Below are positions 1 through 64,000 of a stretch of 64,000 nt of DNA, piece after piece. Within the stretch, counting starts at the first letter, position 1. Each line of letters opens with the position of its first letter. Source of the DNA: an uncultured Gammaproteobacteria bacterium (GTDB lineage: Bacteria > Patescibacteriota > Microgenomatia > Levybacterales > GWA1-39-11); NCBI GenBank assembly GCA_964485575.1, contig CAZAJO010000002.1, positions 23,230 to 87,229 on the forward strand, in the 5' to 3' direction. A model generated the notes under the pieces. That model had not been told where the DNA came from and ran no database searches. It was given only the letters and a program-made list of their open reading frames with translations. Made by a program: the position numbers and the translations under genes.

Positions 1-38
1 TACTTCCATTGTGGGGAATTGAGCAAAAAAATGCAAGA

Positions 39-476
39 TTAGAACTCTTTCGAGCGGAGTTGAGCCCACCCTTCCTTAATACCTAATTCTACTGCTGTGG
101 AAATTTGATCAACTTTAACCTCTGGTTGTAGAAGCATTATCTTATATTCATCCGGTAATGGCTGGTTGTCACGAGTAAGTTCAAAGAGAGGGAAAACTTC
201 TGGAGACAAAATATTCTCTGGCTTCATTTTTTCCAGTTCAATCAGCAATAATTCTTGTTCTTGCGCTCGTTGTCTTGCCTCTTCTCTTAAACGGGCTTCC
301 TCAGCTCGTGCTGCAGCTGCTGCTTGCTGCTCTTGTTCTCTAGTGGCAATACGTTCATTAACCTGTGCTTCATGAGCTCTTAAAAAATCTCTTCTTCTGC
401 TACCAAGGCCAGCATCTTGTTCTACTTTTGATTGTGGTCCTCTCCGAGGATTGTTTATTTTTCGATTATTTTTCAT
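39..476 (-). CDS. hypothetical protein; basic N-terminus, Ala/Arg/Glu-rich coiled-coil segment
   Basis: The 145-aa ORF has low-complexity AAAAARAEEARLREEARQRAQEQE typical of a charged coiled-coil. No catalytic motif was recognised. Confidence 0.35.
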   Translation of the reverse strand: MKNNRKINNPRRGPQSKVEQDAGLGSRRRDFLRAHEAQVNERIATREQEQQAAAAARAEEARLREEARQRAQEQELLLIELEKMKPENILSPEVFPLFELTRDNQPLPDEYKIMLLQPEVKVDQISTAVELGIKEGWAQLRSKEF

Positions 477-521
477 AGAACGGGATTATACTACAAGATA
501 TAATGTCACTTCAACTAGAGG

Positions 522-1565
522 TTATTTCGCCAACTCTTCTTTGAACCAGTCTACCCAGGGGTTAACAGCAGGATTTTGCTCATGAATAAGCCCTAAATAA
601 AGAGTCAGGTATGACCCGTATGACAACGTCAATATAAAATCCTCATATACATTTTCTCCACCAAAATTCAGTTCGGCTACTTCAAACATGTTCTTCTCAA
701 CAACATCTGTCGTCAACTGTACTCTTTTCGTAATCTTCTCTGAAAAATTTGTTGAGTTGAGAATGATAAATTTGAGAACATGGTGCTTTGGGAAAGCAAG
801 ACCTTCCATGAGGTGATGGTTGAGATCCGGGATAAGAAAGCATGAGGAAAATGATTTACTTGTTTCATTAAATTGATTCCTCAAGATCTGCGCATTGCCT
901 GACAGGTGCTCCGAGGCAAAAATGACTGGGATGTAACCCTCATATTCGACCGCATCTGCCATTGCCTGCTTCTTAATCTCCGCCAAATCGTTTTTTAATC
1001 GATTTATTGCACCCAACAACTGCTCTTTATTAACCTCAAAAATGCCTGCTTTATCCAAAAGCCCCAAAAGTCCTACTATCGTATACCCATTTCCAAGCCG
1101 AGGAACTCCAGCCGGATTGAGAACTCCATCAAATATATAAGCAGGAACATTGTTGGTTCTTGCGAATTCTGAAAGTGGCCCACCCTTAGTAAGTATCAGC
1201 ATCTTTGCACCCATGTCTTTAGCCTCTTGAGCGCATGAAAGAACCTCTTCAGTGGTTCCGGAATAACTAGTCAGTACAACAAGGGTATTGCTATTTACAA
1301 ACTTAGGAAGATGATAGTCCGAAACGTACTCGGTAGGATAACGGTTGTTTTCACCGGCAAGAGCTTTAAAAACCAATGCTCCATATATGGATGCTCCCAT
1401 CCCACAAAAAACGATATTTGCAACATCTTTATAGTCCTGGGGTACTTGAACCTCTTGCACCTGAGACCACGCAGCTTCCATCTGCTGCGCCAACATTTCT
1501 GTAGATCCCAAAGTATCTTGAGGATCAAGTTTTTTTATATCGTCAATGTTATTAAGATCAATCAT
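522..1565 (-). CDS. bifunctional phosphoglucose/phosphomannose isomerase (SIS-domain, archaeal-type PGI/PMI)
   Basis: 347 aa. The SIS-like Gly-rich stretch VFCGMGASIYGALV and the overall architecture match the archaeal/CPR-type bifunctional PGI/PMI family. It sits in a block with PMM/PGM and IMPase. Confidence 0.55.
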   Translation of the reverse strand: MIDLNNIDDIKKLDPQDTLGSTEMLAQQMEAAWSQVQEVQVPQDYKDVANIVFCGMGASIYGALVFKALAGENNRYPTEYVSDYHLPKFVNSNTLVVLTSYSGTTEEVLSCAQEAKDMGAKMLILTKGGPLSEFARTNNVPAYIFDGVLNPAGVPRLGNGYTIVGLLGLLDKAGIFEVNKEQLLGAINRLKNDLAEIKKQAMADAVEYEGYIPVIFASEHLSGNAQILRNQFNETSKSFSSCFLIPDLNHHLMEGLAFPKHHVLKFIILNSTNFSEKITKRVQLTTDVVEKNMFEVAELNFGGENVYEDFILTLSYGSYLTLYLGLIHEQNPAVNPWVDWFKEELAK

Positions 1566-1573
1566 TTTGCAAT

Positions 1574-2425
1574 TTAGAGCTGTCCACGTTCCAACTTTCT
1601 CTGTTGATCAGTCTCATCCGGCCTTTCGTAGTCATCTTGTATTCTCCACGTCTTACCCCGTTCTGGGGTTGATACTTCAAAGACCTCGCAGTCCGTCGCA
1701 CCTTGCTGTCTGTGTCTTTGTCCTACATTTGTAGTATATCCTTTATCATATTCCAATTGGAAGGTTATAAGTTCACGGTTAGAATTCTCCATAATCATGT
1801 TACAAGTACCTGAAAGCATCCAATAACTCTCTGTTTTTACCCTGTGGGCTTTTTCAGAGAGTCTGTCACCTTCGTTGACATGCAATATCTTTGCCATGAG
1901 AGGATTGCCCTCCTGACCGAAATGAAGCTCATAACCCCATGGTTTTCCAATTCGAGCAACATACTCTTGAGACTGAAAATTCTCACGATGAACATCTCCT
2001 TCATCAGGACTTGCCATTGCTGCCTCCAAAATCCGTGAGACATTTTCTGCGTGTATGCTGTAGCGCTGACCTTTCTCGATACGGTACCCAAGATCGGTCT
2101 CCATCTGCTTTGTCACCATATTTCCAGCCTCATCCTCTATCTGAATCGTGGCTCTCCCGTCTCTGAATACAAATATCCGGAATCTATCGCTTATCTGCTC
2201 GTCTGTGCCTTTTCCTTCATCAAACCGCAACTCAGCACCCATATATGGAAGCCCTTGTGGAGTCCAGACCGCTCTTGTACCCCAACTTGTGCTCGTTGCT
2301 TCGATAAATGGTTGCGTGATAAATGTTGCAGCTTCGAAGTATTTGGCAGCATCTGAATATTTCAGATTGTCGATGTTAATTTCTTCTTGCTGGCTTGATT
2401 GAGACTTTTGGTTTTGATCATCCAT
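1574..2425 (-). CDS. cupin-domain protein, type-II mannose-6-phosphate-isomerase-like
   Basis: The C-terminal half carries the class-II PMI cupin signature: KPWGYE...AKILHVNEGDRLSEKAHRVKTESYWMLSGT. The track ORF starts at a TTG at 2470; an in-frame ATG at 2423-2425 (MDDQNQ...) is the more likely start. Confidence 0.5.
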   Translation of the reverse strand: MDDQNQKSQSSQQEEINIDNLKYSDAAKYFEAATFITQPFIEATSTSWGTRAVWTPQGLPYMGAELRFDEGKGTDEQISDRFRIFVFRDGRATIQIEDEAGNMVTKQMETDLGYRIEKGQRYSIHAENVSRILEAAMASPDEGDVHRENFQSQEYVARIGKPWGYELHFGQEGNPLMAKILHVNEGDRLSEKAHRVKTESYWMLSGTCNMIMENSNRELITFQLEYDKGYTTNVGQRHRQQGATDCEVFEVSTPERGKTWRIQDDYERPDETDQQRKLERGQL

Positions 2426-2439
2426 ATTTCGAGTATCTA

Positions 2440-2557
2440 TATTTCTACCATCTATTAGAGTCAAATACAAATCTAATAGATGTCGATCTCATCTATTAAA
2501 ATCAATTACAAATTTAATAGATGTCGATCGTCATCTTGGCGCGTCTCATCTATTAAA
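2440..2557. repeat. tandem ~41-bp repeat units carrying dyad-symmetric 9-mers CATCTATTA / TAATAGATG (five copies in alternating orientation)
   Basis: Read directly. CATCTATTA occurs at 2449-2457, 2491-2499 and 2547-2555. TAATAGATG occurs at 2473-2481 and 2514-2522. The decamer GATGTCGATC appears twice. The array lies upstream of the cupin gene and downstream of the IMPase gene. Confidence 0.6.
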
Positions 2558-2562
2558 CTTCT

Positions 2563-3363
2563 TTACAAATTTACAAATTCGGGAGAACCAAACAATTTTC
2601 CTATTTCATCTTGTACTTCAGCTCCTGCACATACAATAAATTCTTTATTGCTATCCTTATATTTTCTGACAACAAGGCCTGCCTCTAAAAATAAACCCAA
2701 GCGTGGCATGGTATCCATAATCTTTGCCGATTGATTGAGAAGCAAGCACGCATCAACACCACCGGTAAGTAAGCCTAGACTAAAAGTAGCTGCAGTTACT
2801 CTTATCCGGTAGGCATTTCTTGCTATGATGTTGAGAAAATTTAATTTCCACTCTATCTCATCACCTCTTCCACCAAACTCAAAGTCTACGATGCTGTTAA
2901 CAAGCTCCTTTTGAGGTGAAGGAGTCAATTTTTCTCCATTCAAAAAAACTCCGGACCCCTTTGAAGAAGAGAACAATTGATTAGAAACTGGATTGTAGAC
3001 TACTGCAACAATTGGCACTTCCTGTGCGACAAGAGCCACCTGTACAAAGTAAAGTGGGATATTTCCAACATAATTCTTCGTTTGATCAATAGGATCTATA
3101 ACCCAATTGTAATCTTTAGAATCTGTACTTGTTCCTTCCTCAAGTATGAGTCCTGCCTCTGGTAGTAGCTTAGCCAACTCATCAGTCAACATTTTTTCAG
3201 CCTCGATGTCTATTGAAGTGACCATATCTCTGCCATCTTTATAATGAACTGTTCCTTGATTCTCCCGGGATTTATATACAAACTCGCCAACTTTTTTGAC
3301 AATTACTTGCGCTTTTTCCCTGAGATCAAAAAGGTCTTGTTGCGTTGGGGAATTAGAATACAT
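2563..3363 (-). CDS. inositol monophosphatase family protein (IMPase/SuhB-like)
   Basis: The metal-binding motif region NWVIDPIDQTKNYV (compare WxIDPIDGT) is present. 266 aa is the typical size. Confidence 0.6.
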   Translation of the reverse strand: MYSNSPTQQDLFDLREKAQVIVKKVGEFVYKSRENQGTVHYKDGRDMVTSIDIEAEKMLTDELAKLLPEAGLILEEGTSTDSKDYNWVIDPIDQTKNYVGNIPLYFVQVALVAQEVPIVAVVYNPVSNQLFSSSKGSGVFLNGEKLTPSPQKELVNSIVDFEFGGRGDEIEWKLNFLNIIARNAYRIRVTAATFSLGLLTGGVDACLLLNQSAKIMDTMPRLGLFLEAGLVVRKYKDSNKEFIVCAGAEVQDEIGKLFGSPEFVNL

Positions 3364-5170
3364 CGACTTTTATTGTTGATAAAATCTCTTCAAATGTTGC
3401 AGCTATGGATTTCTCAAGAACTTCTGCTTCCTGCATTATCTGCTCTTTTGATTTTTCCTGGAGTCTCCCTTTTACATTTGTATAATATTTCATCTTCGGC
3501 TCAGTCCCCGATGGACGTGCGTGTATCACAGTCCTCTCATCCTCCGTAAAGAAAAATGAGATCATGTCACCCTTGTCCCATGCTCGGGTTTCAAGAAGCT
3601 CACCGGTAGCACCATCACGCAGTTCCCCAGTCATTCTATCCAACACTTTAAGAACCTTTCTTCCCCCAATCTCTTTTGGTAGATCTTGCCTCAACTTTTT
3701 CATAGCCAAATTCATCTGATCAAATGCTCCAAAACCTTCAATGAGTTTATAATACAAGCGTTCTGCATAAAAACCGAATTTTTCGTAGATAGACTCAAGC
3801 ATCTCTCCAGGAGTTGTATTGTTGTCTCTGCAATAAGCAGCCATCTCTGCAGCAATAACTGCTGGTGTTTCAGCTCCTTTATCCCTGTAAGCGGTACCGA
3901 AAAGGTATCCCACACTTTCCTCAGCGGCAAAAATGAAGTTTTTGTCTGATGGCAGATGCTCAATTCTGTCTCCAATGAATTTAAATCCAACCAAAAGATC
4001 CCCGATAACCTCAACGCCGTAACTTTCTCCGATATCTCTGAAAAGTTCGGTCGTAACTGAAGTCTTTACCATAACAGGATTTACTGGAAGCTTTCCTGCT
4101 TTGGACATAGATTCAAGGATAAAGTATTCCATTAGAACCGCTCCCTGGTTACCATCTAAATTCTTCCAGTTACCATCTTTGTCAGGTACAGCCATCCCTA
4201 GTCTATCTGCATCTGGATCACTCACCAGGATGATATTGGCATCTGTTTTTTTGGCAAGTTCTATGGCTTTGTCATAGCACTCTGCAAATTCAGGATTTGG
4301 GAAGTGACCGGTGACATTTGGAAAATCCCCATTCAGTTCCATCTGTTCCTCAACAACCTCAATATTGGTAAACCCTAATTCTTTAAGTACGGGAAGAACT
4401 GATTGAGACCCAACGCCGTGTAGCGGGGAAAATACTATCTTTACGTCACGACTATCATATATAGATGCTTTCTTTGCTGAGTCAGCAAAAGCGGCATCAA
4501 CTTCTTTTGAGATATATTTTATCAGCCCCTTCTCAACTCCCTCATCGAAAGTGATCTTTGAAATCTCATTTACATTATTGAATTCTTCTTCTATCTGAAG
4601 ACCGACGTCGGGCAGTACCTGTATTCCATTTTCGTCATAGACTTTGTATCCATTAAATTGTGGAGGATTGTGACTTGCAGTAAGTACTATCCCTCCCGCG
4701 CAGTGAAGATACCGGACGGTAAAAGATAATTGAGGAGTAGCTTTGTAATAATCGTATATGTGGACAGGTATACCATTTGCAGCAAGAACGCGTGCTGTCT
4801 CTTTCATGAATTGCTCTGAATTATGCCTACTATCATAAGCGATGGCAACTCCACTTTGGACAATCTCCTTTTTATGCTTTAAAAGATACTGCGCGTATGC
4901 CTGAGACGCCCATCTGACCATGTAATTGTTGATCCTGTTGGTACCGATATCCATTACTCCCCGGATTCCACCAGTTCCAAAGATGAGTACTCTATAAAAA
5001 GAGTCCATCAGGTCTTCCCATTTCGCGTCTGTAATTTTTTGGGAAAGAACAGGTACAAATTCTGAGAATTCTTCGTCATTCAACCACTTCGTGATCTCAC
5101 TAAAAGCTTTTTCATTGAGCTTTTTTTCGTCGAGGGCATTTTGAAGTAATGGTTTTAGTTCTTCGAGCAT
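3353..5170 (-). CDS. phosphoglucomutase/phosphomannomutase (alpha-D-phosphohexomutase superfamily)
   Basis: The active-site serine loop GGIVLTASHNPPQFNGYKV and a length of 605 aa fit the family. The start overlaps the IMPase stop by 11 nt. Confidence 0.7.
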   Translation of the reverse strand: MLEELKPLLQNALDEKKLNEKAFSEITKWLNDEEFSEFVPVLSQKITDAKWEDLMDSFYRVLIFGTGGIRGVMDIGTNRINNYMVRWASQAYAQYLLKHKKEIVQSGVAIAYDSRHNSEQFMKETARVLAANGIPVHIYDYYKATPQLSFTVRYLHCAGGIVLTASHNPPQFNGYKVYDENGIQVLPDVGLQIEEEFNNVNEISKITFDEGVEKGLIKYISKEVDAAFADSAKKASIYDSRDVKIVFSPLHGVGSQSVLPVLKELGFTNIEVVEEQMELNGDFPNVTGHFPNPEFAECYDKAIELAKKTDANIILVSDPDADRLGMAVPDKDGNWKNLDGNQGAVLMEYFILESMSKAGKLPVNPVMVKTSVTTELFRDIGESYGVEVIGDLLVGFKFIGDRIEHLPSDKNFIFAAEESVGYLFGTAYRDKGAETPAVIAAEMAAYCRDNNTTPGEMLESIYEKFGFYAERLYYKLIEGFGAFDQMNLAMKKLRQDLPKEIGGRKVLKVLDRMTGELRDGATGELLETRAWDKGDMISFFFTEDERTVIHARPSGTEPKMKYYTNVKGRLQEKSKEQIMQEAEVLEKSIAATFEEILSTIKVDVF

Positions 5171-5195
5171 GAAAAGATTCTTTTGACTAACCTAC

Positions 5196-5876
5196 TCATA
5201 TTAGTTGAGTGAGGATCAGTATGTCAAGATGTTTTGATAGACCTACGGGCAATTTTCCTGATTTCATTTTTATCTCTGTTTCCTGCAGTTTTTTATAGAA
5301 AAAAAGCAAAGAATCTTTCTTCCACAATCTGAGTTGGCTATTAAGTTTTCCCACTTGCCAAGGTGCCATCTTTGAAAGGTCTGCAACAGTACTACCACTT
5401 GAAAGGACTACAAGTAAGCGTATACGTTTCAATAGCGAATAGAATATCAACTCCTCACTCGTCGTTTGGAGCAACTCATGATACATAGTAAAAAGTCTTT
5501 TTCCATTTCCTGGGGCATAGGAATCAAGGAACTGGAAATAATTTTGAGGTAGAAAAAAATCTTTGACTGTTCCGTTTTTCAAACTTCCATAGGAGGTTTT
5601 TGCGAGTTTTTTGTCTTCCCACAATATAAGTAACGTTTGACTGCTATTTGTATTAAGAAAAGTAACAAAGTCTTTTTTCTTGGCATTTTTTGACAAAAGA
5701 TTTTCAATAACAACTGCCTTTTTTTCATCAAAAAGACTTGTTGAGACCAATTTTTCCTCGAGATCTTTAAGTGTGAGTGTTTTTCCCTCAAGTATAGTCA
5801 CCTGAAAACCTTCGGTAAGACCGGTACAGAACTTTCTAGAGGCAGAGATATCATCCCCGTGAAGTATGTAAATCAT
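5196..5876 (-). CDS. holA: probable DNA polymerase III delta subunit (HolA-like, short form)
   Basis: The N-terminus MIYILHGDD... and the downstream SLFDEKKAVVIEN resemble the HolA start (iyllyGee...slf..kr.v.v). The C-terminal helical region fits. The call is tentative because the protein is short (226 aa). Confidence 0.4.
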   Translation of the reverse strand: MIYILHGDDISASRKFCTGLTEGFQVTILEGKTLTLKDLEEKLVSTSLFDEKKAVVIENLLSKNAKKKDFVTFLNTNSSQTLLILWEDKKLAKTSYGSLKNGTVKDFFLPQNYFQFLDSYAPGNGKRLFTMYHELLQTTSEELIFYSLLKRIRLLVVLSSGSTVADLSKMAPWQVGKLNSQLRLWKKDSLLFFYKKLQETEIKMKSGKLPVGLSKHLDILILTQLI

Positions 5877-5896
5877 GTGTCAATTATTAGCAAAAA

Positions 5897-7036
5897 TCAA
5901 AAGAAAAAGCGAACATAATCTATCAATAGATCCTTTGCGCTATAAAGCTGCTGCTTTTCAGGTGTCACTACAAGCTGCTTAAATTTAGTGATTTGCTTTA
6001 TCGCAATCCCTTTGACAGCTTGAATAAGTGGTTGTCCTTTTGTTTTTTCCATTTTTTCTGAAGCGGCATAGTATTCTGTGAACTGCCCATTTTTTACAAA
6101 AGAGAAGATGTCAAATGCCCCGCCCTGTGAATTGAGAAGGAATGGCGTTATGGCAACTATCTTATCTTTGTCTTTTCCCCAAAAATCGTCATATGCTATT
6201 TTGTAGTATTTGGCAACAACACTCCCTGGCAATTTACTACTATCCCATCCAGTTTCTGTAATAAATGCTGGCACTTTTTTACCACTGTTGGCATTAATAA
6301 GAGTGTACTCGTATTGATAGGTAGTTATACCCACCAATTTTTTTGGCAATGGTGGAGCTACAAACCCTGGATTTGGATACGAATGGGAAGCAAATCCATC
6401 AATCTTGGTAAATATTTCAGGGTCGTGTGCGAGCATCTTATTGAGGAAAACAAAATTATCCATGTATTTCTTCCCGTCATTCGGTGCAGCATTATCTTGC
6501 CCACTCATGATGATATAGAAATTTTGACTACGCTCTTTGAATGTGTCATATGCGTAGCGCAAAAAACCGGCATATTCTTCCGGACTGGGCGCCTCCCCTC
6601 CCCACTCGTCAGACCTGTTTACCTCATTAAAGACTATCACGTATCTGTTCTCTATCGGCCAATTCAGACTATTTAAGAAATTGGCAAAATCCAATATGTC
6701 TGTTGCTGTTGGTTTACTCCAAGATGCAGTATTGAAAGGGTCTCCTTGGGTTGCAAGCCTCAGGATAGGAATCAATTTCAACTTTTTTGCAGAATCCATG
6801 AAATTTTGCCATTTCTCCAGATCTTTGTCGCCAGCTTGAATAGGAATAGTGACATAACCCCATTCTCCGGTTTTTGAATTGACGAGATTTGCTGCTTCAG
6901 AAAGCTCTGAAGGGAAAAGGATATGAATACCGTAATAATTATTTGGTCGACTTAAAGGATCAAAAATTGCAGAAGCACTATTTGGGAAAAGGCAGACAAA
7001 AAGACACAATAGGGCAACGGCAAAAATCTTTTTCAT
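5897..7036 (-). CDS. secreted protein, possible clan GH-A (TIM-barrel) glycoside hydrolase
   Basis: A cleavable signal peptide (MKKIFAVALLCLFVCLFPNSASA) is present. The candidate acid/base motif is VIVFNEVN. The candidate nucleophile motif is AFITETGW. The spacing between them is as expected for GH-A. Confidence 0.4.
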   Translation of the reverse strand: MKKIFAVALLCLFVCLFPNSASAIFDPLSRPNNYYGIHILFPSELSEAANLVNSKTGEWGYVTIPIQAGDKDLEKWQNFMDSAKKLKLIPILRLATQGDPFNTASWSKPTATDILDFANFLNSLNWPIENRYVIVFNEVNRSDEWGGEAPSPEEYAGFLRYAYDTFKERSQNFYIIMSGQDNAAPNDGKKYMDNFVFLNKMLAHDPEIFTKIDGFASHSYPNPGFVAPPLPKKLVGITTYQYEYTLINANSGKKVPAFITETGWDSSKLPGSVVAKYYKIAYDDFWGKDKDKIVAITPFLLNSQGGAFDIFSFVKNGQFTEYYAASEKMEKTKGQPLIQAVKGIAIKQITKFKQLVVTPEKQQLYSAKDLLIDYVRFFF

Positions 7037-7090
7037 GGTGTATACAATATTAAAGACTTTAGCTCAAAAGTCAAATGAAATGAGTAGAAA

Positions 7091-7267
7091 CTATTTCTTT
7101 TTTCTCGAAGAGGCTTTTGAAGGAAGATACCAAAGGATAACTCCACCTACTGCAAAAAGAGCACCTGTAATCTGACTACCGTCTGAAGCGAATTGTGAAA
7201 ATTGGGGATAAAAGTAGATGATGACTCCTACTACTACTAGAACTAGGGCAAGATTTCTTTTGTTCAT
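7091..7267 (-). CDS. small hydrophobic protein (58 aa, 2 predicted TM segments)
   Basis: Translated by hand: MNKRNLALVLVVVGVIIYFYPQFSQFASDGSQITGALFAVGGVILWYLPSKASSRKKK. It is below the 60-aa cutoff of the ORF track. Confidence 0.3.
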   Translation of the reverse strand: MNKRNLALVLVVVGVIIYFYPQFSQFASDGSQITGALFAVGGVILWYLPSKASSRKKK

Positions 7268-7422
7268 GGACTTAGCGTATCACCCATAAAAAGAAGTTGT
7301 CAAGGGGCAAATTCAATACAGAATTTTTTTATAATAAAATTGAACCGCAGTGCCGGCCGAGCATTGCTCAGGGCGGTGCAAGGGGCAAATTAGGGTCTAA
7401 GCACAGCTTGCTCCTTTGGAGT

Positions 7423-7474
7423 AGGTTTCAGGTTCTAAGTTTCAGGTTCTAGGTTTCATGTTGTAGGTTTTAGG
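7423..7474. repeat. heptamer microsatellite (AGGTTYY)x~8
   Basis: Read directly: aggtttc aggttct aagtttc aggttct aggtttc atgttgt aggtttt agg. It ends 10 bp before a TATAAT. Confidence 0.6.
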
Positions 7475-7484
7475 CTAAAAAAAG

Positions 7485-7490
7485 TATAAT
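7485..7490 (+). promoter_or_regulatory. putative -10 box TATAAT abutting the dus ATG (implies leaderless or downstream start)
   Basis: aaaaaaagTATAATatgagctctatgcag. A transcription start about 7 nt downstream would fall at or after the first ATG (7491). The in-frame ATG at 7500 could be a leaderless start. Confidence 0.3.
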
Positions 7491-8498
7491 ATGAGCTCTA
7501 TGCAGTTTAACTGGAAAGATTTGCCAAAGCCAATTTTTGCTCTCGCTCCTATGGAGGGGGTAACTGATACTGTTTTTCGGCAAGTTGTTGGAAGTCTTGC
7601 AGCACCTGATGTTTATTTTACTGAGTTTACGAATTGTGAAGGGATGATGTCTAAAGGAAGAGAAAAAGTCGGCAGACGTCTTATATATAGTGAAACTGAA
7701 AGGCCGCTTATCGCCCAAATCTGGGGACTTGATCCCAGTGCCTTCTTTGAAGTGAGTAAGCAAATAGTTGAGATGGGGTTTGATGGGATCGATTTGAATA
7801 TGGGATGCCCTGTCAGTGCTGTTGTAGCACGAGGCTCTTGCTCTGGCCTTATTGGCAACCCACCTTTAGCTAAAGAAATGATAGATGCAACAAAAAAAGG
7901 AGTCCAGTCCGCCGGCTGGCGGATTCCAGTCAGTGTTAAGACACGGATTGGACTGAAAAATATCACAACCGCGGAATGGATAGGATTTTTACTTGAACAG
8001 AATTTGGATGCACTTACCGTGCATCTTCGTACACAAAAGGAAATGTCAAATGTCCCGGCGCATTTTGATGAACTTGAAAAAATTGTAGAACTTCGTGACA
8101 AAATAGCCCCAAACACTGTCATTATTGCTAACGGAGACATCGTGTCCAAATCACAGGGAAAAGAATTGGTAGAAAAATACGGAATTGATGGAGTCATGAT
8201 AGGTCGAGGAGTATTTCATAATCCTTTTGTATTCGATGGAACAACAAACTACGAAGTTAAAACAGCAAACGAGAGAATAGAACTGCTAAAAAAACATATT
8301 GATATCTTTGAGAAAGTGTGGACCGTTGACCACCCCCTCACTGATAAAGAAATAGCAAAACTTTTTCCTCCACTCAAAAGGTTCTTTAAAATTTATATCA
8401 GCGGGTTTGAGGGCGCATCTGAATTGAGAGAAAAATTGATGTCCACCCATACGGTGGATGAGGTTAGACAAATTCTTTCAACAACTTATTCTGAATAA
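7491..8498 (+). CDS. dus: tRNA-dihydrouridine synthase
   Basis: The Dus-family N-terminus LPKPIFALAPMEGVTDTVFRQV is present. The catalytic-cysteine region reads DLNMGCP. The size is 335 aa. Confidence 0.7.
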   Translation: MSSMQFNWKDLPKPIFALAPMEGVTDTVFRQVVGSLAAPDVYFTEFTNCEGMMSKGREKVGRRLIYSETERPLIAQIWGLDPSAFFEVSKQIVEMGFDGIDLNMGCPVSAVVARGSCSGLIGNPPLAKEMIDATKKGVQSAGWRIPVSVKTRIGLKNITTAEWIGFLLEQNLDALTVHLRTQKEMSNVPAHFDELEKIVELRDKIAPNTVIIANGDIVSKSQGKELVEKYGIDGVMIGRGVFHNPFVFDGTTNYEVKTANERIELLKKHIDIFEKVWTVDHPLTDKEIAKLFPPLKRFFKIYISGFEGASELREKLMSTHTVDEVRQILSTTYSE

Positions 8499-8800
8499 GG
8501 AGGGTTCGCTTGGCGTTTTTTAGATGCTTCTAAAATAATCTCCCCTTGTGAATTCCACTTCCTAAGCCATTCTGGATTATTTAAGATAGAGGCCGATGGT
8601 TCTTGATCTGTTACCTGCTGTCTAAAATTCACCTCAAAACTATTAGCAAGATCTCTAAAAATTACAGGATCTGGAGGAGCGCATCCTTCATCAACAAGTG
8701 CTCCTGCAACGTAATAAGGTAAACCTACAACTAATTCTGAGGGATGAGGTATTTGAAGCATTCCTACTAATTCATCTACATTTTCTGCTTCTTTTCGCAT
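8486..8800 (-). CDS. hypothetical protein
   Basis: The ORF was trimmed to the internal Met (MRKEAENVDEL...). The longer track ORF (to 8881) would run through the tRNA-Lys gene. Confidence 0.3.
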   Translation of the reverse strand: MRKEAENVDELVGMLQIPHPSELVVGLPYYVAGALVDEGCAPPDPVIFRDLANSFEVNFRQQVTDQEPSASILNNPEWLRKWNSQGEIILEASKKRQANPPYSE

Positions 8801-8849
8801 TTCTTTAACTATTATACAAATGCTAAAACTTTTGTAAAGGGAAATTTTG

Positions 8850-8921
8850 TGATCCGGCAGAGATTCGAACTCTGAACCCAAAGCTTAAAAGGCTTTTGCT
8901 CTACCATTGAGCTACCGGACC
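8850..8921 (-). tRNA. tRNA-Lys (anticodon TTT)
   Basis: Reverse complement: GGTCCGGTAGCTCAATGGTAGAGCAAAAGCCTTTTAAGCTTTGGGTTCAGAGTTCGAATCTCTGCCGGATCA. The acceptor stem is 7 bp with one G-U. The anticodon stem AAAGC/GCTTT carries loop CTTTTAA. The T-arm GGTTCAGAGTTCGAATC is present. Confidence 0.75.
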
Positions 8922-8963
8922 AATTTTCAATTTGTCTGGGAGTTCAATGGCGAACGAAGTGTC

Positions 8964-8980
8964 TCATTGAGCTACCGGAC
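8964..8980. repeat. 17-nt direct repeat of the tRNA-Lys 5' end (acceptor + D-arm), 43 bp upstream of the tRNA
   Basis: cattgagctaccggacc at 8964-8980 is identical to 8905-8921, which is inside the tRNA. Confidence 0.7.
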
Positions 8981-9186
8981 CGAATGTACTCATGAGGGTC
9001 GGCCAAGGATGAGCTTGCTCAGACTTACCGGACTCTCAATAGCAAGGTTCGACACTGAAAAGCGTAGCTTTGTCATGCCGAACCGCACTATAAACGGTTC
9101 AACATCAGCTTTGTTCCACATAACTTCAATTGAACCGACCCTAATTTTACCAAATTTACCCTCATATAAGCAAATGGCCCGTCAAT

Positions 9187-9215
9187 TTGACAAAAACTGC
9201 AACATTTACCATACT
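9187..9215 (+). promoter_or_regulatory. putative sigma70-like promoter for the 9239 membrane-protein gene
   Basis: TTGACA (9187-9192), a 17-nt spacer, then CATACT. An SD-like AAGGGGAAGGAGGTG lies 6 nt before the ATG at 9239. Confidence 0.4.
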
Positions 9216-9238
9216 GGTAAGGGGAAGGAGGTGAGAAA

Positions 9239-9895
9239 ATGGACAGTGTAAACAACGTTTTGATAAGCACTTTAAATGGAAGTGTATCTACTATCTTCTC
9301 TTTTATTCCACGCTTCTTGTCCGGTTTTATAATTCTTCTGATTGGAATAATAATCGCTACTTTTTTAAGGCAACTTGTCCAAGAAGTTCTCAAATTCGTC
9401 AAATTTGAAGCATTTCTGAAAAAGTACGGCGTACCTGAATCAAAAGAGAATGCTCAGTGGAGTGTCATCATTGCTGAGATCGTCAGATGGTTTGTCATCA
9501 TCGTCTTTCTAGTACCGACAGCTGATGTTTGGGGACTTGGAAAATTTGTTGATGTTCTCAACAATCTACTTCTTTTCCTTCCAAACGTATTCATAGCAGT
9601 ATTGCTGCTTTTGGTTGGATTTGTCGTCTCAAAATTGGTGTATGACCTATTGATGGCTTCCGTTCGTGGACTTTCAAGAGATAGTGCAAGAACGATTGCG
9701 ATGGTAGGAAGATGGTCAGTACTCATCTTTGTGTTCTTAGTTGTGCTCAATCAACTAGGAATTGCAAGTGATCTCATACGGATTCTCTTTTCGGGCATAG
9801 TGGCAATGTTAGCTCTTGCTGGCGGTCTTGCTTTTGGTCTTGGAGGAAAGGAAGCAGCGAAGGACATCATAGACAAACTTCGTAAAAAGATCTAG
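9239..9895 (+). CDS. polytopic membrane protein (conserved TM-helix repeats, MscS-associated type)
   Basis: 218 aa with 5-6 hydrophobic helices. The repeated motif LLxFLPNVFIAVLLLLVGFVVSK resembles the conserved TM-helix repeat family. Confidence 0.4.
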   Translation: MDSVNNVLISTLNGSVSTIFSFIPRFLSGFIILLIGIIIATFLRQLVQEVLKFVKFEAFLKKYGVPESKENAQWSVIIAEIVRWFVIIVFLVPTADVWGLGKFVDVLNNLLLFLPNVFIAVLLLLVGFVVSKLVYDLLMASVRGLSRDSARTIAMVGRWSVLIFVFLVVLNQLGIASDLIRILFSGIVAMLALAGGLAFGLGGKEAAKDIIDKLRKKI

Positions 9896-9949
9896 TTTGT
9901 TGAGAATGAACTAGATTTTGTTATAATATAAGGCTGGTAAATCAAATAC

Positions 9950-10021
9950 GGCCCGTTCTTCTATCGGTTAGGAAACAGGGTTTTCATCCCTGTAGGGTGG
10001 GTTCGACTCCCACACGGGTCA
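9950..10021 (+). tRNA. tRNA-Glu (anticodon TTC)
   Basis: GGCCCGTTCTTCTATCGGTTAGGAAACAGGGTTTTCATCCCTGTAGGGTGGGTTCGACTCCCACACGGGTCA. The anticodon stem CAGGG/CCCTG carries loop TTTTCAT. The T-loop is GGTTCGACTCC. A TATAAT lies at 9922-9927. Confidence 0.75.
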
Positions 10022-10062
10022 CAATCTTGACAGAGAATTTTCAAAGTACTATTATTTGGTTA

Positions 10063-10608
10063 ATGACATCCCCAGACGCTCGAGAATCAAGCCAACAACC
10101 AACTACTCCAGAAGCAGGCATTCCACTTTACGAGCCTTCTACATCTTTGCCAGACACTCTTGCAAAAATTGACGGACTTCTTGCAAAACCTGCTGATGAG
10201 GTTACAAATAGAGATCTTTTTGAGGCCATTGCGGATTCTTTCGCAACTCGTTGTACCCAGTATAAAGATCAAGGTATCAAATGGATCGATCCGGAAACAG
10301 GAGCTGAGGATGATGTAGATTGGGAAAGGGAGGATGAAAAAGCCTTTTACTTCGAGGGGGACAGAAGAGTTGGGATATCATATGATCGAGACACTCATGA
10401 GCAAGCATGGATTGATTTACCTGAAGCACCAGTTATCGTATTCATGCCTGTCAAAGATGATACTTTGATTGTTTTGGAGGATTATTCGTCTCAAGAACCT
10501 GGTGGAGAAGTCCCTTCAAGACAAGTTGCATCACTTGGAGCAGCAATCAACACAAATGTCCTTCAAACCTTAGCAATGGGCTTAAAAAGTCCACTCGGAC
10601 CTATCTAG
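10063..10608 (+). CDS. hypothetical acidic protein
   Basis: Trimmed to the Met (MTSPDARESS...) downstream of tRNA-Glu. No recognisable motif. Asp/Glu-rich. Confidence 0.35.
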   Translation: MTSPDARESSQQPTTPEAGIPLYEPSTSLPDTLAKIDGLLAKPADEVTNRDLFEAIADSFATRCTQYKDQGIKWIDPETGAEDDVDWEREDEKAFYFEGDRRVGISYDRDTHEQAWIDLPEAPVIVFMPVKDDTLIVLEDYSSQEPGGEVPSRQVASLGAAINTNVLQTLAMGLKSPLGPI

Positions 10609-10617
10609 AATTTCATC

Positions 10618-11073
10618 TTATTTCCTCATTCCTGGGTCTGTCTGACTTACCCTTTGAAGTAATTTTTCCTGAAAATTGGTTAATGTCCCTACAATGTGGG
10701 TTGCATGAGTCCCCATAAGTTGAGGGTTATCAAACTTTGAAATTCCTAACTTTACCCCAGCTTCTATCAACCTTTGTTGATAAATTTCTTCTTCGGATAA
10801 TCGAAACAGTGACATTCTTACGGTTTCATCAGGGATATCATTAATAAAGAAATTTGCGGCTACTGCGGAAAGCAACATTCTTAACCCACCACCGTGTTTT
10901 GTATTTGAAAAAACATGAAAAAGGCTAGCTCTTTCCTTTAACCCTTTATCCTGAAAATGCATAGCAAATGAAGCTAAGGTTCCTTCTGATAATTGCGGAA
11001 CCCCTAGATCTGACAGACACTCGAGTGCAATATCGGTTGTTCTGTGTTCAAATGGCAACGCAGGTTGTTCCAT
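10618..11073 (-). CDS. hypothetical protein
   Basis: 151 aa, clean ORF. No recognised catalytic motif. Confidence 0.4.
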   Translation of the reverse strand: MEQPALPFEHRTTDIALECLSDLGVPQLSEGTLASFAMHFQDKGLKERASLFHVFSNTKHGGGLRMLLSAVAANFFINDIPDETVRMSLFRLSEEEIYQQRLIEAGVKLGISKFDNPQLMGTHATHIVGTLTNFQEKLLQRVSQTDPGMRK

Positions 11074-11162
11074 ACTCCAAATTATATCCCTGCTCCATTC
11101 TCAGTCAAGAGACTTGATCAGTATCAATGAAATCTGGTTGATTTCATGATAATCAATTTACA

Positions 11163-11510
11163 ATGAGAAGAGTGAATAGAAAGATTGTTATTCTAAGAAC
11201 AATACATGGGCTCTTTGCCCTTTATTTTATCCTGTGTATCTTTTGTATCTACTATGCAATATTTACTTTAAGTCTTGATATTTATTTAGGTATTGCTATA
11301 AGTAGTCTTGTTGTTGAGGGCATCATGGTATTTCTTCTCAATAGGGGTGATTGTCCGTTGATACACATACAGCGTAAAATCGGTGATGAAATACCTTTTT
11401 TTGAGTTATTTTTGCCTAAAAAGACTGCTAAAAAGGCAGTACCATTTTTTCTTTACATCACTTTCTTTGGTCTTTTGATTCTTGCAGTAAGAGTCTACCT
11501 AAATTATTAG
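11163..11510 (+). CDS. small membrane protein (3 TM)
   Basis: 115 aa, strongly hydrophobic. Hydrophobicity only. Confidence 0.4.
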   Translation: MRRVNRKIVILRTIHGLFALYFILCIFCIYYAIFTLSLDIYLGIAISSLVVEGIMVFLLNRGDCPLIHIQRKIGDEIPFFELFLPKKTAKKAVPFFLYITFFGLLILAVRVYLNY

Positions 11511-11597
11511 CGTTCGCTATTCATCCTCTAGTAAGTTATAATGAGTTTAGTGCCCCGTTAATTTCCTTCCGCACCGTTCATTTCTTTTCTGGTTATT

Positions 11598-12659
11598 ATG
11601 CAAAAATTAATAAAAAATAAGTACGCTAATTTCTATCTGAATGCAGCGTCCAAACTTGGTTTAGAATACGTTATTTTGAACGAAAAGGTTGGATTGGCTA
11701 GAATTTTTAACAATGCTACTGAGCTTGATATTAGTTCAAATATTTTGGGTGTTAATACTCAAATAAGCTCAAGCCTGTCAGTAAATAAATCAAAAACATC
11801 TCTGCTCCTTCAGGAAGAGAATTTACCTACACCAAGCTTTAAAATATTCACCAATCAACAGAGAGCCGTTGACTACGCTTCTGATCATTTGCAAAATGGT
11901 ACTCTTGTTGTCATTAAACCGTTAAGCGGATCGCTTTCAATTGGGATAACTGTTAATCCTTCGACAGTTTCTCAAATTAAAAAGGCAGTTGCCGAGGCTT
12001 TTGAAGGAAATTCAATTATCATGATAGAGGAATATATTCCCGGAAGACATTTCAGAATTACAGTGTTTGATGACGAAATAATTGCCGTAACTGAGAGAAT
12101 AGCTGCAAATGTGACATCGAATGGAACAAGTTCTATAGAACAACTTATTATTGAAAAAAACAAAGAAAGAAGAAAATTGGAACTTCCCCCAATTCATTTG
12201 CGCATGAAAGATCTTCACTATCTGAAAAAGGAAAAGATAGAATTGTCCAAAGTATATCCTTCAGGATGCAATATCATTTTACAGTTGGGCTGTGATTTAG
12301 ATATTGGAGGCGAACGTGTAAGAATTGAAAGAGAACTTATCCACCCTGATAATAGCGAACTTTTTAAAAATGCAGCAAAAGTATTGGGCCTTAGATTTGC
12401 GGGCATTGATTACATCTCACCTGATATTTTACTTTCTCACAAAACTATTAAAACGGCTATTAATGAAATAAATAGTGCTCCAGATTCTGATGTTCACTAT
12501 AGAGATACGTATCCAAATGATAATTATGCAGCTGAGCGAATCGTTGAAAAAATATTCAATACAAAAGTCGTATTTGTTAAGGAGAACACGCTAACACTTC
12601 CATTTACTCAATTCTTAACAAGAGTTACTAAAAAGATAAGTGATATTCAGATAAACTAA
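11598..12659 (+). CDS. ATP-grasp family ligase (RimK/cyanophycin-synthetase-like)
   Basis: Central ATP-grasp hallmarks are present: a KTSLLLQEENLPTP segment that fits a linker between N and central domains, a LVVIKPLSGSLSIGI P-loop-like strand, an IIMIEEYIPGRHFRITVFDDEIIAV stretch and a C-terminal LRFAGIDYIS. Confidence 0.5.
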   Translation: MQKLIKNKYANFYLNAASKLGLEYVILNEKVGLARIFNNATELDISSNILGVNTQISSSLSVNKSKTSLLLQEENLPTPSFKIFTNQQRAVDYASDHLQNGTLVVIKPLSGSLSIGITVNPSTVSQIKKAVAEAFEGNSIIMIEEYIPGRHFRITVFDDEIIAVTERIAANVTSNGTSSIEQLIIEKNKERRKLELPPIHLRMKDLHYLKKEKIELSKVYPSGCNIILQLGCDLDIGGERVRIERELIHPDNSELFKNAAKVLGLRFAGIDYISPDILLSHKTIKTAINEINSAPDSDVHYRDTYPNDNYAAERIVEKIFNTKVVFVKENTLTLPFTQFLTRVTKKISDIQIN

Positions 12660-13213
12660 AGTTTTCCTCCACATAATTTTTCTGACCACAAACCTACCCT
12701 CAATCTCTCCGCCTCGATCTGAGCTGATTTGTATTCTTTCTGATGTTTATACGGGGTATCATAAGTGTACTCGTAAGCAAATCCTGACTTTATCATTTCA
12801 AGTCCATAATCAATATTGTTAGGTAGAAAAACATACCGCAAAAGTCTGCCATATTTATCCTTATCCCCTTGCGATGGATCTGATTCTAGTCTAACAGTTT
12901 GGCTTGTCAGTAAACCTTTGGCCTTATCTGAGGCCTCTTTCCCAAAACACTCGACTTTGCGCCGGGGGTCTACAGTTTCTGGTGTATTTATCCCCAAAAC
13001 TCGTACTTTTAGTGTTGAGTTATTAAAAGAAACACTAAATGTGTCTCCATCGACAACTTTTACGACTTTATACACACTTGGGACATTCTGTTTGGGAGCA
13101 TCCCTAACAGACAATACATTCTTTTGGGGGTAATTTTGATTGTAAACTTGAAATCCCAGGAATAGGAGAAAAACAATAGATGATACTAAAAGGCGGATAT
13201 TTTTACGCGACAC
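12656..13213 (-). CDS. secreted/membrane-anchored thermonuclease (staphylococcal nuclease, SNase-like)
   Basis: An N-terminal TM anchor is followed by the SNase fold motifs VVKVVDGDTF...RVLGINTPE...GKEA...YGRLLRYVF. Confidence 0.6.
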   Translation of the reverse strand: MSRKNIRLLVSSIVFLLFLGFQVYNQNYPQKNVLSVRDAPKQNVPSVYKVVKVVDGDTFSVSFNNSTLKVRVLGINTPETVDPRRKVECFGKEASDKAKGLLTSQTVRLESDPSQGDKDKYGRLLRYVFLPNNIDYGLEMIKSGFAYEYTYDTPYKHQKEYKSAQIEAERLRVGLWSEKLCGGKL

Positions 13214-13225
13214 AGAGCCAGTATA

Positions 13226-13714
13226 CTACGAATTGATTGAGAGTATTTTGTAAGAAATTGTACCTTTTGGAGCCTCAAAGGAAGCTTCCTCCCCTACTTT
13301 TTTACCCATAAGCGCGCGCCCTAAAGGCGAATGCTGAGAAATCTTCTTTTCTAATGGATTTGCCTCATAATCTCCCACAATATTAAATACTGTCTTACCA
13401 CCATCACTTTCAACGGTAACTATGCTTCCAATAGATACTTTCCCATCACTTCCCTCAATAATGTCAGCCAATTTTATCTGTATTTCTGTTCGAAAAATCT
13501 GGCTATCTATCGAGCGAAGTCTTGATTTTGCAGCTGTATAAAGACCATTTTCAGACAGATCTCCCATAGCACGAGCTTCAGCAAGATTTTTGACTGCCTG
13601 AGGTCTATCTTTTATAAGGTTGGCTAGTTCTTCATTCAGTTTTTCAAATCCTTCTTTTGTAATGGGGATACGCTTTATCCGGGAATTCATAACACTTGTC
13701 TTTAGTTTGCTCAT
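13226..13714 (-). CDS. greA: transcription elongation factor GreA
   Basis: The N-terminal coiled-coil carries GDLSENGLY (compare GDLSENAEY) and is followed by a C-terminal FKBP-like domain. 162 aa. Confidence 0.7.
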   Translation of the reverse strand: MSKLKTSVMNSRIKRIPITKEGFEKLNEELANLIKDRPQAVKNLAEARAMGDLSENGLYTAAKSRLRSIDSQIFRTEIQIKLADIIEGSDGKVSIGSIVTVESDGGKTVFNIVGDYEANPLEKKISQHSPLGRALMGKKVGEEASFEAPKGTISYKILSINS

Positions 13715-13767
13715 AAATAAGTTGTATCTATTATATCCTATTTTTGGTATAATGAAACTTATAGTAT

Positions 13768-13795
13768 GACACGTGTGCCCGCGTGTCGTTTTTTT
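13768..13795 (+). promoter_or_regulatory. GC-rich hairpin plus U-tract in the typA 5' leader (possible attenuator)
   Basis: GACACG tgtgcccg CGTGTC is followed by TTTTTTT. It lies 8 nt before the typA ATG (13804) and after an extended -10 TGGTATAAT (13745-13753). Confidence 0.35.
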
Positions 13796-13803
13796 ATTTT
13801 AAT

Positions 13804-15639
13804 ATGGATACACAAATTCGAAACATTGCCATAATCGCCCACGTTGATCACGGGAAAACTACTCTTGTGGATTCAATGTTAAAACAAACCCACACGTTCC
13901 GAGACAATCAAAAGGAAATGACCGAAACTCTCATCATGGACTCAAATGACCTGGAAAAAGAGAAAGGTATTACCATTCTTTCAAAAAACAACTCGGTAAA
14001 ATACAAGGATGTTAAGATCAATATCATTGACACTCCAGGACATGCTGACTTTGGAGGAGAAGTTGAGCGCATCCTTAATATGGCAGATGGAGCTATTCTT
14101 CTTGTTGATGCTGTTGAAGGTCCACTTCCCCAAACAAAATTTGTACTTAAAAAGGCTTTAGAGCAACATTTGAAGATCATTCTTCTTATCAACAAAATTG
14201 ACAAAAAAGATGCCAGACCACAAGAGATCATACAAGAGGCAGAAGGACTTTTCTTAGAACTTGCTACTCACGATGATCATCTCAACTTTAAGACTTTGTA
14301 TGCGGTTGGGCGTGACGGGAAGGCATTTGATACTTTGCCTGAAAATTACACTCAAGACACACAGGGTGATTTATCTCCACTTTTTGAAGCTATAGTGTCT
14401 GAAATCCCAAACAGCGTTAAGGACGAAGACCAGCCTTTCCAAATGCTTATTTCTACCCTTGATACTGACCCACACGTAGGAAAGATCTGTATCGGAGCCG
14501 TAACAAGAGGAAAACTCAAAAAGGGAGATATGGTTTCTTTAGTTGATGAGGACAAGGTCATTGGTACAAGCCGTGTACAAAAACTCTTTACAAGCGTCGG
14601 GCTTGACCGTGTTGAGGTTGAAGAGGTATCTTCAGGTGACATAGTTGCAATCGCCGGAATCCCACAGCTTACCATAGGTCAGACTGTGACAGATCCATCT
14701 ACGCCTGTCAGCCTTCCAAAAATTCATGTCGAAGATCCGACCATCAGAATAACCATTGGACCCAACACAAGCCCTTTCTTGGGTAAAGAAGGAAAATTGC
14801 TTTCTTCCTCTCAGATAAAAGATAGACTCTTAAAAGAAAAAGAGACCAATTTGGGTCTTAAGATTGAGCAGGCAGAAGGGTCATCAAATTTTGCAGTTTC
14901 AGGACGTGGTGAGCTTCATCTTGCAGTTTTGATTGAAAACATGCGTCGTGAAGGATTTGAACTAGAAATATCAAAGCCACAGGTTATCTACAAAACAGTT
15001 GATGGAAAGGTCCATGAACCATACGAAGAAGTCACAATTGATGCAGGACAGGAATATATAGGTGCGATCAGTGAGGAATTTGCCAAAAGAAAAGCAACAC
15101 TCATCAATATGTCACCGGAACCTGGTAATATCACCCGGTTTGTATACAAAGTATCAAGTAAAAATTTGCTTGGTATCAGAAATATTTTACTGACAAAGAC
15201 TCGTGGAACGGTTGAACTTAACACGTTCTTTTTAGGGTACTTTCCCAAAGAAGAATCTGCAGTTGAAGAACAAAGAAATGGAGTACTTATTTCATTTGAT
15301 TCAGGTAATGCTCTTTCTTATGGACTTGAGAATGCTCAAGAGCGTGGAACGTTATTTATCAAACCAAATACACCTGTATATGAGGGTATGATAATCGGAA
15401 TTTCGACTCGGGACCGCGATATGGAGATAAACGTGACAAAAGGAAAGAAAATGACGAATGTCAGATCTTCAACGTCTGATTTCTCTGTTCAGATAAATAC
15501 TCCTGTCGAGCTTTCATTGGAACAGGCTTTGGACTTTATCAACGCTGATGAGCTTTTAGAAGTAACTCCGCAAAGCATCAGACTTCGAAAGAGATATCTT
15601 TCAGCAGTTGAGCGGAAAATAAGCACACGAAAGAATTAA
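13804..15639 (+). CDS. typA: translational GTPase TypA/BipA
   Basis: The G1 motif AIIAHVDHGKTTL and the G3 motif DTPGHADF are present. A length of about 610 aa and EF-G-like C-terminal domains fit. The ATG at 13804 is preferred over the track GTG at 13783, which lies inside the leader hairpin. Confidence 0.8.
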   Translation: MDTQIRNIAIIAHVDHGKTTLVDSMLKQTHTFRDNQKEMTETLIMDSNDLEKEKGITILSKNNSVKYKDVKINIIDTPGHADFGGEVERILNMADGAILLVDAVEGPLPQTKFVLKKALEQHLKIILLINKIDKKDARPQEIIQEAEGLFLELATHDDHLNFKTLYAVGRDGKAFDTLPENYTQDTQGDLSPLFEAIVSEIPNSVKDEDQPFQMLISTLDTDPHVGKICIGAVTRGKLKKGDMVSLVDEDKVIGTSRVQKLFTSVGLDRVEVEEVSSGDIVAIAGIPQLTIGQTVTDPSTPVSLPKIHVEDPTIRITIGPNTSPFLGKEGKLLSSSQIKDRLLKEKETNLGLKIEQAEGSSNFAVSGRGELHLAVLIENMRREGFELEISKPQVIYKTVDGKVHEPYEEVTIDAGQEYIGAISEEFAKRKATLINMSPEPGNITRFVYKVSSKNLLGIRNILLTKTRGTVELNTFFLGYFPKEESAVEEQRNGVLISFDSGNALSYGLENAQERGTLFIKPNTPVYEGMIIGISTRDRDMEINVTKGKKMTNVRSSTSDFSVQINTPVELSLEQALDFINADELLEVTPQSIRLRKRYLSAVERKISTRKN

Positions 15640-15659
15640 GTTGAACCTCAGTTGGGTAT

Positions 15660-16598
15660 TTGATACCATTAACTCACATGAAAAGAATATTCCCCACCCT
15701 TTTACTGTCTGCTGCCTTTTTACTGATTTCTATTACAAGAGTCCATGCTCAAGATTTTTTTAATCCTGACCCATTGATTCCGGAAGTTGCTACTGATTCA
15801 GCATCTGCTTCAGAGTCGGCAAAAGAGGCCGCAGCAATCGCAAAGATACAGCAACAAGACGTTACGCGTCCGGAAGGACCTGAGGATGCCGCAGCACTTA
15901 ATTTATTCAAGCAAAGACCAGCTGACAAACTCAATTGGTACAATCTCATGGCATTTCTCATACAGTCTTCCGTGAAAGCCGGTGTGCCTTCAAGAACTGT
16001 CATTCTTATTCTGCTTTTACCTATGCTTGCAACAATTATTGCCTTTATTAGACACGTTATTGGTCTTCCGAGTATCGGAATGCTTGTACCAGTTGCGCTT
16101 TCTATCACTCTTCTATCCACAGGTATCACAGCAGGGCTGATACTGTTGGCAACAATTATTTTCTCTTCAACTGTGGCAAGAATTCTACTTAAGAAGGTTC
16201 GCATCATGCAGCTTCCCAAAATGGCTTTCTCGATGTTCATTGTATCTATCTTTCTTTTCCTTACGCTAACTGTATCTGCTATGGCAGGGATTTTGGTAGT
16301 AAAGCAGCTCTCTATATTCCCGGTACTTCTACTTATACTTTTGTCTGAGCAAATCATTGCGGTACAACAAGAGAGAAGCGCTCAGGAAATGGCAATCATT
16401 TCAATGGTGACTTTTGCCATAGGTATCTTAGGATTTCTACTACTCTCGTCTATCCATCTGAGAAATACAATCCTTCTCTACCCTGAATTCATACTGATAC
16501 TCATTCCACTTAATATAGTGGTTGGTAGGTATTTTGGCCTTCGACTCATGGAATATTTCAGGTTTTCCTCAATAATGCGCCATGGCAGTAAGTCGTAA
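15660..16598 (+). CDS. signal peptide + 7TM membrane protein (7TM partner of the ATP-grasp/retropepsin amidoligase cassette)
   Basis: A signal peptide and a low-complexity acidic linker are followed by about 7 hydrophobic helices. The 3' end overlaps the downstream ATP-grasp gene by 17 nt. Confidence 0.5.
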   Translation: MIPLTHMKRIFPTLLLSAAFLLISITRVHAQDFFNPDPLIPEVATDSASASESAKEAAAIAKIQQQDVTRPEGPEDAAALNLFKQRPADKLNWYNLMAFLIQSSVKAGVPSRTVILILLLPMLATIIAFIRHVIGLPSIGMLVPVALSITLLSTGITAGLILLATIIFSSTVARILLKKVRIMQLPKMAFSMFIVSIFLFLTLTVSAMAGILVVKQLSIFPVLLLILLSEQIIAVQQERSAQEMAIISMVTFAIGILGFLLLSSIHLRNTILLYPEFILILIPLNIVVGRYFGLRLMEYFRFSSIMRHGSKS

Positions 16599-17886
16599 CA
16601 TTTTGGGCATGAACGCCCGCAATTTTCTCTATATCCGCCGCTACAATTCACCGGATGCAAAAAAGATAGCGGATGATAAATTAGAGACCAAAAACACGCT
16701 CATTCAAAATGGGATAAAAACTCCTACGCTTTTTTCTATCTTCTATGACCGGGATTCTATCAAAAATTTCGTATGGACAGACCTTCCGGAAAGAGGATTT
16801 GTCATAAAACCTGCAAGAGGATACGCCGGGGCAGGAATACTTGCAATCAGAAAGTGGGACGGCGAGGTAGGGACAACTGCAAATGGACAAACCTACACCA
16901 TAAAACAGCTTGAGTCACACATCCTTGATATTTTGGAGGGTGCGTATTCACTGAAATTTCTACCCGATAATGCTTTTATTGAAGAACGTCTCCACCCGCA
17001 TCCGTTCTTTAAAAAACTGACCGGATATGGAATTCCTGACATGAGGGTTATTGTTTTTAATAGGATCCCTGTTATGGCCATGATCCGTCTCTCGACAGAA
17101 GAGTCACATGGTAAGGCCAACCTGCATCAAGGAGCTATCGGATTTGGAATAGATATCAGAACTGGTATTACGACTCATGCAATTCTATACGACCAACAGA
17201 TATCCTATATCCCTAACACAAAAATTAAGACGAGGGGAATCAAAATTCCAAATTGGGAGGAGGTATTACTCCTTTCATCCAAAACGCAGGAGATCTCAGG
17301 GCTTGGATACGCTGGAATTGATATTGTATTTGATGGACAACAAGGTCCAATGGTCCTTGAGGTAAATGCACGTCCTGGCCTTTCAATTCAAAATGCCAAT
17401 AGAGCATCTTTGAGATCAAGGCTTGAGCGCGTTGAAAATATCATCATCCCTACCCCGGAACGTGGGGTTGAGATAGCTAAAAATCTTTTTACAGAAAGCT
17501 TCTCTGAAAAAGTCAGCATATCTCCCAAAATTTTGACCATTATCCAAGAAGTTACTTTTTATAGAAATGGTGAACCTATTACTGTCAAGGCAAAGCTTGA
17601 TACTGGTGCTTTTAGAACATCAATTGATAGAAAATTTGCAGAACTTTTAGATCTTCAGATCCTCAACGAAAAAGTCTTTGTAAAGTCAGCGAGCGGTGAA
17701 AGCTTTAGACCAACAGCAAAGACTTCTTTTATATTAGGAGGCAAAAAAATAAATACTGTGATTTCGATAGTAGACAGATCAAACCTTAAGTACCCCGTAA
17801 TTATTGGGCACAGGGATATGAAGGACTTTCTGATAAGACCGGTAAATGACCAACCGTACGATCCTGAAGATGATGTGGAAGAATAG
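16582..17886 (+). CDS. fusion protein: alpha-L-glutamate-ligase-like ATP-grasp + C-terminal retropepsin-like (putative ATP-dependent zinc protease) domain
   Basis: N-terminal RimK-related ATP-grasp: VIKPARGYAGAGI, DMRVIVF, a Gly-rich ATP loop. C-terminal aspartic-protease-like: KAKLDTGAFRTSID...VIIGHRDMKDF. Confidence 0.55.
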   Translation: MAVSRNILGMNARNFLYIRRYNSPDAKKIADDKLETKNTLIQNGIKTPTLFSIFYDRDSIKNFVWTDLPERGFVIKPARGYAGAGILAIRKWDGEVGTTANGQTYTIKQLESHILDILEGAYSLKFLPDNAFIEERLHPHPFFKKLTGYGIPDMRVIVFNRIPVMAMIRLSTEESHGKANLHQGAIGFGIDIRTGITTHAILYDQQISYIPNTKIKTRGIKIPNWEEVLLLSSKTQEISGLGYAGIDIVFDGQQGPMVLEVNARPGLSIQNANRASLRSRLERVENIIIPTPERGVEIAKNLFTESFSEKVSISPKILTIIQEVTFYRNGEPITVKAKLDTGAFRTSIDRKFAELLDLQILNEKVFVKSASGESFRPTAKTSFILGGKKINTVISIVDRSNLKYPVIIGHRDMKDFLIRPVNDQPYDPEDDVEE

Positions 17887-17897
17887 ATAAAAGAAGA

Positions 17898-18257
17898 CTA
17901 TTTCCCTTTTTGAGCTTTGATTCCGAGTGTCTTTTTAGAAACCTTTGTTACTTTCTTGACTGCTTTTTTACGAGACTTTTTCTTTTTGATCTCAATATTT
18001 TCAAGCTTTACGATAGATGGAGCATTTAAAGGAAAAATCCGGTCAACGTCCACTCCATCAATGAATTGTCTGACAGTTACCATCTTGTTGTCTCCAGCTC
18101 CTCTGGATTTCATTATCTTTCCCTGAAAAGCTACGATCCTTTCTTTTTTACCTTCAACAAATTTTTGAAAAACCTTTACAGCCATACCCGCTCGAAGATC
18201 AAGCGCTGGTTCGACAATTGATTCCGTCTTTTTTTCCATAATCGTTGTATTATACAC
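17898..18257 (-). CDS. rplS: 50S ribosomal protein L19 with Lys-rich C-terminal extension
   Basis: The L19 core RIVAFQGKIMKSRGAGDNKMVTVRQ is present. Confidence 0.7.
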   Translation of the reverse strand: MYNTTIMEKKTESIVEPALDLRAGMAVKVFQKFVEGKKERIVAFQGKIMKSRGAGDNKMVTVRQFIDGVDVDRIFPLNAPSIVKLENIEIKKKKSRKKAVKKVTKVSKKTLGIKAQKGK

Positions 18258-18282
18258 AAATGAGGCTCAAAGAACAAGATTC

Positions 18283-19950
18283 TTATTTACTCGCGGCTTT
18301 GAGGAATTCGACAAAAAGAGGATGAGGACTCATTGGTCTACTTTTATATTCCGGGTGTCCCTGGGTCCCCATAAAGAATGGGTGCGTGCTTTTTGGAAGC
18401 TCAATAATCTCAACTAAGTTTTCGACAACAGAGCGGGCTGATATAACAAGCCCTGCTTTTTCAATCTCAGGTGCAAACTCATTATTGAACTCGTATCGGT
18501 GTCTATGTCTTTCAGATGTAAGACCGGTCTTTTCATTCTTCATGAGTTTTGCTTTTTTGTATATTTCAAAAGCCCGCGTCCCTTTTTTGACTATCGCATC
18601 CCAACTACCTAGCCTCATCGTACCCCCATATGCACGTCGAGCCATAAGCTCTTTTTGATTTTCGATCATGTGTATCACCGGGTGTTTTGATTTAGGGTCA
18701 TTTTCGGTAGTATTTGCGTCCTTCCACCCCAAAATGTGTCTAGCAAACCCAACGACTGCAAGTTGCATCCCGTAACAAAGCCCCAAATACGGAATCTTTT
18801 TGTCTAAAGCGTACTCAGCAGCTTGTATCATGCCTTCTGACCCTCTCTCTCCCCAACCAATCGGCACTATAATTCCATCAGGCTTTCCTATCGCAGACTC
18901 TGACCCTTCTTTTTCTACTTTTTCAGCATTTACCCAACGGGTTACCACCTCAACATTTGCTCCCCAGGAAGCATGCTCAATAGCATCAAGTAGTGCTGCG
19001 TATGAATCTCTCAACTGGTACTCCCCTGTCCCAAAATATTTTCCAACGATTGCAATCTCAATTGTTGAGGCTTTCGGCTTTTTTATGTTCTCAACCATTT
19101 TTTCCCATTGTGAAATAGCTGGTTTTTTTGCAGGAAGTCCTAATTTAAGAAAAATTCTTTTCTCAAGCCCTTGCTTGTGTAAAATCATTGGGATTTCATA
19201 AACAGTCTCAAGATCCGGATTTGAGATAATGTCCTCTGGGTGCATATTGCAAAAAAGCGCGAAGCGGTCACGTCTTCTCTGATCCAAATATCTTGTAGAT
19301 CGGGCGATAATAAAGTCAGGCTGAATCCCCATGGAATTTAAAGTTCTTACCGATAACTGGGTGGGTTTTGTCTTGGGTTCTCCCAAATGTTGAGGGGTTG
19401 GAACATAACTTACATGGACATGAACAACGTCTCCAGGATTTTTGAGCGTCATGATTCGGGAGGCTTCATAGTAAAAAATATTTTGATACTCACCTGCTGT
19501 TCCACCAAGTTCTATGACGACTATGTCAGCTTTACTTTCTTTTGCTACATGATTGATCCTCGCGATAATCTCATCTGTTATGTGGGGAATAGCCTCTACA
19601 TCCTCTCCGTTGTATTCAAATCGTCTTTCCCGATCTATAACTGTCTGATAAATTCTCCCCATCGTGACAAAATTATTTTTGCCCATATCCTCATTGAGGA
19701 ATTTTTCGTATGACCCGATATCCATGTCTGCTTCCGTTCCATCTTCACAAAGAAATGGATCCCCATGCTCTATCGGATTTATTGTTCCAGCATCCAAATT
19801 AAGATAGTTTTCAAATTTTATGGGAGCTATTTTGTACCCTGCTGATTTTAGAAGAAATGAGATTGAAGAAGCTGTGAGACCTTTTCCTATTCCGGATATT
19901 ACTCCTCCGGACACGAAAATAAATTTTGTTCTCTTTTTTGTGAGCGGCAC
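18283..19950 (-). CDS. pyrG: CTP synthase
   Basis: The N-terminal synthetase KFIFVSGGVISGIGKG and the C-terminal GATase GLCYGMQLAV with conserved His/Glu are present. 555 aa. Confidence 0.85.
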   Translation of the reverse strand: MPLTKKRTKFIFVSGGVISGIGKGLTASSISFLLKSAGYKIAPIKFENYLNLDAGTINPIEHGDPFLCEDGTEADMDIGSYEKFLNEDMGKNNFVTMGRIYQTVIDRERRFEYNGEDVEAIPHITDEIIARINHVAKESKADIVVIELGGTAGEYQNIFYYEASRIMTLKNPGDVVHVHVSYVPTPQHLGEPKTKPTQLSVRTLNSMGIQPDFIIARSTRYLDQRRRDRFALFCNMHPEDIISNPDLETVYEIPMILHKQGLEKRIFLKLGLPAKKPAISQWEKMVENIKKPKASTIEIAIVGKYFGTGEYQLRDSYAALLDAIEHASWGANVEVVTRWVNAEKVEKEGSESAIGKPDGIIVPIGWGERGSEGMIQAAEYALDKKIPYLGLCYGMQLAVVGFARHILGWKDANTTENDPKSKHPVIHMIENQKELMARRAYGGTMRLGSWDAIVKKGTRAFEIYKKAKLMKNEKTGLTSERHRHRYEFNNEFAPEIEKAGLVISARSVVENLVEIIELPKSTHPFFMGTQGHPEYKSRPMSPHPLFVEFLKAASK

Positions 19951-20002
19951 GATTTATACTATCAAATCGGGAAAATCGTGTCAACAGGAAGTTTTATTTC
20001 CT

Positions 20003-20356
20003 CTATTTAGCGGCTTCTGATTGCTCATTTGCGGACAACTCAATCATCTTTAACTTGTCTCGCTTCTCGTTAGTTTTATTCCATTCTTCAACCAGCTTGT
20101 TGTTCTTGGTGATAAGTCCGTCGGCGCTAATTCCGGCTGATGTTTCTTGATTTTCTTTAAAAACAACTTTTTGTGTATCTATCCTTCCGGCTTTAAATAA
20201 GAAAAATGCACCGGCACCTCCAAGGATAACTGAGGGGATCAGTAAAAGCGCGCTTCGCGTTCCATCATTTGCCCCCTGAAAATAAAAGAAAGCAACACCA
20301 ATACCACATATAAAAAGAGAAAATCCTACGAATGTAAATAGTATAACTTTCTTCAC
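20003..20356 (-). CDS. small membrane protein, paralog A (2 TM + charged tail)
   Basis: 117 aa. The C-terminal motif NEKRDKLKMIE is shared with the neighbouring ORF. Confidence 0.4.
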   Translation of the reverse strand: MKKVILFTFVGFSLFICGIGVAFFYFQGANDGTRSALLLIPSVILGGAGAFFLFKAGRIDTQKVVFKENQETSAGISADGLITKNNKLVEEWNKTNEKRDKLKMIELSANEQSEAAK

Positions 20357-20395
20357 AGTTGTTAAAGAATAGTAAAAATTGAGAGTCTTTGCAAT

Positions 20396-20713
20396 CTATG
20401 TCTCGATGTGTTTTATGGCTTTTAGCTTGTCACGCATCCTTGAATGCTTTTCGAAAGAACTGATAATGTCTTTGTGCCGTGAAAGAAGAGTCTCTCCATT
20501 GTTACTATTTGTAGGCTCTGAGAGAATAGTTCTAGTGTGATCTTGTCTTCCGGACCTGAAAAGAAGAACGACACCCATAACTAAAAGAATAAGAGCGATA
20601 ACAACTGAGATGACGGATAAATGTACTGGATCAGCCAGATTTATGTACAACAAGTAAAAACCAAAAATGGCAATTGTAAAGCTTAGGATGGTCTCAGAAA
20701 CCCTTCTTCTCAT
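20396..20713 (-). CDS. small membrane protein, paralog B (2 TM + charged tail)
   Basis: 105 aa. The C-terminal motif HSRMRDKLKAIKH parallels paralog A. Its stop abuts tRNA-Gly. Confidence 0.4.
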   Translation of the reverse strand: MRRRVSETILSFTIAIFGFYLLYINLADPVHLSVISVVIALILLVMGVVLLFRSGRQDHTRTILSEPTNSNNGETLLSRHKDIISSFEKHSRMRDKLKAIKHIET

Positions 20714-20714
20714 G

Positions 20715-20785
20715 AGCGGGGTACCAGAATCGAACTGGCTTCTCTACCTTGGGAAGGTAGCATACTACCGGTATACTAACCCCGC
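20715..20785 (-). tRNA. tRNA-Gly (anticodon CCC)
   Basis: Reverse complement: GCGGGGTTAGTATACCGGTAGTATGCTACCTTCCCAAGGTAGAGAAGCCAGTTCGATTCTGGTACCCCGCT. The acceptor stem GCGGGGT/ACCCCGC is perfect. The anticodon loop is TTCCCAA. Confidence 0.75.
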
Positions 20786-20819
20786 TTGTGCAAAAGTTTG
20801 TATAGCGGCAAGCTTTGGC

Positions 20820-20839
20820 TTACCGGTATACTAACCCCG
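20820..20839. repeat. 20-nt direct repeat of the tRNA-Gly 5' end, 34 bp upstream of the tRNA
   Basis: taccggtatactaaccccgc at 20820-20839 is identical to 20766-20785, which is inside the tRNA. It is flanked by inverted CTTGTG/CACAAG. Confidence 0.7.
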
Positions 20840-20919
20840 CGAACACAAGATATAGTATATCAAATAGCTTTTTGTAACTACTCTCGAAGAGAGCAACGTT
20901 CTTGCTGGAAGCAAGGTTG

Positions 20920-21546
20920 TTACGGTCTTGGAAGATTTAATACATTGCCTGAAAATATAAGTCCTGGATTTTCCAACTTATTCGTATTTGCAATGTCTGT
21001 CCATCTATACCCATCTCCATATGCTCTGACAGCGATATCCCAAAGATTATCATCCCTAACAACAGTGTAAGTTGCTCCAGTTATACTTGTGGCTCCAACA
21101 GGTGCTGCACCAGTTGTTGGTGGTGCCATAGTCTGTTGAGTCGACTCTTGCTGCATTACTACAGTTTTGTCGACAGTTGGAATAATAAGTTTGGTCCCGC
21201 TAGACAGCGCTTCTGGGCTTGTTATGTTATTTGCTTCCGCAATAAGGTGCCATTTAAATCCGTCGTTGTAGGATTTTTCTGCGATACTCCATAACGTTTC
21301 GCCTTCTTGTACCGTGTAACTGTTGTCATTGATTTTCTGAACTGTATTTTGTGTCATTGCTGCCTCATCATCAATTTGAGCTCTATTTTGCGAAAGAGAT
21401 TTGATGCCAAGCGCAATCACGACAAAAAGTACTACGACGGTGACGATCCCGTAAATCAAACTCTTGTAAGAATCTGATCCCTTCATAAGCGTTGTGACAC
21501 TAAATGATTCGTCTAATATTGATTGTTTTGTTTTCTTTGTAAGCAT
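20920..21546 (-). CDS. membrane-anchored protein with two LysM peptidoglycan-binding domains
   Basis: An N-terminal TM is followed by two LysM repeats: YTVQEGETLWSIAEKSY...GTKLIIP and YTVVRDDNLWDIAVRAY...GNVLNLP. The ORF was trimmed to the Met downstream of tRNA-Asp. Confidence 0.6.
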   Translation of the reverse strand: MLTKKTKQSILDESFSVTTLMKGSDSYKSLIYGIVTVVVLFVVIALGIKSLSQNRAQIDDEAAMTQNTVQKINDNSYTVQEGETLWSIAEKSYNDGFKWHLIAEANNITSPEALSSGTKLIIPTVDKTVVMQQESTQQTMAPPTTGAAPVGATSITGATYTVVRDDNLWDIAVRAYGDGYRWTDIANTNKLENPGLIFSGNVLNLPRP

Positions 21547-21616
21547 ACTATTACTCCTCTCTGGGCAAGAATGTGGCAGTGGACAGCGGGCATTGTGGCA
21601 GTGGCAGGTACTTTTG

Positions 21617-21690
21617 CGGGGTGAACGGGACTCAAACCCGCGACCTCTTCCGTGACAGGGAAGCGCTCTAATCAACTGAGCTACCACCCC
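21617..21690 (-). tRNA. tRNA-Asp (anticodon GTC)
   Basis: Reverse complement: GGGGTGGTAGCTCAGTTGATTAGAGCGCTTCCCTGTCACGGAAGAGGTCGCGGGTTTGAGTCCCGTTCACCCCG. The anticodon loop is CTGTCAC. Confidence 0.75.
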
Positions 21691-21860
21691 AAGAGTTGCA
21701 CTCTTGGGGTGGAGGAAGGATCTAAAAGATCCTGACTACCACCCTTGGGTGGCCCTTCCGAACTACCCTGAGACTAACAACTTCTGGTTCAGTTATTCTA
21801 CCATCCTCCTCACCGTCCAGTCAATAGCCTCAAAATCATTTTGTATGATATTATATTTTT

Positions 21861-23630
21861 ATGAAATCGTTTACGAATGAAGAGATTGCTAGACTCTTAA
21901 GGCAAGTCGCAGCTTCATATACAATTCAAAATGAGGCCAAATATAGATTTCAAATACTTGCATACCAAAAGGCTGCCGATTCTATTGAAACCGCTAGCAC
22001 AGAAATAAAAGACCTACTACAAGACAATGCATTAGACAAACTTGACGGTGTCGGAACAAGCATAAAAGGACATATCACAGAACTGTTTGAGAAAGGACAC
22101 GTTGAATACTTCGATTCCATTCTTGAGGGTGTTTCTCCTGCTGTATTCCCTCTTCTTGATATACCTTCTTTTGGACCCAAGAAGGCATATAAGATAGTTT
22201 CTGCATTTAGTCTGGATGATCCAAAAACAGTAATTACAGACGTATACAATTTAGCCAAAGAAGGTAAGATTGCACCTCTTGATAGCTTTGGTGACAAATC
22301 CCAAAGTGACATAATCCGTGCTATTGATGAATACAGATTAGGTAAAACTAAATCCTCAAGGATGATATTGGCTATGGCCATGGAGATTTCGGATACTATG
22401 CTTTCCTACCTCAAAAAAGACAAGAATGTCTTGGAAGCATACACGCTTGGCAGCCTCAGACGCATGAAGTCGACGACCGGAGACATCGATATTGCAGTCA
22501 GCTCAAACAACCCGAATGCAGTTCTGGACCATTTCAATGCATATCCATATAAAGACAGGATAATTGAACGTGGGGATATCACTTCTTCCATAATACTTTC
22601 GGGAAACAAGCAGATTGACCTTATGGTACTAAAGCCAGAGATGATGGGTTCTTTACTTCAACATTTCAGTGGAAGCAAAGAACATAACGTTCACCTTCGA
22701 GAATATGCCCTCAAAAAAGGCTATTCACTATCCGAGAAAGGCATAAAAATGAAGGATGGAACACTTAAGACTTTTGATAATGAAGAGAAATTTTACAATT
22801 TTCTTGGCTTAGACTTTGTGCCACCGGAACTTCGGGAGAACCAAGGGGAGATCGAAGCAGCAATAAAACACACTTTACCAAAACTAATAGAGCTAGACGA
22901 CATCAAGGGAGATTTTCATATACATTCGGATTATCCTATTGAGCCGAGTCATGATCTTGGCAAAAACTCAATGCAGGAAATGATAGATAGAGCTATTCAA
23001 TTGAAATACGAGTATCTAGGATTTTCAGAACACAATCCAAGTGTAGGTAACCATTCAAATGAACAAATTTTTTCTATACTTAAAAAAAGGTGGGAAAAAA
23101 TTGAACAACTTAAAGAGAGTAACAAAAGTATACATATAATTAATTTACTCGAAGTCGACATTTTAGCTAATGGGAAGCTTGCGCTTGATGATAAGGCTTT
23201 GGATCTGACAGACATGGTAATAGTGTCTATCCATAGCTCTTTTAGAACGCCAAAAAAAGAGATGACCAAAAGAATTCTGTCAGGATTGTCACATAAAAAA
23301 GCTAAAATCTTTGCCCATCCATCAGGACGACTCATCAATTCCAGAGACCCATATGAAGTGGACTGGAAAGAGTTATTCTCGTTTGTAAAGGAGAACAACA
23401 AAGCACTTGAGATCAACTCTTGGCCTACAAGGCTTGATCTGTCAGATACGCTTGTCAAAGAAGCAAAGGATATGGGAATACGCTTTGTAATTAACACAGA
23501 TAGTCATGCTACAGAACACATGGATAATATGCCATATGGAGTTGCTGTCGCCAGACGTGGATGGTGCGAAAAGAAAGATATCATAAATACACTTCCCTAC
23601 AAAGAACTTGCTGATTGGATCGCAAGTTAA
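21861..23630 (+). CDS. polX: family X DNA polymerase with C-terminal PHP phosphoesterase domain
   Basis: The Pol-beta-like nucleotidyltransferase motif [17 protein letters not shown] is present. The PHP histidine cluster reads DFHIHSDY...FSEHN. 589 aa. Confidence 0.7.
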
Positions 23631-23677
23631 TACTACGGTTTATTTATTTTGATTTAAACAATGACTTGTGTCATAAT

Positions 23678-24241
23678 ATGGTTAGTATGAATCTAATAAT
23701 CGGAATCGTCATATTTTTTATCGTTGCCATCGTCGCTTACGTTTGGCTTTCTTACAATTCGCTAGTCACTCTCAATGAAAGAATAAAGGAGGCTATCAGC
23801 GGAATTGATGTACAACTCAAAAGAAGAACTGATCTTATTCCAAATCTTGTAGAAACCGTAAAAGGTTATGCAAAGCATGAGAAAGAGGTTTTCGAAAATG
23901 TTACCAAGGCAAGGTCTGCTATGATGAAGGCTGAAGGTCCTCAGGAAAAGGGCAAAGCTTCCGACATGTTAACCGGAGCTCTAAAGAGTCTTTTTGCAGT
24001 TGCAGAAGCTTATCCAAATCTTCAGGCTAGTGAAAATTTCAAAGAACTTCAAGATGAACTATCAGACACTGAGAACAAGATCTCATACTCAAGACAATTC
24101 TATAATTCTAATGTTTTGGCATACAACACGAAAATAAAGATGTTCCCTTCTTCTCTTATTGCCCGCCAATTCGGGTTTTCTGAAAAAGAATTCTTCGAAT
24201 CAGAAGAATCAGACAAAAAACCGGTTAAGGTGACCTTCTAA
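23678..24241 (+). CDS. lemA: LemA family membrane protein
   Basis: An N-terminal TM is followed by conserved LemA stretches: [22 protein letters not shown]...[13 protein letters not shown]. The start was trimmed to an internal Met. Confidence 0.65.
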
Positions 24242-24281
24242 CACCTCAAGGTCATCCCGTTCTGTGCGGGATCCATAACAC

Positions 24282-25181
24282 ATGACAATTTATTCAACAA
24301 TTGGTTCTAACAAAAGAAAAACGTGGTTTCTGATTATTTTTTTCATGATATTTTTCTTTCTCGTTTCTTATGTCTTGGGTAGAGCACTGGGATACGGATC
24401 TTCCCTTGCAGGAATCATGCTTATTATCTCAGGAATCATGTCTTTTGCCTCTTACTACTATTCAGACAAGATCGTTCTTTCTATGTCAGGGGCACAACCA
24501 GCTGATGAAAAAAAACATAGAGATCTGATAGAAAGCGTTGAGAATCTTTCCATTGCCTCAGGTCTACCAAAACCAAGGGTTTATGTTGTAAACGACCCAG
24601 CACCGAATGCTTTTGCAACAGGGCGGGACCCTCACCATGCAGCGGTTGTTGCTACAACCGGAATCCTAGAAAAGTTGTCCAAATCAGAGCTTGAGGGAGT
24701 TATCGGACATGAACTATCCCATGTTAAGAATTACGATACCAGACTTATGGGGGTTGTCAGTATATTGGCTGGATCAATTGTCATCCTTTCCGATTTTTTT
24801 ATGAGAAGTCTTTGGTGGGGTGGACGTGACCGAGACCGCAACAGTTCAAGTGGAATTTTTCTCATTATTGGTCTTGCCGCTGCTATCCTTGCCCCAATTG
24901 GTGCAACGCTTATACAGCTAGCGATATCTAGAAGGCGCGAATATTTGGCCGATGCTGATGGAGCACTTCTCACGCGTTACCCGGAAGGGCTTGCTCGTGC
25001 ACTTGAAAAGATATCTACCGACAGAAATGTGTTAAAACACGCATCTAATGCAACAGCACATTTGTATATTGAGAATCCCTTCAAAGCCGATTCTAAAAGG
25101 AAATCCAATTCTTTTCTTACTGGACTCTTCTCCACACATCCCCCGATTGAAGAGAGAGTCAAGTTACTGCGGAATATGTAG
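24282..25181 (+). CDS. htpX: HtpX-like M48 zinc metalloprotease
   Basis: HEXXH is present as GVIGHELSHV. There are four TM segments. The downstream conserved motif reads EYLADADGALLT. Confidence 0.7.
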   Translation: MTIYSTIGSNKRKTWFLIIFFMIFFFLVSYVLGRALGYGSSLAGIMLIISGIMSFASYYYSDKIVLSMSGAQPADEKKHRDLIESVENLSIASGLPKPRVYVVNDPAPNAFATGRDPHHAAVVATTGILEKLSKSELEGVIGHELSHVKNYDTRLMGVVSILAGSIVILSDFFMRSLWWGGRDRDRNSSSGIFLIIGLAAAILAPIGATLIQLAISRRREYLADADGALLTRYPEGLARALEKISTDRNVLKHASNATAHLYIENPFKADSKRKSNSFLTGLFSTHPPIEERVKLLRNM

Positions 25182-25203
25182 CTACTCCTGGTATAATTAA
25201 CTC

Positions 25204-26484
25204 ATGCGTCACTCACTTCTCGCGGGAAAGGTAGTTGCTAAAGTGTCCAAAATGCAAGGTAGATCCGGGTCTACATGGCCGGGTCACGTAGCTTTAAAGA
25301 CAGATAAAGCCTTTATCAGAAAAGTAATTTCCAAAAACCCAGATCTTAAAGTCATTCTCGTAGCAGGGACAAATGGCAAGACAACGACTACAAAGGCTCT
25401 TTGTCATATATTGCAGACGAATGATATTTCAGTCATTACTAACAATGCAGGTGCAAATCTCCTCAATGGTCTTGCCTCTACTCTTGTTCTAAAATCCGAT
25501 CTGACAGGAAAAATAAAAGAAAAGGTATTAATTTTTGAAGTAGATGAAAACTCATTGCCCCTCGTTCTCTCTGAAATACCTAATCCATCAGCCATAATTT
25601 TACTAAATCTTTTCAGAGATCAATTAGATAGATATGGGGAAGTAAATGCAACTTCCGAGAAATGGACCACCTCCATAAAAAAACTTTCTGAAAAAACGCT
25701 CGTTGTCGCAAACTCAGACGACCCACAAATTGCACATGTTGCAAGCTTTGCAAAAAACAAAGCTTATTTTACCATCGACAATACCTTTAAAAAGGGGACA
25801 TTACTTTCCCATGCGGTTGATTCAACAACCTGTCCTGTTTGTAACCACTCCCTAACCTACTCTGGTATCTCTTATTCTCATTTGGGTAACTACAAATGCA
25901 GCAATTGTCAATTCTCAAATCCAAAAGCAAAATACTATTCTTTCAAAACAAATCTTATGGGATCGTACAACATATATAACCTAACATCTGTCATTCTTAC
26001 AATAGACAAAATATTTGGGATACTACCCTTCACTTCAATAGAATCATTAATATCGTTCAAGGCGGCATTTGGCAGACAAGAAATTATTGAAGTTGAAGGA
26101 AAACGAGTAATGTTATTACTCTCCAAAAACCCTACCGGATTTAATGAAAGCCTAAAAGTAGCTATTGAGAACAAAAGTAGTACACTTCTTATTTTGCTGA
26201 ACGATAGGATCCCAGATGGACGGGATATTTCATGGATATGGGATGTAGATTTTGAGATGCTGACTGAAAAAGAAATAACGGTAATTGTTTCTGGAGACCG
26301 CTCATATGATATGGCAAATAGACTTTTGTTTGCGAATGTCACCCATGAAGTATTTGAAAACTTTGAGACGGCTTACGAAGAAAGCTTGAAACAAACACCC
26401 ATTGGCAAAATACTTACAATTTTACCAACTTACTCTGCCATGCTTGAAGTCAGAAAACTAATCAGTGGAAAGGCAATCTTATGA
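25204..26484 (+). CDS. murT: lipid II isoglutaminyl synthase, Mur-ligase-like subunit MurT
   Basis: The Mur ligase P-loop VAGTNGKTTTTKAL is present. A MurT-specific Cys4 zinc ribbon reads CPVCNHSL...CSNCQF. A C-terminal DUF1727-like region follows. The N-terminal region aligns well with Staphylococcus MurT as recalled from established knowledge. Confidence 0.75.
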   Translation: MRHSLLAGKVVAKVSKMQGRSGSTWPGHVALKTDKAFIRKVISKNPDLKVILVAGTNGKTTTTKALCHILQTNDISVITNNAGANLLNGLASTLVLKSDLTGKIKEKVLIFEVDENSLPLVLSEIPNPSAIILLNLFRDQLDRYGEVNATSEKWTTSIKKLSEKTLVVANSDDPQIAHVASFAKNKAYFTIDNTFKKGTLLSHAVDSTTCPVCNHSLTYSGISYSHLGNYKCSNCQFSNPKAKYYSFKTNLMGSYNIYNLTSVILTIDKIFGILPFTSIESLISFKAAFGRQEIIEVEGKRVMLLLSKNPTGFNESLKVAIENKSSTLLILLNDRIPDGRDISWIWDVDFEMLTEKEITVIVSGDRSYDMANRLLFANVTHEVFENFETAYEESLKQTPIGKILTILPTYSAMLEVRKLISGKAIL

Positions 26485-27242
26485 ACTATAAATTAAAAAT
26501 TGCTTGGCTGTATCCGGAACTTATGTCTACATATGGAGACAGAGGTAACATAATTGTTTTGCAAAAAATTGCCGAAGACAACGGAATTGAAGTTGAAATT
26601 GTTCGAATCAACCAAACTTCTGACTCCGAACTACTAACCACTTGTAATCTAATATTTATGGGTGGTGCTCAAGATCTACAACAAGAAATTGTCAATAAAG
26701 ATCTACTTGAGAATAAAGGGGAAGTTCTAAAACAAATGATTGAAGATGGTACTCCTGGACTTTACATCTGTGGGGCTTTCCAATTCCTGGGAAATTACTA
26801 TAAAGATGCATACGGAACAAAAATCGAGGGACTCCGCATTTTTGATATGCATACTGAAAGTTATAAAAACAAACCACGCCTCATCGGGAATTGCGTAATC
26901 TCCCAAACTAAACCCTCTACCCTAAACGCTAAACCCTTCCTTGTAGGTTTTGAGAACCATGGAGGGAGAACATATCTCTCTGACAAATCGCAGGCTTTTG
27001 CGAAAGTTGAGCTAGGGCATGGCAACAATGGAACTGACAAAACTGAAGGAATACACTATAAAAATTCAATCGGAACATATCTACATGGACCTATTTTACC
27101 TTCAAACCCAGAGCTAGCTGTCTACCTGTTGGAACTTGCTTACGAAAAAAAATACGGGGAAAAAATCACTCTGAAATTTGAAGATGTCCTCTCCAAAAAA
27201 GCAAAAACTGCCATTCTAAAAAGACTTGGCGCTAAACTTTAA
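26481..27242 (+). CDS. gatD: lipid II isoglutaminyl synthase, glutaminase subunit GatD (CobB/CobQ-like GATase)
   Basis: The catalytic Cys sits in the LYICGAFQFLG context. The N-terminal DRGNIIVLQ and a 4-nt overlap with murT fit the family. Confidence 0.75.
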   Translation: MNYKLKIAWLYPELMSTYGDRGNIIVLQKIAEDNGIEVEIVRINQTSDSELLTTCNLIFMGGAQDLQQEIVNKDLLENKGEVLKQMIEDGTPGLYICGAFQFLGNYYKDAYGTKIEGLRIFDMHTESYKNKPRLIGNCVISQTKPSTLNAKPFLVGFENHGGRTYLSDKSQAFAKVELGHGNNGTDKTEGIHYKNSIGTYLHGPILPSNPELAVYLLELAYEKKYGEKITLKFEDVLSKKAKTAILKRLGAKL

Positions 27243-28279
27243 CGGATAACATCCTCCAAAAACATTGTCCCTGCCAAATCAAGATGCAACATAAAATCTT
27301 GCGCAAACTTTGATCTTTTCTGAGGTTTTCTGCCCAAAGCATCCTGAGCACGGGTATTTCCTACAAGCAATAGTTCAAATGATTTCTTAATATCTTTTTG
27401 GTATTCCTGTAGTAGCTGTTCTGCTTCTTTTAATTTATCTCTATGAACAAGCGAAGCGAAATTGTCGGAAAAATCATTATCTGATTGAACAATCGAAACT
27501 ACTATATGATTACTAACCATCATCGATTTTCCCAACTTCAAAAGATTAGAGACTTCTTCAGGTTTTAATAACGATTCTATGTTTCCCAACCCTGATTCTA
27601 CTGTAGGTCCTTCTATAACCTCTCTTAAGAAGTGGACCATCTGCTTTGGAGAGGCCACACATACGGTGAGCTCGCCAACCATAGTCCCTGCTTTTTCAGC
27701 CTCTTCAACGAGTCTGTCGGGATCAAAACTTACCCTATCAAAGTCTTCCTTTGAAATATTGTCATGTTGCACCACCAATGTTGTGGCAGCAAAAGCTCCT
27801 AAGGCAACCGATGCGTCCAACAAGACATCGACAGGTATTTCTCCAGTAGGCATAAGTGGATTTTCAGCACGGAACACAAGATAATGGGGCAGATAGGCCA
27901 TACCCGCAAGTAAATCCCGTGTCTCGCCTACACTTAATGGACGAGTTGTATCCCCATCTTCCCGTGACGCAATCTGGATATCCCTCACGTATTTGAAGGC
28001 GCTCAAATTTTGTTGGTAGTGCTCATTTAACCTTCTCCTCTCAAGTCCACTCATTGGTTTTTCATGTGGCTCCCCATTTGGATACCTACTTGGACTATCT
28101 GAAAATGGACATTTCTGTAGCTCAAAGTCGATACCAGCCGTATGAGGATTTTCCACTCTTCTATTACTATCAAGAGGGATACCTGTTGTATCGGTAAAGT
28201 AGGTCATATGCATATCAAACAAAGAAACCGATGGGGCTAATTTTGGAGTACTTTCAGATGGTGCGAGTGTTTCTGCCAT
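27239..28279 (-). CDS. hypothetical protein, member A of an uncharacterised tandem-paralog pair
   Basis: 346 aa. It shares with its neighbour the motifs CPFSDSPSRYPNGEPH, PMSGLERRRL and VGELTVCVASPKQMVHFLREVIEGPT. No known family was recognised. Confidence 0.5.
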   Translation of the reverse strand: MAETLAPSESTPKLAPSVSLFDMHMTYFTDTTGIPLDSNRRVENPHTAGIDFELQKCPFSDSPSRYPNGEPHEKPMSGLERRRLNEHYQQNLSAFKYVRDIQIASREDGDTTRPLSVGETRDLLAGMAYLPHYLVFRAENPLMPTGEIPVDVLLDASVALGAFAATTLVVQHDNISKEDFDRVSFDPDRLVEEAEKAGTMVGELTVCVASPKQMVHFLREVIEGPTVESGLGNIESLLKPEEVSNLLKLGKSMMVSNHIVVSIVQSDNDFSDNFASLVHRDKLKEAEQLLQEYQKDIKKSFELLLVGNTRAQDALGRKPQKRSKFAQDFMLHLDLAGTMFLEDVIR

Positions 28280-28283
28280 AAAT

Positions 28284-29408
28284 TTAACGTAAATATTTTT
28301 TTCTTCTGTCTGAGGCTTTTGCGCTAGATACTTTTACAAAAGGTCTATTTAACCCACCATTTCTTATATATTTTGCTGTCGTGAGATTGAGGCTTTCTTC
28401 AAATACCTCGAGAGGAACGTTGTCTTGATAGTCATAATCCCTACCTAATGCAAAATTGGCAGCTGCTTGATTTATAAGCATGAGAGTAACTTCTTGGGCA
28501 ACGTGCTGAAGATATGATTCGGCAGCAAGTTGCATTTCTTCCTGTCTTCCACTTGAGTATAATTTATGTAGCATTGCATATACATCCAGATCCACTACTC
28601 TAAGCTTATTGATCGTACCTACCCCTTCATACATCGCTTTTCCGTAAGCGAATAGATTGGATAATTCAGATTGATCTACAAATTTTGGAAGTGAACCTTC
28701 GCCGGTTCTTGTTGGACCTTCAATTACTGCTTTGAAGAAGTGAGCCATTAGCTCTGGGGAGGCTGCACAAACGGTTTTCTCACCAACCAATCGACCTGAT
28801 TTCTCTGATTCTTCGATCATCTGTTGTGGATCAGGCACTTGATCAAGATATTCATCTCCTTCTCCTTTTTGGACTAACATATATGAACCCAGAGCAGCTA
28901 GTGAACCTGCAGCGGCATTAGCCATAACTATCAGATCTGTAGGAAGTTCACCTAATCCTTTTACTGGATTTTCGCTTCGATAGACTAAGTAAGCAGCTGC
29001 ATAGTTGAGAGCCATCAGCACTTCTCTTGTGTCATAAATCGTAAGTGGTTCTTTTCTGTCCTCTCCATCTCTCGTCTGCTCTAGATAATAATCCCGTACA
29101 AAACTGAGGTTGCCAAGGATTTCATAGTAGTTTTCTGCCAACCTATCCCGCTCAAGCCCACTCATGGGAATCGCATGAGGTGCTCCATCCGGATATCTAC
29201 TTGGACTATTTGAATATGGACATGGCTGATATCTAAAATCTATTCCCTCATGCAATTTGTAACCATACGGGTCACGGTCACTGTCTTTTGGGATACTGTC
29301 TACATCTGTTAAAGGAGAATCTCCCATCACAATAAGTGTCAGTTGCTGACTAGAATCCATTTGAGGTGTTTCTTTTATTTTGGGGGCAGGTCCCAGCACT
29401 TCTGACAT
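28284..29408 (-). CDS. hypothetical protein, member B of an uncharacterised tandem-paralog pair
   Basis: 374 aa. The matching motifs are CPYSNSPSRYPDGAPH, PMSGLERDRL and VGEKTVCAASPELMAHFFKAVIEGPT. Confidence 0.5.
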   Translation of the reverse strand: MSEVLGPAPKIKETPQMDSSQQLTLIVMGDSPLTDVDSIPKDSDRDPYGYKLHEGIDFRYQPCPYSNSPSRYPDGAPHAIPMSGLERDRLAENYYEILGNLSFVRDYYLEQTRDGEDRKEPLTIYDTREVLMALNYAAAYLVYRSENPVKGLGELPTDLIVMANAAAGSLAALGSYMLVQKGEGDEYLDQVPDPQQMIEESEKSGRLVGEKTVCAASPELMAHFFKAVIEGPTRTGEGSLPKFVDQSELSNLFAYGKAMYEGVGTINKLRVVDLDVYAMLHKLYSSGRQEEMQLAAESYLQHVAQEVTLMLINQAAANFALGRDYDYQDNVPLEVFEESLNLTTAKYIRNGGLNRPFVKVSSAKASDRRKKYLR

Positions 29409-29484
29409 GAAATTATTATAGGCTGCGTGAGGCTAAAAGTCAACGTTCCACGCTTATTAACAATAAATATTATACAATTACGCT

Positions 29485-30018
29485 ATGACTGCTAACAAAA
29501 TTCATTTTATATTGACTGGCGGAACTATTGACTCTGTTTGGAATGGATCAAGGGATACAGCAACCGTTTCTGAGCATTCTGTTTTACCCGAGTATTTCAA
29601 CAAGTTAGGAAGAAATCTTAAATTCAATACCCAGTTTGAATTTACAGAAGTCTGCATGAAGGATAGTAGGGAAATAAATGAATCAGGTAGAAAAGAGCTT
29701 GTTAAGGTGATTGAAAAAAGTGATTCAGAAAGGATTATTGTTACTCACGGCACATATACAATGCCAGATACTGCTCGTTTTCTTAAATCACACTTGACAC
29801 GTGCTGATCAGACAATTGTAATAACTGGTTCTATGGTCCCCATGGAAGGATTTGACTTTTCTGACGGTCCATTCAATTTAGGTTTTGGCATTGCTGAAGT
29901 TGCAAGGCAAAATCCGGGTATTTATGTTTGCATGAATGCAAATACTTTCAGCCCAGATGAAGTTGCAAAAGATACTACTGAAGGAAAATTCTACTCCATC
30001 TTCGACGAAAAACAATAA
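29485..30018 (+). CDS. L-asparaginase-like protein consisting of the N-terminal catalytic domain only
   Basis: Both catalytic threonine motifs are present: ILTGGTIDS and VTHGTYTMPDTA. The protein ends after about 177 aa with no C-terminal domain. Confidence 0.5.
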   Translation: MTANKIHFILTGGTIDSVWNGSRDTATVSEHSVLPEYFNKLGRNLKFNTQFEFTEVCMKDSREINESGRKELVKVIEKSDSERIIVTHGTYTMPDTARFLKSHLTRADQTIVITGSMVPMEGFDFSDGPFNLGFGIAEVARQNPGIYVCMNANTFSPDEVAKDTTEGKFYSIFDEKQ

Positions 30019-30044
30019 AAATAGTTTATCTACTTGATGTTGCT

Positions 30045-30062
30045 TCAGTAATCTAGATTACT
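30045..30062. promoter_or_regulatory. perfect 18-bp palindrome CAGTAATCTAGATTACTG (probable operator) 14 bp upstream of the TrpR-like gene
   Basis: Read directly; the sequence is self-complementary. A degenerate copy CAGTAATCTGGATTATGG lies at 30495-30512, just downstream of the same gene. Confidence 0.45.
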
Positions 30063-30075
30063 GTATTATTTTTGC

Positions 30076-30486
30076 ATGAGGAGATATGGATTCTTAGCAT
30101 CTTCCGATATATCCGAAGCTCTTAACCGTTTACGTGATGCTTTTTTAGCAGCAAAGGACGGAAATGAAGTTACTGAGATAATCAACGGTTTACTTACTGA
30201 GGATGAAAAAATTAGAATTGGCAGGAGAATATTAATAGCTGAAGCTCTTCGAAGCGAAGGTAAATACAAGGAAATTGTTCAAATCTCAAATGTAGGTTAC
30301 TCTACAATTGCGTGGGTCGCAAAACAGATAGTCAGCTTTCCGAAATGTTTTCAACTTGTTTCGATAAGAGGAAGAAAGGTCGAAAAAGAATATAGATCGA
30401 AAAGATTTCGCGAAGTCAGTCTGTCTCCGCTCCCTAATCGGAGAAAAGAATATTCTGGAATCAAGCGCTCAGACATTAAAAGATGA
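30076..30486 (+). CDS. TrpR/YerC-YecD family DNA-binding protein
   Basis: The family signature reads LLTEDEKIRIGRRILIAEALRSEGKYKEIVQISNVGYSTIAWVAKQ (HTH). Confidence 0.5.
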   Translation: MRRYGFLASSDISEALNRLRDAFLAAKDGNEVTEIINGLLTEDEKIRIGRRILIAEALRSEGKYKEIVQISNVGYSTIAWVAKQIVSFPKCFQLVSIRGRKVEKEYRSKRFREVSLSPLPNRRKEYSGIKRSDIKR

Positions 30487-30598
30487 TTTTGCTACAGTAA
30501 TCTGGATTATGGTAGTAGCAAAGAGTGAGTTAAAGAAGAATAGCTAAAGTTATGAAGATCCACTTGCGGTTTGAAGCTATCAAATCTATAATCAAGTA

Positions 30599-30886
30599 AT
30601 GAAAATAGATGTTAAGAAAGTCGCAAAACTCGCGAATCTCACGCTTTCGCTAGACGAAGAAAAGGAATTCGACAAGCAACTGACAGATATCGTAGGTTAT
30701 ATTGAAAAGCTAAACTCTGTTGATACTTCAAATATTGAGCCCACTGCTCAAGTTACTGGCCTTAAGAATAAAACACGCAATGACGACTTTGCAGACGATA
30801 ATTTGTCAGTAACAGACGCTCTCTCAGGAACTAAAAAAACACACAATGGGTTGTTTGTTGTGGACAAATTAGTTGATACAACTTAA
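30599..30886 (+). CDS. gatC: Asp/Glu-tRNA amidotransferase subunit C
   Basis: 95 aa with GatC-like KLANLTLSLDEEKEF. It lies directly upstream of gatA/gatB. Confidence 0.7.
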   Translation: MKIDVKKVAKLANLTLSLDEEKEFDKQLTDIVGYIEKLNSVDTSNIEPTAQVTGLKNKTRNDDFADDNLSVTDALSGTKKTHNGLFVVDKLVDTT

Positions 30887-30889
30887 CGT

Positions 30890-32314
30890 ATGGATGTAAC
30901 AGAATTAACAATAACAGATATTATTGAGGGTTATAAGTCAAAGAAATTTAGTGTCAGTGAGATAGTAAGCGCCTATCTAACACGCATTGAAAAACTAAAT
31001 CCAACTCTTAACGCATTCATAACAATTGACTCTGAGAATGCAAAGAGAAAAGCACTAGAACTTGATAACTCGTTAACTCGTGAACCCGTTAACGTTTCTC
31101 CTCTATTTGGAGTTCCTTTTGGAATAAAAGATATGTTCCTAACAAAAGGTGTTAGGACAACAGCCGCATCAAATGTCTTAAAAGACTATATCCCGCCTTA
31201 TAGCTCAACGGTTATAGATAGACTTGAGAATGCAGGAGCAATTTCTTTGGGAAAACTCAACCATGACGCCTGGGCTCATGGATCAAGTGGTGAAAATTCT
31301 GATTTTGGAAATACCTTAAATCCCTGGAACACTGAATATGTTCCGGGGGGTTCATCATCGGGCTCTAGCGCATCTGTTGCTTCTTCAATGGTCCCATTTG
31401 CCACTGGTACAGATACAGGTGGGTCCATTCGCCTTCCTGCTTCTTTTACCAATACTGTTGGGCTCAAACCAACTTACGGACTTGTAAGCAGATATGGAGT
31501 CATTTCGATGGCATCCTCACTTGATAGTATCGGTCATTTTTCAAAAACAGTTTTGGATGCTGCACAAATCCTTAACATCACCTCTGGATCAGACGGATAT
31601 GACGCAACCATTAGACTAGCTCAGGGAGAACAAGAGGATTACCTTGCCAATATTGGAAAGGGTATCCAGGGGATGCGGATAGGTGTACCGAAGGAATACG
31701 TTGACAAAGGATTGTCGTCTGAGGTTAAAGAAGTTTTTGAAAACAGCCTTAAAACCCTTCAAAAGCTTGGCGCTGAAATCATAGATGTTTCACTGCCTCA
31801 TACAGACGAAGGGATAGCTGTCTATTACATAGTCCAACCATCAGAAGTTTCATCAAATTTGGCAAGATATGATGGAATAAGATTTGGAAATGACAGATCA
31901 TTTTTCGGAAAGGAAGCAAAGAGAAGAATAATGCTTGGAACATATACGCTTTTGTCAGGCTATTATGACGCTTATTACAAAAAAGCCATGCAGGTTAGAA
32001 CTTTGATAAAACAAGATTTTGATGAAGCTTATAAAAAGGTTGACCTCCTTGTTTCGCCAGTGTCACCAACTCCCCCTTGGAAATTTGGTGAAAAAGTGAA
32101 TGATCCACTAGCTATGTACCTGTCAGATGCTTTGACAGTAACAATTAATCTTGCCGGAGTTCCTGGCCTTGCAGTACCTGCTGGGTTTTCTAGAAACAAA
32201 CTTCCAATAGGGATTCAGTTCGTAGGACCTCATTTTTCCGAATCACTACTCTTTCAAGTTGGGCACGCATTTGAACAAGAAACTAAATTTTATTTGGAAA
32301 AACCAAAAATATGA
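30890..32314 (+). CDS. gatA: Asp/Glu-tRNA amidotransferase subunit A (amidase signature family)
   Basis: The amidase signature GGSSSGSSASVA and the catalytic Ser-cisSer-Lys context are present. 474 aa. Confidence 0.85.
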   Translation: MDVTELTITDIIEGYKSKKFSVSEIVSAYLTRIEKLNPTLNAFITIDSENAKRKALELDNSLTREPVNVSPLFGVPFGIKDMFLTKGVRTTAASNVLKDYIPPYSSTVIDRLENAGAISLGKLNHDAWAHGSSGENSDFGNTLNPWNTEYVPGGSSSGSSASVASSMVPFATGTDTGGSIRLPASFTNTVGLKPTYGLVSRYGVISMASSLDSIGHFSKTVLDAAQILNITSGSDGYDATIRLAQGEQEDYLANIGKGIQGMRIGVPKEYVDKGLSSEVKEVFENSLKTLQKLGAEIIDVSLPHTDEGIAVYYIVQPSEVSSNLARYDGIRFGNDRSFFGKEAKRRIMLGTYTLLSGYYDAYYKKAMQVRTLIKQDFDEAYKKVDLLVSPVSPTPPWKFGEKVNDPLAMYLSDALTVTINLAGVPGLAVPAGFSRNKLPIGIQFVGPHFSESLLFQVGHAFEQETKFYLEKPKI

Positions 32315-33648
32315 ATAACACACAATACGAAACAGTAGTTGGCATGGAGATCCATGTGGAACTATCAACTACAACAAAAATGTTTTGTCGATGTCTCGTA
32401 CCTGAGCTCTCCGACAAACCAAACACCAGAACGTGTCCCGTGTGCCTTGGCCTTCCTGGTGCTTTACCTTTCCCCAACACTAATGCAATTGACTCCTGTA
32501 TCCAAATTGGACTTGCTCTTAACTGCGCAATAAATAAAGATTCATTCTTTGAAAGGAAAAACTACTTCTACCCAGATCTTGCAAAGGGATTTCAGACCTC
32601 ACAATTCCTACATCCATTTGGTGAGAAAGGATATCTAGATATTCAACTAAATGGTACGACTAAAAGAATTGGAATTACCCGTGTACACATGGAGGAGGAC
32701 ACCGGAAAGCTTTCACACTCCACAGTGGATGGAAAGGAAGTTTCGCTTATAGATTTCAACCGCTCTGGGGTTCCACTAGTAGAGATTGTTACTGAACCTG
32801 ATATCAGAAGTGGTGAAGAAGCAAAGATATTTCTAACAGAACTTCAGAAAATCATCCGCTATCTGGGAGTCAGTGATGCTGCGATGGAAAAGGGGCACAT
32901 GAGACTTGAGCCAAATATTTCACTTCGCCCAGTTGGACAAAAAGAACTGGCAAAATACAAGGTTGAGGTTAAAAATATTAACTCATTTATATTTGTTGAC
33001 AAAGCAATTCAATTCGAGGAAAAAAGACACAAGGAACTTTTAGATAAAGGAGAAATCCCAGTTCAAGAAACTCGCGGTTGGAATGAATTTAAGAATAAAA
33101 CCGTGTCACAAAGATCAAAAGAAGAAGCACACGACTATAGATATTTCCCAGAACCTGATATCCCTCCTATAAGTTTGACCGATTCTCAAATCTCAGCTAT
33201 CAAATCTCAACTCCCAGAGCTTCCGAATGAAAAAGCAGGACGTTTTACTAAGGAGTTCGGGCTTACCGAATACAATGCAGAGATTTTAACTCGGGAAGTC
33301 GGTTTGGCTAGTTATTTTGAAGAGGCAGTAAAGGTAGGGACAGAACACAACGTTGATGGCAAGACCGTAGCCAACTGGATCATCAACAAGAAACCAAATA
33401 TTGATGAGGTACTCCCGGCTTCCTTGGTAAAAATAATTGTTGAGCAAAGTACGGTTGTAAGTTTTGATGAAGAAAAACTAAAAGAAACAGTCAAGCAAAT
33501 ATTCGAGAAAAACCCACAACAAGTTGCCGACTACAAGGCTGGCAAGGTTCAACTTTTGGGCTTTTTCATAGGCCAAACGAAGCAAGCATTGCCTGATGCC
33601 AAAGACACGGACCAAATTAGAAATATGCTTACCAAAATGCTAGAATGA
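32311..33648 (+). CDS. gatB: Asp/Glu-tRNA amidotransferase subunit B
   Basis: The GatB N-terminus YETVVGMEIHVEL, a central cradle and a C-terminal YqeY-like tail are present. There is a 4-nt overlap with gatA. Confidence 0.85.
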   Translation: MNNTQYETVVGMEIHVELSTTTKMFCRCLVPELSDKPNTRTCPVCLGLPGALPFPNTNAIDSCIQIGLALNCAINKDSFFERKNYFYPDLAKGFQTSQFLHPFGEKGYLDIQLNGTTKRIGITRVHMEEDTGKLSHSTVDGKEVSLIDFNRSGVPLVEIVTEPDIRSGEEAKIFLTELQKIIRYLGVSDAAMEKGHMRLEPNISLRPVGQKELAKYKVEVKNINSFIFVDKAIQFEEKRHKELLDKGEIPVQETRGWNEFKNKTVSQRSKEEAHDYRYFPEPDIPPISLTDSQISAIKSQLPELPNEKAGRFTKEFGLTEYNAEILTREVGLASYFEEAVKVGTEHNVDGKTVANWIINKKPNIDEVLPASLVKIIVEQSTVVSFDEEKLKETVKQIFEKNPQQVADYKAGKVQLLGFFIGQTKQALPDAKDTDQIRNMLTKMLE

Positions 33649-33651
33649 ATC

Positions 33652-34488
33652 ATGGCAAACGACAACGAAGAATCCCCAAGTCTAACAGGAATGGAAGAAT
33701 TCAACGAAAGGTTTAAGCCACAAAATCCTAATACAAGAGCTGAACAGAAAACCCCAACACAAGAACAAATCAGAGATGGCATTCGAGCAACTAAGATACA
33801 CGGAGATATCGGAGTTGAATTGGACATGCTAGCTCGCGGATCAAAATCCAAAATAGAAGTAAAAGAAGCGTTAGCAAATGCTCAACTAAAATTACTAAAA
33901 AGATTCGATAAAATGAAAAGTCAACTCGATAGACTCAAAGATATGGCATACCTAGATCCACTTACTGGTTTATTAAATAGACGAAGCTATGATGAATACA
34001 TGCAGGCTAATTCAGGCAAAAAAAAAGGTATACTTTTTATTGATGTTGATAACTTCAAACAAGTCAACAATTTCGGGTATGAAGTTGGAGATGAAGCATT
34101 AAAAATTGTTTCAAATGCAATGCTCGACAGCCGGGGTGGAAATCCTATATTATTTAGAGTTGGTGGCGATGAATTTGTTGCAGTATATGAAGAAACAGAT
34201 GATCCAACGACCCTAAAAATAAATGCAGAAGAGACAAGAGAAAATGTAGGTTCGACTGAGTTGGAAACAACTACAGGTGAGGTTGTGCCATTTTCAGTAA
34301 GTGTTAGTGGAGGGATTTTTGCTGGAGGAAGCCTAGAAGATGTTGATGCTTACAAAAACATGGTATCATCTGCTCTTTTAGCAAATAAACAACAAGGTAT
34401 AAAAAATGTATCTTATATATTTGGAGTGGATGATATGAAAACAGGAGGAGATACCCCACCTTCTGTACAAGTGTCTGACGCGGCGTAG
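33652..34488 (+). CDS. GGDEF-domain diguanylate cyclase (stand-alone, coiled-coil N-terminus)
   Basis: The substrate-binding motif YLDPLTGLLNRRSYDE and the active-site motif LFRVGGDEFVAVY are present. No RxxD I-site was seen. Confidence 0.65.
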   Translation: MANDNEESPSLTGMEEFNERFKPQNPNTRAEQKTPTQEQIRDGIRATKIHGDIGVELDMLARGSKSKIEVKEALANAQLKLLKRFDKMKSQLDRLKDMAYLDPLTGLLNRRSYDEYMQANSGKKKGILFIDVDNFKQVNNFGYEVGDEALKIVSNAMLDSRGGNPILFRVGGDEFVAVYEETDDPTTLKINAEETRENVGSTELETTTGEVVPFSVSVSGGIFAGGSLEDVDAYKNMVSSALLANKQQGIKNVSYIFGVDDMKTGGDTPPSVQVSDAA

Positions 34489-34497
34489 AATTTATTT

Positions 34498-37400
34498 ATG
34501 GCAGATTTTGTTCACCTACATAACCACAGCGAGTATTCATTGCTTGACGGACTATCCCGCATAGATCCTATGGTGGAATATGCCAAAAGGCAGGGAATGA
34601 AAGCAATTGCCATAACAGACCATGGAAATTTATATGGAGCAATTAAGTTTTACAAGAAATGCCTTGCTGAAGAAATAAAACCTATCATTGGATGCGAAAT
34701 TTATGTCGCCAAAAGAAATTTACACGACAAAGAGGCAGGGGTTGATAAGGACTACAATCATCTAATACTTTTGGCAAAGGATCTTGCAGGATACAAAAAT
34801 TTACTCAAAATCATCACAGTCTCCCACTTGGAAGGGTTCTACTACAAGCCAAGAACCGATGTTGCCTTACTTAAAAAATACAGCGAAGGACTAATTTGCC
34901 TTACCGCGTGTGTAAGTGGATATGTAGGAGAACCACTTTTAGAAGGTAAAGAGGCAGAAGCAAAAAAAAGGCTTGAAACACTGATTAATATTTACACGAA
35001 AGAAAATCTGTTCTTAGAGATCCAAAGACATACTCATGTCTCTCCTCAGGCGGAATTGAATGAAAAACTTATAGCTCTTTCAAAGGAATACGGCGTAGAA
35101 CTTGTAGCTACAAATGACAATCATTATATCGAGAAAGATGATGCGGAAGCTCAAGAGCTATTACTTTGCATAGGAACCCAAACAACAATGCTTGATGAGG
35201 GTCGAAAACTCTCCATGATAGACTCTCCGGATTTCTATATCAAAACTTCCGAAGAGATGAGTGAGGCATTTAAAGACATCCCTGAAGCAGTTACAAATTC
35301 GGTAAAGATAGCTGAAATGTGTAATTTAGAGCTTACTCTCGGAAAGTGGATCATGCCACAGTATGAGGTGCCAAAAGGCATGACAACAGCTGACTATTTC
35401 AAGGAGCTCATTGAAGAGAGGCTACCCTTCAGATATCCAAAAGTAACTGATGAAATAAGGGAAAGAATCAATTATGAAATTGAGGTAATACTTAAAAAAG
35501 GGTATGAAACCTACTTTCTGACTGTTGCTGATTTTGTGAACTGGGCAAAGGATCACGAAATAAGCGTTGGACCGGGAAGAGGTTCTGCAGCGGGATCTGT
35601 GGTATCTTACATATTAAGAATAACTGACGTTGACCCTTTCTACTTCAATCTCCCTTTTGAAAGATTCCTAAATCCGGAAAGACCTTCAGCACCCGATATC
35701 GACCTTGATTTTGCTGATACCAGACGGGATGAGGTCATTCAATACGTCACTGAAAAATATGGACATGACAAAGTTGCCCAAATCATAACTTTCGGGACCA
35801 TGGAAGCTCGGGGATCAGTCCGTGACGCTGGTCGTGCGCTTGGAATGCCATATGCTCAACCTGACAGGATCTCCAAAATGATCCCACCAGGGTGGCAAGG
35901 ACACCATATGACTATTGATCTTGCACTCACTCAAAGTCCTGATCTTAAGAATGCTTATAACACTGAACCTGAAACAAAAAGGCTCTTAGACATTGCAAAA
36001 AAACTGAATGGGGTCGCCCGACACGCATCAGTGCATGCTGCGGGAGTTGTCATAGCAGACAAAGATCTTACAGAGTATGTACCGTTACAAAAAGAAACGA
36101 ATGGTGACAAGATTGTCACCCAATACGACATGTACACCGTTGGTGAGGATGGGGTCGGACTTCTGAAGATGGACTTTCTGGGACTTCGCAATCTTACTAT
36201 TATCCAAGAAGCTCTCCGTTTTATTAAAGAAAACCAAAACAAAGAGATAGACTTCCAAAAAATCTCATATGATGACCCTCCGACATACAGACTTTTGGCG
36301 AGTGGTGAGACGACCGGCATATTCCAGCTTGAGTCTGCCGGTATGAGACGGTATATCAAGGAGTTAAAGCCGACGACAATTTTTGATGTGATGGCAATGG
36401 TTGCGCTTTACCGTCCCGGACCTATGCAAAATATTCCGGACTTTATAGCACGGAAGCACGACCCATCAAAAATCTCTTTCCCAGATCCAAGACTAGAGCA
36501 AATCCTAGCTAATTCCTACGGAATCTTGACGTTTCAGGATGATGTCCTTTTGACAACAATTGCACTTGCAGGATACACATGGTTAGACGCTGATAAATTT
36601 AGAAAAGCAATGGGTAAGAAAATTCCTGCTGAAATGAAAAAGCAGAAAGAGATATTTCTTACAGGAGCTGTCAAAAACGGACTTACACAAAAAAAAGCCG
36701 AGGAAATATTTGAATTGATTGCTCCTTTTGCAGGATATGGTTTTAACAAGGCACATGCATCATGCTATGCAACTATCGCTTTTAGGACCGCTTATCTTAA
36801 GGCTCATTTCCCGGTAGAATTTATGACTGCTCTTCTGACGGCAGAGTCGCGTGGCTCTACCGGTCCTCAAAAGAATGAGAAAATCTCAATTGCTGTGGCT
36901 GAGTGTAAGAGACTCAAGATTGAGGTGCTGGGTCCGAACGTCAATAAATCCCTCCAAGACTTTTCTATAGAAGAAAACAAGGTCAGATTTGGACTTTCGG
37001 CAGTTAAAAACGTTGGCACGGCTGCTATCTCAACTATCCTTGAGGCTCGGGAAAAGGGTGAATTTACCAACCTTTCAGATTTTTGCTCTCGTGTTGACCT
37101 CTCTAAAGTAAATAAAAAAACTCTCGAGAGTCTCATCAAAGCCGGGGCATTTGATGAATTTGGTAAGAGAGCCTCAATGCTTTTTTCGATCACTAACATT
37201 GTTTCATCAATCACAAAAAAGGCCGTCAAAAAACCAACAAATCAAGTGAGTCTTTTTGCCGATCTACCTCAAGAGACTGCAGGACCTCTCTTGGACACTT
37301 CTATCCAAGACATTGACGATTTTACCGATAGCGAGAAGTTGATGTTTGAGCGCGAACTTTTAGGGTTTTTCTTATCTGACCACCCTCTCAACTACAAACT

Positions 37401-37713
37401 AAACACCCTATTCACATTTGCTACTCATAAAATTTCAGATCTTCCCGAAGTAAATAACGGAACAAGGATCAAAATCGGGGGTCTTATCTCTTCCATCAAG
37501 AAAATATTCACAAAAAGATCGAATGAGGAAATGGCATTCGTAACTCTTGAGGATCATCTGGGAGTAAGCATTGAATGCGTAGTTTTCCCAAAGATATTTG
37601 AAAAATCCAAATCCTATCTCGTAAAAGATGCAATAGTCATCATGGAAGGCAAGCTAGACTTCAAAGAAGAACTTCCTGTCATAATTGTCGAGGGTGTACG
37701 CATTCTTAACTAA
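34498..37713 (+). CDS. dnaE: DNA polymerase III alpha subunit
   Basis: The N-terminal PHP motif FVHLHNHSEYSLLDG, a polymerase core and an OB-fold are present. 1071 aa. Confidence 0.85.
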   Translation: MADFVHLHNHSEYSLLDGLSRIDPMVEYAKRQGMKAIAITDHGNLYGAIKFYKKCLAEEIKPIIGCEIYVAKRNLHDKEAGVDKDYNHLILLAKDLAGYKNLLKIITVSHLEGFYYKPRTDVALLKKYSEGLICLTACVSGYVGEPLLEGKEAEAKKRLETLINIYTKENLFLEIQRHTHVSPQAELNEKLIALSKEYGVELVATNDNHYIEKDDAEAQELLLCIGTQTTMLDEGRKLSMIDSPDFYIKTSEEMSEAFKDIPEAVTNSVKIAEMCNLELTLGKWIMPQYEVPKGMTTADYFKELIEERLPFRYPKVTDEIRERINYEIEVILKKGYETYFLTVADFVNWAKDHEISVGPGRGSAAGSVVSYILRITDVDPFYFNLPFERFLNPERPSAPDIDLDFADTRRDEVIQYVTEKYGHDKVAQIITFGTMEARGSVRDAGRALGMPYAQPDRISKMIPPGWQGHHMTIDLALTQSPDLKNAYNTEPETKRLLDIAKKLNGVARHASVHAAGVVIADKDLTEYVPLQKETNGDKIVTQYDMYTVGEDGVGLLKMDFLGLRNLTIIQEALRFIKENQNKEIDFQKISYDDPPTYRLLASGETTGIFQLESAGMRRYIKELKPTTIFDVMAMVALYRPGPMQNIPDFIARKHDPSKISFPDPRLEQILANSYGILTFQDDVLLTTIALAGYTWLDADKFRKAMGKKIPAEMKKQKEIFLTGAVKNGLTQKKAEEIFELIAPFAGYGFNKAHASCYATIAFRTAYLKAHFPVEFMTALLTAESRGSTGPQKNEKISIAVAECKRLKIEVLGPNVNKSLQDFSIEENKVRFGLSAVKNVGTAAISTILEAREKGEFTNLSDFCSRVDLSKVNKKTLESLIKAGAFDEFGKRASMLFSITNIVSSITKKAVKKPTNQVSLFADLPQETAGPLLDTSIQDIDDFTDSEKLMFERELLGFFLSDHPLNYKLNTLFTFATHKISDLPEVNNGTRIKIGGLISSIKKIFTKRSNEEMAFVTLEDHLGVSIECVVFPKIFEKSKSYLVKDAIVIMEGKLDFKEELPVIIVEGVRILN

Positions 37714-37731
37714 TGTCAATACATATAGGCA

Positions 37732-37760
37732 TTGACTTAAATTTTGAGGTTAGGTACAAT
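37732..37760 (+). promoter_or_regulatory. putative sigma70-like promoter of the ATP synthase operon
   Basis: TTGACT (37732-37737), a 17-nt spacer, then TACAAT (37755-37760). It lies 11 nt upstream of the atpB ATG. Confidence 0.45.
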
Positions 37761-37771
37761 AACATTTCTTA

Positions 37772-38521
37772 ATGGCCTCACTCAGACCAGAAATTATTGG
37801 GAACGTCGGTGGATTTCCTCTCACAAACACGTTTGTGACTACTATTTTAGTGGATGTCGTCATTTTTTCCTTAATTTTTGCATTCTCAAGACGGGCAGCA
37901 CTTATACCCTCTGGGGTCCAAGCAGTTTTTGAACCGGTGATTGAATATTTTTATGATTTAACTTCTAGTATTGCCGGGAGTAAGGTTGCCACAATATTCC
38001 CTTGGTTTGCTAGCTTTTTCTTTTTTATTGTCTTTGCAAATTTGATAGCACTATTGCCCGGGTTTGGTAGTATAGGTTTTTGGGAAACGGTAGAACATCA
38101 TGGTGAATCAAAACACGAGCTTATTCCACTTTTTAGAGCTGCAACAAGCGACTTTAATGTAACCCTCGCTTTGGGTGCAGTTTCTGTGGTGGCAACACAC
38201 GTTATAGCCCTCCAATACAATGGTCTTCTTGGTTATATTAAAAAGTTTCTTTCATTGAATCCTATTTATCTTTTTATCGGACTCTTAGAGTTTTGTCTTG
38301 AACTTGTAAAGATCTTTTCGCTTTCTTTCAGACTTTTTGGTAATATATTCGCAGGAGAAGTAGTACTGGTAACGGTTGCAGGTCTTTCTGCTTTCTTTGC
38401 ACCAATTCCATTCTTGTTGCTTGAAGTGATTGTAGCACTTGTACAATCACTCGTATTTGCAATGTTAACAATGGTATTTATGTCATTATTGGCAACTACC
38501 AGTAAAGAAGGCGGACACTAA
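37772..38521 (+). CDS. atpB: F0F1 ATP synthase subunit a
   Basis: The conserved Arg helix reads LSFRLFGNIFAGEVV. Confidence 0.75.
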   Translation: MASLRPEIIGNVGGFPLTNTFVTTILVDVVIFSLIFAFSRRAALIPSGVQAVFEPVIEYFYDLTSSIAGSKVATIFPWFASFFFFIVFANLIALLPGFGSIGFWETVEHHGESKHELIPLFRAATSDFNVTLALGAVSVVATHVIALQYNGLLGYIKKFLSLNPIYLFIGLLEFCLELVKIFSLSFRLFGNIFAGEVVLVTVAGLSAFFAPIPFLLLEVIVALVQSLVFAMLTMVFMSLLATTSKEGGH

Positions 38522-38558
38522 TAAAAAAACATGATTAAAACATATACATATTTAATGA

Positions 38559-38783
<225 letters not shown>

Positions 38784-38814
38784 TAAATTACCAAAAGAGG
38801 AGGAATTTTAAATT

Positions 38815-39318
38815 ATGGAAATTCTCGATCAATTTGGATTTGATATAAAATTATTTGTTGCACAAATAGTTAATTTTTTGGTGATCGCCTACGTATTCAA
38901 GCGGTTTCTATACAAACCTTTGCTTGCGATTCTCGAAAAAAGAAAATCTACAATCAAAAAGGGGCTTTTAGATGCTGAAAAAGCTGAAAAGGCTCTTTCA
39001 GAAGCTGAGGAAAAGAAAGACGCAATCCTTGCAAAAGCTGGTAAAGAAGCTGAAAGGCTTATCAATGAAGCCAAGAATCAAGCAACGTCTGCACGTGAGT
39101 TGATGCTTGAAGATACAAAAAAAGAAATCGCTACGATGATGGAAGCGACAAAAATACAGATCGAACTCGAGAAAGAGAACTTTAAGAAAGAGGCCAAGAA
39201 TTTGTCATTGGAATTATCAAGGCAAATACTTTCAACAACGATAGAAAGTCTATTTGACAAAAAAGAACAGGATACTCTGATCAAAAAAGGTATCACAAAA
39301 ATAAAAAGTCATGAATAA
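38815..39318 (+). CDS. atpF: F0F1 ATP synthase subunit b
   Basis: A single N-terminal TM is followed by a long charged helix. Position in the operon fits. Confidence 0.6.
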   Translation: MEILDQFGFDIKLFVAQIVNFLVIAYVFKRFLYKPLLAILEKRKSTIKKGLLDAEKAEKALSEAEEKKDAILAKAGKEAERLINEAKNQATSARELMLEDTKKEIATMMEATKIQIELEKENFKKEAKNLSLELSRQILSTTIESLFDKKEQDTLIKKGITKIKSHE

Positions 39319-39664
39319 TAAAGAACAAAAATTAAAACAACTGGCCATACTCGCTTCAAAAAGTGATAGTATCCCTGAAGATATCGCTTCATATCTATTG
39401 AATTACCTTGGCAAGCAAGAGTTGAAAGTATTCTTGCGCTTTTACAAAAATGAGATTGATAGAAAAAGAGTCTACGTTTCGACTCCTCAAAATCTTTCTC
39501 AAGATAGTATGAAAACATTGAAGAATTTATATGCACAAAAAGAGATAATACTCTCAGTTGATCCGACACTAGGCGCAGGCTTGAAAATTCAACAAAATGA
39601 CACTATAGTCGATTTTACTTTTAAGAAATATATAGATGACACAATCGATACGTTAAAAGACTAG
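39311..39664 (+). CDS. atpH: F0F1 ATP synthase subunit delta (short, 117 aa)
   Basis: The C-terminal OSCP-like [19 protein letters not shown] and operon position fit. There is an 8-nt overlap with atpF. Confidence 0.5.
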
Positions 39665-39665
39665 T

Positions 39666-41180
39666 ATGAAACAAGAAGAGTTACTAAAACAAATAGAAAA
39701 AAGGCTCTCTACAGTACATCTTAACCCTAAGATGGAAAATGTTGGAGTCGTCCAAAGTGTAGGAGATGGAATCATCCAGGCGTCCGGACTTTCAAGAGTC
39801 GGATTTGGTGAGGAAGTTGAATTCAAGAATGGAGCAAGAGGTCTTTCTTTCAACCTTAATGAAGATCTTACGTCAATCATCCTTCTTACCGAAAGTTTGG
39901 ATATCCAAGAGGGAGACAGTATCAAAACCACAGGAAGAATTTTAGGAATCACAGGTAGCGATGAGCTTATTGGACGCGTTATCGACCCCCTACAAAACCC
40001 ACTCGATGGCAAAAGACTTTCATTGAAAGGACCACTCTACCCTCTAGAGAAGATTGCACCTGGAGTTATCGAAAGACAATCAGTTGATACCCCATTAAAA
40101 ACAGGGATAAAAGCTATTGACGCTATGACTCCAATTGGACGGGGACAACGGGAACTTATAATCGGCGACAGAAATACAGGAAAAACCGCGATTGCTATCG
40201 ATACGATCATTAATCAGAAGAAAAAAGATCTCGGTCTTAAGAAAGTTATCTGTATCTATTGTGCAATCGGTCAAAAAAGAAGCAATATTGCCCGTATAAT
40301 CGGAAAGCTTGAAGAGGAGGGAGCGATGGATTACACGATCGTTGTTGCGGCATCCTCATCTGATTCTGCTGCACTTCAATACCTTGCCCCATTTGCTGCA
40401 ACTGCAATCGGTGAATACTTTATGGAAAAAGGGGAGGACGTTCTTGTCGTTTTTGACGATTTCTCAAAACATGCGTGGGCATATAGACAAATTTCACTTC
40501 TTCTCAAACGTCCGGCGGGCCGCGAAGCATATCCTGGAGATATCTTTTATCTACATTCCAGAATTTTAGAAAGGTCTTCAAGAATGTCAGATAAATTGGG
40601 AGGTGGGTCTCTCACTGCCCTTCCTATTATTGAAACTCAGGCTGCAGACAACTCAGCCTATATCCCTACAAACGTCATCTCTATTACAGACGGACAAATC
40701 TACCTTGAGAACGATCTCTTCAATCAAGGGGTGAGACCGGCTATCAACACCGGTCAGTCAGTTTCACGCGTTGGAGGGGCTGCACAGACTAAAATCATGA
40801 AACAAATTGCAGGACCACTCAGGCTTGAAAGTGCACAGTATCGAGAACTCGCAGCCTTTGCACAATTTGGAAGTGATTTGGATGAAGAGACTCTGAAAAA
40901 GATAGAGCGAGGAAAAAGGGTTGCTGAGATTCTAAAACAACCACAATACTCCCCTCTTTCAGAATTTGAGCAAGTAGTTAGTATTTATTCTGCGGCGACA
41001 GGACTTTTGGATGATTTTCCCGTAGATCAGATTGGTCTTTTTGAACAAAAAATAATAGATTTTATTAAAGTCAAGAATAAAGGATTACTCAAAAAGCTTG
41101 AGGCTGGGGAAAAAATGGATGATAAGACTATCGAAGAACTAAAGAACGTTGTCACAAGCTTCAAAAAGACCGTCAAGTAA
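39666..41180 (+). CDS. atpA: F0F1 ATP synthase subunit alpha
   Basis: The Walker A motif GDRNTGKT and alpha-specific regions are present. 504 aa. Confidence 0.9.
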
Positions 41181-41184
41181 TACT

Positions 41185-43415
<2,231 letters not shown>

Positions 43416-43418
43416 GTT

Positions 43419-43823
43419 ATGTTTCAACTCCAAATATTGTCACCATTAGGTGAAGTCTTCAATGAGTCAGTAGATGAAGCTTTACTCCCAACCGATAAAG
43501 GCGAAATCGCCATATTACCCCATCACGTCCCATTGTTCTCAAAGCTGACTGAAGGAACCATAACTATCAGCAAGGGTGGTAAAAGTACTGTAATTGCCAT
43601 CGTAGGTGGGTTTTTAGAGGTTAATAATGAAATAGTCACAATCCTATCTGATTTTGCGATAAAAGCCGAGAATATTCAGGTTGCAAGAGCCTTGGAAGCA
43701 AAAAAACAAGCTGAGGAGTTCATCTCCAACAAACAGGGGACAGCAGATCTGATCATGGCAGAGAGGCAATTACAAAAGTCTTTGCTAGAACTTAAAGTAG
43801 CCGACAAAATGAAGCACCATTAA
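43419..43823 (+). CDS. atpC: F0F1 ATP synthase subunit epsilon
   Basis: An N-terminal beta-sandwich and a C-terminal helical hairpin are present. Operon position fits. Confidence 0.7.
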   Translation: MFQLQILSPLGEVFNESVDEALLPTDKGEIAILPHHVPLFSKLTEGTITISKGGKSTVIAIVGGFLEVNNEIVTILSDFAIKAENIQVARALEAKKQAEEFISNKQGTADLIMAERQLQKSLLELKVADKMKHH

Positions 43824-43828
43824 TCTCT

Positions 43829-44560
43829 ATGATCCGCAGAAGAATACGTTCCTCAAGACTATCAAGAACTAGTGAAAAGCAAAATAAAAGACAAGCTCTT
43901 TTGTTCACGATTGGTATTGTCGTTCTCCTCGTGATTCTAATTCAGTTTGGACCAATCCTAATAAACATTTTTGGCAATGTTGTATATACTCTTCGAGGTG
44001 GAGACAAGAGTGATACACAAGTGGTAGGACAAGAGCTACTTCAACCACCAATCCTTATTGGGGTTGCCGAGGCAACTCAAAGTGCAACAATCTCCTTTAG
44101 CGGTGTCGCACCGGACAAAAGTGGAACAGTCGAACTGTACGTGAATGATGACCTTGTGGATGAAATTGAGGTCCATAGTAAAACTGACTTTCAAATCAAT
44201 AGTTTGCCATTGAAAAAGGGCGTAAATATTGTAAAGGCTCGCTTTGTTAAAGGAGACAAGACTAGTTCATTCACTCAAGATTATCTCGTCAATTACCTCA
44301 ACGACAAACCAAAACTTGAGGTCTCTTTTCCGAATGATGGTGGAACATACACAAAAGCAGACAAAAATATTACTGTTACAGGAATGACAGACCCTGACAA
44401 CACTGTTTCTGTCAATTCATTTAGAGCAATAGTTGATACATCTGGCAAATTTTCATACCAGCTTCAATTGAACGACGGTGAGAATCAGATAACGATTGAT
44501 GCACAAAATCCTGCAGGAGGTACCACTCAGAAGCAATTGAAGGTTACTTATCAGCCTTAG
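43829..44560 (+). CDS. membrane-anchored protein with bacterial Ig-like/β-sandwich repeats
   Basis: An N-terminal basic region and TM are followed by repeats such as VELYVNDDLVDEIEV and NQITIDAQNPAGG, typical of Big-like domains. Confidence 0.4.
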   Translation: MIRRRIRSSRLSRTSEKQNKRQALLFTIGIVVLLVILIQFGPILINIFGNVVYTLRGGDKSDTQVVGQELLQPPILIGVAEATQSATISFSGVAPDKSGTVELYVNDDLVDEIEVHSKTDFQINSLPLKKGVNIVKARFVKGDKTSSFTQDYLVNYLNDKPKLEVSFPNDGGTYTKADKNITVTGMTDPDNTVSVNSFRAIVDTSGKFSYQLQLNDGENQITIDAQNPAGGTTQKQLKVTYQP

Positions 44561-45737
44561 ACCCAATACCTATTACCCTTGCCATTAAAAACCAAAATGT
44601 CAGGATAGGCGTATAAAAAAGTACGTTTGTAAATAAGCTCCCTACGATAAGTGCTATCATGGTCGGAAACAGTATAACTATTTTCTTTTTCTGATGTGTT
44701 AGTATTTCCTTTCCTAAAAGGAACCATGAGAATATATACACAATTACTCCTATGCTTCCTGTTGTCACGAAAGCAAATAGAAAACTGTTGTCGGTACCAG
44801 CATCAGCATTGCTCCATGAAGCCCCTTTTTCATTTCTGTAACCATATCTCAACTGAGCATACCGAAATGCGTTAAACCCAACTCCACCTATCGGGTTTTT
44901 TGAGATTATATCTATGGATTCTTTCACTGAATCAATCCGCTTACTTGTAGATGCTGTTCTTAAAGGATTTAGTCCTTCAACGTGAGTATCTGAGATAAGA
45001 AACAAAAAAGCAATCATAAGAAGTCCAACAAATAAAACTTGCTTAATTTTTTTTGTTATGACTGCATAGCTTACTATCCCAACAAGAAGAGAAACCAGAG
45101 CTGTTCTTGAAAATGTAAGATATATGGCAATAACAGTACAAAATGCAAGAATTATTTCTTTATAAACTGCTTCAAATTTGCCACTTCCTATGCGAGTGAA
45201 TAGATAGAAAAAAAACATGACAAAAAATACTCCGGCAAAATTAGGGTCCAGAAATGAAGAAAACATTCTGTAGAGATGGTTGTCCCAGCCGAGGTAAAAT
45301 AACTTGTAAAGATCATAGTAAAAGAAAAACTGCCAATATCCCATCAGGATGATGATTATTCCAGAAAATAACATCACAGACCCTATGCGTTTTAAAAATG
45401 AAGGACTTAGTGGAGCGACAAAAATTGATAGATAGGAAAGATACCGCAGGGGGTAAAGAATTGATTGGATGAGTTTAACGTCAGTATAGAAAAGACAATT
45501 TAATAAAAGACTTACTACACCAATGAACACAAATATTAACTGAAACCTAACAAAATTATTCTTTGGAATTTTCCTTTTTTTTATGAAATAAACCGCTGTA
45601 AGTAGGAAAATAAGCCCAACTAAAATATCTTGAGGAACCACGTAAACGTTTGTCGACAATCTTAACCTTAACAATAATCCGATGGGAAAACTAATAACAA
45701 GTAGCAACGTTAACTTTTGAATTATTTTTTCTATCAT
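44544..45737 (-). CDS. O-antigen ligase/Wzy-like polytopic membrane protein
   Basis: About 10 TM segments with a large periplasmic loop and a YLTFSRTALVSLLVG region typical of the Wzy_C family. Confidence 0.45.
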   Translation of the reverse strand: MIEKIIQKLTLLLVISFPIGLLLRLRLSTNVYVVPQDILVGLIFLLTAVYFIKKRKIPKNNFVRFQLIFVFIGVVSLLLNCLFYTDVKLIQSILYPLRYLSYLSIFVAPLSPSFLKRIGSVMLFSGIIIILMGYWQFFFYYDLYKLFYLGWDNHLYRMFSSFLDPNFAGVFFVMFFFYLFTRIGSGKFEAVYKEIILAFCTVIAIYLTFSRTALVSLLVGIVSYAVITKKIKQVLFVGLLMIAFLFLISDTHVEGLNPLRTASTSKRIDSVKESIDIISKNPIGGVGFNAFRYAQLRYGYRNEKGASWSNADAGTDNSFLFAFVTTGSIGVIVYIFSWFLLGKEILTHQKKKIVILFPTMIALIVGSLFTNVLFYTPILTFWFLMARVIGIGSKADK

Positions 45738-47290
45738 AATCTAAATAGCCAAGCATGAGTTTTTTCATTCCTATAGACAAGCTTACCCTTATCCTCAGGT
45801 TTTTCTGCGCTTTGGTATAAGACGTATTTATAATTATTGTTACCCCATTCATCGATAGTGAATGGAAAATCTACATAATACAGGTTATGTGTATTTTTCA
45901 TAAGAACGACGTCACTACCTACAATTCTTTTGATCTGAGAATTTTCGTCGTAGAAATCTCCGAATTCGAAATTAAGATGACTCATCAAAAATTCCTCTTT
46001 TGATTCTACACCTATTATTACCGGGACGTACTTAAAACTTGCAGCACCCCTGTACAACACGCTTGAGATAGCCAGAACAATGATAACGATGTTCACAAAC
46101 TTAAAAATGGGAGCATTTTTAAGTTTGATAACTGATAAATATACTAAGAGTGAATATGCGGGTAAAAATGGTGCAAGGAACCTCGCTCCTCCGGATTGGG
46201 AAGTAAAATACCATATGAGATACGTTAGAAAACAAAAAACCATAAGAAATAGATATTTTCTTAATTTAAATAACAGTCCATACAAGACAACCGGTAGAAG
46301 AATCACATAGATTGAGCTAATCGGGTCAGGTGCAAAGAGAAAAATTCCCACGAAAGTCTTTATAAAATTCGTAGGCGAGAGAAGATCTATTGTAAAGTTA
46401 CGGAGTCCAAGTTCTGAAAACAATGGAAAGAAAGGGTTACCGGTATGGAAATAAGATATAGCAAACCAAGGCAAAGGAATTGCTAGTGCAACAAAGGAAA
46501 AATTCAATGACTTTTTGATTTTTTCCCTGATTTGATCTTTTGTCAAAGTAAAGATCAATACAATAAAGACAAAAAGAGTTCCAATAGCAAGTATTTTGGT
46601 AGCTATCGCAAATCCCAAAAGAATTGCACTTATAAGCAAATTTTTTCTACTACCCTTCTTTATATATAAAGCAAATTGGTATAACGAAAAACTCTCAAAA
46701 AAAGTTCTTGATAGATCTGAGAATGCTGTAGTTGATAACCACATGATAACCGGGCTTGTATAGAAAAGTATCACAACTAGTAATGACTGGGTCCTTTTTA
46801 GATATAGCCTGGCAAGCTTAAAAAGAACGACACAAGATAAAAGCCCAAAAGTCAGGTGAATCAACTTAGCCATTGTTTCGCTCCACAGTAGCAAGGAGGA
46901 TACATAAAACATTTCTGTTAACTTCGGCATCAATGAATAATAGAAAAGATTGCCTTGAATATAGAAAATCTTTTGATTGAGAATGAATATTTTAGGTATT
47001 GTTAAGTGATACCATAATGAATCGAATGCTAACTCAGGACCGAGTGCACCAATAAGATTTACTCCCGCAAGAGTTAGAAACAAAACATACAAAAGTAAAT
47101 CTTGCTTTGATTGATATTTGATCAGAGCTCCTAAATCTAGTTTTCCAAGCTTGCTTATAGAAAGAAGCAAACCAATAAGAAAAAGCAATACAGTCAAAAG
47201 AAAAACAGGAAAGTAAGACAATTTTCCAATAAGCCCTATGAAGAGAACGCAATATGAATAAACCCCAATGAGAATTGCTATTGTTAGCAT
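45734..47290 (-). CDS. GT-C fold polytopic glycosyltransferase (ArnT/PMT-like, GT39/83-type)
   Basis: It has at least 11 TM segments. The first-loop acidic motif is GPELAFDSLWYHLTIPKIF. It is a paralog of the 48835-50661 gene (DPLDYHLRFPRIY). Confidence 0.5.
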   Translation of the reverse strand: MLTIAILIGVYSYCVLFIGLIGKLSYFPVFLLTVLLFLIGLLLSISKLGKLDLGALIKYQSKQDLLLYVLFLTLAGVNLIGALGPELAFDSLWYHLTIPKIFILNQKIFYIQGNLFYYSLMPKLTEMFYVSSLLLWSETMAKLIHLTFGLLSCVVLFKLARLYLKRTQSLLVVILFYTSPVIMWLSTTAFSDLSRTFFESFSLYQFALYIKKGSRKNLLISAILLGFAIATKILAIGTLFVFIVLIFTLTKDQIREKIKKSLNFSFVALAIPLPWFAISYFHTGNPFFPLFSELGLRNFTIDLLSPTNFIKTFVGIFLFAPDPISSIYVILLPVVLYGLLFKLRKYLFLMVFCFLTYLIWYFTSQSGGARFLAPFLPAYSLLVYLSVIKLKNAPIFKFVNIVIIVLAISSVLYRGAASFKYVPVIIGVESKEEFLMSHLNFEFGDFYDENSQIKRIVGSDVVLMKNTHNLYYVDFPFTIDEWGNNNYKYVLYQSAEKPEDKGKLVYRNEKTHAWLFRL

Positions 47291-47414
47291 AATCCCTTTC
47301 TACAAATCAGGTGGTAATAATACAGAATTATTATTATAATTGTCCAAAGAACAAACAGCCCTAGTACTTTTTTCATATCAGTATTATAACAGCTACAAAA
47401 CTGTTCAAAGCTAG

Positions 47415-48122
47415 ATGAATATAAAAACTGCAGTCATTATTCCCGTATATAACGAGGGGGATAATTTATTAATCCTTATTCCAGATATTTATAAATACAA
47501 TAAAGGTCTTACTCTTTTTGTTGTGGATGACAATTCGACTGATAAAACTGGAACGATCATAAAAAAAATGAGGGCTATGTATCCTATTTTCTATATCAAA
47601 AGGAAAAGCAAACTTGGGAGAGGGACTGCCGTGATAGAAGGCTTTAGACAGGCGTACTTGAAGGGGGGTTTTGAGATATTTGTTGAGATGGATGCAGATC
47701 TTTCCCATAATCCAGAAGAGCTAAAAGGCCTGATAGGCTCAGTGGATAACAAAACTATGGTTCTTGCTTCGCGCTATATTCCAAAAAGCAAAATTTTAGG
47801 GATATCAAAAGGTAGAAAGATAATAAGCAAAATTGTAAATGGTTTTGAAAAAAGACTCTTTGGTCTCCCTATTCATGATTATACGAATGGGTTTAGGGCA
47901 TATTCCAGAGATGCGGTTTCAGTTCTGATAGGACATAAGTATAAAAGCTCAGGATTTGCAACTATTGCAGAGTCGACATACTTACTTCACAAGAAAGGGT
48001 TCAGACTAAAAGAAAAGCCTACAATATTTATTAATAGAAGAATTGGAGGATCAAAAGCCGATCTGCATGAGATGTATATTTCATTGAGAGACCTTATCCG
48101 TGTCCGCTTTTCTAAGATATAA
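47415..48122 (+). CDS. GT2 glycosyltransferase, Dpm1-like polyprenyl-phosphate sugar synthase
   Basis: AVIIPVYNEGDNL, VVDDNSTDKTGTI, a DAD motif and ASRY fit the GT-A/Dpm1 signature. Confidence 0.6.
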   Translation: MNIKTAVIIPVYNEGDNLLILIPDIYKYNKGLTLFVVDDNSTDKTGTIIKKMRAMYPIFYIKRKSKLGRGTAVIEGFRQAYLKGGFEIFVEMDADLSHNPEELKGLIGSVDNKTMVLASRYIPKSKILGISKGRKIISKIVNGFEKRLFGLPIHDYTNGFRAYSRDAVSVLIGHKYKSSGFATIAESTYLLHKKGFRLKEKPTIFINRRIGGSKADLHEMYISLRDLIRVRFSKI

Positions 48123-48851
48123 CTTACCACGAACCAAAAATGAGTGGAAACTCATGATCATCGCATAAATAAACCCGGCTACTCCATCCTTATAACCCTT
48201 CTTGAAGAAATAATTTTGAATAAATTTTCCAGCGGGATACATTAGGATCAAGTAAAAATTAGAGTTACCACCTGTTTCCTCCAACTCAGACTCCCTCATG
48301 CTTGAATAGGTATCCACCTCTGCTATGAATTCTTTTACTGACTGATGCGGTGCATGCACCAATGGGGTAGTTAAAGTGCTTGTATTCCCATTCACACTCC
48401 ATTCTTCATGCACTTTGCCATGCCACTTCCCTGAGTCTTTTTTTGCCAGTCTCATTAATCTGACTTCTCCAACCTCGCCATGCAGAATTTTTTTACCCCA
48501 CATAAAATCAACACGTCTTAGATAAAAGCCTGAAAATTCTTTATTATTCATTTTTGACAATATCTCATCCCGCAATTTTTCACTAACGTACTCATCAGAA
48601 TCCACAAATAAAATCCAGTTTCCGTGAGCGTTGTTGAGAGCAAAATTTCTTTGATTTGAAAAATTATTGTTAAGTGGTCGACTAAATACTTTACTCGTGT
48701 AGTTCCTGGCAATGTCTAGGGTGCGATCAGTCGACTCGTCATCAATGACGATCAATTCGTCCCCGAAATTCAGCAGTTCAAGACAGTCAACTAAATGTTC
48801 TTCGTCATTATGCGTCAAGACTATAATACTTAAATTAGTTTCTGCGGCCAT
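48081..48851 (-). CDS. GT2 family glycosyltransferase
   Basis: The motifs LSIIVLTHNDEEHL, LIVIDDESTDRT and DSDE are present. Confidence 0.6.
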   Translation of the reverse strand: MAAETNLSIIVLTHNDEEHLVDCLELLNFGDELIVIDDESTDRTLDIARNYTSKVFSRPLNNNFSNQRNFALNNAHGNWILFVDSDEYVSEKLRDEILSKMNNKEFSGFYLRRVDFMWGKKILHGEVGEVRLMRLAKKDSGKWHGKVHEEWSVNGNTSTLTTPLVHAPHQSVKEFIAEVDTYSSMRESELEETGGNSNFYLILMYPAGKFIQNYFFKKGYKDGVAGFIYAMIMSFHSFLVRGKLYLRKADTDKVSQ

Positions 48852-50661
48852 ATTTAATGTTATAGAGATATTGTTTTGTGCGCAAGTCGCTTGTTATTAG
48901 GGTAACGGTATAATCTTTACAGTTGGTTATACCCAAATGCTTGCACAGCCAATCAAAATCCCCGCCTCTAACTAAAAGCTTACTGATATTTGAGGGTAAT
49001 TTAAATATATGAGTTTCTTGATTGATGAAATAGAAGACATTTTTATACTTAAAGTCAGCATAATATAATTCGTAGACACCATAATTTGTTACCGTTTCAT
49101 ATTTTTTGATATTTCTCGTAAACTGACCATTGAAATCATAGTATGAAGCTGGATCTTTTGCTAAGTTTTTTCTTAAGAAATTATCTTTATTTGCCCATCC
49201 CAATCCATATGGCAGAATAACAAGCGTATTAAATAAATAGTATAAGGCGAGGCAAGCAAACAGGATAATCAAGCCTATTTTGAAAAGATAATTCTTTATA
49301 AAATAGATCAATCCCACCGCGGCTAGTTGATAAGTCAACAACATATATGGCAAAGAGTATCTCCCACGACCAAATCCTAGTGGAAAAAACAAGACAGGAA
49401 GCATAAGCAATATTAGTAGCAAAAAGAATTTTTTGTACTTGAAGATTTCTTTTCTCTTAACAAAAAACAGCAAAAGGAGTCCAATGACGATGAAGAATCC
49501 GTATTCGAGTGTAAAGTTGAATTTTTCACTAAATCCAGCCAAAGTAAAATTTTTCATGAACATTTCTGTATGGGAATACGTTTGCGTATTTTGTCCCTGT
49601 GAAGTGTTGATGTAAAGAGGATTACCCACAAGTATAATAGCGCGAATATACCAGGGAAGAACTATAATCAATGAACTCAAACCAAACAACAAGGTTTTTT
49701 TAGCCTTATCCATTAATTTATTGTTCTTCAACAACAATATTAGAAATAGAACCGCGAACGGGTAATAAAATAAAATCCAGATTTTACTTGCCAACGCAAC
49801 TCCAAGTAACACACCGCTTAGGATTATGTTTGTTTTTTGAATTTTAGATGTTAGCAACAACACTACGGAAAGGCTGAAACAGTATAGAGCAGGAAAATCA
49901 CTGAATGCTTGAGTTCCAAGTTGAATCATTAATGGGGCACTAACAAACATCAATGCAGCTAGAGCGCTTTTTTTATTGTCATTTTTATCCAGTAAATTAA
50001 CTCTATAAAGAAGAAAGAATATAAGTATAAAAAAGCCGAAATGTACAACGTGAGTCATCAGACCATTGCTGACCACTTGGGTTAAGATATAAAAAAGTTC
50101 AGGAAGGTGAGGAACAGTAGTATAACTTTCGTCACCCAATGCCGGTATCATGATCGTGTGATTCTCAAGATAAATTCTGGGAAATCTAAGATGATAGTCC
50201 AATGGATCACCAGCTGTTTGTGGAGGCACTAATCTTAGGAATGCAATAATTATAAAAACAAAACTAAGAATTTTTATCCAATCACGATTCTTATCTATAG
50301 TAAGTTGGAATTTTACCGGCCAGCGTTTAAAAGACCAAATCGAGACAATAGTCAAAACGCCTACCAAAAGTATCATATTCAACTCAGTAAGCAGGCCAAT
50401 CAACCCCACGATAAATATTAAGATGCTTATGAATGAATACCCTAGTGCAAAGTTTATGAAATGTGAAAGCCTACTGTCGTAATTTTTTTCGAAAAAAAGC
50501 TTTGCAAGGATCCTCCCGGTCCCATACATTATGTAAAACAATAACAATACATAAATGAGAAAAAGTGTTTGTCTAAGAAAAAATTCCGGATCGAGAAATA
50601 CACCAATAAAATCCTTTTGTAAATCGTTGACAGATTCTAAGATAAGACGCAACTTTTCCAT
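48835..50661 (-). CDS. GT-C fold polytopic glycosyltransferase (ArnT/PMT-like)
   Basis: 608 aa with 12 or more TM segments. The periplasmic loop motif is TAGDPLDYHLRFPRIY. Confidence 0.5.
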   Translation of the reverse strand: MEKLRLILESVNDLQKDFIGVFLDPEFFLRQTLFLIYVLLLFYIMYGTGRILAKLFFEKNYDSRLSHFINFALGYSFISILIFIVGLIGLLTELNMILLVGVLTIVSIWSFKRWPVKFQLTIDKNRDWIKILSFVFIIIAFLRLVPPQTAGDPLDYHLRFPRIYLENHTIMIPALGDESYTTVPHLPELFYILTQVVSNGLMTHVVHFGFFILIFFLLYRVNLLDKNDNKKSALAALMFVSAPLMIQLGTQAFSDFPALYCFSLSVVLLLTSKIQKTNIILSGVLLGVALASKIWILFYYPFAVLFLILLLKNNKLMDKAKKTLLFGLSSLIIVLPWYIRAIILVGNPLYINTSQGQNTQTYSHTEMFMKNFTLAGFSEKFNFTLEYGFFIVIGLLLLFFVKRKEIFKYKKFFLLLILLMLPVLFFPLGFGRGRYSLPYMLLTYQLAAVGLIYFIKNYLFKIGLIILFACLALYYLFNTLVILPYGLGWANKDNFLRKNLAKDPASYYDFNGQFTRNIKKYETVTNYGVYELYYADFKYKNVFYFINQETHIFKLPSNISKLLVRGGDFDWLCKHLGITNCKDYTVTLITSDLRTKQYLYNIKYGRRN

Positions 50662-51359
50662 TACTTCTTTGAGGCAACTACAATAAGAGAAATTCCGAAA
50701 GGTAATCCTTTCTTAGGTTCTATCGCTTTAAGCATCGGCACAACCCAGTTGAATGACTTGACCTGAGATTTTTCAAGTTGGCCATGATTTTTACTTATGT
50801 AGTTTCTTACGATCCAGCTCAGCAAGCCTGCCATATTGAAGAATTCTAACTCTTCAACTTTAAAACCAGCATTCTTCATTTTCTCTCTCAGTTCTTCCTT
50901 CTCATATCTTCTATAATGACCAAGGCTTCTATCAAGTTCGTTATAAGCTATTCTTTTTGCTGGTACCAAAAGTACGAGCTTGCCTGAGTTCTCAAGAAGT
51001 CCATATAAATTCCTGAGTGCTTTTTCATCATTATCTATATGTTCTAAGACATTTACCCCATAAATCGATTTAAATCTGCTTTTCACTTTACTGAGATTTG
51101 AAGCTGCATTGAATAACTCTACCTTTATATTTTTGTTTTTGGCAAACTTTTTTGTTAATGAATCTATGAGCATACTGTCTATATCTGTAAGAACTAATTC
51201 TTTAAGATTTAGCATATGCTCCGAAATGTTACCCGTACCAGCTCCAATCTCCAAAGTTGGGCTTTTCAGATAAGGTTTTATTCTTGAAGCAATCCATTTA
51301 TTATAATTTTCTGCACCCTCTAGTACCTCCAATGTTTGAACTCCGATATATTTACCCAT
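50661..51359 (-). CDS. class I SAM-dependent methyltransferase
   Basis: Motif I reads LEIGAGTGNISEHM. An acidic motif II is present. Confidence 0.55.
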   Translation of the reverse strand: MGKYIGVQTLEVLEGAENYNKWIASRIKPYLKSPTLEIGAGTGNISEHMLNLKELVLTDIDSMLIDSLTKKFAKNKNIKVELFNAASNLSKVKSRFKSIYGVNVLEHIDNDEKALRNLYGLLENSGKLVLLVPAKRIAYNELDRSLGHYRRYEKEELREKMKNAGFKVEELEFFNMAGLLSWIVRNYISKNHGQLEKSQVKSFNWVVPMLKAIEPKKGLPFGISLIVVASKK

Positions 51360-51381
51360 AATATTATTCTATCTTATTTAT

Positions 51382-52074
51382 CTATGAAGTTGCTGTCATG
51401 ATAATAGTTTTGATAACTGAAAGTCCATGTTTATAAGGACTGAGATACGACTTTCCACTTTTTCTTTGACGGCACGTAATCGGTACTGTTCGAATCACGA
51501 GATCATTTTGTGAGGCCTTAACTACAACTTCCGCTTCGTAAGCAAAATCGTTTGCGCGCGGAATAATTTGTTTAATCTTACTTTTCCTATATCCCTTAAG
51601 ACCGGTCATGACATCTATGATATATTTTCCAGAAAAAATAGTAGCGACAAAGGAGACAAAAATATTCCCGAGTAAATTCGTTTGTGTGCTTTTTTTAGGT
51701 TTAAAAAGATTACTCAGACTATATCGTGCTCCAAGAACTATATCTGCACCCTCCCTCAGTGTGTTGATCAATTTAGGTATATCAGATGCCTTCAGCTGCC
51801 CATCTGCATCGAATTGAATAATAAAATCCTTTGTAGCTTGAGAAAGTCCTGTTTTGAATGCCCCACCTTTACCTTTATTTTTTTTATGTGAAATAACTTT
51901 ATCGGCACCCTCTTTTTTCGCAATTTCTGCAGTCTTGTCTTTAGAGGCGTCATCAATAACTATTATTTCAACTTTGTAATCCCTCCTAAGTTTTGATAAT
52001 TCTTTTATGACTGAGGCAATATTTTTTTCTTCGTTGTATGCGGGAACAATCACCGAAATAGTATCTTTTGCCAT
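51382..52074 (-). CDS. GT2 glycosyltransferase, Dpm1-like
   Basis: The motifs ISVIVPAYNEEKNI, IVIDDASKDKTAEIA, DADGQ and GARY are present. Confidence 0.6.
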   Translation of the reverse strand: MAKDTISVIVPAYNEEKNIASVIKELSKLRRDYKVEIIVIDDASKDKTAEIAKKEGADKVISHKKNKGKGGAFKTGLSQATKDFIIQFDADGQLKASDIPKLINTLREGADIVLGARYSLSNLFKPKKSTQTNLLGNIFVSFVATIFSGKYIIDVMTGLKGYRKSKIKQIIPRANDFAYEAEVVVKASQNDLVIRTVPITCRQRKSGKSYLSPYKHGLSVIKTIIMTATS

Positions 52075-52108
52075 TTTTGTATAATATCATACAAACACAG
52101 TTTAGTTT

Positions 52109-52576
52109 ATGGGGAAAAGAAATTTTAAAGTGTTACTTCTGCTTCTTCTGGGGTTGTGGATCCTACTTGTTTTTTCACGGGTTATCCATAATATTTCAAA
52201 ACTATATACTGAAGAAACCCACTGGATATTTTTGACTGATGATCAAAAAAGAGAAAAACAATTTGGGGAGAAATATGTCTTTCTTAAATTTGTTAATGAG
52301 AAAGTAAATTCTCAATCGAATATCCTAATGTTTACTAATGATGGCATGGCCTACTACTTGGCAAGATATTTTTTGTACCCTACGACAGTCATATGGGGAG
52401 AAAGACAATATACAGAATGGGGGAATGATATAAACAGAGATTATTCTTATGCAATTTTCTATCCTATTACAAATCCTTCCTACACTAACAAAAAAATCAT
52501 TAACGAAGTCACCTTTACTACATTTGCTGAATTTAAAGTAAATGGATTAATAAGAGGGGTGATATACAAGAAATGA
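52109..52576 (+). CDS. membrane-anchored protein resembling the C-terminal soluble domain of ArnT-type GT-C enzymes
   Basis: An N-terminal TM is present. The motif ILMFTNDGMAYYLARYFLYPT parallels YIFLFNDTPSIYMLVDRVNPT in the 63344-64000 ORF. Confidence 0.35.
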   Translation: MGKRNFKVLLLLLLGLWILLVFSRVIHNISKLYTEETHWIFLTDDQKREKQFGEKYVFLKFVNEKVNSQSNILMFTNDGMAYYLARYFLYPTTVIWGERQYTEWGNDINRDYSYAIFYPITNPSYTNKKIINEVTFTTFAEFKVNGLIRGVIYKK

Positions 52577-53889
52577 ATACATTAATTATTATTTTTGACA
52601 TTATAATGATTTTTTTGGTCGGATATACTACCGGTTGCACTTGGCTTTTTCCAAAGACTTACTCATTTTTTAAAAAATTTGCCCTCTCTTACGCTCTTGG
52701 GTTTGGATTTATCGGTATCCAAATGTTTGTTTTGTCAGTTATTGGAATTGCGTGGAACTACGGAATTATCCTTACCCCGTGGGTAATATTTATATGTTAC
52801 TTTTTTCTAAAAAACAAAAACCTTCTACACTCTTCTGCTATTAAAGTAAAATCGATGACAAGAATTGAAAAAATTCTCGCCTCCATTCTTATAGTTCTTG
52901 TATTATTTGTAGGAATAGAATCTACAATTAGACCTGTTCAGGCATGGGATGGATGGGATAACTGGGTGTTTAGAGCAAATGTATTCTATCTGAATAGCGG
53001 AATTGATCATTATTATTTCGCCTACACAACTGACTCGTACCCCTTGATAATTCCGCTAACAACTTCTCTTGGGTATATAACACTGGGGGAGATTGACGAT
53101 AAAGCAATACTTCTTTTTTATTATTCTTTTTATGTCGTACTAGGAATCCTTTTCTATGGAACGGTAAGAGATCTTGCAAGCCGGAGAACTGCGCTACTTT
53201 TTACACTACTATTGCTCTCATCTCAAAATTTAATACGACATGGAGGAAGGTATGAAGCAGGGCAGGCGGATCTTATTGTTGGCTTTTATATATTTTCCGG
53301 TGTAATTGTCTTATTGGATTACTTAAAACTTAATTCAAATAGAGTTTTACTTCTACTTGCAATACTACTTGGGATTGCTACTCAAATAAAAAATGATGCT
53401 ATTCCTTTTGTTTTACTTTCATCTGTTTTTGTAATCTACAAGATATTAAAAGAAAGAAGATATTTAAGATTACTTTATCTAATTCCCATACCGTTGGTAA
53501 TGCTTGGGTGGGAATTATTTAAAAAGTTCAACAATTTACATCCAAATTTCTTATTCCGTAACGGCATAGAATTTCATGTAGAAAGGTTTCCTGTTGTCGT
53601 TTTTAGTCTTTTTAAAGAGTTCGGAAATATCCAGAATTGGAACATTATCTGGATAGTTTTTCTATTTTGTATTGTTATATATAGGAAGCATCTTGGATCC
53701 ACTATTTTGGTTCCTATTTTTTTGTTTTTTCAGCTTTTATTTTATGTTTTTATTTTTCTTCTTCTACCCCAAGATCCGGTTTCACAAATAAACGCTGTTT
53801 CAAACAAACTCCTACTGCACGTTGTGCCTTTAGCTGCATTTACAATTGCGATAGTGTCTATTAAAGTATTAAAGAAGCCAGGGGTTTGA
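52573..53889 (+). CDS. polytopic membrane protein, probable GT-C glycosyltransferase
   Basis: About 12 TM segments. The loop motif is VQAWDGWDNWVFRANVFYL. Confidence 0.4.
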   Translation: MNTLIIIFDIIMIFLVGYTTGCTWLFPKTYSFFKKFALSYALGFGFIGIQMFVLSVIGIAWNYGIILTPWVIFICYFFLKNKNLLHSSAIKVKSMTRIEKILASILIVLVLFVGIESTIRPVQAWDGWDNWVFRANVFYLNSGIDHYYFAYTTDSYPLIIPLTTSLGYITLGEIDDKAILLFYYSFYVVLGILFYGTVRDLASRRTALLFTLLLLSSQNLIRHGGRYEAGQADLIVGFYIFSGVIVLLDYLKLNSNRVLLLLAILLGIATQIKNDAIPFVLLSSVFVIYKILKERRYLRLLYLIPIPLVMLGWELFKKFNNLHPNFLFRNGIEFHVERFPVVVFSLFKEFGNIQNWNIIWIVFLFCIVIYRKHLGSTILVPIFLFFQLLFYVFIFLLLPQDPVSQINAVSNKLLLHVVPLAAFTIAIVSIKVLKKPGV

Positions 53890-54772
53890 TGACGGTGTTG
53901 TAGAGCAATACTAACCCTTTTTCCGGAAGAATTTTTGGTCTCCAACCTGCTTTTCGGATTTTTTCTGAGCGGTAATATATATTCGCAACCTTTTCCTTAT
54001 CGCCACTAACGAATTTAATATTACACTTCATGCCCGCAATCTTTTCCATTAGACTAATGATCTTAAGTAGACTATAGTTCTTTCCTGTTCCAACATTATA
54101 TATTCCTTTAATGTTTTTTATAACTGAAAGAAGTATCGCATCAGCAGCATCTTCAACCCATACAAGATCACGCTCCTGGCTCCCATCCCCAGTGATAGTA
54201 ACTGATGATGAATCAAAAAAATTCCTGAAAAGCTTATAGACAAATCCTTTTCTGTTCTCATATCCGTAAAGGCTAAAAAATCTTAAGATTACGTAGTCTT
54301 TACCACTCTTCTTACTCCATTCTTCAATCAATCTCTCGGCTTTCAATTTACTTTTTCCATACTCTGTGTCAGGTCTACAATTGTCATTCTCATCGTATAT
54401 TTTAGTCTTACTACTCCCGTAGACTGCGACTGTTGATACAAAAATTATTTTTCTGACCGGGCTTTTTGAAAGGCTACTCAAAAGATTTCTTGTAGTCTCA
54501 GTGTTTCCTTGGGTCATAGTTGTTTTTCCTTGCTCGATTTGTCCCGCTAAATGGATAAGAATTGTGGAGTTGGTGGTTAGCTTGGTATAATCTGTTTTTT
54601 TAAAAAGATTCCCTGACACAACCTGAACCCCATCGGGGTACGTTGAGCCACTTGAGTCGAGGACTGTTACCCTGTAGCCTTTTTGAATTAATTTTCTTAG
54701 AACTACTCTGCCTAAAAAGCCTGATGCACCTGTAACAGCGATGTTTTTATGACGAGACATTTTTAGATCCAA
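53861..54772 (-). CDS. NAD-dependent epimerase/dehydratase (extended SDR)
   Basis: The Rossmann motif VTGASGFLGRVV and the catalytic motif YGKSKLKAE (YxxxK) are present. Confidence 0.6.
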   Translation of the reverse strand: MDLKMSRHKNIAVTGASGFLGRVVLRKLIQKGYRVTVLDSSGSTYPDGVQVVSGNLFKKTDYTKLTTNSTILIHLAGQIEQGKTTMTQGNTETTRNLLSSLSKSPVRKIIFVSTVAVYGSSKTKIYDENDNCRPDTEYGKSKLKAERLIEEWSKKSGKDYVILRFFSLYGYENRKGFVYKLFRNFFDSSSVTITGDGSQERDLVWVEDAADAILLSVIKNIKGIYNVGTGKNYSLLKIISLMEKIAGMKCNIKFVSGDKEKVANIYYRSEKIRKAGWRPKILPEKGLVLLYNTVIKPLASLIL

Positions 54773-55800
54773 CCTTCACTTTTGAGCATTTTTGTAAGCG
54801 CTTTTTTTGACAACTGAACAGTTGTGTCAGAAGAATAATGAAATGGTTTTAATCTCTTCATTTTCTTATATTTCTTCTTTACGGAATCAATTTCTATTTG
54901 TGGCAGGATAACATAATATTTACCCATCTCAATAGTTCTTACGGATTCGGATACACTGACTAATGTTTCGTGAATTTTCTCACCCGGTCTAACACCAATT
55001 GTAACAATATTTTTTTTACTATTTTTTTCACCTAGCATTACATTTACGAGATCAGCAATAGAATGTGCAGGCATTTTTCTTACGAATACTTCCCCACCTA
55101 CACCCTCTTTAAGCGCTGTCATAACAAGATCAACGCTTTCTTTAAGCGTTATCATAAATCTGGTCATGTTTGGATCAGTGATTGTGATTGGCTTTGAATC
55201 ATCAATCAGTGATCTGAATAGCGGCACTACAGATCCCCTTGAACCTAAAACATTTCCATATCTTGTAGAGACAAATATTGTTTTTGAGTTGGTTTCATAA
55301 AGGTTTGCAGTTGTCATCAACCTTTCTTGTAAAGCCTTTGACATTCCATATGCGTTGATTGGCTCTACCGCTTTATCTGTTGATAAAGCAACAACTTTTG
55401 AAACATTTTCGTCTCTTGCTGCTTCGATAATATTTTGTGCCCCCAGAACATTAGTCTTTACCCCCTCCCATACATTGTATTCAACTTCCGTAATCCATTT
55501 TAGAGCCGCAGCATGGATGATAATATCCACTCCCCGTATCGCTTCTCTTACACTACGGTAATCTCTAACGTCCCCAAGAATGAATCTAACTTTTTTTTCA
55601 TTCTTATACTCAAGGCGCATTTGTCCTTGTTTTACTTCATCTCTACTAAAAACAATAATTTCTGAGGGATTGTAGCTAAGAAGCTCTCTGACTAACATTC
55701 TACCGAAAGAACCTGTGCCACCTGTTAAAAATATTTTTTTTCTTTGAATTAGGTTATTTTTTGATGCAACCATAGAAGTGTTATATTCTATCATAAGCAT
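54763..55800 (-). CDS. UDP-GlcNAc 4,6-dehydratase-like polysaccharide biosynthesis protein (PseB/CapD/FlaA1 family)
   Basis: The motifs IFLTGGTGSFGRMLV and AYGMSKALQERL (compare YGATK) are present. The track ORF extends 5' to 56046; it was trimmed to an internal Met, and the start remains uncertain (55773-55800). Confidence 0.5.
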   Translation of the reverse strand: MLMIEYNTSMVASKNNLIQRKKIFLTGGTGSFGRMLVRELLSYNPSEIIVFSRDEVKQGQMRLEYKNEKKVRFILGDVRDYRSVREAIRGVDIIIHAAALKWITEVEYNVWEGVKTNVLGAQNIIEAARDENVSKVVALSTDKAVEPINAYGMSKALQERLMTTANLYETNSKTIFVSTRYGNVLGSRGSVVPLFRSLIDDSKPITITDPNMTRFMITLKESVDLVMTALKEGVGGEVFVRKMPAHSIADLVNVMLGEKNSKKNIVTIGVRPGEKIHETLVSVSESVRTIEMGKYYVILPQIEIDSVKKKYKKMKRLKPFHYSSDTTVQLSKKALTKMLKSEGWI

Positions 55801-55849
55801 TATTTCAAGCAGTTTCGCAATTTTAATCTTATTTGATATAATACCAACA

Positions 55850-56560
55850 ATGAAAAAACAGACGACAAAAAAGCCAAAAGTAACAATAACTATGGCCGCT
55901 TTAAATGAAGAAAAAGTGATTGGTAAAGCTCTGGAAGAATGTTTTAAACTAAAAAAATTATATGACCTCCAAGTGCTTGTAGTCCTCGATAGTAAAACCA
56001 CTGATGATACCGCCGGTGTTGCGGAAAAAGCAGGCGCAACTGTCATTCAAACAGGAAAATGGAGAGGTAAAGGATATGCCCTTAGGAAAGCGACAAAATT
56101 TATTAAGGGAGATTATGTCATCCAAATTGATGCTGACTATCAATTCATGCCTTCCGATATACCTAAATTTATGGATGCTTTGCAAAATGGGTATGATGTC
56201 GCTTTGGCTACCCGTTATGAGAAGGGCGCAAAAGTCTCTAAAGATTCAGTTACTCCTTTCCGTCAATTTGGAATCCATTTTTTATCCCTTGCTACTTCAA
56301 TTGCAGCAGGCCAAAGAGTTACTGATATGCTTGCCGGGTTTAAGGGATTTAAGACAAAGGTTCTTAAGGATATCAACATGAAGGAAGACCATTATGGATA
56401 CGAGGCAGAAGTTATCATCAAAGCAGCACAAAAGAAGTACAAAATAAAAAATATTCCGATAACCTATAAAAAGAGAATGGTAGGAACCACAAAACTTATG
56501 CCGATCAAAGATGGTTTTCTTTTCCTACAAACCATCATAAAAATAGGACTTGGGTTATGA
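55850..56560 (+). CDS. GT2 glycosyltransferase, Dpm1-like
   Basis: The motifs VTITMAALNEEKVI, VLDSKTTDDTAGVA, DADYQ and ATRY are present. The start was trimmed to MKKQTT. Confidence 0.6.
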   Translation: MKKQTTKKPKVTITMAALNEEKVIGKALEECFKLKKLYDLQVLVVLDSKTTDDTAGVAEKAGATVIQTGKWRGKGYALRKATKFIKGDYVIQIDADYQFMPSDIPKFMDALQNGYDVALATRYEKGAKVSKDSVTPFRQFGIHFLSLATSIAAGQRVTDMLAGFKGFKTKVLKDINMKEDHYGYEAEVIIKAAQKKYKIKNIPITYKKRMVGTTKLMPIKDGFLFLQTIIKIGLGL

Positions 56561-56562
56561 AG

Positions 56563-57849
56563 CTAGGTGATTGCAATTTCCTCATTCACATTGTTAATTC
56601 GGTAAACTATTTTTCCAGTCCCCAATACATTCCATACATCACAAACGATACAATTTTTCTTGACTAGACTTTTGATTTTTTTAATGTCTAATTTTTTATA
56701 CATATTGTGATTGGTGGCGATAAATAGTATATCTGCGTCGCGAACCGCCTCATACACATCTTTCTCAATTTTCTGCTTTTCATATTCTTTAACATATGGG
56801 TCATGAAGAACTACTTCTGCTCTTTCGCGAAGAAGTGCATGTCTGACCTTAAAGCTAAGAGATTCTCTGATATCGTCAATCTCTGCTTTGAATGCCAATC
56901 CTAATATTGCTGCTTTCTTGTTCTTTAATTTCATCCTTTCCCTTACTAGTCTTATAAGAAACATCGGCATCGACTCATTTATTTTCCAACTTGTAGATAT
57001 GAGATCTGCGTATGGAAGATCTGATATTAAGAAAAAACCATCCTTAAACAGGCATGGACCCGCGGTAAGACCAGGCATAGTAAGTCCCCCTCTTTTATAT
57101 TTGTAGTTAACTAAATTCACGATCTCATAAATATCCCTGTGATAGTTGTGAGCCAAAACCATAAATTCGTTGGCTACTGCAAAATTAATATATCTATACA
57201 TATTAGTAAATAATTTTGATAATTCTGCAGAGACGCTATCTGTTAAAAGGGTTGAAATACCCAGACTCTTAAAGAATCCATCTGCTTTTTTCAGACTTTT
57301 TTTATCGTCTGCTCCTATTATCTGGGGAATAGATTTCATCTCTTCAATCGAATTGCCTTCAGATATTCTCTCTGGACAGAATGCAACAAAAAAATCTTTT
57401 CCAATCTTAAGATTCGTGTTATCCTCTATCAAAGATTGGACATATTTTGTTGTCCTGGGAGACACGGTGCTTCGAAGTATCAATGTCTGTCCTGATTTAA
57501 AAAAAGGTACAGAATTTATGATAGATTCATTTATCTGAGAGTAGACAGGATTCATATTCTCGTCAACGGGGGTACCCAATGTCAGAATAATAAAATCACT
57601 TTTTTTTATACAAGAATAATCAGTGGTTGCGAAAAAGTCTTTCCCGATATGTTTCTTGAGTAATGGTGCAGCCCCCTTTTCCATGAATGGCATTTTGCCT
57701 GCGTTAATCTTTGAGATTTTGAGAGGGTCTCTCCCTATCCCATAAACTTTTGAATTTTTTTCGTCAGCAAGAACTAAAGCGAGTGGGAAACCTACTCTAC
57801 CAATCCCAATAACTGATGTGATTATTTCTGTTCGTGTCCTGGAAGGCAT
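56563..57849 (-). CDS. nucleotide-sugar dehydrogenase (UDP-glucose/GDP-mannose dehydrogenase family)
   Basis: The N-terminal Rossmann VIGIGRVGFPLALVLA, the central catalytic Cys region AFCPERISEGN and the C-terminal UDP-binding domain are present. 428 aa. Confidence 0.65.
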   Translation of the reverse strand: MPSRTRTEIITSVIGIGRVGFPLALVLADEKNSKVYGIGRDPLKISKINAGKMPFMEKGAAPLLKKHIGKDFFATTDYSCIKKSDFIILTLGTPVDENMNPVYSQINESIINSVPFFKSGQTLILRSTVSPRTTKYVQSLIEDNTNLKIGKDFFVAFCPERISEGNSIEEMKSIPQIIGADDKKSLKKADGFFKSLGISTLLTDSVSAELSKLFTNMYRYINFAVANEFMVLAHNYHRDIYEIVNLVNYKYKRGGLTMPGLTAGPCLFKDGFFLISDLPYADLISTSWKINESMPMFLIRLVRERMKLKNKKAAILGLAFKAEIDDIRESLSFKVRHALLRERAEVVLHDPYVKEYEKQKIEKDVYEAVRDADILFIATNHNMYKKLDIKKIKSLVKKNCIVCDVWNVLGTGKIVYRINNVNEEIAIT

Positions 57850-57928
57850 AGAAAAAAGATAGAATCAAAAGATTATAGCACAAAAGAAAATTGCTAATTT
57901 GGCTATTTAAGTTACCAAATATATCACG

Positions 57929-59461
57929 TTAATCCAAAGCGCTAATTTGTCCTTTTGAAAAATTTAATACTTCCTTCTCATGTACGTGCAATTCGTAAAC
58001 CTGCTGATTTCCACGAAGGAAAAGTTCTTTAGCATCAAGCTTTCCAAAAACTAATTTCTTGTTATTATTGTAAAAAAGAACATGTCTAACCCCTCTCGGG
58101 ATAACAAACTTATGAACCTCATTTATTGTTTTTACATAGTGCCAATTTTGAGAGGAGTGCACAATATTTGCATGAGGCTTATCGTTGGTATCAATCGCTC
58201 CAAAAGAATAGACTTTAAAACTTTTTAATTGATATGAAACTGCTCGAAAAATCTCCGGGTCTACAATGATGATTGTTTCATCAGGTTTATACTTTTTGTA
58301 AACGAATTCTTGAAGAGAGGACATGCGCATATTATTTTTTACAATCTCAGAATAATGGAATGATTGCGAAACGTATGGCATAACATTTTGTGGGTCACGG
58401 TCACGAAAAAAAGTAATTAAGTTTGCAACAACTATAATCAAAACTAGAAATAACGCTTTCTTGCGAAAGATGCTCCTTAGCAAATAGCTGCATAGAAGAA
58501 TGCTTGCAGAGAGGTAAGCCATCTGATGTGCAGCATGATCGCTTCTAACAAAAACGTTGAACAACAACGAAGGGGTAATCCAAAAAATAAAAACCAGAAA
58601 ATATGGTTTCATGGTTGTGCCTAATAACTTTTTTGGGCTAGCTATCAACCCAAAATGTTTTACCAATGCGAGCATGAGTATGCTTGCAAATCCACAAGTA
58701 AGGTATAGTCCTTTAATAATGGTCGGAGCAATTTCAACTATCCTTTGTAACGAAACTTGGGCTACAGCATCATTCCTAGAAAAAAAGTAGACATAAGAAA
58801 AGTATTCACTTACCCCACCCACTGCAACAACAGTCGGAATAAGCCAACTAAATGAAAGAAAAATAAACCCGAATGTGCTTACCACCCTTTCTCTTGATTT
58901 AAGATAATACAACCCAAGTAGGTATAGGGGGGTCAGAAACATTGCATCCTGAGGTCTTATTCCAATAGCAAATGAGAAGACCAAGGCAAGTAAAAAGCCA
59001 TAATCTTTTTTTTCTTTTAGAATCCTAAATACAACAAGTGCAACGAGCGTTGCAGTGACAGGAAGGATTCCATATGGATTTGCAGTAATGCCAAAATAAA
59101 ATATCGTAGGCGCAGAAAGAAATATACTTGCAGCAATAAGACCGACAACTCTGTCAAACATTAATTTTCCTGCAATATAAAAAACTACTGCCCCTACTCC
59201 TGCAAAAAGAACGCTGACCAGTAAGATTGAGGTGTGGGGATCGGTTACGAAAAAGTTAAAGAATTTCCCTAACCCAATATACAAAGGATATCCTGGAGGG
59301 GATGGGGTTTTTTCTATGAAAGAATAATTTAAAATTGCTATCGTGTAGTCAGGACCATCCCAATGAGACTGAGCCTTCTCCAAAAATGGGATGCGCGAAA
59401 GAATACCTGTCAGAAATAGTAGCGCGTACAATAAATATGAATTCTTTTTTAGCCTTAGCAT
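57929..59461 (-). CDS. GT-C fold polytopic glycosyltransferase (ArnT/PMT-like)
   Basis: 510 aa with about 12 TM segments. The first periplasmic loop reads AQSHWDGPDYTIAILN. Confidence 0.5.
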   Translation of the reverse strand: MLRLKKNSYLLYALLFLTGILSRIPFLEKAQSHWDGPDYTIAILNYSFIEKTPSPPGYPLYIGLGKFFNFFVTDPHTSILLVSVLFAGVGAVVFYIAGKLMFDRVVGLIAASIFLSAPTIFYFGITANPYGILPVTATLVALVVFRILKEKKDYGFLLALVFSFAIGIRPQDAMFLTPLYLLGLYYLKSRERVVSTFGFIFLSFSWLIPTVVAVGGVSEYFSYVYFFSRNDAVAQVSLQRIVEIAPTIIKGLYLTCGFASILMLALVKHFGLIASPKKLLGTTMKPYFLVFIFWITPSLLFNVFVRSDHAAHQMAYLSASILLCSYLLRSIFRKKALFLVLIIVVANLITFFRDRDPQNVMPYVSQSFHYSEIVKNNMRMSSLQEFVYKKYKPDETIIIVDPEIFRAVSYQLKSFKVYSFGAIDTNDKPHANIVHSSQNWHYVKTINEVHKFVIPRGVRHVLFYNNNKKLVFGKLDAKELFLRGNQQVYELHVHEKEVLNFSKGQISALD

Positions 59462-59473
59462 CGGTTCATTATA

Positions 59474-60352
59474 TCATCGGGATATAAATTCCTTTTTGAA
59501 TTTCTTAAGATTGTCAATATTTGTGTGCAATACTTCTTTTCCAAAAAATCTCTGCGCTTTTGATGTGTCAAGCCAAGTGTATTGTCCTCTTTTTGCCTGA
59601 GTTTTCTTAAAGAAATCTTTAAAAATGACAGGCTTTACCAAATTCTTATCAATCGAAAAAACATTGGCCAAATCTACCATGAATTCGTAGTTTGAAATGA
59701 CATCACGGGAACCGATATGATAAATTCCTGTGGCTTTTTTATTAATTGCACTTTTTACACTAGCGACAGCATCATCCGAATAAGTAGGGTTAAAGTATAA
59801 ATCCGTAATTCCCTCGTGAGCTTCTTTCATTAAAAGCTTTGCAAGTGCCCTTCTTGCAAAATCGACCTTCTTTTCATAATGAGCTGAGTAAACCGATATC
59901 AATCTCAAGATAAGATTCCTGTTGCTTCCCTTAAGTACCTCCTCTTCACCATACACTTTTGTCAGGCCATAATAGTTCACAGGATTTATCTGGTCTTCCT
60001 CAAGATAGGGTCTTTCAGACATATTTCCATCAAAAACCGCGTCTGTTGAAAAATATATAAGAGGTGTTGAATTCTTGCTTGCAATTTGAGCAATTAATTT
60101 TGGTACAGAAGCGTTAAGACGAAGGGCTAACTCTTTTTCATCCTCTGCTTGGTCTTGTTTTGTAATTCCAGCGGCATATATGATGTAGTCCGCTCTATTC
60201 TTAGCAAGAAAATTTTCAATTTCAAAATCTTTAGTAAGATCTACGTCACGCCTTAAGGGCATTACTATCTCAAACGTTTCTGAAAGCAACTCAACAATCC
60301 TTGATCCTACCATACCAGATGAGCCAAAGAGAATTATTTTTGTTGATTTCAT
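59474..60352 (-). CDS. dTDP-4-dehydrorhamnose reductase-like SDR (RmlD family)
   Basis: The motif IILFGSSGMVGSRI is present. The length and motif spacing (YGLTK) fit RmlD-type reductases. Confidence 0.5.
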   Translation of the reverse strand: MKSTKIILFGSSGMVGSRIVELLSETFEIVMPLRRDVDLTKDFEIENFLAKNRADYIIYAAGITKQDQAEDEKELALRLNASVPKLIAQIASKNSTPLIYFSTDAVFDGNMSERPYLEEDQINPVNYYGLTKVYGEEEVLKGSNRNLILRLISVYSAHYEKKVDFARRALAKLLMKEAHEGITDLYFNPTYSDDAVASVKSAINKKATGIYHIGSRDVISNYEFMVDLANVFSIDKNLVKPVIFKDFFKKTQAKRGQYTWLDTSKAQRFFGKEVLHTNIDNLKKFKKEFISR

Positions 60353-60400
60353 AAAGTAAATTTACTTAAGCCCGTCAATTATATATAATGTCTCTACAAA

Positions 60401-61357
60401 ATGAAAAGGTATTTAGTGACCGGTGGCACAGGATTTATAGGGTCTGCAATCGTCAATAGACTTACAGACGAAGGCAATTTTGTAAGGGTATTTGACAATG
60501 GTTTTAGAGGATCAGGTTCAACACTTGTTGAAAATAAAAATTTAGAATTAGTTAAAGGAGATATCCGCAATCAAAAAGAAGTATCTAGTGCCTGCAAAAA
60601 TATTGATGCAATAATACACCTTGCCTATATCAATGGGACCAAATACTTTTATGAATACCCCGAGTTGGTTCTTGAAGTGGGAGTTAAAGGAATGCTGAAT
60701 GTTTTGGATGGAGCAAAGGAAAATAAAGTCAGTGAGTTATTTCTTGCCTCTAGTTCAGAAGTTTATCAATTACCCCCAATCATTCCAACCCCCGAGAACG
60801 TCCCCTTCTCAATACCTGATGCTTATAATCCAAGGTATTCTTATGCAGCTGGGAAAATCATAAGTGAACTTCTTAGCTTATATATAGGAAGAAAGATATT
60901 TAAGAAAGTTGTTATCTTCAGACCTCATAATGTGTATGGCCCAGACATGGGACATGAACATGTAATTCCGGAACTAATCACAAAAATCATAAAACTGAAT
61001 AAATCCGGAAAGGTTGATCTTCCTATACAAGGTGACGGTAAAAACACGAGAGCTTTTATTTACATTGATGATTTTGTAGATGCAGTTATGCTCTTATTGT
61101 CTAAGGGAGTGAATAATGAGACATACAATATCGGCACCGAGGAAGAAATAAACATCCTGGAATTGATCTCCTATCTGTCAAAAGTGGCTGGTGTTGATAT
61201 TAAAGTCTCAAAAACAGTACTACCAAAAGGAAGTGTTATGAGAAGATGCCCCGATACTACAAAGATCAAAAAACTTGGTTTTAGCGCAAAAACAAGTCTA
61301 AAAAAGGGTTTGCAAAAAACTTATTTATGTTACAATAAGGACCTAAACGATGAATAA
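60401..61357 (+). CDS. NAD-dependent epimerase/dehydratase (extended SDR)
   Basis: The motifs VTGGTGFIGSAIV and YAAGK (YxxxK) are present. Confidence 0.6.
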   Translation: MKRYLVTGGTGFIGSAIVNRLTDEGNFVRVFDNGFRGSGSTLVENKNLELVKGDIRNQKEVSSACKNIDAIIHLAYINGTKYFYEYPELVLEVGVKGMLNVLDGAKENKVSELFLASSSEVYQLPPIIPTPENVPFSIPDAYNPRYSYAAGKIISELLSLYIGRKIFKKVVIFRPHNVYGPDMGHEHVIPELITKIIKLNKSGKVDLPIQGDGKNTRAFIYIDDFVDAVMLLLSKGVNNETYNIGTEEEINILELISYLSKVAGVDIKVSKTVLPKGSVMRRCPDTTKIKKLGFSAKTSLKKGLQKTYLCYNKDLNDE

Positions 61358-62618
61358 AGTTAAACCAAAATTGGCGATAAACAGCGGAAAAAGTGTTGTC
61401 GTTGACAGATGCCAAAGTTGCGGTTATCAAAAACTTCATTCCATCATATTCCTTGGATATCTCCCTCCAGTTAACAATCTGATCAAAGTCGGAACAATTC
61501 CCCAAGAACAACCTAGCTATCCTGCTCAAATGCTTTACTGTAAGAAATGCCACCTCGTACAGCTTGGTCTTATCGTCGACCCAAATATTCTTTTTCCTCC
61601 CGAGTATCCCTATACAAGTAGCACCACAAAAGTGTTGAGGGATAACTTCAAACAGCTAGCCGAAGAAACAAATCAACTGATACCACTAAAAGGGGATGAT
61701 CTTGTCATAGATATCGGATCTAACGATGGTAATCTCCTCAACAATTTTAAAGAAAAGAATAAGGTTCTCGGAATAACCCCTGAAGAGATAGGTAAAATAG
61801 CTATACAAAACGGTATCCCTACCATTATCGACTACTTTACCGATAAAGTTGCTGACAAAGTCATCAAAAAATATGGAAAGGCAAAAATTATCACAGCAAC
61901 AAATGTTTTCGCCCACATTGAAGACGTGAACGAGATTATAAAAAATATCAAAAAGATTCTGGCAACTGATGGGGTATTTATTTCAGAATCTCACTATCTC
62001 CTGTCACTTATAAAAACAGTCCAATATGACACGATCTACCATGAACACCTCAGATACTACTCCCTGCACAGTCTTAAATATCTGTTGGCGATGCATGGAC
62101 TTGAAGTTTTCTATGCAAGAGAGATTCCACCACACGGTGGATCTATACGGGTCTACGCCGCAAGGGCAGGAAAGTACAAGATCAATAAGAACGTCCGTGA
62201 GATGCTGAATGTTGAAAAAAAGGTTGTCACAAGCGTCAAACAGTTTGAAGATTTCAAAGATAAGGTTGTGATGTCAAAGTTAAACCTTTATAACTTACTT
62301 AATAAAATAAAGGAGAAAGGTGGAACAATATATGGTATCGGCGCTCCTGCACGAGGGTCGACTCTTATAAGTTATGTCGGTCTGGATTCTGACATCATGC
62401 CTTGTGTTTTGGAAACAAAGGGATCTCAAAAGGTAGGTAAATACATGCCCGGAACTCTAATCCCTGTTTTTGATGAGCAAAAATTAATTTCTGATCAGCC
62501 TGAGTATGCGTTACTCTTATCTTGGCACATCACTCGGGAACTTATTCCAAAGTTAAAAGAAAAAGGATTTAAGGGAAGCTTTATTGTGCCTCTTCCAACC
62601 CCACGAATAGTTAGATGA
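61350..62618 (+). CDS. sugar C-methyltransferase (N-terminal Cys4 zinc ribbon + SAM MTase + C-terminal C-methyltransferase domain; TylCIII-like)
   Basis: The Cys pairs CQSCG...CKKCH are present. The SAM motif reads LVIDIGSNDGNLL. The architecture matches NDP-hexose C-methyltransferases. Confidence 0.55.
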   Translation: MNKVKPKLAINSGKSVVVDRCQSCGYQKLHSIIFLGYLPPVNNLIKVGTIPQEQPSYPAQMLYCKKCHLVQLGLIVDPNILFPPEYPYTSSTTKVLRDNFKQLAEETNQLIPLKGDDLVIDIGSNDGNLLNNFKEKNKVLGITPEEIGKIAIQNGIPTIIDYFTDKVADKVIKKYGKAKIITATNVFAHIEDVNEIIKNIKKILATDGVFISESHYLLSLIKTVQYDTIYHEHLRYYSLHSLKYLLAMHGLEVFYAREIPPHGGSIRVYAARAGKYKINKNVREMLNVEKKVVTSVKQFEDFKDKVVMSKLNLYNLLNKIKEKGGTIYGIGAPARGSTLISYVGLDSDIMPCVLETKGSQKVGKYMPGTLIPVFDEQKLISDQPEYALLLSWHITRELIPKLKEKGFKGSFIVPLPTPRIVR

Positions 62619-63352
62619 AACCACATTTGTTGTCTATTGTAATTCCTGTCTATAACGAGGCTGAGAATATAACGTTGACTCTTCGGAGTATTAAAAAGAA
62701 CATAAAGACCAAGCATGAAATAATTGTTGTGTACGACTCCAATAAAGACACAACGGTTCCAGTCCTCAGAAAGTTCAAAAAGAAGCAAAAAAATCTTTAT
62801 CCAACAATAAATACAATTGAGAAAGGCCCGTCTGGGGCCATAAGGACTGGCATACTTGCAGCAAAAACTCCCCTTATTCTTGTATCCATGGCTGACCTTT
62901 GTGATGATCTTACTCAAGTCGATAAAATGGTAAAACTACTTGGAAGAAAAGAGGGCATTGTGTGCCCTTCAAGATACACGAAAGGTGGACGGCAAGAACT
63001 AGATGCCCCCTTTAAAGTAGGGCTTCCCAAAGCAGCAGGTTTTTTACTTAAATTTTTTACAGGAATTCCAACCAGCGACCCAACCAACAGCTACAAACTC
63101 TATTCAAAGAAAATGCTGGATAGGTTGAATCTCAAAAGTACAATCAGCTTTAGTGTAACTCTTGAGATAGTAGTTAAGGCACATCTATTGAAAGCAAAGA
63201 TCATAGAAATACCAACGGTTTGGAAAGACAGGCAACATGGAAAAACTAATTTTCAACTGAGAAGATCAATCGTTGCTTATACACCGTGGTTTTTACTAGC
63301 ACTTTTGAGAAATAGGCTCTTTACTCTTCCGGTACCCAAAGGTTCACTTTAA
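62615..63352 (+). CDS. GT2 glycosyltransferase, Dpm1-like
   Basis: The motifs LSIVIPVYNEAEN and SMADL are present. There is a 4-nt overlap with the methyltransferase. Confidence 0.6.
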   Translation: MKPHLLSIVIPVYNEAENITLTLRSIKKNIKTKHEIIVVYDSNKDTTVPVLRKFKKKQKNLYPTINTIEKGPSGAIRTGILAAKTPLILVSMADLCDDLTQVDKMVKLLGRKEGIVCPSRYTKGGRQELDAPFKVGLPKAAGFLLKFFTGIPTSDPTNSYKLYSKKMLDRLNLKSTISFSVTLEIVVKAHLLKAKIIEIPTVWKDRQHGKTNFQLRRSIVAYTPWFLLALLRNRLFTLPVPKGSL

Positions 63353-64000
63353 TTTGTATATCTCTACGTTTTCCCTTTCCTCAAGAAACACATAATTCGT
63401 CTTTATGAAATCATAGACTTCAGGCAACCGCACCTTATTTGAAATTCCATCCACTGGCCAAGCATCCTTATCAATAAAAATATATTTTGGCTTATTTGTA
63501 GTGAGGTCTCGCACCATATCCATTCTTTTCTCCATCCGGTTTCCTATAAAGGGCAGGTCAAACTTTGTTGGATTGACTCTATCAACCAACATGTATATTG
63601 ACGGTGTATCATTGAAAAGAAAAATGTAGTCATTAACGGATGTATTTTTTGAAATGAATTTTTGGTACAAGATAATTTTTTTTGTTTGCTGTTTTGAGAT
63701 ATTGAGAAAGCCTACTTTATCAAGGTTCACAAAATGTGCGGAGAAATATGTCTTAGGATATAAGGTACTTAGTATCATTGGGTTATTAAAATATAAGATT
63801 CTTACCAGATACAACAAAAGAAGAAAGATGAATATATAAAATATTCTTGCCTTTTCTTTCACCTCAAATAATTCATTGAGAAAATACCCACTGACTATCA
63901 GATTTGCAGGTAGTGTATAGAAATAATGCCCAGACCCATGCCGGGTAAGCAAAATCGTATAGACAAGTAGTCCAAAAAAAGATATGAGCGCAAATGCATG
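63344..64000 (-). CDS. membrane protein, 5'-partial (continues past the window end); resembles the C-terminal domain of GT-C glycosyltransferases
   Basis: The track start at 63952 is a TTG. The frame stays open and hydrophobic (HAFALISFFGLLVYTI) to position 64000. Confidence 0.35.
   Translation of the reverse strand, partial: HAFALISFFGLLVYTILLTRHGSGHYFYTLPANLIVSGYFLNELFEVKEKARIFYIFIFLLLLYLVRILYFNNPMILSTLYPKTYFSAHFVNLDKVGFLNISKQQTKKIILYQKFISKNTSVNDYIFLFNDTPSIYMLVDRVNPTKFDLPFIGNRMEKRMDMVRDLTTNKPKYIFIDKDAWPVDGISNKVRLPEVYDFIKTNYVFLEERENVEIYKLK

Follow-up and report, generated by a model that had tools for sequence, protein, structure and literature searches.

Direct and inverted copies of tRNA 5' ends in the leaders of three bacterial tRNA genes

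Why should the first nucleotides of a tRNA gene be repeated in the DNA just ahead of it? The question is raised by the tRNA-Lys(UUU) gene at 8849..8921 (- strand; ARAGORN; Rfam tRNA, 73 bits; CCA not encoded) of the 64-kb window, the whole stretch of DNA analysed here, which comes from an uncultured member of the Patescibacteria (CPR). A sequence-only reading had reported that the first 17 nt of this tRNA recur upstream, and a repeat search recovered the two exact copies: CATTGAGCTACCGGACC on the + strand, at 8905-8921 as the 5' end of the tRNA itself (- strand; D2) and at 8965-8981 as an exact direct copy of tRNA positions 1-17 (- strand; D1), with a spacing of 60 nt and 43 nt between the two copies. 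D2 starts exactly at tRNA position +1. When up to 3 mismatches were allowed, the 17-mer occurred twice in the window, against 0.05 occurrences expected from shuffles. Six Logan assemblies, each made independently from a different sample, contained the identical leader apart from 4 SNPs that all fall outside the repeats, which rules out an assembly artefact. Although the direct repeat stood, an inverted copy of the same tRNA 5' end had been overlooked in each spacer; each unit runs from the direct copy D1 through a loop to the inverted copy I, and from there through a linker to D2, the real tRNA. Likewise, tRNA-Lys and tRNA-Gly had both been named correctly, but a degenerate version at tRNA-Asp (21616-21690) had been missed. 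Immediately 5' of three tRNA genes, the DNA is thus made up of direct and inverted copies of each tRNA's own first 7-20 nt; in the predicted precursor RNA these form hairpins specific to each tRNA, which relatives have in common, have lost or have rebuilt.

At tRNA-Lys, where all parts lie on the - strand, the gene is preceded by the linker AATTGAAAATT (8922..8932), itself a small palindrome (AATT GAA AATT) that falls within a long hairpin of the predicted fold. I, CCATTGAACTCCCAGACA (8933..8950), was recognized from the sequence and the predicted fold as an imperfect inverted copy of tRNA-Lys positions 1-18, with 14 of 18 positions matching, or 18 of 22 if the AATT of the linker is counted; in the minimum-free-energy fold it pairs with the 5' end of the tRNA, and the related loci L094, L102, L110 and L114 have derived mismatches in common with it. 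The loop that separates it from D1, AGACACTTCGTTCG (8951..8964), is an 'alpha' version common to L114. Beyond D1 lies an older unit 1 (8982..9033), made up of a degenerate 5' copy GTCCGGTAAG, an inner palindrome (TGAGC A AGCTCA), an inverted copy CTTGGCCGACC and a tail. Its copy of the tRNA-Lys 5' end, with 2 mismatches, is located 112 nt upstream, and its similarity to the tRNA 5' end was matched by 66 of 5000 shuffles; the unit is 96% identical to that of L094, where it abuts the old leader.

Further upstream, comparison with relatives delimited H2 (9034..9092), a 59-nt hairpin insert (TATAGTGC GGTTCGG...CGAACC TTGCTAT..) whose outer part is common to the single insert of L093 and L096-98. 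Next upstream comes H1 (9093..9142), the ancestral leader hairpin plus GTT, with the invariant loop ATGTGGAACAA. Of the 9 leader lineages examined, 7 have H1 (L005 has a divergent hairpin and L114 lacks H1), and its alignment is 96% paired, with 5 pairs changed on both sides; neither the percentage paired nor the covariation score was attained by any of 500 shuffles. The similarity of the L093 insert to the tRNA 5' end was equalled by 3 of 5000 shuffles. That H1 and H2 are themselves older, decayed tRNA 5' copies was not established, with 334 and 2846 of 5000 shuffles, respectively, scoring equally. The putative tRNA-Lys promoter is a TG-extended -10 hexamer, TAAAAT (9144..9149), which precedes every repeat unit and whose distance from H1 is the same in all relatives; a consensus promoter scan did not pick it up. 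Rfam 15 returned only the four tRNAs above threshold over the window, and permissive searches (E <= 10) of 8700-9300 and 20650-21880 gave nothing credible, so that a known RNA upstream of tRNA-Lys (6S, SRP, RNase P, T-box or riboswitch) was rejected.

The arrangement reported for tRNA-Gly was confirmed. In the tRNA-Gly(CCC) gene (20714..20785, - strand; ARAGORN and Rfam), the first 20 nt (D2, 20766-20785) recur exactly 35 nt upstream, at 20821..20840 (D1, - strand; repeat search), and D1 starts 13 nt after the -10 hexamer TATACT (20854-20859). The spacer (20786..20820, - strand) is composed of AGC CAAA at the apex, the inverted copy GCTTGCCGCTATAC AAA CTTTTGC, and ACAA; the inverted copy, at 20790-20813, is predicted to form a 13-bp hairpin with D1, together with a G:U-rich GCGGGG/CTTTTGC pairing. 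One further Logan assembly contained the identical leader. At tRNA-Asp(GUC) (21616..21690, - strand; ARAGORN and Rfam), the leader module (21691..21752, - strand) reads I0 CCACCC, D1 GGGTGGTAGTCAGGATC, loop, I GATCCTTCCTCCACCCC, L' AAGAGT, GCA and L ACTCTT, with an inverted copy at 21706-21722. Here the leader makes a perfect hairpin with 13-nt arms (21684-21696 and 21700-21712), in which tRNA positions 1-7 serve as the 3' arm. The same architecture was found with different sequences in four other lineages: a perfect Watson-Crick hairpin of 13-15 bp spans +1 in 5 of 5 lineages, without a single G:U pair, and the sequence of the leader arms differs completely among the five. The hairpin is retained down to 66% identity of the LysM protein, and the longest comparable hairpin across +1 in 66 other tRNA contexts has at most 5 bp.

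The repeat had been described as systematic, and it does occur at 3 of the 4 window tRNAs, at the same tRNAs in relatives and in scattered Saccharibacteria cases. The tRNA-Glu leader is plain in the window, as it is in L110 and L114. A general property of CPR tRNA leaders was rejected as an explanation: when leader/tRNA 5'-end duplex energies were computed for 58 CPR tRNA contexts, with mismatched tRNAs as controls, pairing to the own 5' end was not significantly stronger (p = 0.09). Absence of the repeat from close relatives, together with its restriction to these two tRNAs, had been taken beforehand as a sign of incidental duplication. The repeat is indeed missing from L001, the closest relative by flanking DNA (91% identity), yet present in more distant ones; it is thus not fixed by conservation, nor is it a one-off accident. 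The number of tRNA-Lys units in close relatives is 0, 1, 2 or 3, with leader types of 57, 115, 170 and 228 nt among genomes that are 85-91% identical in flanking DNA, and these jumps in size are clustered multi-nucleotide changes, lineage-specific with respect to sister lineages. Orthologous neighbours in the relatives are housekeeping genes; GC skew in the window was uninformative on replication orientation.

The relatives also indicate where new material entered. In L001, L092, L099, L100 and L003-5, H1 and GTT are followed directly by tRNA-Lys; in L094, L102 and L110 a 9- or 20-nt tRNA copy follows the same GTT, and the window carries further units. The outermost Lys copy stands at the former tRNA start, directly after the old leader. 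At tRNA-Gly the former start is 9-13 nt past the -10 box, and in five lineages the outermost copy lies 9-18 nt downstream of the -10 box TATACT. This position of the outermost copy shows that the additions went into the gene itself, within its 5' part, and that they brought a substitute tRNA 5' end with them. Some copies are decaying: D1 of L102 has a C-to-T change (C11 to T), the acceptor part is gone from L114, L043 is L033 in decayed form, and all that L105 retains is 13 nt from a different tRNA-Gly allele. Exchange of tRNA-Gly alleles has left fragments of the old 5' ends in place. Because L001 and L092/L099 have no units at all, and some copies decay elsewhere, the leader modules seem to be dispensable. 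We regard the architecture of the modules and their evolutionary dynamics as established.

How did the units arise? Reverse-complement copies of adjacent sequence at short range are found in the Lys, Gly and Asp leaders alike, and the loops and inner hairpins, read from the sequences, are composed of tRNA 5' sequence in either orientation. The spacer, being an inverted self-copy, rules out CRISPR-like insertion of foreign DNA, or insertion with target-site duplication. When the 171-nt Lys insert and the leaders of tRNA-Gly and tRNA-Asp were compared by BLAST with the window and 80 related loci (1.3 Mb), they matched only themselves and tRNA 5' ends, and a multi-copy small mobile element (MITE- or REP-like) is rejected for now. 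The modules were probably built by short-range fold-back (template-switch) DNA synthesis, in which a reverse-complement copy would be made and the original then re-copied, yielding direct-inverted-direct triplets and perfect palindromes in one step. Template switching is known to create such stems in a single event (Monttinen and Loytynoja 2022, PMC8794818). The absence of G:U pairs from the Asp palindromes fits generation at the DNA level at least as well as selection at the RNA level.

Other origins bear on the same observations. The sequence-only reading had listed a decayed tandem tRNA duplication and an attachment-site scar beside a leader element mimicking the tRNA 5' half, and neither of the former gained support. 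Decay of a tandem duplicate of the whole gene, which we consider extremely improbable, has a parallel in Saccharibacteria L010, where an upstream pseudo-copy keeps tRNA positions 1-18 and 20-30 in order. In the window, however, upstream similarity ends at tRNA positions 17-20, never passing the D-loop; the 55-60 nt spacing is shorter than one tRNA, and an inverted copy of the same 5' segment comes after the direct copy. No anticodon or T-arm remains were seen: matches of at least 12 nt (up to 2 mismatches) to positions beyond 20 were absent within 400 nt upstream, ARAGORN and Rfam called no second tRNA in the leaders, and none of the nine distinct tRNA-Lys leader types recovered held a full one. 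An att scar would mean that a mobile element entered the tRNA gene near its 5' end, at the D-loop, supplied a substitute for that end and later lost its body, leaving two att copies 35-43 nt apart. This would explain the identity from exactly +1 and the outer copy at the original gene start; the swapped tRNA-Gly alleles with their remaining 5' fragments also accord with it. The tRNA genes of this clade are moreover integration hot spots: in L097-L100 the neighbouring tRNA-Glu has a large serine recombinase gene beside its 3' end, and L093 has the 3'-end repeat only; these integrated elements are marked by a 15-17-nt repeat of the tRNA-Glu 3' end, 3.8-7.7 kb apart. We nevertheless judge a scar very unlikely. 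The absence of an integrase or transposase nearby, remarked on earlier, was borne out, a Pfam scan of the 40 window ORFs revealing no integrase, transposase or reverse transcriptase; the spacers, of local origin, consist largely of an inverted copy of the tRNA 5' end and not of foreign DNA, the repeat is on the 5' side, the units are stacked, and several independent 35-60-nt spacers are hardly to be expected from random deletions. In 1.5 Mb of loci, 3'-end repeats stood 90 nt to 7.7 kb apart, no 5' fragments occurred at kilobase distance, and a gene-sized element between 5' copies was never seen.

It is also conceivable, but in our estimate highly improbable, that D1 is the true 5' end, of a tRNA with a 55-60-nt D-loop insertion (after position 17-20) forming a long extra hairpin (I:D2) that is kept, or removed by some processing step. 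Such a reading accords with the minimum-free-energy fold of the window Lys precursor, in which D1 takes the 3' acceptor strand as its partner and D2 is bound by I, with the presence of every 5' element through the end of the D-loop in long-variant D1 copies, with the continued identity of D1 to D2, and with the sole D1 mutation in L102, which can still wobble-pair with G24. It is opposed by the L105 outer copy, which stems from a different allele and has no possible pairing partner in the present 3' strand, by the 9-nt short variants, which would place the insert between positions 9 and 10, and by the identical tRNA without insert in relatives, which shows that D2 gives a complete gene. A bulge-helix-bulge motif is impossible between direct repeats and none appeared in the predicted folds of the leaders; we know of no bacterial machinery that removes such inserts. 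Closer to the preferred origin is the view that the copies arose by the same mutations (fold-back template switching or slippage at highly transcribed tRNA 5' ends) and have no function: they would be debris, neutral or mildly deleterious, that a small genome with little repair can tolerate. Identity of D1 and D2 would then reflect recent birth with occasional gene conversion or unequal exchange, and unit-free relatives would result from precise loss through recombination between direct repeats. Patchy presence among close relatives, the decaying copies, the perfect Watson-Crick palindromes, the sporadic cases at unrelated Saccharibacteria tRNAs and the lack of a general leader-tRNA pairing signal across CPR all agree with this, and we think it possible, if rather unlikely.

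What speaks against pure debris are several signs of constraint. Between L094 and L110, D1, loop and I are identical at 45 of 49 positions (92%), whereas the adjacent 480 nt of flanking coding DNA are 74.5% identical and the linker agrees at 6 of 18 positions (33%). D1 at tRNA-Gly exactly follows its own tRNA, 20/20, in three different tRNA-Gly alleles, and in L109 an A9C change is present in both copies, D1 and tRNA. A junction motif, GGTAAG-N(3-25)-CTTG(G)CC, in which a T faces G, turns up at three different tRNAs; 1.57 Mb yielded 39 instances (11 distinct sequences) no farther than 150 nt upstream of a tRNA, and 4 at other places. The persistence of the Asp hairpin across lineages likewise sits poorly with debris. 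On the other hand, Lys I is imperfect and shows no covariation with D1, so that a pure model in which D1 sequesters I leaves the identity of D1 and D2 unexplained.

Among the explanations first offered, a leader mimicking the tRNA 5' half came closest to the evidence, except that the repeat is one arm of a direct-inverted-direct module. We propose a composite pre-tRNA leader of tRNA 5' self-copies, of fold-back origin, structured and possibly bistable, which would gate 5' maturation, and give this proposal as a whole an even chance of being right. We hypothesize that the module is transcribed from the promoter placed upstream of D1 by conservation; that pairing of I with D1 would leave the tRNA free for folding and RNase P cleavage, whereas pairing of I with the real 5' end would block the acceptor stem; and that D1, forming first during transcription, could act as a built-in competitor. 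The whole leader would in this way gate or safeguard 5' maturation. Predicted leader folds, with the inverted copies as pairing partners, are more stable than those of shuffles (z = -4.8 and -4.5). For all five Asp lineages and for Lys in the window (-103.2 vs -96.6), full precursors are predicted to gain 2-9 kcal/mol from pairing of I with the real 5' end, relative to separate folding of leader and tRNA, and the predicted difference between I:D2 and D1:I is 0-9 kcal/mol; these are nearest-neighbour energies, which ignore tRNA tertiary structure and modifications. In designed constructs, a hairpin that sequesters the leader and cleavage-site region does block RNase P (Ender et al. 2022, PMC8925977). 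A stronger version, which we put forward tentatively and consider unlikely, would make the leader a natural device of Patescibacteria, present at several tRNA genes and specific to each, in which copy and anti-copy are kept matched over the long term, either deciding whether and when the acceptor stem forms and RNase P acts or being released as an acceptor-stem minihelix RNA with its own role. Such a riboregulator of tRNA maturation would be self-templated, and template switching would account for both its birth and its repair.

Full-text literature searches turned up no account of leaders of this kind. If functional, they would be, to our knowledge, the first natural pre-tRNA leaders to control 5' maturation by mimicry and masking of the tRNA's own acceptor strand, a principle that we know so far only from designed RNase P riboswitches. 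If non-functional, they would still document cleanly, in nature, how fold-back template switching recurs at one defined site, with intermediate states preserved in related genomes, and would bear on the origin of structured RNAs and perfect stems. The stacked 5' fragments, the swapped tRNA-Gly alleles and the tRNA-bounded rearrangements mark tRNA genes as major hot spots of genome change in a group that has been little studied, and gene callers and att-site finders will mistake such repeats for mobile-element scars.

Several known systems resemble the leaders in part. As with the att repeats of integrative elements, a partial direct tRNA copy lies beside an intact tRNA and identity stops at a mature tRNA boundary; classical att repeats, however, comprise the 3' part, stand kilobases apart and enclose an integrase, as at tRNA-Glu in the relatives, whereas the leader repeats comprise the 5' part, running to the 5' gene end, 35-43 nt away, with an inverted self-copy as spacer and no recombinase. 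The split, permuted and intron-containing tRNA genes of archaea also have 5' segments set apart by extra helix-forming sequence, but here the genome is bacterial, the tRNA gene is complete and the extra copy is redundant. Acceptor-stem minihelices are substrates of RNase P, of the CCA-adding enzyme and of some aminoacyl-tRNA synthetases. The short-variant hairpins (GGTTCGGTAAG...CTTGGCCGGACC) are similar 11-12-bp helices that begin with the cognate acceptor-stem sequence and have the length of the acceptor/T-stem stack; unlike minihelices, the leader hairpins lack a T-loop, neither a discriminator nor CCA is consistently present, the leader helix is broken by inner hairpins, and recognition by any enzyme is putative.

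In designed RNase P riboswitches (PMC8925977), as in these leaders, a segment of the leader pairs around tRNA +1 in competition with an alternative leader hairpin, and the pairing that forms decides whether RNase P acts, which for the present leaders is a prediction. The designed versions are synthetic and contain a ligand-binding aptamer, neither an aptamer-like element nor a ligand being evident here, and the competitor in our case is a copy of the tRNA's own 5' end. The leaders also resemble the products of template-switch mutations (PMC8794818), which we compared alongside quasi-palindrome mutagenesis in bacteria: a nearby reverse-complement copy and a perfect stem arise in one event, stem sequence turns over while pairing stays perfect, and lineage-specific changes affect several nucleotides at once. 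The leaders described here differ from those cases in that a tRNA gene's first 7-23 nt are always what is copied, that a direct copy is added as well, giving the direct-inverted-direct order, that units are stacked ahead of the gene, and that three tRNAs show the arrangement, joined by a junction motif they have in common.

The window carries four tRNA genes, tRNA-Lys(UUU) (8849-8921, - strand), tRNA-Glu(UUC) (9950-10022, +), tRNA-Gly(CCC) (20714-20785, -) and tRNA-Asp(GUC) (21616-21690, -). The first 17 nt of tRNA-Lys, GGTCCGGTAGCTCAATG, recur exactly at 8965-8981 (-), 43 nt upstream in the sense of transcription; with up to three mismatches tolerated, this 17-mer has two matches in 64 kb, against 0.05 expected. 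The first 20 nt of tRNA-Gly likewise recur exactly at 20821-20840 (-), 35 nt upstream. Both repeats start at the mature tRNA +1, and the bases preceding the two copies are unlike. The Lys arrangement is unchanged in six independent assemblies from other samples and the Gly arrangement in one additional assembly; both, as pointed out in the sequence-only reading, are therefore a genuine feature of the organism. None of the four genes encodes its 3' CCA (gene ends at 8849, 20714, 21616 and 10022). In related genomes, ARAGORN calls reach through a CCA for tRNA-Lys in locus L110 and tRNA-Asp in L116; L111 shares the upstream tRNA-Lys sequence of L110, but has another 3' flank, without CCA.

The Lys and Gly spacers are non-arbitrary in predicted minus-strand folding. 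The Lys spacer contains tRNA positions 1-18 in inverted form at 8933-8950 (-; CCATTGAACTCCCAGACA), with 14 of 18 bases matching, or 18 of 22 once the small palindromic linker AATT GAA AATT (8922-8932, -) is counted. Within the Gly spacer (20786-20820, -), GCTTGCCGCTATAC...CTTTTGC is the distal repeat inverted, with a predicted 13-bp hairpin and a G:U-rich extension. The tRNA-Asp leader (21691-21752, -) is a worn version of this plan: a degenerate direct copy, GGGTGGTAGTCAGGATC, lies at 21728-21744, the inverted copy has CCACCCC at its end, and a perfect palindrome, AAGAGT GCA ACTCTT, means that CCACCCCAAGAGT pairs perfectly with ACTCTTGGGGTGG, tRNA bases 1-7 included. tRNA-Glu has an ordinary leader downstream of a TTGAGA-16-TATAAT promoter. 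Read from these sequences, the order of the module is direct copy (D1), loop, inverted copy (I), linker and real tRNA 5' end (D2), and the repeat is one arm of a direct-inverted-direct leader module at three tRNAs. Of the explanations offered earlier, a leader mimicking the tRNA 5' half comes nearest to the evidence, the repeat being one arm of this larger module.

Neighbouring proteins assign the window to the Patescibacteria (CPR), with Candidatus Levyibacteriota as the closest named relatives, and its content is chromosomal housekeeping DNA (Dus, BipA, GreA, CTP synthase, PolX, DnaE, GatAB, ATP synthase and cell-envelope genes). No integrase, transposase or reverse transcriptase was found among the 40 window ORFs scanned, in agreement with the earlier remark that no integrase or transposase lies nearby. 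Only tRNA families of Rfam matched in the window, the leaders being matchless even at permissive thresholds, and a known RNA family was rejected for the module on this ground. Divergent from tRNA-Asp, at a position conserved in relatives, lies the gene for a PHP-domain DNA polymerase of the PolX family (21861-23630, +); gap-filling polymerases are candidates for fold-back synthesis, and any link of this one to the modules would be purely speculative.

In the tRNA-Lys leader, the -10 box TAAAAT is common to all relatives examined. Right after the inferred promoter sits a hairpin, H1 (9093-9142, -), whose loop, ATGTGGAACAA, is invariant. Of the nine leader lineages examined, seven have H1, L005 has a divergent hairpin instead, and L114 lacks H1. 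Across the seven lineages, 96% of alignment cells are paired and five pairs are altered on both sides, compensatory changes which support the stem, and none of 500 shuffles attained the observed percentage paired or covariation score. H1, for which Rfam has no entry, has the look of a separate small structured element. Over tRNA-Lys and its leader lie mechanical ORFs of 104-131 aa (8907-9251, +; 9088-9402, -; 8486-8881, -), of which at least those covering the leader are likely to be spurious. Downstream of Dus, relatives have a called ORF of 104 aa.

GTT comes next after H1, and the sequence beyond it varies among genomes. The tRNA follows GTT directly in L001, L092, L099, L100 and L003-5 (leader of 57-65 nt); L093 and L096-98 carry a single 57-nt hairpin insert after GTT; L110 and L111 have one unit, its 20-nt copy immediately after GTT; L094 and L102-104 have two units, the first with a 9-nt copy behind GTT, the second with a 20-nt copy; and the window and its conspecifics have three, namely H2 (9034-9092, -), unit 1 (8982-9033, -) and the unit with the 17-nt copy, 228 nt in total. 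At intact junctions the outermost copy always lies at the original gene start, and the events are therefore insertions within the 5' part of the gene, each supplying a new 5' end and displacing the old one upstream. Unit count is patchy relative to relatedness, as judged by flanking-DNA identity to the window: 91% for L001 (no units), 86% for L094/L102 (two units) and 74-75% for L110 and L114 (one unit each, in two unlike versions). Recombination between D1 and D2 with precise loss would restore the simple leader, so that gain, loss and exchange are all plausible.

At tRNA-Gly, the outermost copy likewise takes the original start position, as judged from the promoter, and lies 9-18 nt past a -10 box, TATACT, in five lineages. 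The syntenic tRNA-Gly(CCC) exists as three quite unlike alleles; L105 (3180-3285) has a 13-nt 5' fragment of the window-type allele by the promoter, upstream of a different allele, and in L116 (2250-2429) a fragment of one allele is stacked with a 20-nt copy of another. It seems that the gene body has been exchanged more than once. At tRNA-Asp, +1 falls inside a perfect hairpin of 13-15 bp, all of them Watson-Crick pairs, in five lineages (window, 21684-21712, -; L105; L106; L109/L115; L116), down to 66% LysM protein identity, with tRNA positions 1-7 as its end in each; the leader halves, AAGAGT, AAAATTTTT, TCAAATCT, AGATTTTT and AAAAAC, are mutually unrelated. The longest +1-spanning hairpin in 66 other tRNA contexts was 5 bp. 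Right downstream of tRNA-Asp, L109 (~2194-2235) and L115 (~1346-1385) have a partial second copy of its anticodon-to-T-arm (GGTCACGGAAGAGGTCG...), which could be a 3'-side att-type remnant; an additional 105-aa ORF lies downstream of tRNA-Asp in L109.

Neither the window nor 80 related loci contain a further copy of the Lys insert. With gaps, the L093 insert reproduces tRNA positions 1-20 (3 of 5000 shuffles scored equally), and unit 1 is similar to the tRNA 5' end (66 of 5000). The inner hairpins can be read off as palindromes of D-arm sequence, and TGAGC A AGCTCA in unit 1 as tRNA AGCTCA plus its complement. D1 ends in GGTA in most variants (tRNA positions 6-9 or 17-20), after which come AG, a loop and CTTG(G)CC. 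In the 150 nt preceding a same-strand tRNA (Lys, Gly, Asp), GGTAAG-N(3-25)-CTTG(G)CC was found 39 times, as 11 distinct sequences, and elsewhere in 1.57 Mb four times, one of these being the same leader truncated at a contig end. Template switching consists of fold-back to the nascent or complementary strand, then return. Direct-inverted-direct triplets and fresh perfect palindromes are its expected products, from which we infer that the modules probably arose by short-range template switching. The leader module changes fast via local templated duplication. Template switching has been recorded making and mending RNA stems in one event (PMC8794818).

An attachment-site scar, as proposed earlier, would account for the boundary at +1, and mobile elements are indeed present at tRNAs in this clade. 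In relatives, the tRNA-Glu 3' end is repeated (15-17 nt) 3.8-7.7 kb downstream (L093, 2297-6172; L097, 10730-18275; L098; L099/L100, 10776-18576). A large serine recombinase gene lies beside tRNA-Glu in L097-L100 together with Mom-like or TraG/TrwB-like genes, the content one would expect from an integrated element; for L093 the 3'-end repeat alone was recorded, the gene content having been seen in L097-L100. These elements look nothing like the 35-43-nt self-derived spacers, no gene-sized element lies between 5' copies in 1.5 Mb, and no recombinase was found among the 40 window ORFs scanned; a classical att scar is not supported for the module and is very unlikely. The tandem duplication also offered earlier, leaving a decayed tRNA upstream, is barely credible: there is zero similarity past the D-loop, which excludes a tandem tRNA pseudogene. 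A tRNA whose true 5' end is D1, with an insert in the D-loop, could exist on thermodynamic grounds. L105 and the relatives having the identical tRNA without the insert contradict this reading, which must be considered highly improbable.

The window tRNA-Glu (9950-10022) has no such 3'-repeat element, and a Bro-N gene adjoins tRNA-Lys in L096-98. Compared with window positions 8849-10100, L092, L099 and L100 have behind tRNA-Lys the DNA that in the window lies behind tRNA-Glu, so that the Lys-MS channel-Glu block has the opposite orientation to its flanks and the break points fall at the 3' end of each tRNA; close relatives show at least five distinct contexts downstream of tRNA-Lys.

Whether the module is kept structure or neutral debris was weighed from both sides. 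For maintenance, we counted the D1-loop-I hairpin, identical at 45 of 49 positions between L094 and L110 (linker, 6 of 18; adjoining 480 nt, 74.5%), the identity of D1 to positions 1-20 of its own tRNA in three tRNA-Gly alleles (window, L109, L116), and a T-opposite-G in GGTA/TGCC recurring at three tRNAs. L109 has A9C in both Gly copies, with a spacer clearly homologous to that of the window, and all seven changes of L116 relative to the window are mirrored in D1 and tRNA. Against maintenance, we counted absence of the unit in close relatives, decay of D1 (a C-to-T change in L102, loss of the acceptor part in L114, a 13-nt remnant of another allele in L105, and in Saccharibacteria the worn L043 form of the L033 copy), I showing no covariation with D1, and zero G:U pairs in the Asp palindromes. 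Selection could have kept D1 and D2 evolving in concert, and so could gene conversion or unequal exchange.

The promoters, as deduced from conservation, precede D1, which should place D1 and I in the primary transcript, where I could pair either with D1 or with the real tRNA 5' end. Predicted energies, which leave out tertiary structure and modification, put pairing with the real 5' end ahead by 2-9 kcal/mol in each of the five Asp precursors, and give -103.2 kcal/mol for it versus -96.6 in the window Lys precursor, D1 there being predicted to pair with the 3' acceptor strand; for Gly and simple Lys leaders, the energies of both states are roughly the same. D1:I could form during transcription ahead of the tRNA and would hold I off it, D1 and the tRNA's own 5' strand competing for the anti-copy I. 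RNase P is blocked in designed constructs when a hairpin hides the leader/cleavage-site region, and release brings processing back (PMC8925977). Given the alternative pairing of I and this precedent, a self-templated competitor leader is our best account, in which competition by D1 may control or safeguard both the forming of the acceptor stem and the cut by RNase P at 8921/8922.

Of 63 distinct tRNA contexts, 9 have tRNA 1-7 exactly copied no more than 150 nt upstream, against 0.85% for mismatched tRNA/leader pairs, and none has it downstream; 5 of the 63 have the inverted 7-mer upstream (versus 0.8%), in a sample enriched for fetched Lys, Gly and Asp relatives, with counts that are not independent. 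Independent cases occur in Saccharibacteria, at tRNA-Leu in L010 (16529-16757; 18 nt), at tRNA-Gln in L017 (1637-1891; 15 nt), and in L033 (849-1046; 22 nt); these copies are exact, start at +1, and lie 100-170 nt upstream, right after a -10-like box, with a perfect palindrome unrelated to the tRNA coming next. The copy in L043 (853-1040) is a decayed form of that in L033. The conservation signals hint at a natural device hiding the tRNA's own 5' end. Compared with known systems, the module counts as a variant of both template-switch-born hairpins and structured pre-tRNA leaders.

What the first reader, a model, noticed from the sequence alone, without database searches (positions are those of the whole stretch)
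15660..17886. ATP-grasp amidoligase fused to a retropepsin-like protease, translationally coupled to a 7TM membrane protein
The 434-aa protein joins a RimK/alpha-L-glutamate-ligase-like ATP-grasp domain to a C-terminal aspartic-protease-like domain (KAKLDTGAFRTSID...VIIGHRDMKDF). It overlaps the stop of an upstream gene for a signal-peptide protein with 7 TM segments. Comparative genomics (Iyer/Aravind-type analyses of amidoligases) predicts ATP-grasp plus 7TM plus 'ATP-dependent zinc protease' trios as a peptide-tagging or peptide-maturation system. These are normally separate genes. Here ligase and peptidase are a single polypeptide, so this is a compact, experimentally uncharacterised variant. 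The substrate is unknown; no obvious small precursor-peptide gene is adjacent.
Basis: partly seen in the sequence, partly recalled or inferred. Interest (0 to 1): 0.6.

Follow-up and report, generated by a model that had tools for sequence, protein, structure and literature searches.

The report
Ligase-protease fusion with membrane partner
A Levybacteria-type (candidate phyla radiation) genome carries a compact two-gene version of the recently described Rlo stress-tolerance system, in which the ATP-dependent glutamate-type ligase and the HIV-protease-like peptidase, normally separate proteins on opposite sides of the membrane, are one cytoplasmic protein; it is real and widely conserved, but it is a variant of a known system.

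Summary
ORF 16582-17886 (434 aa) is an RloC/TIGR02291-type ATP-grasp ligase (PF14397, E=5e-69) joined to a C-terminal retropepsin domain. That domain has an invariant DTGA motif, and its model best matches RloA, Lpg0085, Ddi1 and HIV protease. The ORF overlaps by 17 nt the stop of a gene for a signal-peptide plus 7TM protein (PF14402, the membrane half of RloB, without the transglutaminase ectodomain).

The pair is adjacent in all 15 related loci that include upstream DNA. In the six distant loci compared gene by gene, nothing else is conserved, and there is no precursor-peptide ORF.

The parent system is no longer uncharacterised. RloABC (P. aeruginosa, 2025) and RimB/RimK, including an opposite-order RimBK hybrid, build and cut poly-glutamate. 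The residues RloA uses to bind poly-Glu are invariant here.

The fusion is common, not unique: more than 119 close homologues exist. Sister architectures include ligase + degenerate retropepsin + MATCAP carboxypeptidase, 7TM + ligase, and retropepsin + 7TM + ligase.

Most likely function: a membrane-docked enzyme that synthesises and trims acidic (poly-Glu) chains, with the protease moved to the cytoplasmic side. No biochemistry was tested here.

Verdict: new variant of a known kind, moderate interest.

The parts
15678..16598 (+). Gene for the RloB-like 7TM membrane protein (306 aa from ATG 15678; the mechanical ORF starts at TTG 15660)
   Evidence: ORF. PF14402 E=2e-21 over aa 115-305; NF052267 RloB matched only over its C-terminal positions 312-507. 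Homologues are 300-330 aa and carry PF14402 only. Gene callers give 306 aa.
15678..15749 (+). Predicted signal peptide MKRIFPTLLLSAAFLLISITRVHA (inferred cleavage after VHA)
   Evidence: Hydrophobic peak at aa 10-28 of the TTG-start ORF; sequence. No SignalP-type tool was run.
15750..15992 (+). Short acidic, low-complexity ectodomain in the position of RloB's inactive transglutaminase domain
   Evidence: No Pfam hit in this stretch. Relatives carry PKD domains (L016, L017) or PF14400 / Transglut_core (L019, P0388) at this position.
15993..16538 (+). Seven-helix membrane core
   Evidence: Seven hydropathy peaks. Conserved across 34 aligned CPR, RloB and fused forms: invariant G135, P144, P221; near-invariant R131, E230, P275-E276.
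16524..16565 (+). Conserved cytoplasmic C-terminal motif G-x-x-x-G-x-R-L-x-E-x-x-R-F (GRYFGLRLMEYFRF), a candidate docking site for the ligase
   Evidence: R295, E298 and F302 are invariant in 34/34 sequences. In 7TM+ATP-grasp fusions this motif is followed after a short linker by the ligase N-terminus.
16582..16598 (+). 17-nt overlap between the 7TM stop codon and the ligase start codon (ATGGCAGTAAGTCGTAA)
   Evidence: The overlap is kept in L001-L012 but not in L013-L016.
16582..17886 (+). Gene for the 434-aa ATP-grasp ligase / retropepsin fusion protein
   Evidence: AF2 model pLDDT 87.
16582..17481 (+). RloC-type ATP-grasp ligase domain (aa 1-300), with invariant K76, the Gly-rich loop, D247, E260 and N262
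   Evidence: PF14397 233 bits. TIGR02291 292 bits (cutoff 314). Invariant columns. Foldseek top hits are RimK (5zct, 7qys, 4iwx), LysX/ArgX and cyanophycin synthetase.
17482..17529 (+). Interdomain linker (aa 301-316)
   Evidence: pLDDT below 50 at aa 308-314.
17530..17841 (+). Retropepsin (RloA/RimB-like, PF05618) domain, aa 317-420, net basic (17 K/R against 11 D/E)
   Evidence: PF05618 34 bits for the domain alone. Domain model pLDDT 90.5. Foldseek top hits are 2pma, 9g58 (RloA) and 9g59 (RloA2), then Ddi1 and HIV-1 protease. Composition.
17599..17610 (+). Catalytic motif D340-T-G-A343
   Evidence: Translation. D[TS]GA is present in all 119 full-length homologues. It aligns to the DTGA of RloA/RloA2.
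17842..17883 (+). Disordered acidic C-terminal tail VNDQPYDPEDDVEE (7 D/E, 0 K/R), ending in Glu-Glu
   Evidence: Low pLDDT. Tails average 48% D/E in the clade, and 76 of 119 end in -EE. The tail is absent from more distant fused relatives.

Best explanation
This is a two-gene, CPR-type variant of the Rlo system.

The upstream gene encodes an RloB-like membrane protein. It has a cleavable signal peptide, a short acidic ectodomain in place of the inactive transglutaminase, seven helices, and a conserved cytoplasmic C-terminal motif.

The downstream gene encodes a cytoplasmic bifunctional enzyme. Its N-terminal part is an RloC-type ATP-grasp ligase, closest in fold to RimK, the poly-alpha-L-glutamate / protein C-terminal Glu ligase. 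Its C-terminal part is an RloA/RimB-type retropepsin.

Inferred mechanism:
- The ligase, docked on the C-terminal motif of the 7TM protein, uses ATP to add acidic residues (most likely L-Glu). The products would be free chains or chains on a protein or peptide C-terminus.
- The retropepsin domain, active as a homodimer formed between two fusion proteins, cuts long Glu runs. This limits or releases the product.
- The 7TM protein exports the product or positions and regulates the enzyme.

Shown here: domain identities, intact catalytic and poly-Glu-binding residues, obligatory pairing with the 7TM gene, and physical linkage of the modules in sister fusions.

Inferred only: glutamate as the substrate, dimerisation, docking, and export.
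For: Domain assignment. The ligase fold is closest to RimK, then to LysX/ArgX, which also act on C-terminal Glu of a protein. ATP-grasp invariants K76, D247, E260 and N262 are present; the stretch containing D247/E260/N262 aligns to RimK residues 232-268.

Retropepsin fold: top structural matches are Lpg0085, RloA and RloA2, then Ddi1 and HIV protease.

Poly-Glu-binding residues: the invariant K338, D340, R376 and R399 correspond, by motif and spacing, to RloA K46, D48, R114 and R137. K lies two residues before the Asp, and the two Arg are 23 residues apart, in both proteins. RloA-Pa itself was not aligned. In RloA those residues coordinate octa-glutamate, and R114A and R137A strongly reduce cleavage in vitro and fail to rescue the mutant (PMC12239564).

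Pairing: the 7TM gene is directly upstream in every locus that includes upstream DNA, down to 39% ligase identity. In the six distant loci compared gene by gene, nothing else is conserved.

Rosetta-stone fusions: 7TM+ligase, transglutaminase+7TM+ligase, and signal-anchor+retropepsin+7TM+ligase. The same three functions are three adjacent genes in D. psychrophila.

Peptidase fusions: 51 of the top 150 family representatives carry a MATCAP-type domain, confirmed by Pfam for P0245, P0247 and L016. Eukaryotic members of that family process and deglutamylate tubulin tails (abstract of PMC10499314). This points to acidic C-terminal tails as substrates.

Genetics in P. aeruginosa: loss of rloB or rloC suppresses the defects of the protease-less mutant. 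This implies that the protease removes a product of the ligase and membrane protein.
Against: No biochemical activity was measured for this protein or for any RloC; the substrate of RloC is unknown even in Pseudomonas.

The ligase scores just below the TIGR02291 trusted cutoff (292 against 314).

Here the protease is on the cytoplasmic side, whereas RloA is secreted. The Pseudomonas model (product exported, then cut) therefore cannot be transferred unchanged.

Pfam labels PF14397 'sugar-transfer associated', and one relative is fused to a YdjC carbohydrate-deacetylase-like domain. A non-peptide acceptor is therefore not excluded.

The retropepsin motif is degenerate in many relatives, so proteolysis is not essential to every member of the wider family.

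Dimerisation and membrane topology were not tested with dedicated tools.
Confidence: 0.6

Rival explanations
1. Cell-envelope polymer modification. The ligase attaches amino acids to a sugar, teichoic-acid-like or peptidoglycan-precursor acceptor that the 7TM protein handles. The retropepsin domain would be mainly a binding or regulatory module.
For: Pfam's description of PF14397 is 'sugar-transfer associated'. The ligase + retropepsin + YdjC fusion P0250 exists. Rlo mutants show cell-shape and beta-lactam phenotypes, and the authors speculate about peptidoglycan homeostasis. The ectodomains of the 7TM partner are variable (PKD, transglutaminase), as in surface proteins.
Against: The closest folds are peptide or protein C-terminal Glu ligases. 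The catalytic DTGA and the poly-Glu-coordinating K/R residues are invariant in this clade. The dominant extra fusion partner is a peptidase (MATCAP), not a sugar enzyme.
Confidence: 0.15
2. A RimK/RimB-like ribosome modifier. [quoted passage not shown]
For: Both catalytic domains are cytoplasmic, as in RimB/RimK. A RimB-RimK hybrid is known and active. In the close clade the pair lies between the translation genes typA/bipA and rplS.
Against: The ligase belongs to PF14397/TIGR02291, not RimK: TIGR00768 scores 60.7 bits against a cutoff of 143, and PF08443 matches only 37 residues. The domain order is opposite to RimBK. The Rim system is not described as having a membrane partner, whereas here the 7TM gene is always adjacent. 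Synteny with translation genes is lost in L012-L017. The S6 tail of this organism could not be examined because rpsF is not in the window.
Confidence: 0.1
3. A RiPP-like peptide maturation system acting on a genetically encoded precursor peptide (the 'peptide maturation' option of the first reader).
For: ATP-grasp ligases plus proteases plus membrane exporters are typical of graspetide/microviridin-type clusters. PsnB appears among the structural matches, at lower rank.
Against: No small ORF is conserved next to or between the two genes in seven loci compared. Only the two genes co-vary. The graspetide ligase PsnB ranks well below RimK (rank 29, E=7.3e-9, against E=1e-10 for RimK).
Confidence: 0.05

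Closest known systems
RloABC system of Pseudomonas aeruginosa / P. fluorescens (Lormand et al., mBio 2025, PMC12239564; PDB 9G58, 9G59)
   Same: It has the same three modules: a PF14397/TIGR02291-type cytoplasmic ATP-grasp (RloC), a PF14402 7TM membrane protein (RloB) and a PF05618 retropepsin (RloA). The genes are adjacent and on the same strand. The retropepsin shares the DTGA motif and the K/R residues that bind poly-Glu.
   Different: The protease is fused to the C-terminus of the ligase, so it is cytoplasmic, with no signal peptide. The RloB homologue lacks the inactive transglutaminase domain: it is 306 aa against about 500 aa, and NF052267 scores 48 bits against a cutoff of 900. The ligase scores just under the TIGR02291 cutoff. 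The host is a CPR bacterium, whereas 96% of RloB hits were reported to come from Proteobacteria.
RimB/RimK and the RimBK hybrid (DP2392 of Desulfotalea psychrophila; Little et al., JBC 2025, PMC11957791)
   Same: A retropepsin and a glutamate-ligase ATP-grasp lie in one cytoplasmic polypeptide. In RimBK the protease domain is active on poly-glutamylated RpsF.
   Different: The domain order is opposite: RimB is N-terminal to RimK. The ATP-grasp family differs (RimK, PF08443/TIGR00768). The papers read describe no membrane partner for RimBK. It therefore looks like a separate fusion of analogous parts, though no phylogeny was built. RimBK is reported mainly in Flavobacteriales and Rhodobacterales.
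Tubulin tail code enzymes (TTL/TTLL ATP-grasp ligases with MATCAP/TMCP carboxypeptidases)
   Same: The logic is the same: an ATP-grasp ligase adds residues to acidic tails and a peptidase removes them. Sister proteins of the window's enzyme carry a MATCAP (PF08014/TIGR02421) domain. There are weak TTL-model hits to the ligase.
   Different: This is an analogy for the window's protein, which has no MATCAP domain. No cytoskeletal substrate is implied.
ATP-grasp + 7TM/transglutaminase + 'ATP-dependent zinc protease' operons predicted by Iyer, Abhiman, Burroughs and Aravind 2009 (cited as ref. 35 in PMC12239564)
   Same: The trio was verified here in D. psychrophila.
   Different: The paper could not be retrieved. 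Whether it already lists the ligase-protease fusion is unknown to me.

Membership tests
Rlo system (RloABC) | RloC-type ATP-grasp (PF14397; NCBIfam TIGR02291 'alpha-L-glutamate ligase-like') | tested here: inconclusive
   PF14397 scores 233 bits against a cutoff of 31. TIGR02291 scores 292.4 bits against a trusted cutoff of 314.2. Stand-alone relatives score 333-440 bits and other fused forms 269-280. That RloC itself is a TIGR02291 member is inferred from the D. psychrophila trio and was not checked on PA14_41730.
Rlo system (RloABC) | [quoted passage not shown] | tested here: not met
   Only PF14402 is present. NF052267 matches only its positions 312-507, at 48 bits against a cutoff of 900. 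All 120 listed homologues carry PF14402 alone.
Rlo system (RloABC) | RloA: a stand-alone secreted retropepsin with an N-terminal signal peptide | tested here: not met
   The retropepsin domain is aa 317-420 of the cytoplasmic ligase polypeptide, with no signal peptide or TM segment. RloA3 and RloA2 models score 36 and 27 bits against cutoffs of 210 and 250.
Rlo system (RloABC) | Genes adjacent and co-oriented | tested here: met
   There is a 17-nt overlap in the window. The genes are adjacent in every locus that includes upstream DNA.
RimBK hybrid | N-terminal RimB domain followed by a RimK ATP-grasp (PF18030 + PF08443 / TIGR00768) | tested here: not met
   The order is ligase then protease. 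TIGR00768 scores 60.7 bits against a cutoff of 143. PF08443 matches only aa 233-269. There is no Rimk_N hit.
Clan AA retropepsin-like peptidases (PF05618 / DUF785 / RimB-like) | D-T/S-G-A catalytic motif | tested here: met
   D340-T-G-A343. It is present in 119 of 119 full-length homologues.
Clan AA retropepsin-like peptidases (PF05618 / DUF785 / RimB-like) | Retropepsin fold | tested here: met
   The domain model has pLDDT 90.5. Foldseek gives probability 1.00 for 2pma, 9g58 and 9g59 (TM about 0.6), then Ddi1 and HIV-1 protease. PF05618 scores 34 bits against a cutoff of 27.
Clan AA retropepsin-like peptidases (PF05618 / DUF785 / RimB-like) | Homodimer forming the two-Asp active site | not testable with these tools
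   Only monomer prediction was available. There is one DTGA per chain, so dimerisation is required for activity.
Clan AA retropepsin-like peptidases (PF05618 / DUF785 / RimB-like) | Basic substrate channel residues used by RloA for poly-Glu (K46, R114, R137) | tested here: met
   K338, R376 and R399 are invariant. They lie in the blocks that align to RloA/RloA2, and the R-to-R spacing is 23 residues in both. The correspondence to RloA-Pa numbering is by motif and spacing, not by direct alignment.
ATP-grasp carboxylate-amine ligases | ATP-binding Lys, Gly-rich loop and the D/E/N Mg-binding triad | tested here: met
   K76, G80/G83/G85, D247, E260 and N262 are invariant in 65 sequences. The stretch containing the triad aligns to RimK residues 232-268. 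The fold match to RimK has E=1e-10.

The most novel reading that the evidence does not exclude
The enzyme primes on itself. In the window's clade, the disordered acidic tail ending in Glu-Glu resembles the C-terminal Glu-Glu of ribosomal protein S6 that RimK extends (recalled from the RimK literature). The ATP-grasp domain of a neighbouring subunit would elongate this tail. Once about 8 Glu are present, the enzyme's own retropepsin dimer would clip it. This would release poly-glutamate at the mouth of the 7TM protein for export and regenerate the primer. The result would be a self-contained primer/extension/release cycle and a minimal, reconstitutable model for what Rlo systems make.
Probability: 0.12. 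Interest if true: 0.75.

Novelty: new variant of a known kind. Interest (0 to 1): 0.5.

Why it matters

This CPR variant reduces the system to two genes. It places the protease in the same polypeptide and compartment as the ligase. That argues that the protease's substrate is the ligase product itself, rather than an unrelated periplasmic protein, and it offers a simpler target for in vitro reconstitution.

The architectures found around it add to this picture: protease inside, protease outside, protease degenerate and joined by a MATCAP-type carboxypeptidase, and ligase fused to the 7TM protein. Together they point to a widespread bacterial 'add and trim acidic tails' module. It extends into CPR lineages, beyond the mostly proteobacterial range reported for RloB.

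Tried and rejected
- **Iyer et al. 2009:** the paper could not be retrieved by PMC id or PubMed id. Its predictions are cited only second-hand.
- **Candidate substrate ORFs:** an all-against-all comparison of ORFs of 60 aa or more in seven loci found only the two genes shared by all. ORFs of 20 aa or more in the intergenic gaps of L013, L015 and L016 are not conserved.
- **Acidic -EE tail as a family-wide feature:** rejected. It is confined to the clade at 58% identity or more; more distant fused relatives have short, often basic tails.
- **Promoter and terminator scan of 13000-18600:** promoter-like sites are fewer than in shuffles (8 against 13.2). No terminator-like site lies between typA, the 7TM gene and the ligase gene. 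Transcription-unit boundaries remain unknown.
- **Shine-Dalgarno check:** no obvious Shine-Dalgarno-like sequence lies before either start codon by eye. 'Translational coupling' rests on the overlap alone.
- **Literature searches:** searches for the Pfam accessions, and for MATCAP together with ATP-grasp and bacterial, found nothing relevant.
- **AFDB fold search:** it was unavailable.
- **Full-length model against PDB:** the Foldseek search returned only ATP-grasp hits in the top 50. A domain-only model was therefore made for the C-terminal part.
Full report
**Observation**

The window carries two same-strand ORFs as described: 15660-16598 (312 aa from TTG) and 16582-17886 (434 aa from ATG). 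They overlap by 17 nt, ATGGCAGTAAGTCGTAA.

The upstream ORF matches Pfam PF14402, '7 transmembrane helices usually fused to an inactive transglutaminase' (E=2e-21). It matches only the C-terminal 196 positions of NCBIfam's RloB model.

Hydropathy shows an N-terminal signal-like segment (MKRIFPTLLLSAAFLLISITRVHA|QD), an acidic low-complexity stretch of about 80 aa, and seven hydrophobic peaks. Homologues are 300-330 aa. Gene callers on contigs that carry the identical downstream protein start the gene at the ATG at 15678, giving 306 aa.

The downstream ORF matches PF14397 over aa 13-286 (E=4.9e-69). It matches TIGR02291, 'alpha-L-glutamate ligase-like protein', at 292 bits, just under the cutoff of 314. 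Its last 120 residues match PF05618, at 34 bits for the domain alone against a cutoff of 27, together with weaker clan-AA models.

The fusion is not an artefact. The identical protein occurs on at least 23 contigs. All 119 full-length homologues returned (58-99% identity) have the same length and domains.

**The two catalytic domains look functional**

In an alignment of 65 diverse homologues, the ATP-grasp hallmarks are invariant: K76, the Gly-rich loop, D247, E260 and N262. So is the retropepsin block A337-K338-x-D340-x-G342-A343 (T341 is conserved in at least 90% of sequences), together with R376, R399 and G409.

The full-length AlphaFold model (pLDDT 87) has a ligase domain whose best PDB matches are RimK. 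Next come LysX/ArgX and cyanophycin synthetase.

A model of aa 316-434 alone (pLDDT 90.5) matches best Lpg0085 (2pma), P. fluorescens RloA (9g58) and P. aeruginosa RloA2 (9g59). Ddi1 and HIV-1 protease follow.

A profile of the domain aligns to RloA and RloA2 in two blocks: AKlDTGA and RP...DRS..YP..G. K338, R376 and R399 fall where RloA has K46, R114 and R137. K lies two residues before the catalytic Asp, and the two Arg are 23 residues apart, in both proteins.

In RloA those residues coordinate an octa-glutamate substrate, and R114A and R137A strongly reduce cleavage in vitro and fail to rescue the mutant (PMC12239564).

**Context and conservation**

Eighteen related loci were recovered from MAGs. 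Those with informative names are Levybacteria/Levyibacteriota, Microgenomates or Patescibacteria. A 7TM homologue is named Daviesbacteria.

In every locus that includes upstream DNA, the 7TM gene lies directly upstream of the fusion gene. This includes L012-L017, where the fusion is only 39-57% identical and the surrounding genes differ.

An all-against-all ORF comparison of the window region and six distant loci finds only these two genes shared by all. The intergenic gaps of L013, L015 and L016 hold no conserved small ORF.

The typA-7TM-ligase-rplS-pyrG synteny is confined to the close clade. The gene overlap is kept in L001-L012 but not in L013-L016.

**What is known**

In Desulfotalea psychrophila, the genes for PF05618 (256 aa), PF14400+PF14402 (504 aa) and PF14397 (320 aa) are consecutive.

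This system was named Rlo in 2025:
- RloA1-3 are secreted retropepsins that cut runs of 8 or more Glu.
- RloB is the transglutaminase-7TM inner-membrane protein.
- RloC is the cytoplasmic ATP-grasp.
- Deleting rloB or rloC suppresses the osmotic, biofilm and antibiotic defects of the protease-less mutant.

The related cytoplasmic pair RimB/RimK adds and removes Glu on ribosomal protein S6 and makes poly-alpha-glutamate. A natural RimB-RimK hybrid, with the protease at the N-terminus, is proteolytically active.

The window's protein differs from that hybrid in three ways. The domain order is opposite. The ligase belongs to the RloC family, not the RimK family: TIGR00768 scores 61 bits against a cutoff of 143. 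It also always has a 7TM partner.

**Family-wide architectures**

A search of 1.84 billion cluster representatives gave 433 relatives at E<=1e-30. Classification of the best 150 with domain HMMs built here gave these groups (examples confirmed by Pfam):
- 45 stand-alone ligases, of which the four tested pass the TIGR02291 cutoff;
- 47 ligase + retropepsin proteins, counting split domain hits as one domain;
- 29 ligase + retropepsin-like + MATCAP/QEGLA metallocarboxypeptidase;
- 20 more ligase + MATCAP proteins whose middle region no longer matches the retropepsin HMM;
- 8 7TM + ligase, of which P0388 also carries an N-terminal transglutaminase core;
- one signal-anchor + retropepsin + 7TM + ligase (P0375).

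Pfam scans also show the ligase fused to other partners: a ligase + retropepsin + YdjC protein (P0250) and a ligase + TPR protein (P0386).

In P0375 the protease lies on the outer side of the membrane, as RloA does. In the window's protein it is on the inner side.

In 7TM + ligase fusions, the invariant C-terminal motif of the 7TM domain (G.RL.E..RF; R295, E298 and F302 in 34/34) runs after a short linker into the ligase N-terminus. This supports an N-out/C-in topology and direct contact between the two window proteins.

The catalytic motif D[TS]G[AS] is kept in all 119 close homologues. It is kept in 35 of 48 more distant two-domain forms. It is kept in only 3 of 49 MATCAP fusions classified.

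**Mechanism**

The best-supported reading is a membrane-docked enzyme that builds and trims acidic chains.
- The RloC-type ligase adds Glu (inferred from fold and family).
- The fused retropepsin, as a dimer (inferred), cuts long Glu runs. This is supported by the conserved poly-Glu-binding residues.
- The 7TM protein exports the product or positions the enzyme (inferred).

Because ligase and protease are one cytoplasmic polypeptide, the protease's substrate is most simply the ligase's own product.

One clade-specific feature may bear on this. The protease domain is net basic (17 K/R against 11 D/E). It is followed by a disordered 14-residue tail with 7 D/E and no K/R, ending in Glu-Glu. In the clade, tails average 48% D/E, and 76 of 119 end in -EE (23 of 65 in the diverse set).

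Among the 65 non-overlapping ORFs called in the window, it is the only one with such a tail. The tail could be a primer or a pseudo-substrate. It is absent from more distant fused relatives, so it is not a defining feature of the family.

**Rivals**

- Envelope-polymer modification. In favour: the Pfam label, the YdjC fusion and the Rlo cell-shape phenotypes.
- S6 modification as in Rim. In favour: the cytoplasmic location and neighbouring translation genes. Against: ligase family, the obligatory 7TM partner and loss of synteny in distant loci.
- RiPP maturation. Against: no conserved precursor ORF.

**Verdict**

The system is now partly characterised elsewhere, and the fusion is common in its lineage. 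It is a new variant of a known kind. Its main value is that it constrains models of the Rlo system and gives a minimal two-gene version for reconstitution.

Noticed in passing
window 11598-12659 (+): This is a stand-alone 353-aa ATP-grasp most similar to the ligase core of cyanophycin synthetase (NF010623 E=1.7e-48, matching positions 195-475 of 871) and to GshAB/NAGGN-type ligases. It is conserved at the same place in L001 and L006. A 27%-identical homologue lies about 3 kb from the gene pair in the distant locus L015 (10322-11356). It may be a second amino-acid ligase linked to the system, or a coincidence.
   Followed up: partly
L016 1723-4083; also P0245, P0247 and about 49 representatives: These are triple fusions of RloC-type ligase + retropepsin-like domain + MATCAP/QEGLA metallocarboxypeptidase (PF08014, TIGR02421). 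In 46 of 49, the D[TS]G[AS] motif of the middle domain is lost (for example ARMEPEN in L016). The retropepsin domain appears to degenerate where a carboxypeptidase is present.
   Followed up: partly
protein P0375 (657 aa; no locus): This is an all-in-one protein: signal-anchor helix + retropepsin (AKIDTGA intact) + 7TM + ATP-grasp. Its protease is on the outer face of the membrane, opposite to the window's arrangement.
   Followed up: partly
L014 7292-8176; L017 7420-8304 and 8305-9297: Extra ATP-grasp genes lie directly downstream of the fusion gene in two distant loci. The 294-aa product in L014 is RimK-type (PF08443 plus a below-threshold Rimk_N match), and the 294-aa ORF at L017 7420-8304 clusters with it by BLAST. 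A further 330-aa ATP-grasp follows in L017.
   Followed up: no
L016 71-1501; L017 4425-6005: The 7TM partner carries N-terminal PKD domains instead of a transglutaminase or a low-complexity ectodomain. The L016 protein ends in ...KHAEE.
   Followed up: no
L020-L022 (e.g. L020 3597-4670), compared with window 18257-18283: Contigs that encode the identical fusion protein carry a 357-aa gene with no Pfam hit between rplS and pyrG. The window has only 25 nt there. This is an insertion/deletion difference between very close strains.
   Followed up: no
L001, L003-L010 and L018 record titles: These MAG records are titled 'uncultured Gammaproteobacteria bacterium'. Their loci nevertheless encode a fusion protein 84-98% identical to the window's, close to the 88% shown by loci named Candidatus Levyibacteriota, and most share the window's gene order. 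The titles look like placeholder or wrong taxonomy.
   Followed up: no
window 20920-21687 (-) and 21616-21690 (-): The mechanical 255-aa ORF for a LysM protein begins inside tRNA-Asp (21616-21690). Gene callers on a near-identical contig give 208 aa, so the real start is downstream.
   Followed up: partly
window 25204-27242 (+): This is a MurT-like (Mur_ligase_M + MurT_C) and GatD-like (GATase_3) gene pair, judged from Pfam labels on the matching contig L020. It indicates amidation of the peptidoglycan stem-peptide glutamate in this organism.
   Followed up: no
window 44000-64000: G+C drops from about 0.40 to 0.33-0.37 over the last 20 kb of the window. The gene content of this stretch was not examined.
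   Followed up: no

Follow-up and report, generated by a model that had tools for sequence, protein, structure and literature searches.

The tRNA-Gly gene and the copy of its 5′ end

The window, the 64-kb stretch of DNA that was analysed, carries an intact tRNA-Gly(CCC) gene without encoded CCA at positions 20715..20785 of the minus strand (ARAGORN; Rfam RF00005, 56.6 bits), which takes the cloverleaf form in the MFE fold. ARAGORN and Rfam agree on its edges (start edge 20714/20715, other edge 20785, minus strand), and an ORF begins 2 nt past the gene. BLAST found no displaced 3′ fragment of tRNA-Gly between the gene and that for CTP synthase in the window.

The first 20 nt of the working gene, from the 5′ strand of the acceptor stem to the GGTA of the D-loop (S; 20766..20785, minus strand; GCGGGGTTAGTATACCGGTA), are repeated upstream in direct orientation. 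This second copy, the stump (S′; 20821..20840, minus strand), was found by repeat search and by BLAST, which aligned tRNA-Gly nt 1-20 at 100%. The original prediction had described such a repeat, and the match is complete (20/20, 20840→20821); the spacer, given there as 34 bp, measures 35 nt (20786-20820), with a start-to-start distance of 55. S′ begins at the exact equivalent of the mature +1, and the bases 5′ of S and S′ differ at -1. The two units are weakly alike upstream of S and S′ as well (51 nt, 73% overall).

Directly after S′ lies AGCCAAAGCT (20811..20820, minus strand), the apex of a hairpin, followed within the spacer by AS, TGCCGCTATACAAACTTTTGC (20790..20810, minus strand), a degenerate inverted copy of S′ recognised by folding and by antisense alignment, several of whose pairs with S′ are G:U. 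On the far side of S′, CUUGUG (20844..20849, minus strand) forms the 5′ arm of an outer stem; its partner CACAAG (20785-20790) ends in the G that is nt 1 of the tRNA. An extended -10-like element read from the sequence, TGATATACT (20854..20862, minus strand), stands 13 nt upstream of S′. It is similar to TGATATAAT, found ahead of tRNA-Gly or its stump in L016, L021, L029 and L079 (labels of this kind denote the loci of relatives, L001 being the closest relative of the window), and is probably the promoter of the whole S′-AS-tRNA transcript. A simple consensus scan found no sigma-70 site on the tRNA-Gly strand, and a promoter or terminator within the spacer was rejected, as the scan gave no match there.

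Within 150 nt upstream, the first bases recurred exactly over 12 nt or more at 5/124 tRNAs and at 14/20,000 random anchors in the same loci; the probability that a 20-mer copy arose by chance is negligible. An assembly artefact is an unlikely source of the repeat because the independent assemblies of L001 and L004 have homologous arrangements.

Direct partial copies of a tRNA gene bounded by the end of that gene are the classic footprint of integrase-type elements (phages or islands), and the repeat could in principle be an att-site duplication left by such an element. We regard this origin as highly improbable. The duplicated part is the 5′ end, whereas the 3′ end is usual; merely 35 nt, and no kilobase-scale element, separate the copies; and the genes out to about 7 kb in each direction are housekeeping genes, with neither an integrase nor a transposase among them. 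Pfam searches of 15 neighbouring ORFs returned housekeeping, LysM or membrane proteins and no integrase or transposase, and none of 58 syntenic tRNA-Gly loci showed an element with an integrase and this 20-nt repeat at its borders.

Leader hairpin and competing folds

Owing to the degenerate inverted copy of S′ in the spacer, S′ and the spacer together form a long hairpin in the leader (-24.9 kcal/mol, z -3.9, with 0/200 shuffles as good). In alignments against shuffles the spacer matches the antisense of the leader plus S′ (p~0.04). The idea that the spacer derives from an older tandem copy of the tRNA whose 3′ end has decayed was rejected, since alignment of the spacer to the sense tRNA scored no better than shuffles (p 0.94 and 0.55). 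The hexamers CTTGTG/CACAAG, which had been proposed to close a hairpin around the pseudo-5′ half, are present and do pair; in the RNA, however, they supply only the outer 5 bp, and the main partner of S′ is AS, which had been missed.

Folding of the repeat against the 3′ strand of the tRNA, suggested as a check with the original prediction, gave a stable alternative: when S′ stands in for the genuine 5′ strand of the acceptor stem, the energy is -53.1 versus -54.3 kcal/mol for the canonical fold, 1.2 kcal/mol worse. In the precursor of L001 and in the tRNA-Lys precursor of the window, the MFE fold itself puts S′ into the acceptor stem. By these predictions the stump truly competes for the acceptor stem, the alternative being near-isoenergetic with the canonical fold. 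Capture of the true tRNA-Gly 5′ strand by AS was rejected, as the cloverleaf still formed when S′ was blocked.

The leader stem is kept in L001 although about 40 nt are inserted at its apex. The insert consists of two small hairpins placed exactly at the S′ junction, and the spacer is otherwise homologous to that of the window. Two G:U → G:C changes and one change without compensation distinguish the stems of the window and L001. Position 13 is T in both S′ and S of the window and C in both S′ and S of L001, with no compensating change in AS for the T13C of L001. In three genomes S′ remains perfect where the bases next to it have decayed.

These features could belong to a functional leader, in which S′, AS and the tRNA 5′ strand would form a three-part attenuator-like switch (1:2 versus 2:3, or 1 with the tRNA 3′ strand) that times or checks folding and 5′ processing. 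The perfect S′ amid decaying bases, the survival of the L001 stem and the almost isoenergetic folds are all in keeping with such a switch; the uncompensated T13C, the decay of AS and its failure to capture the tRNA 5′ strand with S′ blocked count against it. So does the lack of an Rfam family match, only tRNAs being found by Rfam in the window.

Leaders of tRNA-Lys and tRNA-Asp

Three of the four tRNAs in the window are affected, namely in the leaders of tRNA-Gly, tRNA-Lys and tRNA-Asp, and the three-part leaders of the latter two are related to that of tRNA-Gly. The parallel case at tRNA-Lys(UUU) (8850..8921, minus strand; ARAGORN and Rfam) bears out the earlier statement that the same architecture occurs there. 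Its stump is a 17-nt perfect copy of tRNA-Lys nt 1-17 (8965..8981, minus strand; repeat search and BLAST), and its AS is a 22-nt inverted copy of 4 leader nt plus tRNA-Lys nt 1-18 (8929..8950, minus strand), 82% complementary with a 3-nt loop. A related leader at tRNA-Lys is also found in L014.

The tRNA-Asp leader holds a perfect 13-bp palindrome with a 3-nt loop (21684..21712, minus strand), whose 3′ arm is made of 6 leader nt and tRNA-Asp nt 1-7. Further upstream, GGGTGGTAGTCAG (21732..21744, minus strand) repeats the tRNA-Asp 5′ end in short, degenerate form and pairs with the downstream CCACCC(C). The palindrome is perfect in six genomes (the window, L001, L002, L003, L004 and L005) despite differing leader sequences, and the MFE fold of pre-tRNA-Asp retains it in place of the acceptor stem. 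In the close clade the tRNA-Asp palindromes look like conserved structure rather than debris. This, together with the related leaders at tRNA-Lys, again speaks for a functional leader.

The same T.G wobble was observed at the Gly, Lys and Asp stumps. GTAAG..CTTGCC was considered as a promoter element and rejected, its constant distance of 20-25 nt to +1 following from hairpin symmetry.

The tRNA-Gly locus across relatives

Comparison of the 58 syntenic tRNA-Gly loci revealed a same-type 20-nt stump close upstream in only three, those of the window, L001 and L004; the close relatives L002, L003, L005 and L006 have none. The stump being absent from close relatives, tRNA-Gly does not need S′, a point against its being a general device for processing or quality control. 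Conservation across related genomes, which the original prediction had made its test, is therefore lacking for the tRNA-Gly stump. The suggestion of a lineage-specific feature of tRNA organisation or processing stands in so far as like leaders occur at tRNA-Lys and tRNA-Asp in the clade, but the tRNA-Gly stump is not lineage-wide. Presence across orthologues combined with compensatory changes, as expected of a conserved leader, was not seen for tRNA-Gly and was seen for the tRNA-Asp palindrome in the close clade.

Among genomes that share 85-93% CTP synthase identity with the window, tRNA-Gly switches between sequence types A, B and C. Stumps of a type other than the resident tRNA-Gly lie upstream of it in L003, L005, L008, L009, L026, L047 and L060, and 3′ remnants of tRNA-Gly lie downstream in L008, L011, L013, L035, L058 and L077. 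Double hairpins are present at the tRNA-Gly locus of some relatives. With 55/58 orthologous loci devoid of the stump and obvious debris of other tRNA types at the same locus elsewhere, we consider a functional leader unlikely for tRNA-Gly.

In L004 the leader and 20 nt are repeated as near-perfect tandem units. Such units, and the weak likeness of the two units in the window, fit a plain error of replication or repair that involved no mobile element. A snap-back copy with template switch could have tripled the first ~20-30 bases of a highly transcribed gene in direct-inverted-direct order, or a 55-bp tandem duplication could have arisen, with neutral drift since. The direct/inverted/direct order is that of fold-back triplications, and the palindrome reaches into the stump's own 5′ flank (CTTGTG/CACAAG). 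Nevertheless, an error of this kind leaves unexplained why three of the four tRNAs in the window and the same loci in relatives are affected, why other-type stumps, 3′ remnants and nuclease cassettes (described below) occur at the same locus, and why a perfect S′ stands beside a decaying AS. We think it improbable.

GIY-YIG nuclease and tRNA cassettes in relatives

In L035, L042 and L079, at the same locus as that of the window, a gene for a predicted GIY-YIG nuclease of ~86 aa lies between a stump and an intact tRNA-Gly. L035 and L079 have a perfect 34-nt stump, two hairpins and the GIY-YIG ORF (Pfam PF01541, E 8e-14), followed by the intact tRNA; L042 has a degenerate version. The same layout was found at tRNA-Asp in L011, and L148 has an additional tRNA-Pro cassette. 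The ~86-aa protein comprises the GIY-YIG catalytic domain only.

A metagenome scan with an alignment of three nuclease sequences as query yielded >465 relatives of the nuclease. Among the best 80 of these, a tRNA lies directly downstream of the nuclease ORF in 74 (72 tRNA-Gly and 2 tRNA-Arg), starting -6 to +46 nt from the ORF end. The association of nuclease and tRNA is thus very common in groundwater CPR metagenomes.

The cassette stumps begin at +1 and are interrupted by a ~60-nt double hairpin inserted at 35/36, 17/18 or 12-14, with 35/36 the position in most of them. A tRNA-like match no more than 250 nt downstream was found at 25/68 loci, three of these matches being neighbouring tRNA genes; in 19 of the 25 the ~60-nt hairpin sequence stands immediately before the old 3′ part (partially in L095). 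In L088 the nuclease and tRNA lie between the two copies of a perfect 80-nt direct repeat formed by the hairpin region. Rfam searches of six cassette loci (E<=1) returned only tRNAs and no known RNA family or ribozyme in the hairpins.

No GIY-YIG gene of this family matched anywhere in the 64-kb window (tblastn), and none was seen in L001 or L004. With its 35-nt spacer and no GIY-YIG ORF, the window can therefore hold at most an ORF-less derivative of a cassette. It shares with the cassettes a 5′ stump of the same tRNA that starts at +1, upstream of the intact gene and with TGATATACT ahead of it; the GIY-YIG ORF and a downstream 3′ remnant are absent. At the end of the stump there is a single hairpin in the window, with S′ as an arm, and there are two small ones at the same junction in L001. 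The window hairpin has minimal sequence similarity to the GC-rich cassette hairpins. GGTA|AGCCAAAGCT of the window resembles TTCC|TCAGCCAAAAGCT of L079 at the same relative place, and the likeness between spacer and cassette ends extends to only ~10 nt. L001, L003 and L005, which have a double hairpin and no ORF, look like intermediate forms.

Origin of the repeat

We favour, at a probability of roughly 0.55, the reading that the repeat is the nuclease-less scar of a tRNA-targeted rearrangement, co-transcribed with the gene and held in a hairpin. The stump would represent nt 1-20 of a tRNA-Gly gene, either a former one or a duplicate, behind what is likely the ancestral promoter, with the working gene 35 nt further on. 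The order of direct copy, inverted copy and gene would record DNA breakage and repair at tRNA genes, events that appear to be frequent in this lineage (Levyibacteriota, CPR). In relatives the complete form seems to be a small selfish cassette, made up of a hairpin-interrupted stump, the ~86-aa GIY-YIG gene, an intact replacement tRNA and often the displaced old 3′ part. Other-type stumps, 3′ remnants and nuclease cassettes at the same locus point to a scar rather than a designed signal. Since neither the window nor L001 nor L004 has a GIY-YIG gene of the family, descent of the window copy from a cassette is something we infer from the homologous loci.

The stump would be transcribed within a leader of ~60 nt, and RNase P would remove this leader entire. 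Pairing of S′ with AS would keep S′ off the 3′ acceptor strand of the tRNA, so that it does not rival the true 5′ strand. Gene conversion from the gene may repeatedly correct the stump and so keep S′ identical to S. Alternatively, selection may act on S′, since a stump with mutations would pair less well with AS and leave it free to pair elsewhere. AS, for its part, would be at liberty to decay.

Some points tell against a scar. The stump serves as an arm in the hairpin of the window but not in the GC-rich double hairpins of the cassettes, so that these structures may be distinct. That S′ is perfect and AS decayed could equally reflect selection for function. Moreover, the intact tRNA of a cassette would have to escape the cassette's own predicted nuclease.

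Taken further, the scar interpretation would give the nuclease-tRNA cassette the look of a mobile element by which essential tRNA genes are replaced. Presence and absence among syntenic loci and the other-type stumps are indirect pointers to homing-type behaviour. The stump and hairpin might then be the worn trace of selfish cassettes that replace tRNA genes in CPR, a family that we did not find described, in which a minimal GIY-YIG nuclease of ~86 aa travels with a replacement tRNA and double hairpins, splits the resident tRNA (Gly, also Asp, Arg and Pro) and leaves 5′ and 3′ debris, while nuclease-stimulated gene conversion keeps the stumps identical. We put this forward tentatively, as a possibility we would sooner doubt than assert. 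Such a cassette would be hard to lose because it then holds the only intact copy of that tRNA. In a more extreme version, the ~60-nt double hairpins at 35/36, 17/18 and 12-14 may be removable intron-like inserts. A search of the full-text literature, of which coverage is incomplete, did not turn up any account of a GIY-YIG/tRNA-stump cassette from CPR bacteria, and novelty is unproven.

If the cassettes do replace essential tRNA genes, they would represent a new route by which a homing-type nuclease enters an essential RNA gene without an intron, and would account for the switching of tRNA-Gly sequence types among close relatives. tRNA stumps and leader palindromes in CPR genomes can be misannotated as additional or split tRNA genes and confuse tRNA counts. 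As a built-in competitor for the acceptor stem, the stump also bears on pre-tRNA folding, through its tolerance by hairpin locking.

Comparison with known systems

tRNA gene fragments in prokaryotes have reportedly been treated in a published study. In the mitochondrial atp6 of Allomyces, according to what is said to be the work of Paquin, Lang and co-workers, a mobile GIY-YIG ORF carries a replacement gene piece and the displaced piece stays as a remnant; there, double hairpins reportedly lie at the borders, and it is the 3′ part of a protein-coding gene that is replaced. The CPR cassette, likened to it by layout, seems to follow the same plan of replacement, remnant and double hairpins, but in a tRNA gene instead of a mitochondrial protein-coding gene.

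The direct-inverted-direct order is that of fold-back repair products (TID, DUP-TRP/INV-DUP), which are usually of kilobase scale. The window unit resembles a tandem inversion duplication in its order of copies and in the short loop at the inversion junction, and differs in being 20-30 nt long and in recurring at several tRNA genes. With the att-site duplications of integrases it shares a direct repeat of part of a tRNA that ends at the gene boundary and the retention of an intact tRNA; unlike them it repeats the 5′ part across a 35-nt spacer, has no integrase and bears an inverted copy between the repeats. As in an attenuator, the middle one of three consecutive segments can pair with either neighbour and the options are near-isoenergetic; unlike an attenuator, the window leader has no terminator, leader peptide or ligand-sensing element, and its third segment is the tRNA.

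Group I introns occur at position 35/36 of tRNA genes in Patescibacteria (PMC13011429), that is, in the same phylum-level group and at the same anticodon-loop insertion point as the double hairpin of most cassette stumps. The ~60-nt double hairpin, unlike a group I intron, is far too small for a ribozyme and has no Rfam match, and covariance models (Rfam) detected no ribozyme core in the window or in six cassette loci. The terms 'GIY-YIG', 'tRNAGly' and 'duplicat' are absent from the text of PMC13011429.

SegB, a free-standing GIY-YIG homing endonuclease of the tRNA cluster of T4/T6 phages, cuts inside tRNA genes (PMC13096335). It drives tandem duplication of the tRNA-segB unit, with microhomology between the tRNA 5′ end and the 3′ end of the nuclease gene (PMC13096335). 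For the proposed scar, SegB serves as a precedent. SegB is larger and phage-encoded, whereas the ~86-aa CPR protein, known here from sequence, is restricted to the catalytic domain. Unlike SegB, the CPR cassette resides in cellular genomes, places its nuclease between stump and tRNA, and has double hairpins; the window itself is without the nuclease gene. Common to SegB and the CPR cassette is a GIY-YIG nuclease gene that directly adjoins tRNA genes.

A repeated 5' end and an inverted copy in the tRNA-Gly leader

ARAGORN and Rfam found four tRNA genes in total in the window, none of which (8850-8921, 9950-10021, 20715-20785 and 21617-21690) encodes the 3' CCA. The tRNA-Gly(CCC) gene, predicted by both at 20715-20785 on the minus strand, is preceded on that strand by TGATATACT, atatCTTGTGttc, a direct copy of its first 20 nt (S', the stump; GCGGGGTTAGTATACCGGTA), AGCCAAAGCT, TGCCGCTATACAAACTTTTGC and ACAA, after which the gene begins with the same 20-mer (S, GCGGGGTTAGTATACCGGTA) followed by GTATGC. 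S' (20840->20821) and S (20785->20766) are identical and have a period of 55; the repeat coordinates and the CTTGTG/CACAAG hexamers of the original prediction were correct on re-reading, and its 34-nt spacing is corrected to 35 nt. The bases immediately 5' of S' and S differ, so the duplication starts exactly at the mature 5' end (+1).

The spacer holds a degenerate inverted copy of the 20-nt repeat (AS), which the original prediction overlooked. Spacer DNA matched the antisense of leader plus S' better than shuffled sequences did (p about 0.04) and did not match sense tRNA-Gly (p 0.94 and 0.55); AS is therefore an inverted copy, and the lack of a sense match speaks against the spacer being what is left of the 3' end of an earlier tandem tRNA. 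In the predicted fold the leader alone forms a single long hairpin in which S' pairs with AS, with several G:U pairs (-24.9 kcal/mol, z = -3.9; 0 of 200 shuffles equally good). A hairpin around the pseudo-5' half had been proposed from the hexamers, and it is present in this fold, where they close the S':AS stem as UGUGU/GCACA. The 149-nt precursor is predicted to carry this hairpin beside a normal cloverleaf (-54.3 kcal/mol). Pairing of the repeat with the tRNA 3' strand, also suggested earlier, emerged as a near-equal alternative: with S' forced into the acceptor stem instead of the true 5' strand the energy was -53.1 kcal/mol, a penalty of only 1.2 kcal/mol, and S' is therefore a genuine competitor for that strand. 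With S' blocked, no capture of tRNA-Gly by AS was predicted, and the cloverleaf still formed.

Downstream, a 105-aa ORF for a predicted membrane protein (20396-20713, minus strand) has its ATG 2 nt past the tRNA-Gly discriminator base, leaving no space for a ribosome-binding site; relatives L001 and L005 are arranged alike. The arrangement suggests a tRNA-mRNA co-transcript, the mRNA of which would be nearly leaderless once the tRNA 3' end is processed.

Similar leaders at tRNA-Lys and tRNA-Asp

The parallel originally drawn with tRNA-Lys (8850-8921, minus strand) was borne out: upstream on the same strand lie a perfect 17-nt copy of its 5' end (8965-8981) and a 22-nt inverted copy, 82% complementary and including four leader bases (8929-8950). 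The tRNA-Lys leader in the window has about 180 extra bases. In relative L014 (L014:13989-14040) tRNA-Lys has a 20-nt stump, an inverted copy and then the gene, with a stable S':AS hairpin (z -3.8); the orthologues in L003, L007 and L009 have no perfect stump and carry a degenerate stump-like hairpin, GGGTCGGTTCAAATG...TTGAGCCGA. At tRNA-Glu in the window neither a repeat nor an inverted copy of this kind was found.

At the tRNA-Asp gene (21617-21690, minus strand) there are a perfect 13-bp palindrome (21684-21712, minus), the 3' arm of which consists of six leader bases and tRNA nt 1-7, and further upstream a degenerate short 5' copy (21732-21744, minus). Perfect palindromes of 12-15 bp occur at the orthologous positions in L001-L005 and L009, the 3' arm being the last 6-8 leader bases plus nt 1-7, except that in L002 and L009 it reaches only to nt 4 or 5. 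The tRNA-Gly leader might accordingly be read as a functional folding or processing switch, since at tRNA-Asp the leader half varies by genome and the pairing is perfect in six genomes (the window and L001-L005), and since the predicted pre-tRNA-Asp fold retains the palindrome in place of the acceptor stem; we hold this reading to be rather unlikely.

An 11-nt direct repeat, TGTGGCAGTGG (plus strand), lies at 21572-21582 and 21594-21604, spaced 22 nt, in the stretch that separates tRNA-Asp from the probable LysM-protein gene start. The motif GTAAG...CTTGCC forms the outer stem of hairpins beginning at the GGTA in stumps of tRNA-Gly, tRNA-Lys or tRNA-Asp, with an identical T.G wobble each time, and in most cases ends 20-25 nt before +1. 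Of its 60 matches, twelve have a tRNA no more than 200 nt downstream; sites are at 20807-20823 of the window, L001:8030-8059, 9028-9059 and 9093-9149, L004:9329-9383 and 9420-9435, L009:9044-9060 and L014:14006-14021.

Distribution among relatives

With the adjacent CTP synthase as query, a scan of species-representative genomes gave 80 syntenic loci (L001 onwards). Informatively labelled records among them are Candidatus Levyibacteriota, Microgenomates or Patescibacteria, and the label "uncultured Gammaproteobacteria" on many looks like a labelling default. The order tRNA-Asp, LysM protein, tRNA-Gly, CTP synthase is conserved, with 58 orthologous tRNA-Gly(CCC) loci, and only the window, L001 and L004 among these have a perfect 20-nt stump of the same type close upstream; it is absent from the close relatives L002, L003, L005 and L006. 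L004, where tRNA-Gly belongs to a different sequence type, has two stumps, its leader-plus-20-nt units being near-tandem. L001 is the closest relative (CTP synthase identity 93%) and its spacer is homologous to that of the window; some 40 additional bases, folding into two small hairpins, sit precisely at the tip of the S':AS stem, which is retained. Position 13 of tRNA-Gly is C in L001 and T in the window, in stump and gene alike, and therefore both copies evolve in concert; AS shows no compensation for the change in L001.

The sequences upstream of 124 tRNAs with enough upstream sequence were compared with 20,000 random anchors. An exact copy of the 5' end of at least 12 nt within 150 nt upstream was found for 5 tRNAs versus 14 anchors, and a perfect palindrome across +1, 9 bp or longer, for 5 versus 9, all of the tRNA cases belonging to the closest clade of the window or to L014. 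The feature is therefore real and clade-restricted, but dispensable to the tRNAs. Chance as the origin of the tRNA-Gly repeat is ruled out by the random-anchor statistics, and an assembly artefact by independent assemblies.

Rearrangement debris at the tRNA-Gly locus

The tRNA-Gly locus is a rearrangement hot spot. In L001-L010, where CTP synthase is about 84-93% identical to that of the window and tRNA-Gly lies mostly about 700-1000 nt upstream of it, at least three clearly different types of resident tRNA-Gly(CCC) alternate (starting GCGGGGTTAGTAYACCGG, GCGGGNGTAGTTCAGYGG and GCAGATGTAGTGTAG), and this switching at a fixed locus implies frequent gene replacement. Stumps unlike the resident gene (heterotypic) lie upstream of it in L003, L005, L008, L009, L026, L047 and L060, and 3' remnants downstream in L008, L011, L013, L035, L058 and L077; hairpin-end traces occur in L009, L030 and L047. 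Small hairpins with an AAGC-loop-GCTT apex often interrupt the stumps. In L008 (9611-9759) an intact new tRNA-Gly lies within a 9-bp inverted repeat (TCCCGTTAA / TTAACGGGA). This repeat is embedded in an older tRNA-Gly, still represented by nt 1-20 and 34-64, and L008:9525-9541 holds another stump, which is of a third type. In L047 and L063 tRNA-Asp interrupts an older tRNA-Asp, which has its 5' part (1-27 plus more) on one side and its 3' part (35-77) on the other.

Partial tRNA copies beside tRNA genes are a recognised kind of footprint. Duplication of an integrase attachment site is very improbable here, as no integrase was found near tRNA-Gly, the spacer is just 35 nt and it is the 5' end of the tRNA that is duplicated. 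A plain fold-back or tandem-duplication error with no mobile element would account for the order of the copies but leaves their recurrence at several tRNAs and the debris of other tRNA types unaccounted for, and we give it only a modest chance.

GIY-YIG nuclease cassettes

In L079 (2062-2494) a TGATATAAT promoter-like element is followed by a stump (tRNA-Gly nt 1-34, perfect), two hairpins, a ribosome-binding site, an ORF of ~86 aa and an intact tRNA-Gly. Stump, hairpins and ORF are as such in L035 (8982-9434), L042 (~8970-9475) has a degenerate version, and at tRNA-Asp of L011 (7560-7953) the layout matches that of L079 and L035, in which the ORF stop is the TAG at tRNA nt 8-10, as is often so across the family. 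The ORF encodes a GIY-YIG catalytic domain (Pfam PF01541, E 8e-14) that resembles group I intron endonucleases only weakly and lacks a DNA-binding domain; among the aligned proteins the Tyr, Tyr-x-Gly, Arg, His and Glu positions do not vary.

With three cassette proteins as query, more than 465 metagenomic relatives were found, the best 80 (L081-L160) mainly from groundwater and sediment. In 74 of these 80 a tRNA starts -6 to +46 nt from the ORF end (Gly CCC 47, UCC 17, GCC 8; Arg (UCT) 2); of the remaining six, three are cut off by the contig end. L148 (176-1202) has tandem cassettes: a stump, GIY-YIG (312-572) and tRNA-Pro(GGG), then a stump, GIY-YIG (870-1142) and tRNA-Gly(UCC). Upstream of the ORF a tRNA-Gly stump from +1 is nearly always present among the best 80, perfect (34/34) in nine loci and diverged or of another type in many others. 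Within it lies a ~60-nt double hairpin (TCCGCC...GGCGGA, then CCCGCC...GGCGGG), at position 35/36 in most loci, 17/18 in L084, L092, L093, L146 and L157, and 12-14 in L108, L123 and L145, after which the stump resumes for 6-9 nt. An Rfam search of these hairpins gave no known RNA family.

In 25 of 68 loci the 250 nt that follow the intact tRNA contain a tRNA-like match, three being neighbouring tRNA genes; in 19 of the 25 an old tRNA 3' part directly follows the ~60-nt hairpin sequence (partial in L095). In L081, L088, L103, L119, L140 and others the displaced tRNA-Gly 3' part lies 0-130 nt downstream, with a second ~60-nt hairpin sequence immediately before it at 35/36. In L088 nuclease and tRNA are flanked by a direct repeat of 80 nt without mismatch, made up of tRNA nt ~29-35, the hairpins and nt 36-40. 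From these remnants and the L088 repeat, the unit looks like an old tRNA split by a nuclease and a new tRNA: old 1-35, hairpins and 36-41; nuclease; new tRNA; old ~29-35, hairpins and 36-72.

Proposed origin and comparison with known systems

L003 and L005 have a heterotypic stump with a D-loop double hairpin and the intact tRNA directly after, with no ORF; L001 has a same-type stump, the double hairpin after GGTA and then the 35-nt sequence common to the window, the leader of which lacks the double hairpin. Ranked by decreasing content, not phylogeny, the loci run from ORF cassettes through ORF-less stumps with hairpins to the window, a series that we read from sequence as erosion, the window having lost the double hairpin. 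The bases that follow the stump in the window, AGCCAAAGCT, resemble those with which the first L079 hairpin opens (TCAGCCAAAAGCT), in the corresponding place but over only about 10 nt.

With the anatomy, distribution and folds of the tRNA-Gly leader established, we propose that tRNA genes of this lineage suffer breaks or recombination tied to nuclease cassettes, and that after repair the 5' part of the old gene would still follow its original promoter, while a new or duplicated gene would lie downstream. The inverted copies may come from fold-back synthesis, or may be kept for neutralising the stump. The whole stretch would be transcribed from an element upstream of S', S' would pair first with AS, and RNase P would cut the leader off at the true +1; gene conversion or selection could keep S' equal to the gene, with AS decaying.

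In Patescibacteria, tRNA-Asn and tRNA-Asp have group I introns at 35/36 (PMC13011429); "GIY-YIG", "tRNAGly" and "duplicat" are absent from that text. A full-text literature search found no account of the cassette of stump, double hairpin, mini-nuclease and tRNA, nor of leaders with a stump plus inverted copy. The window feature is of moderate interest alone, and the cassette family that it indicates is more so. In T4-like phages, free-standing GIY-YIG nucleases adjoin tRNA genes. A phage precedent is the GIY-YIG enzyme SegB, which cleaves inside tRNA genes and causes a tRNA-segB unit to be duplicated in tandem, by way of microhomology that the tRNA 5' end shares with the 3' end of segB (PMC13096335).
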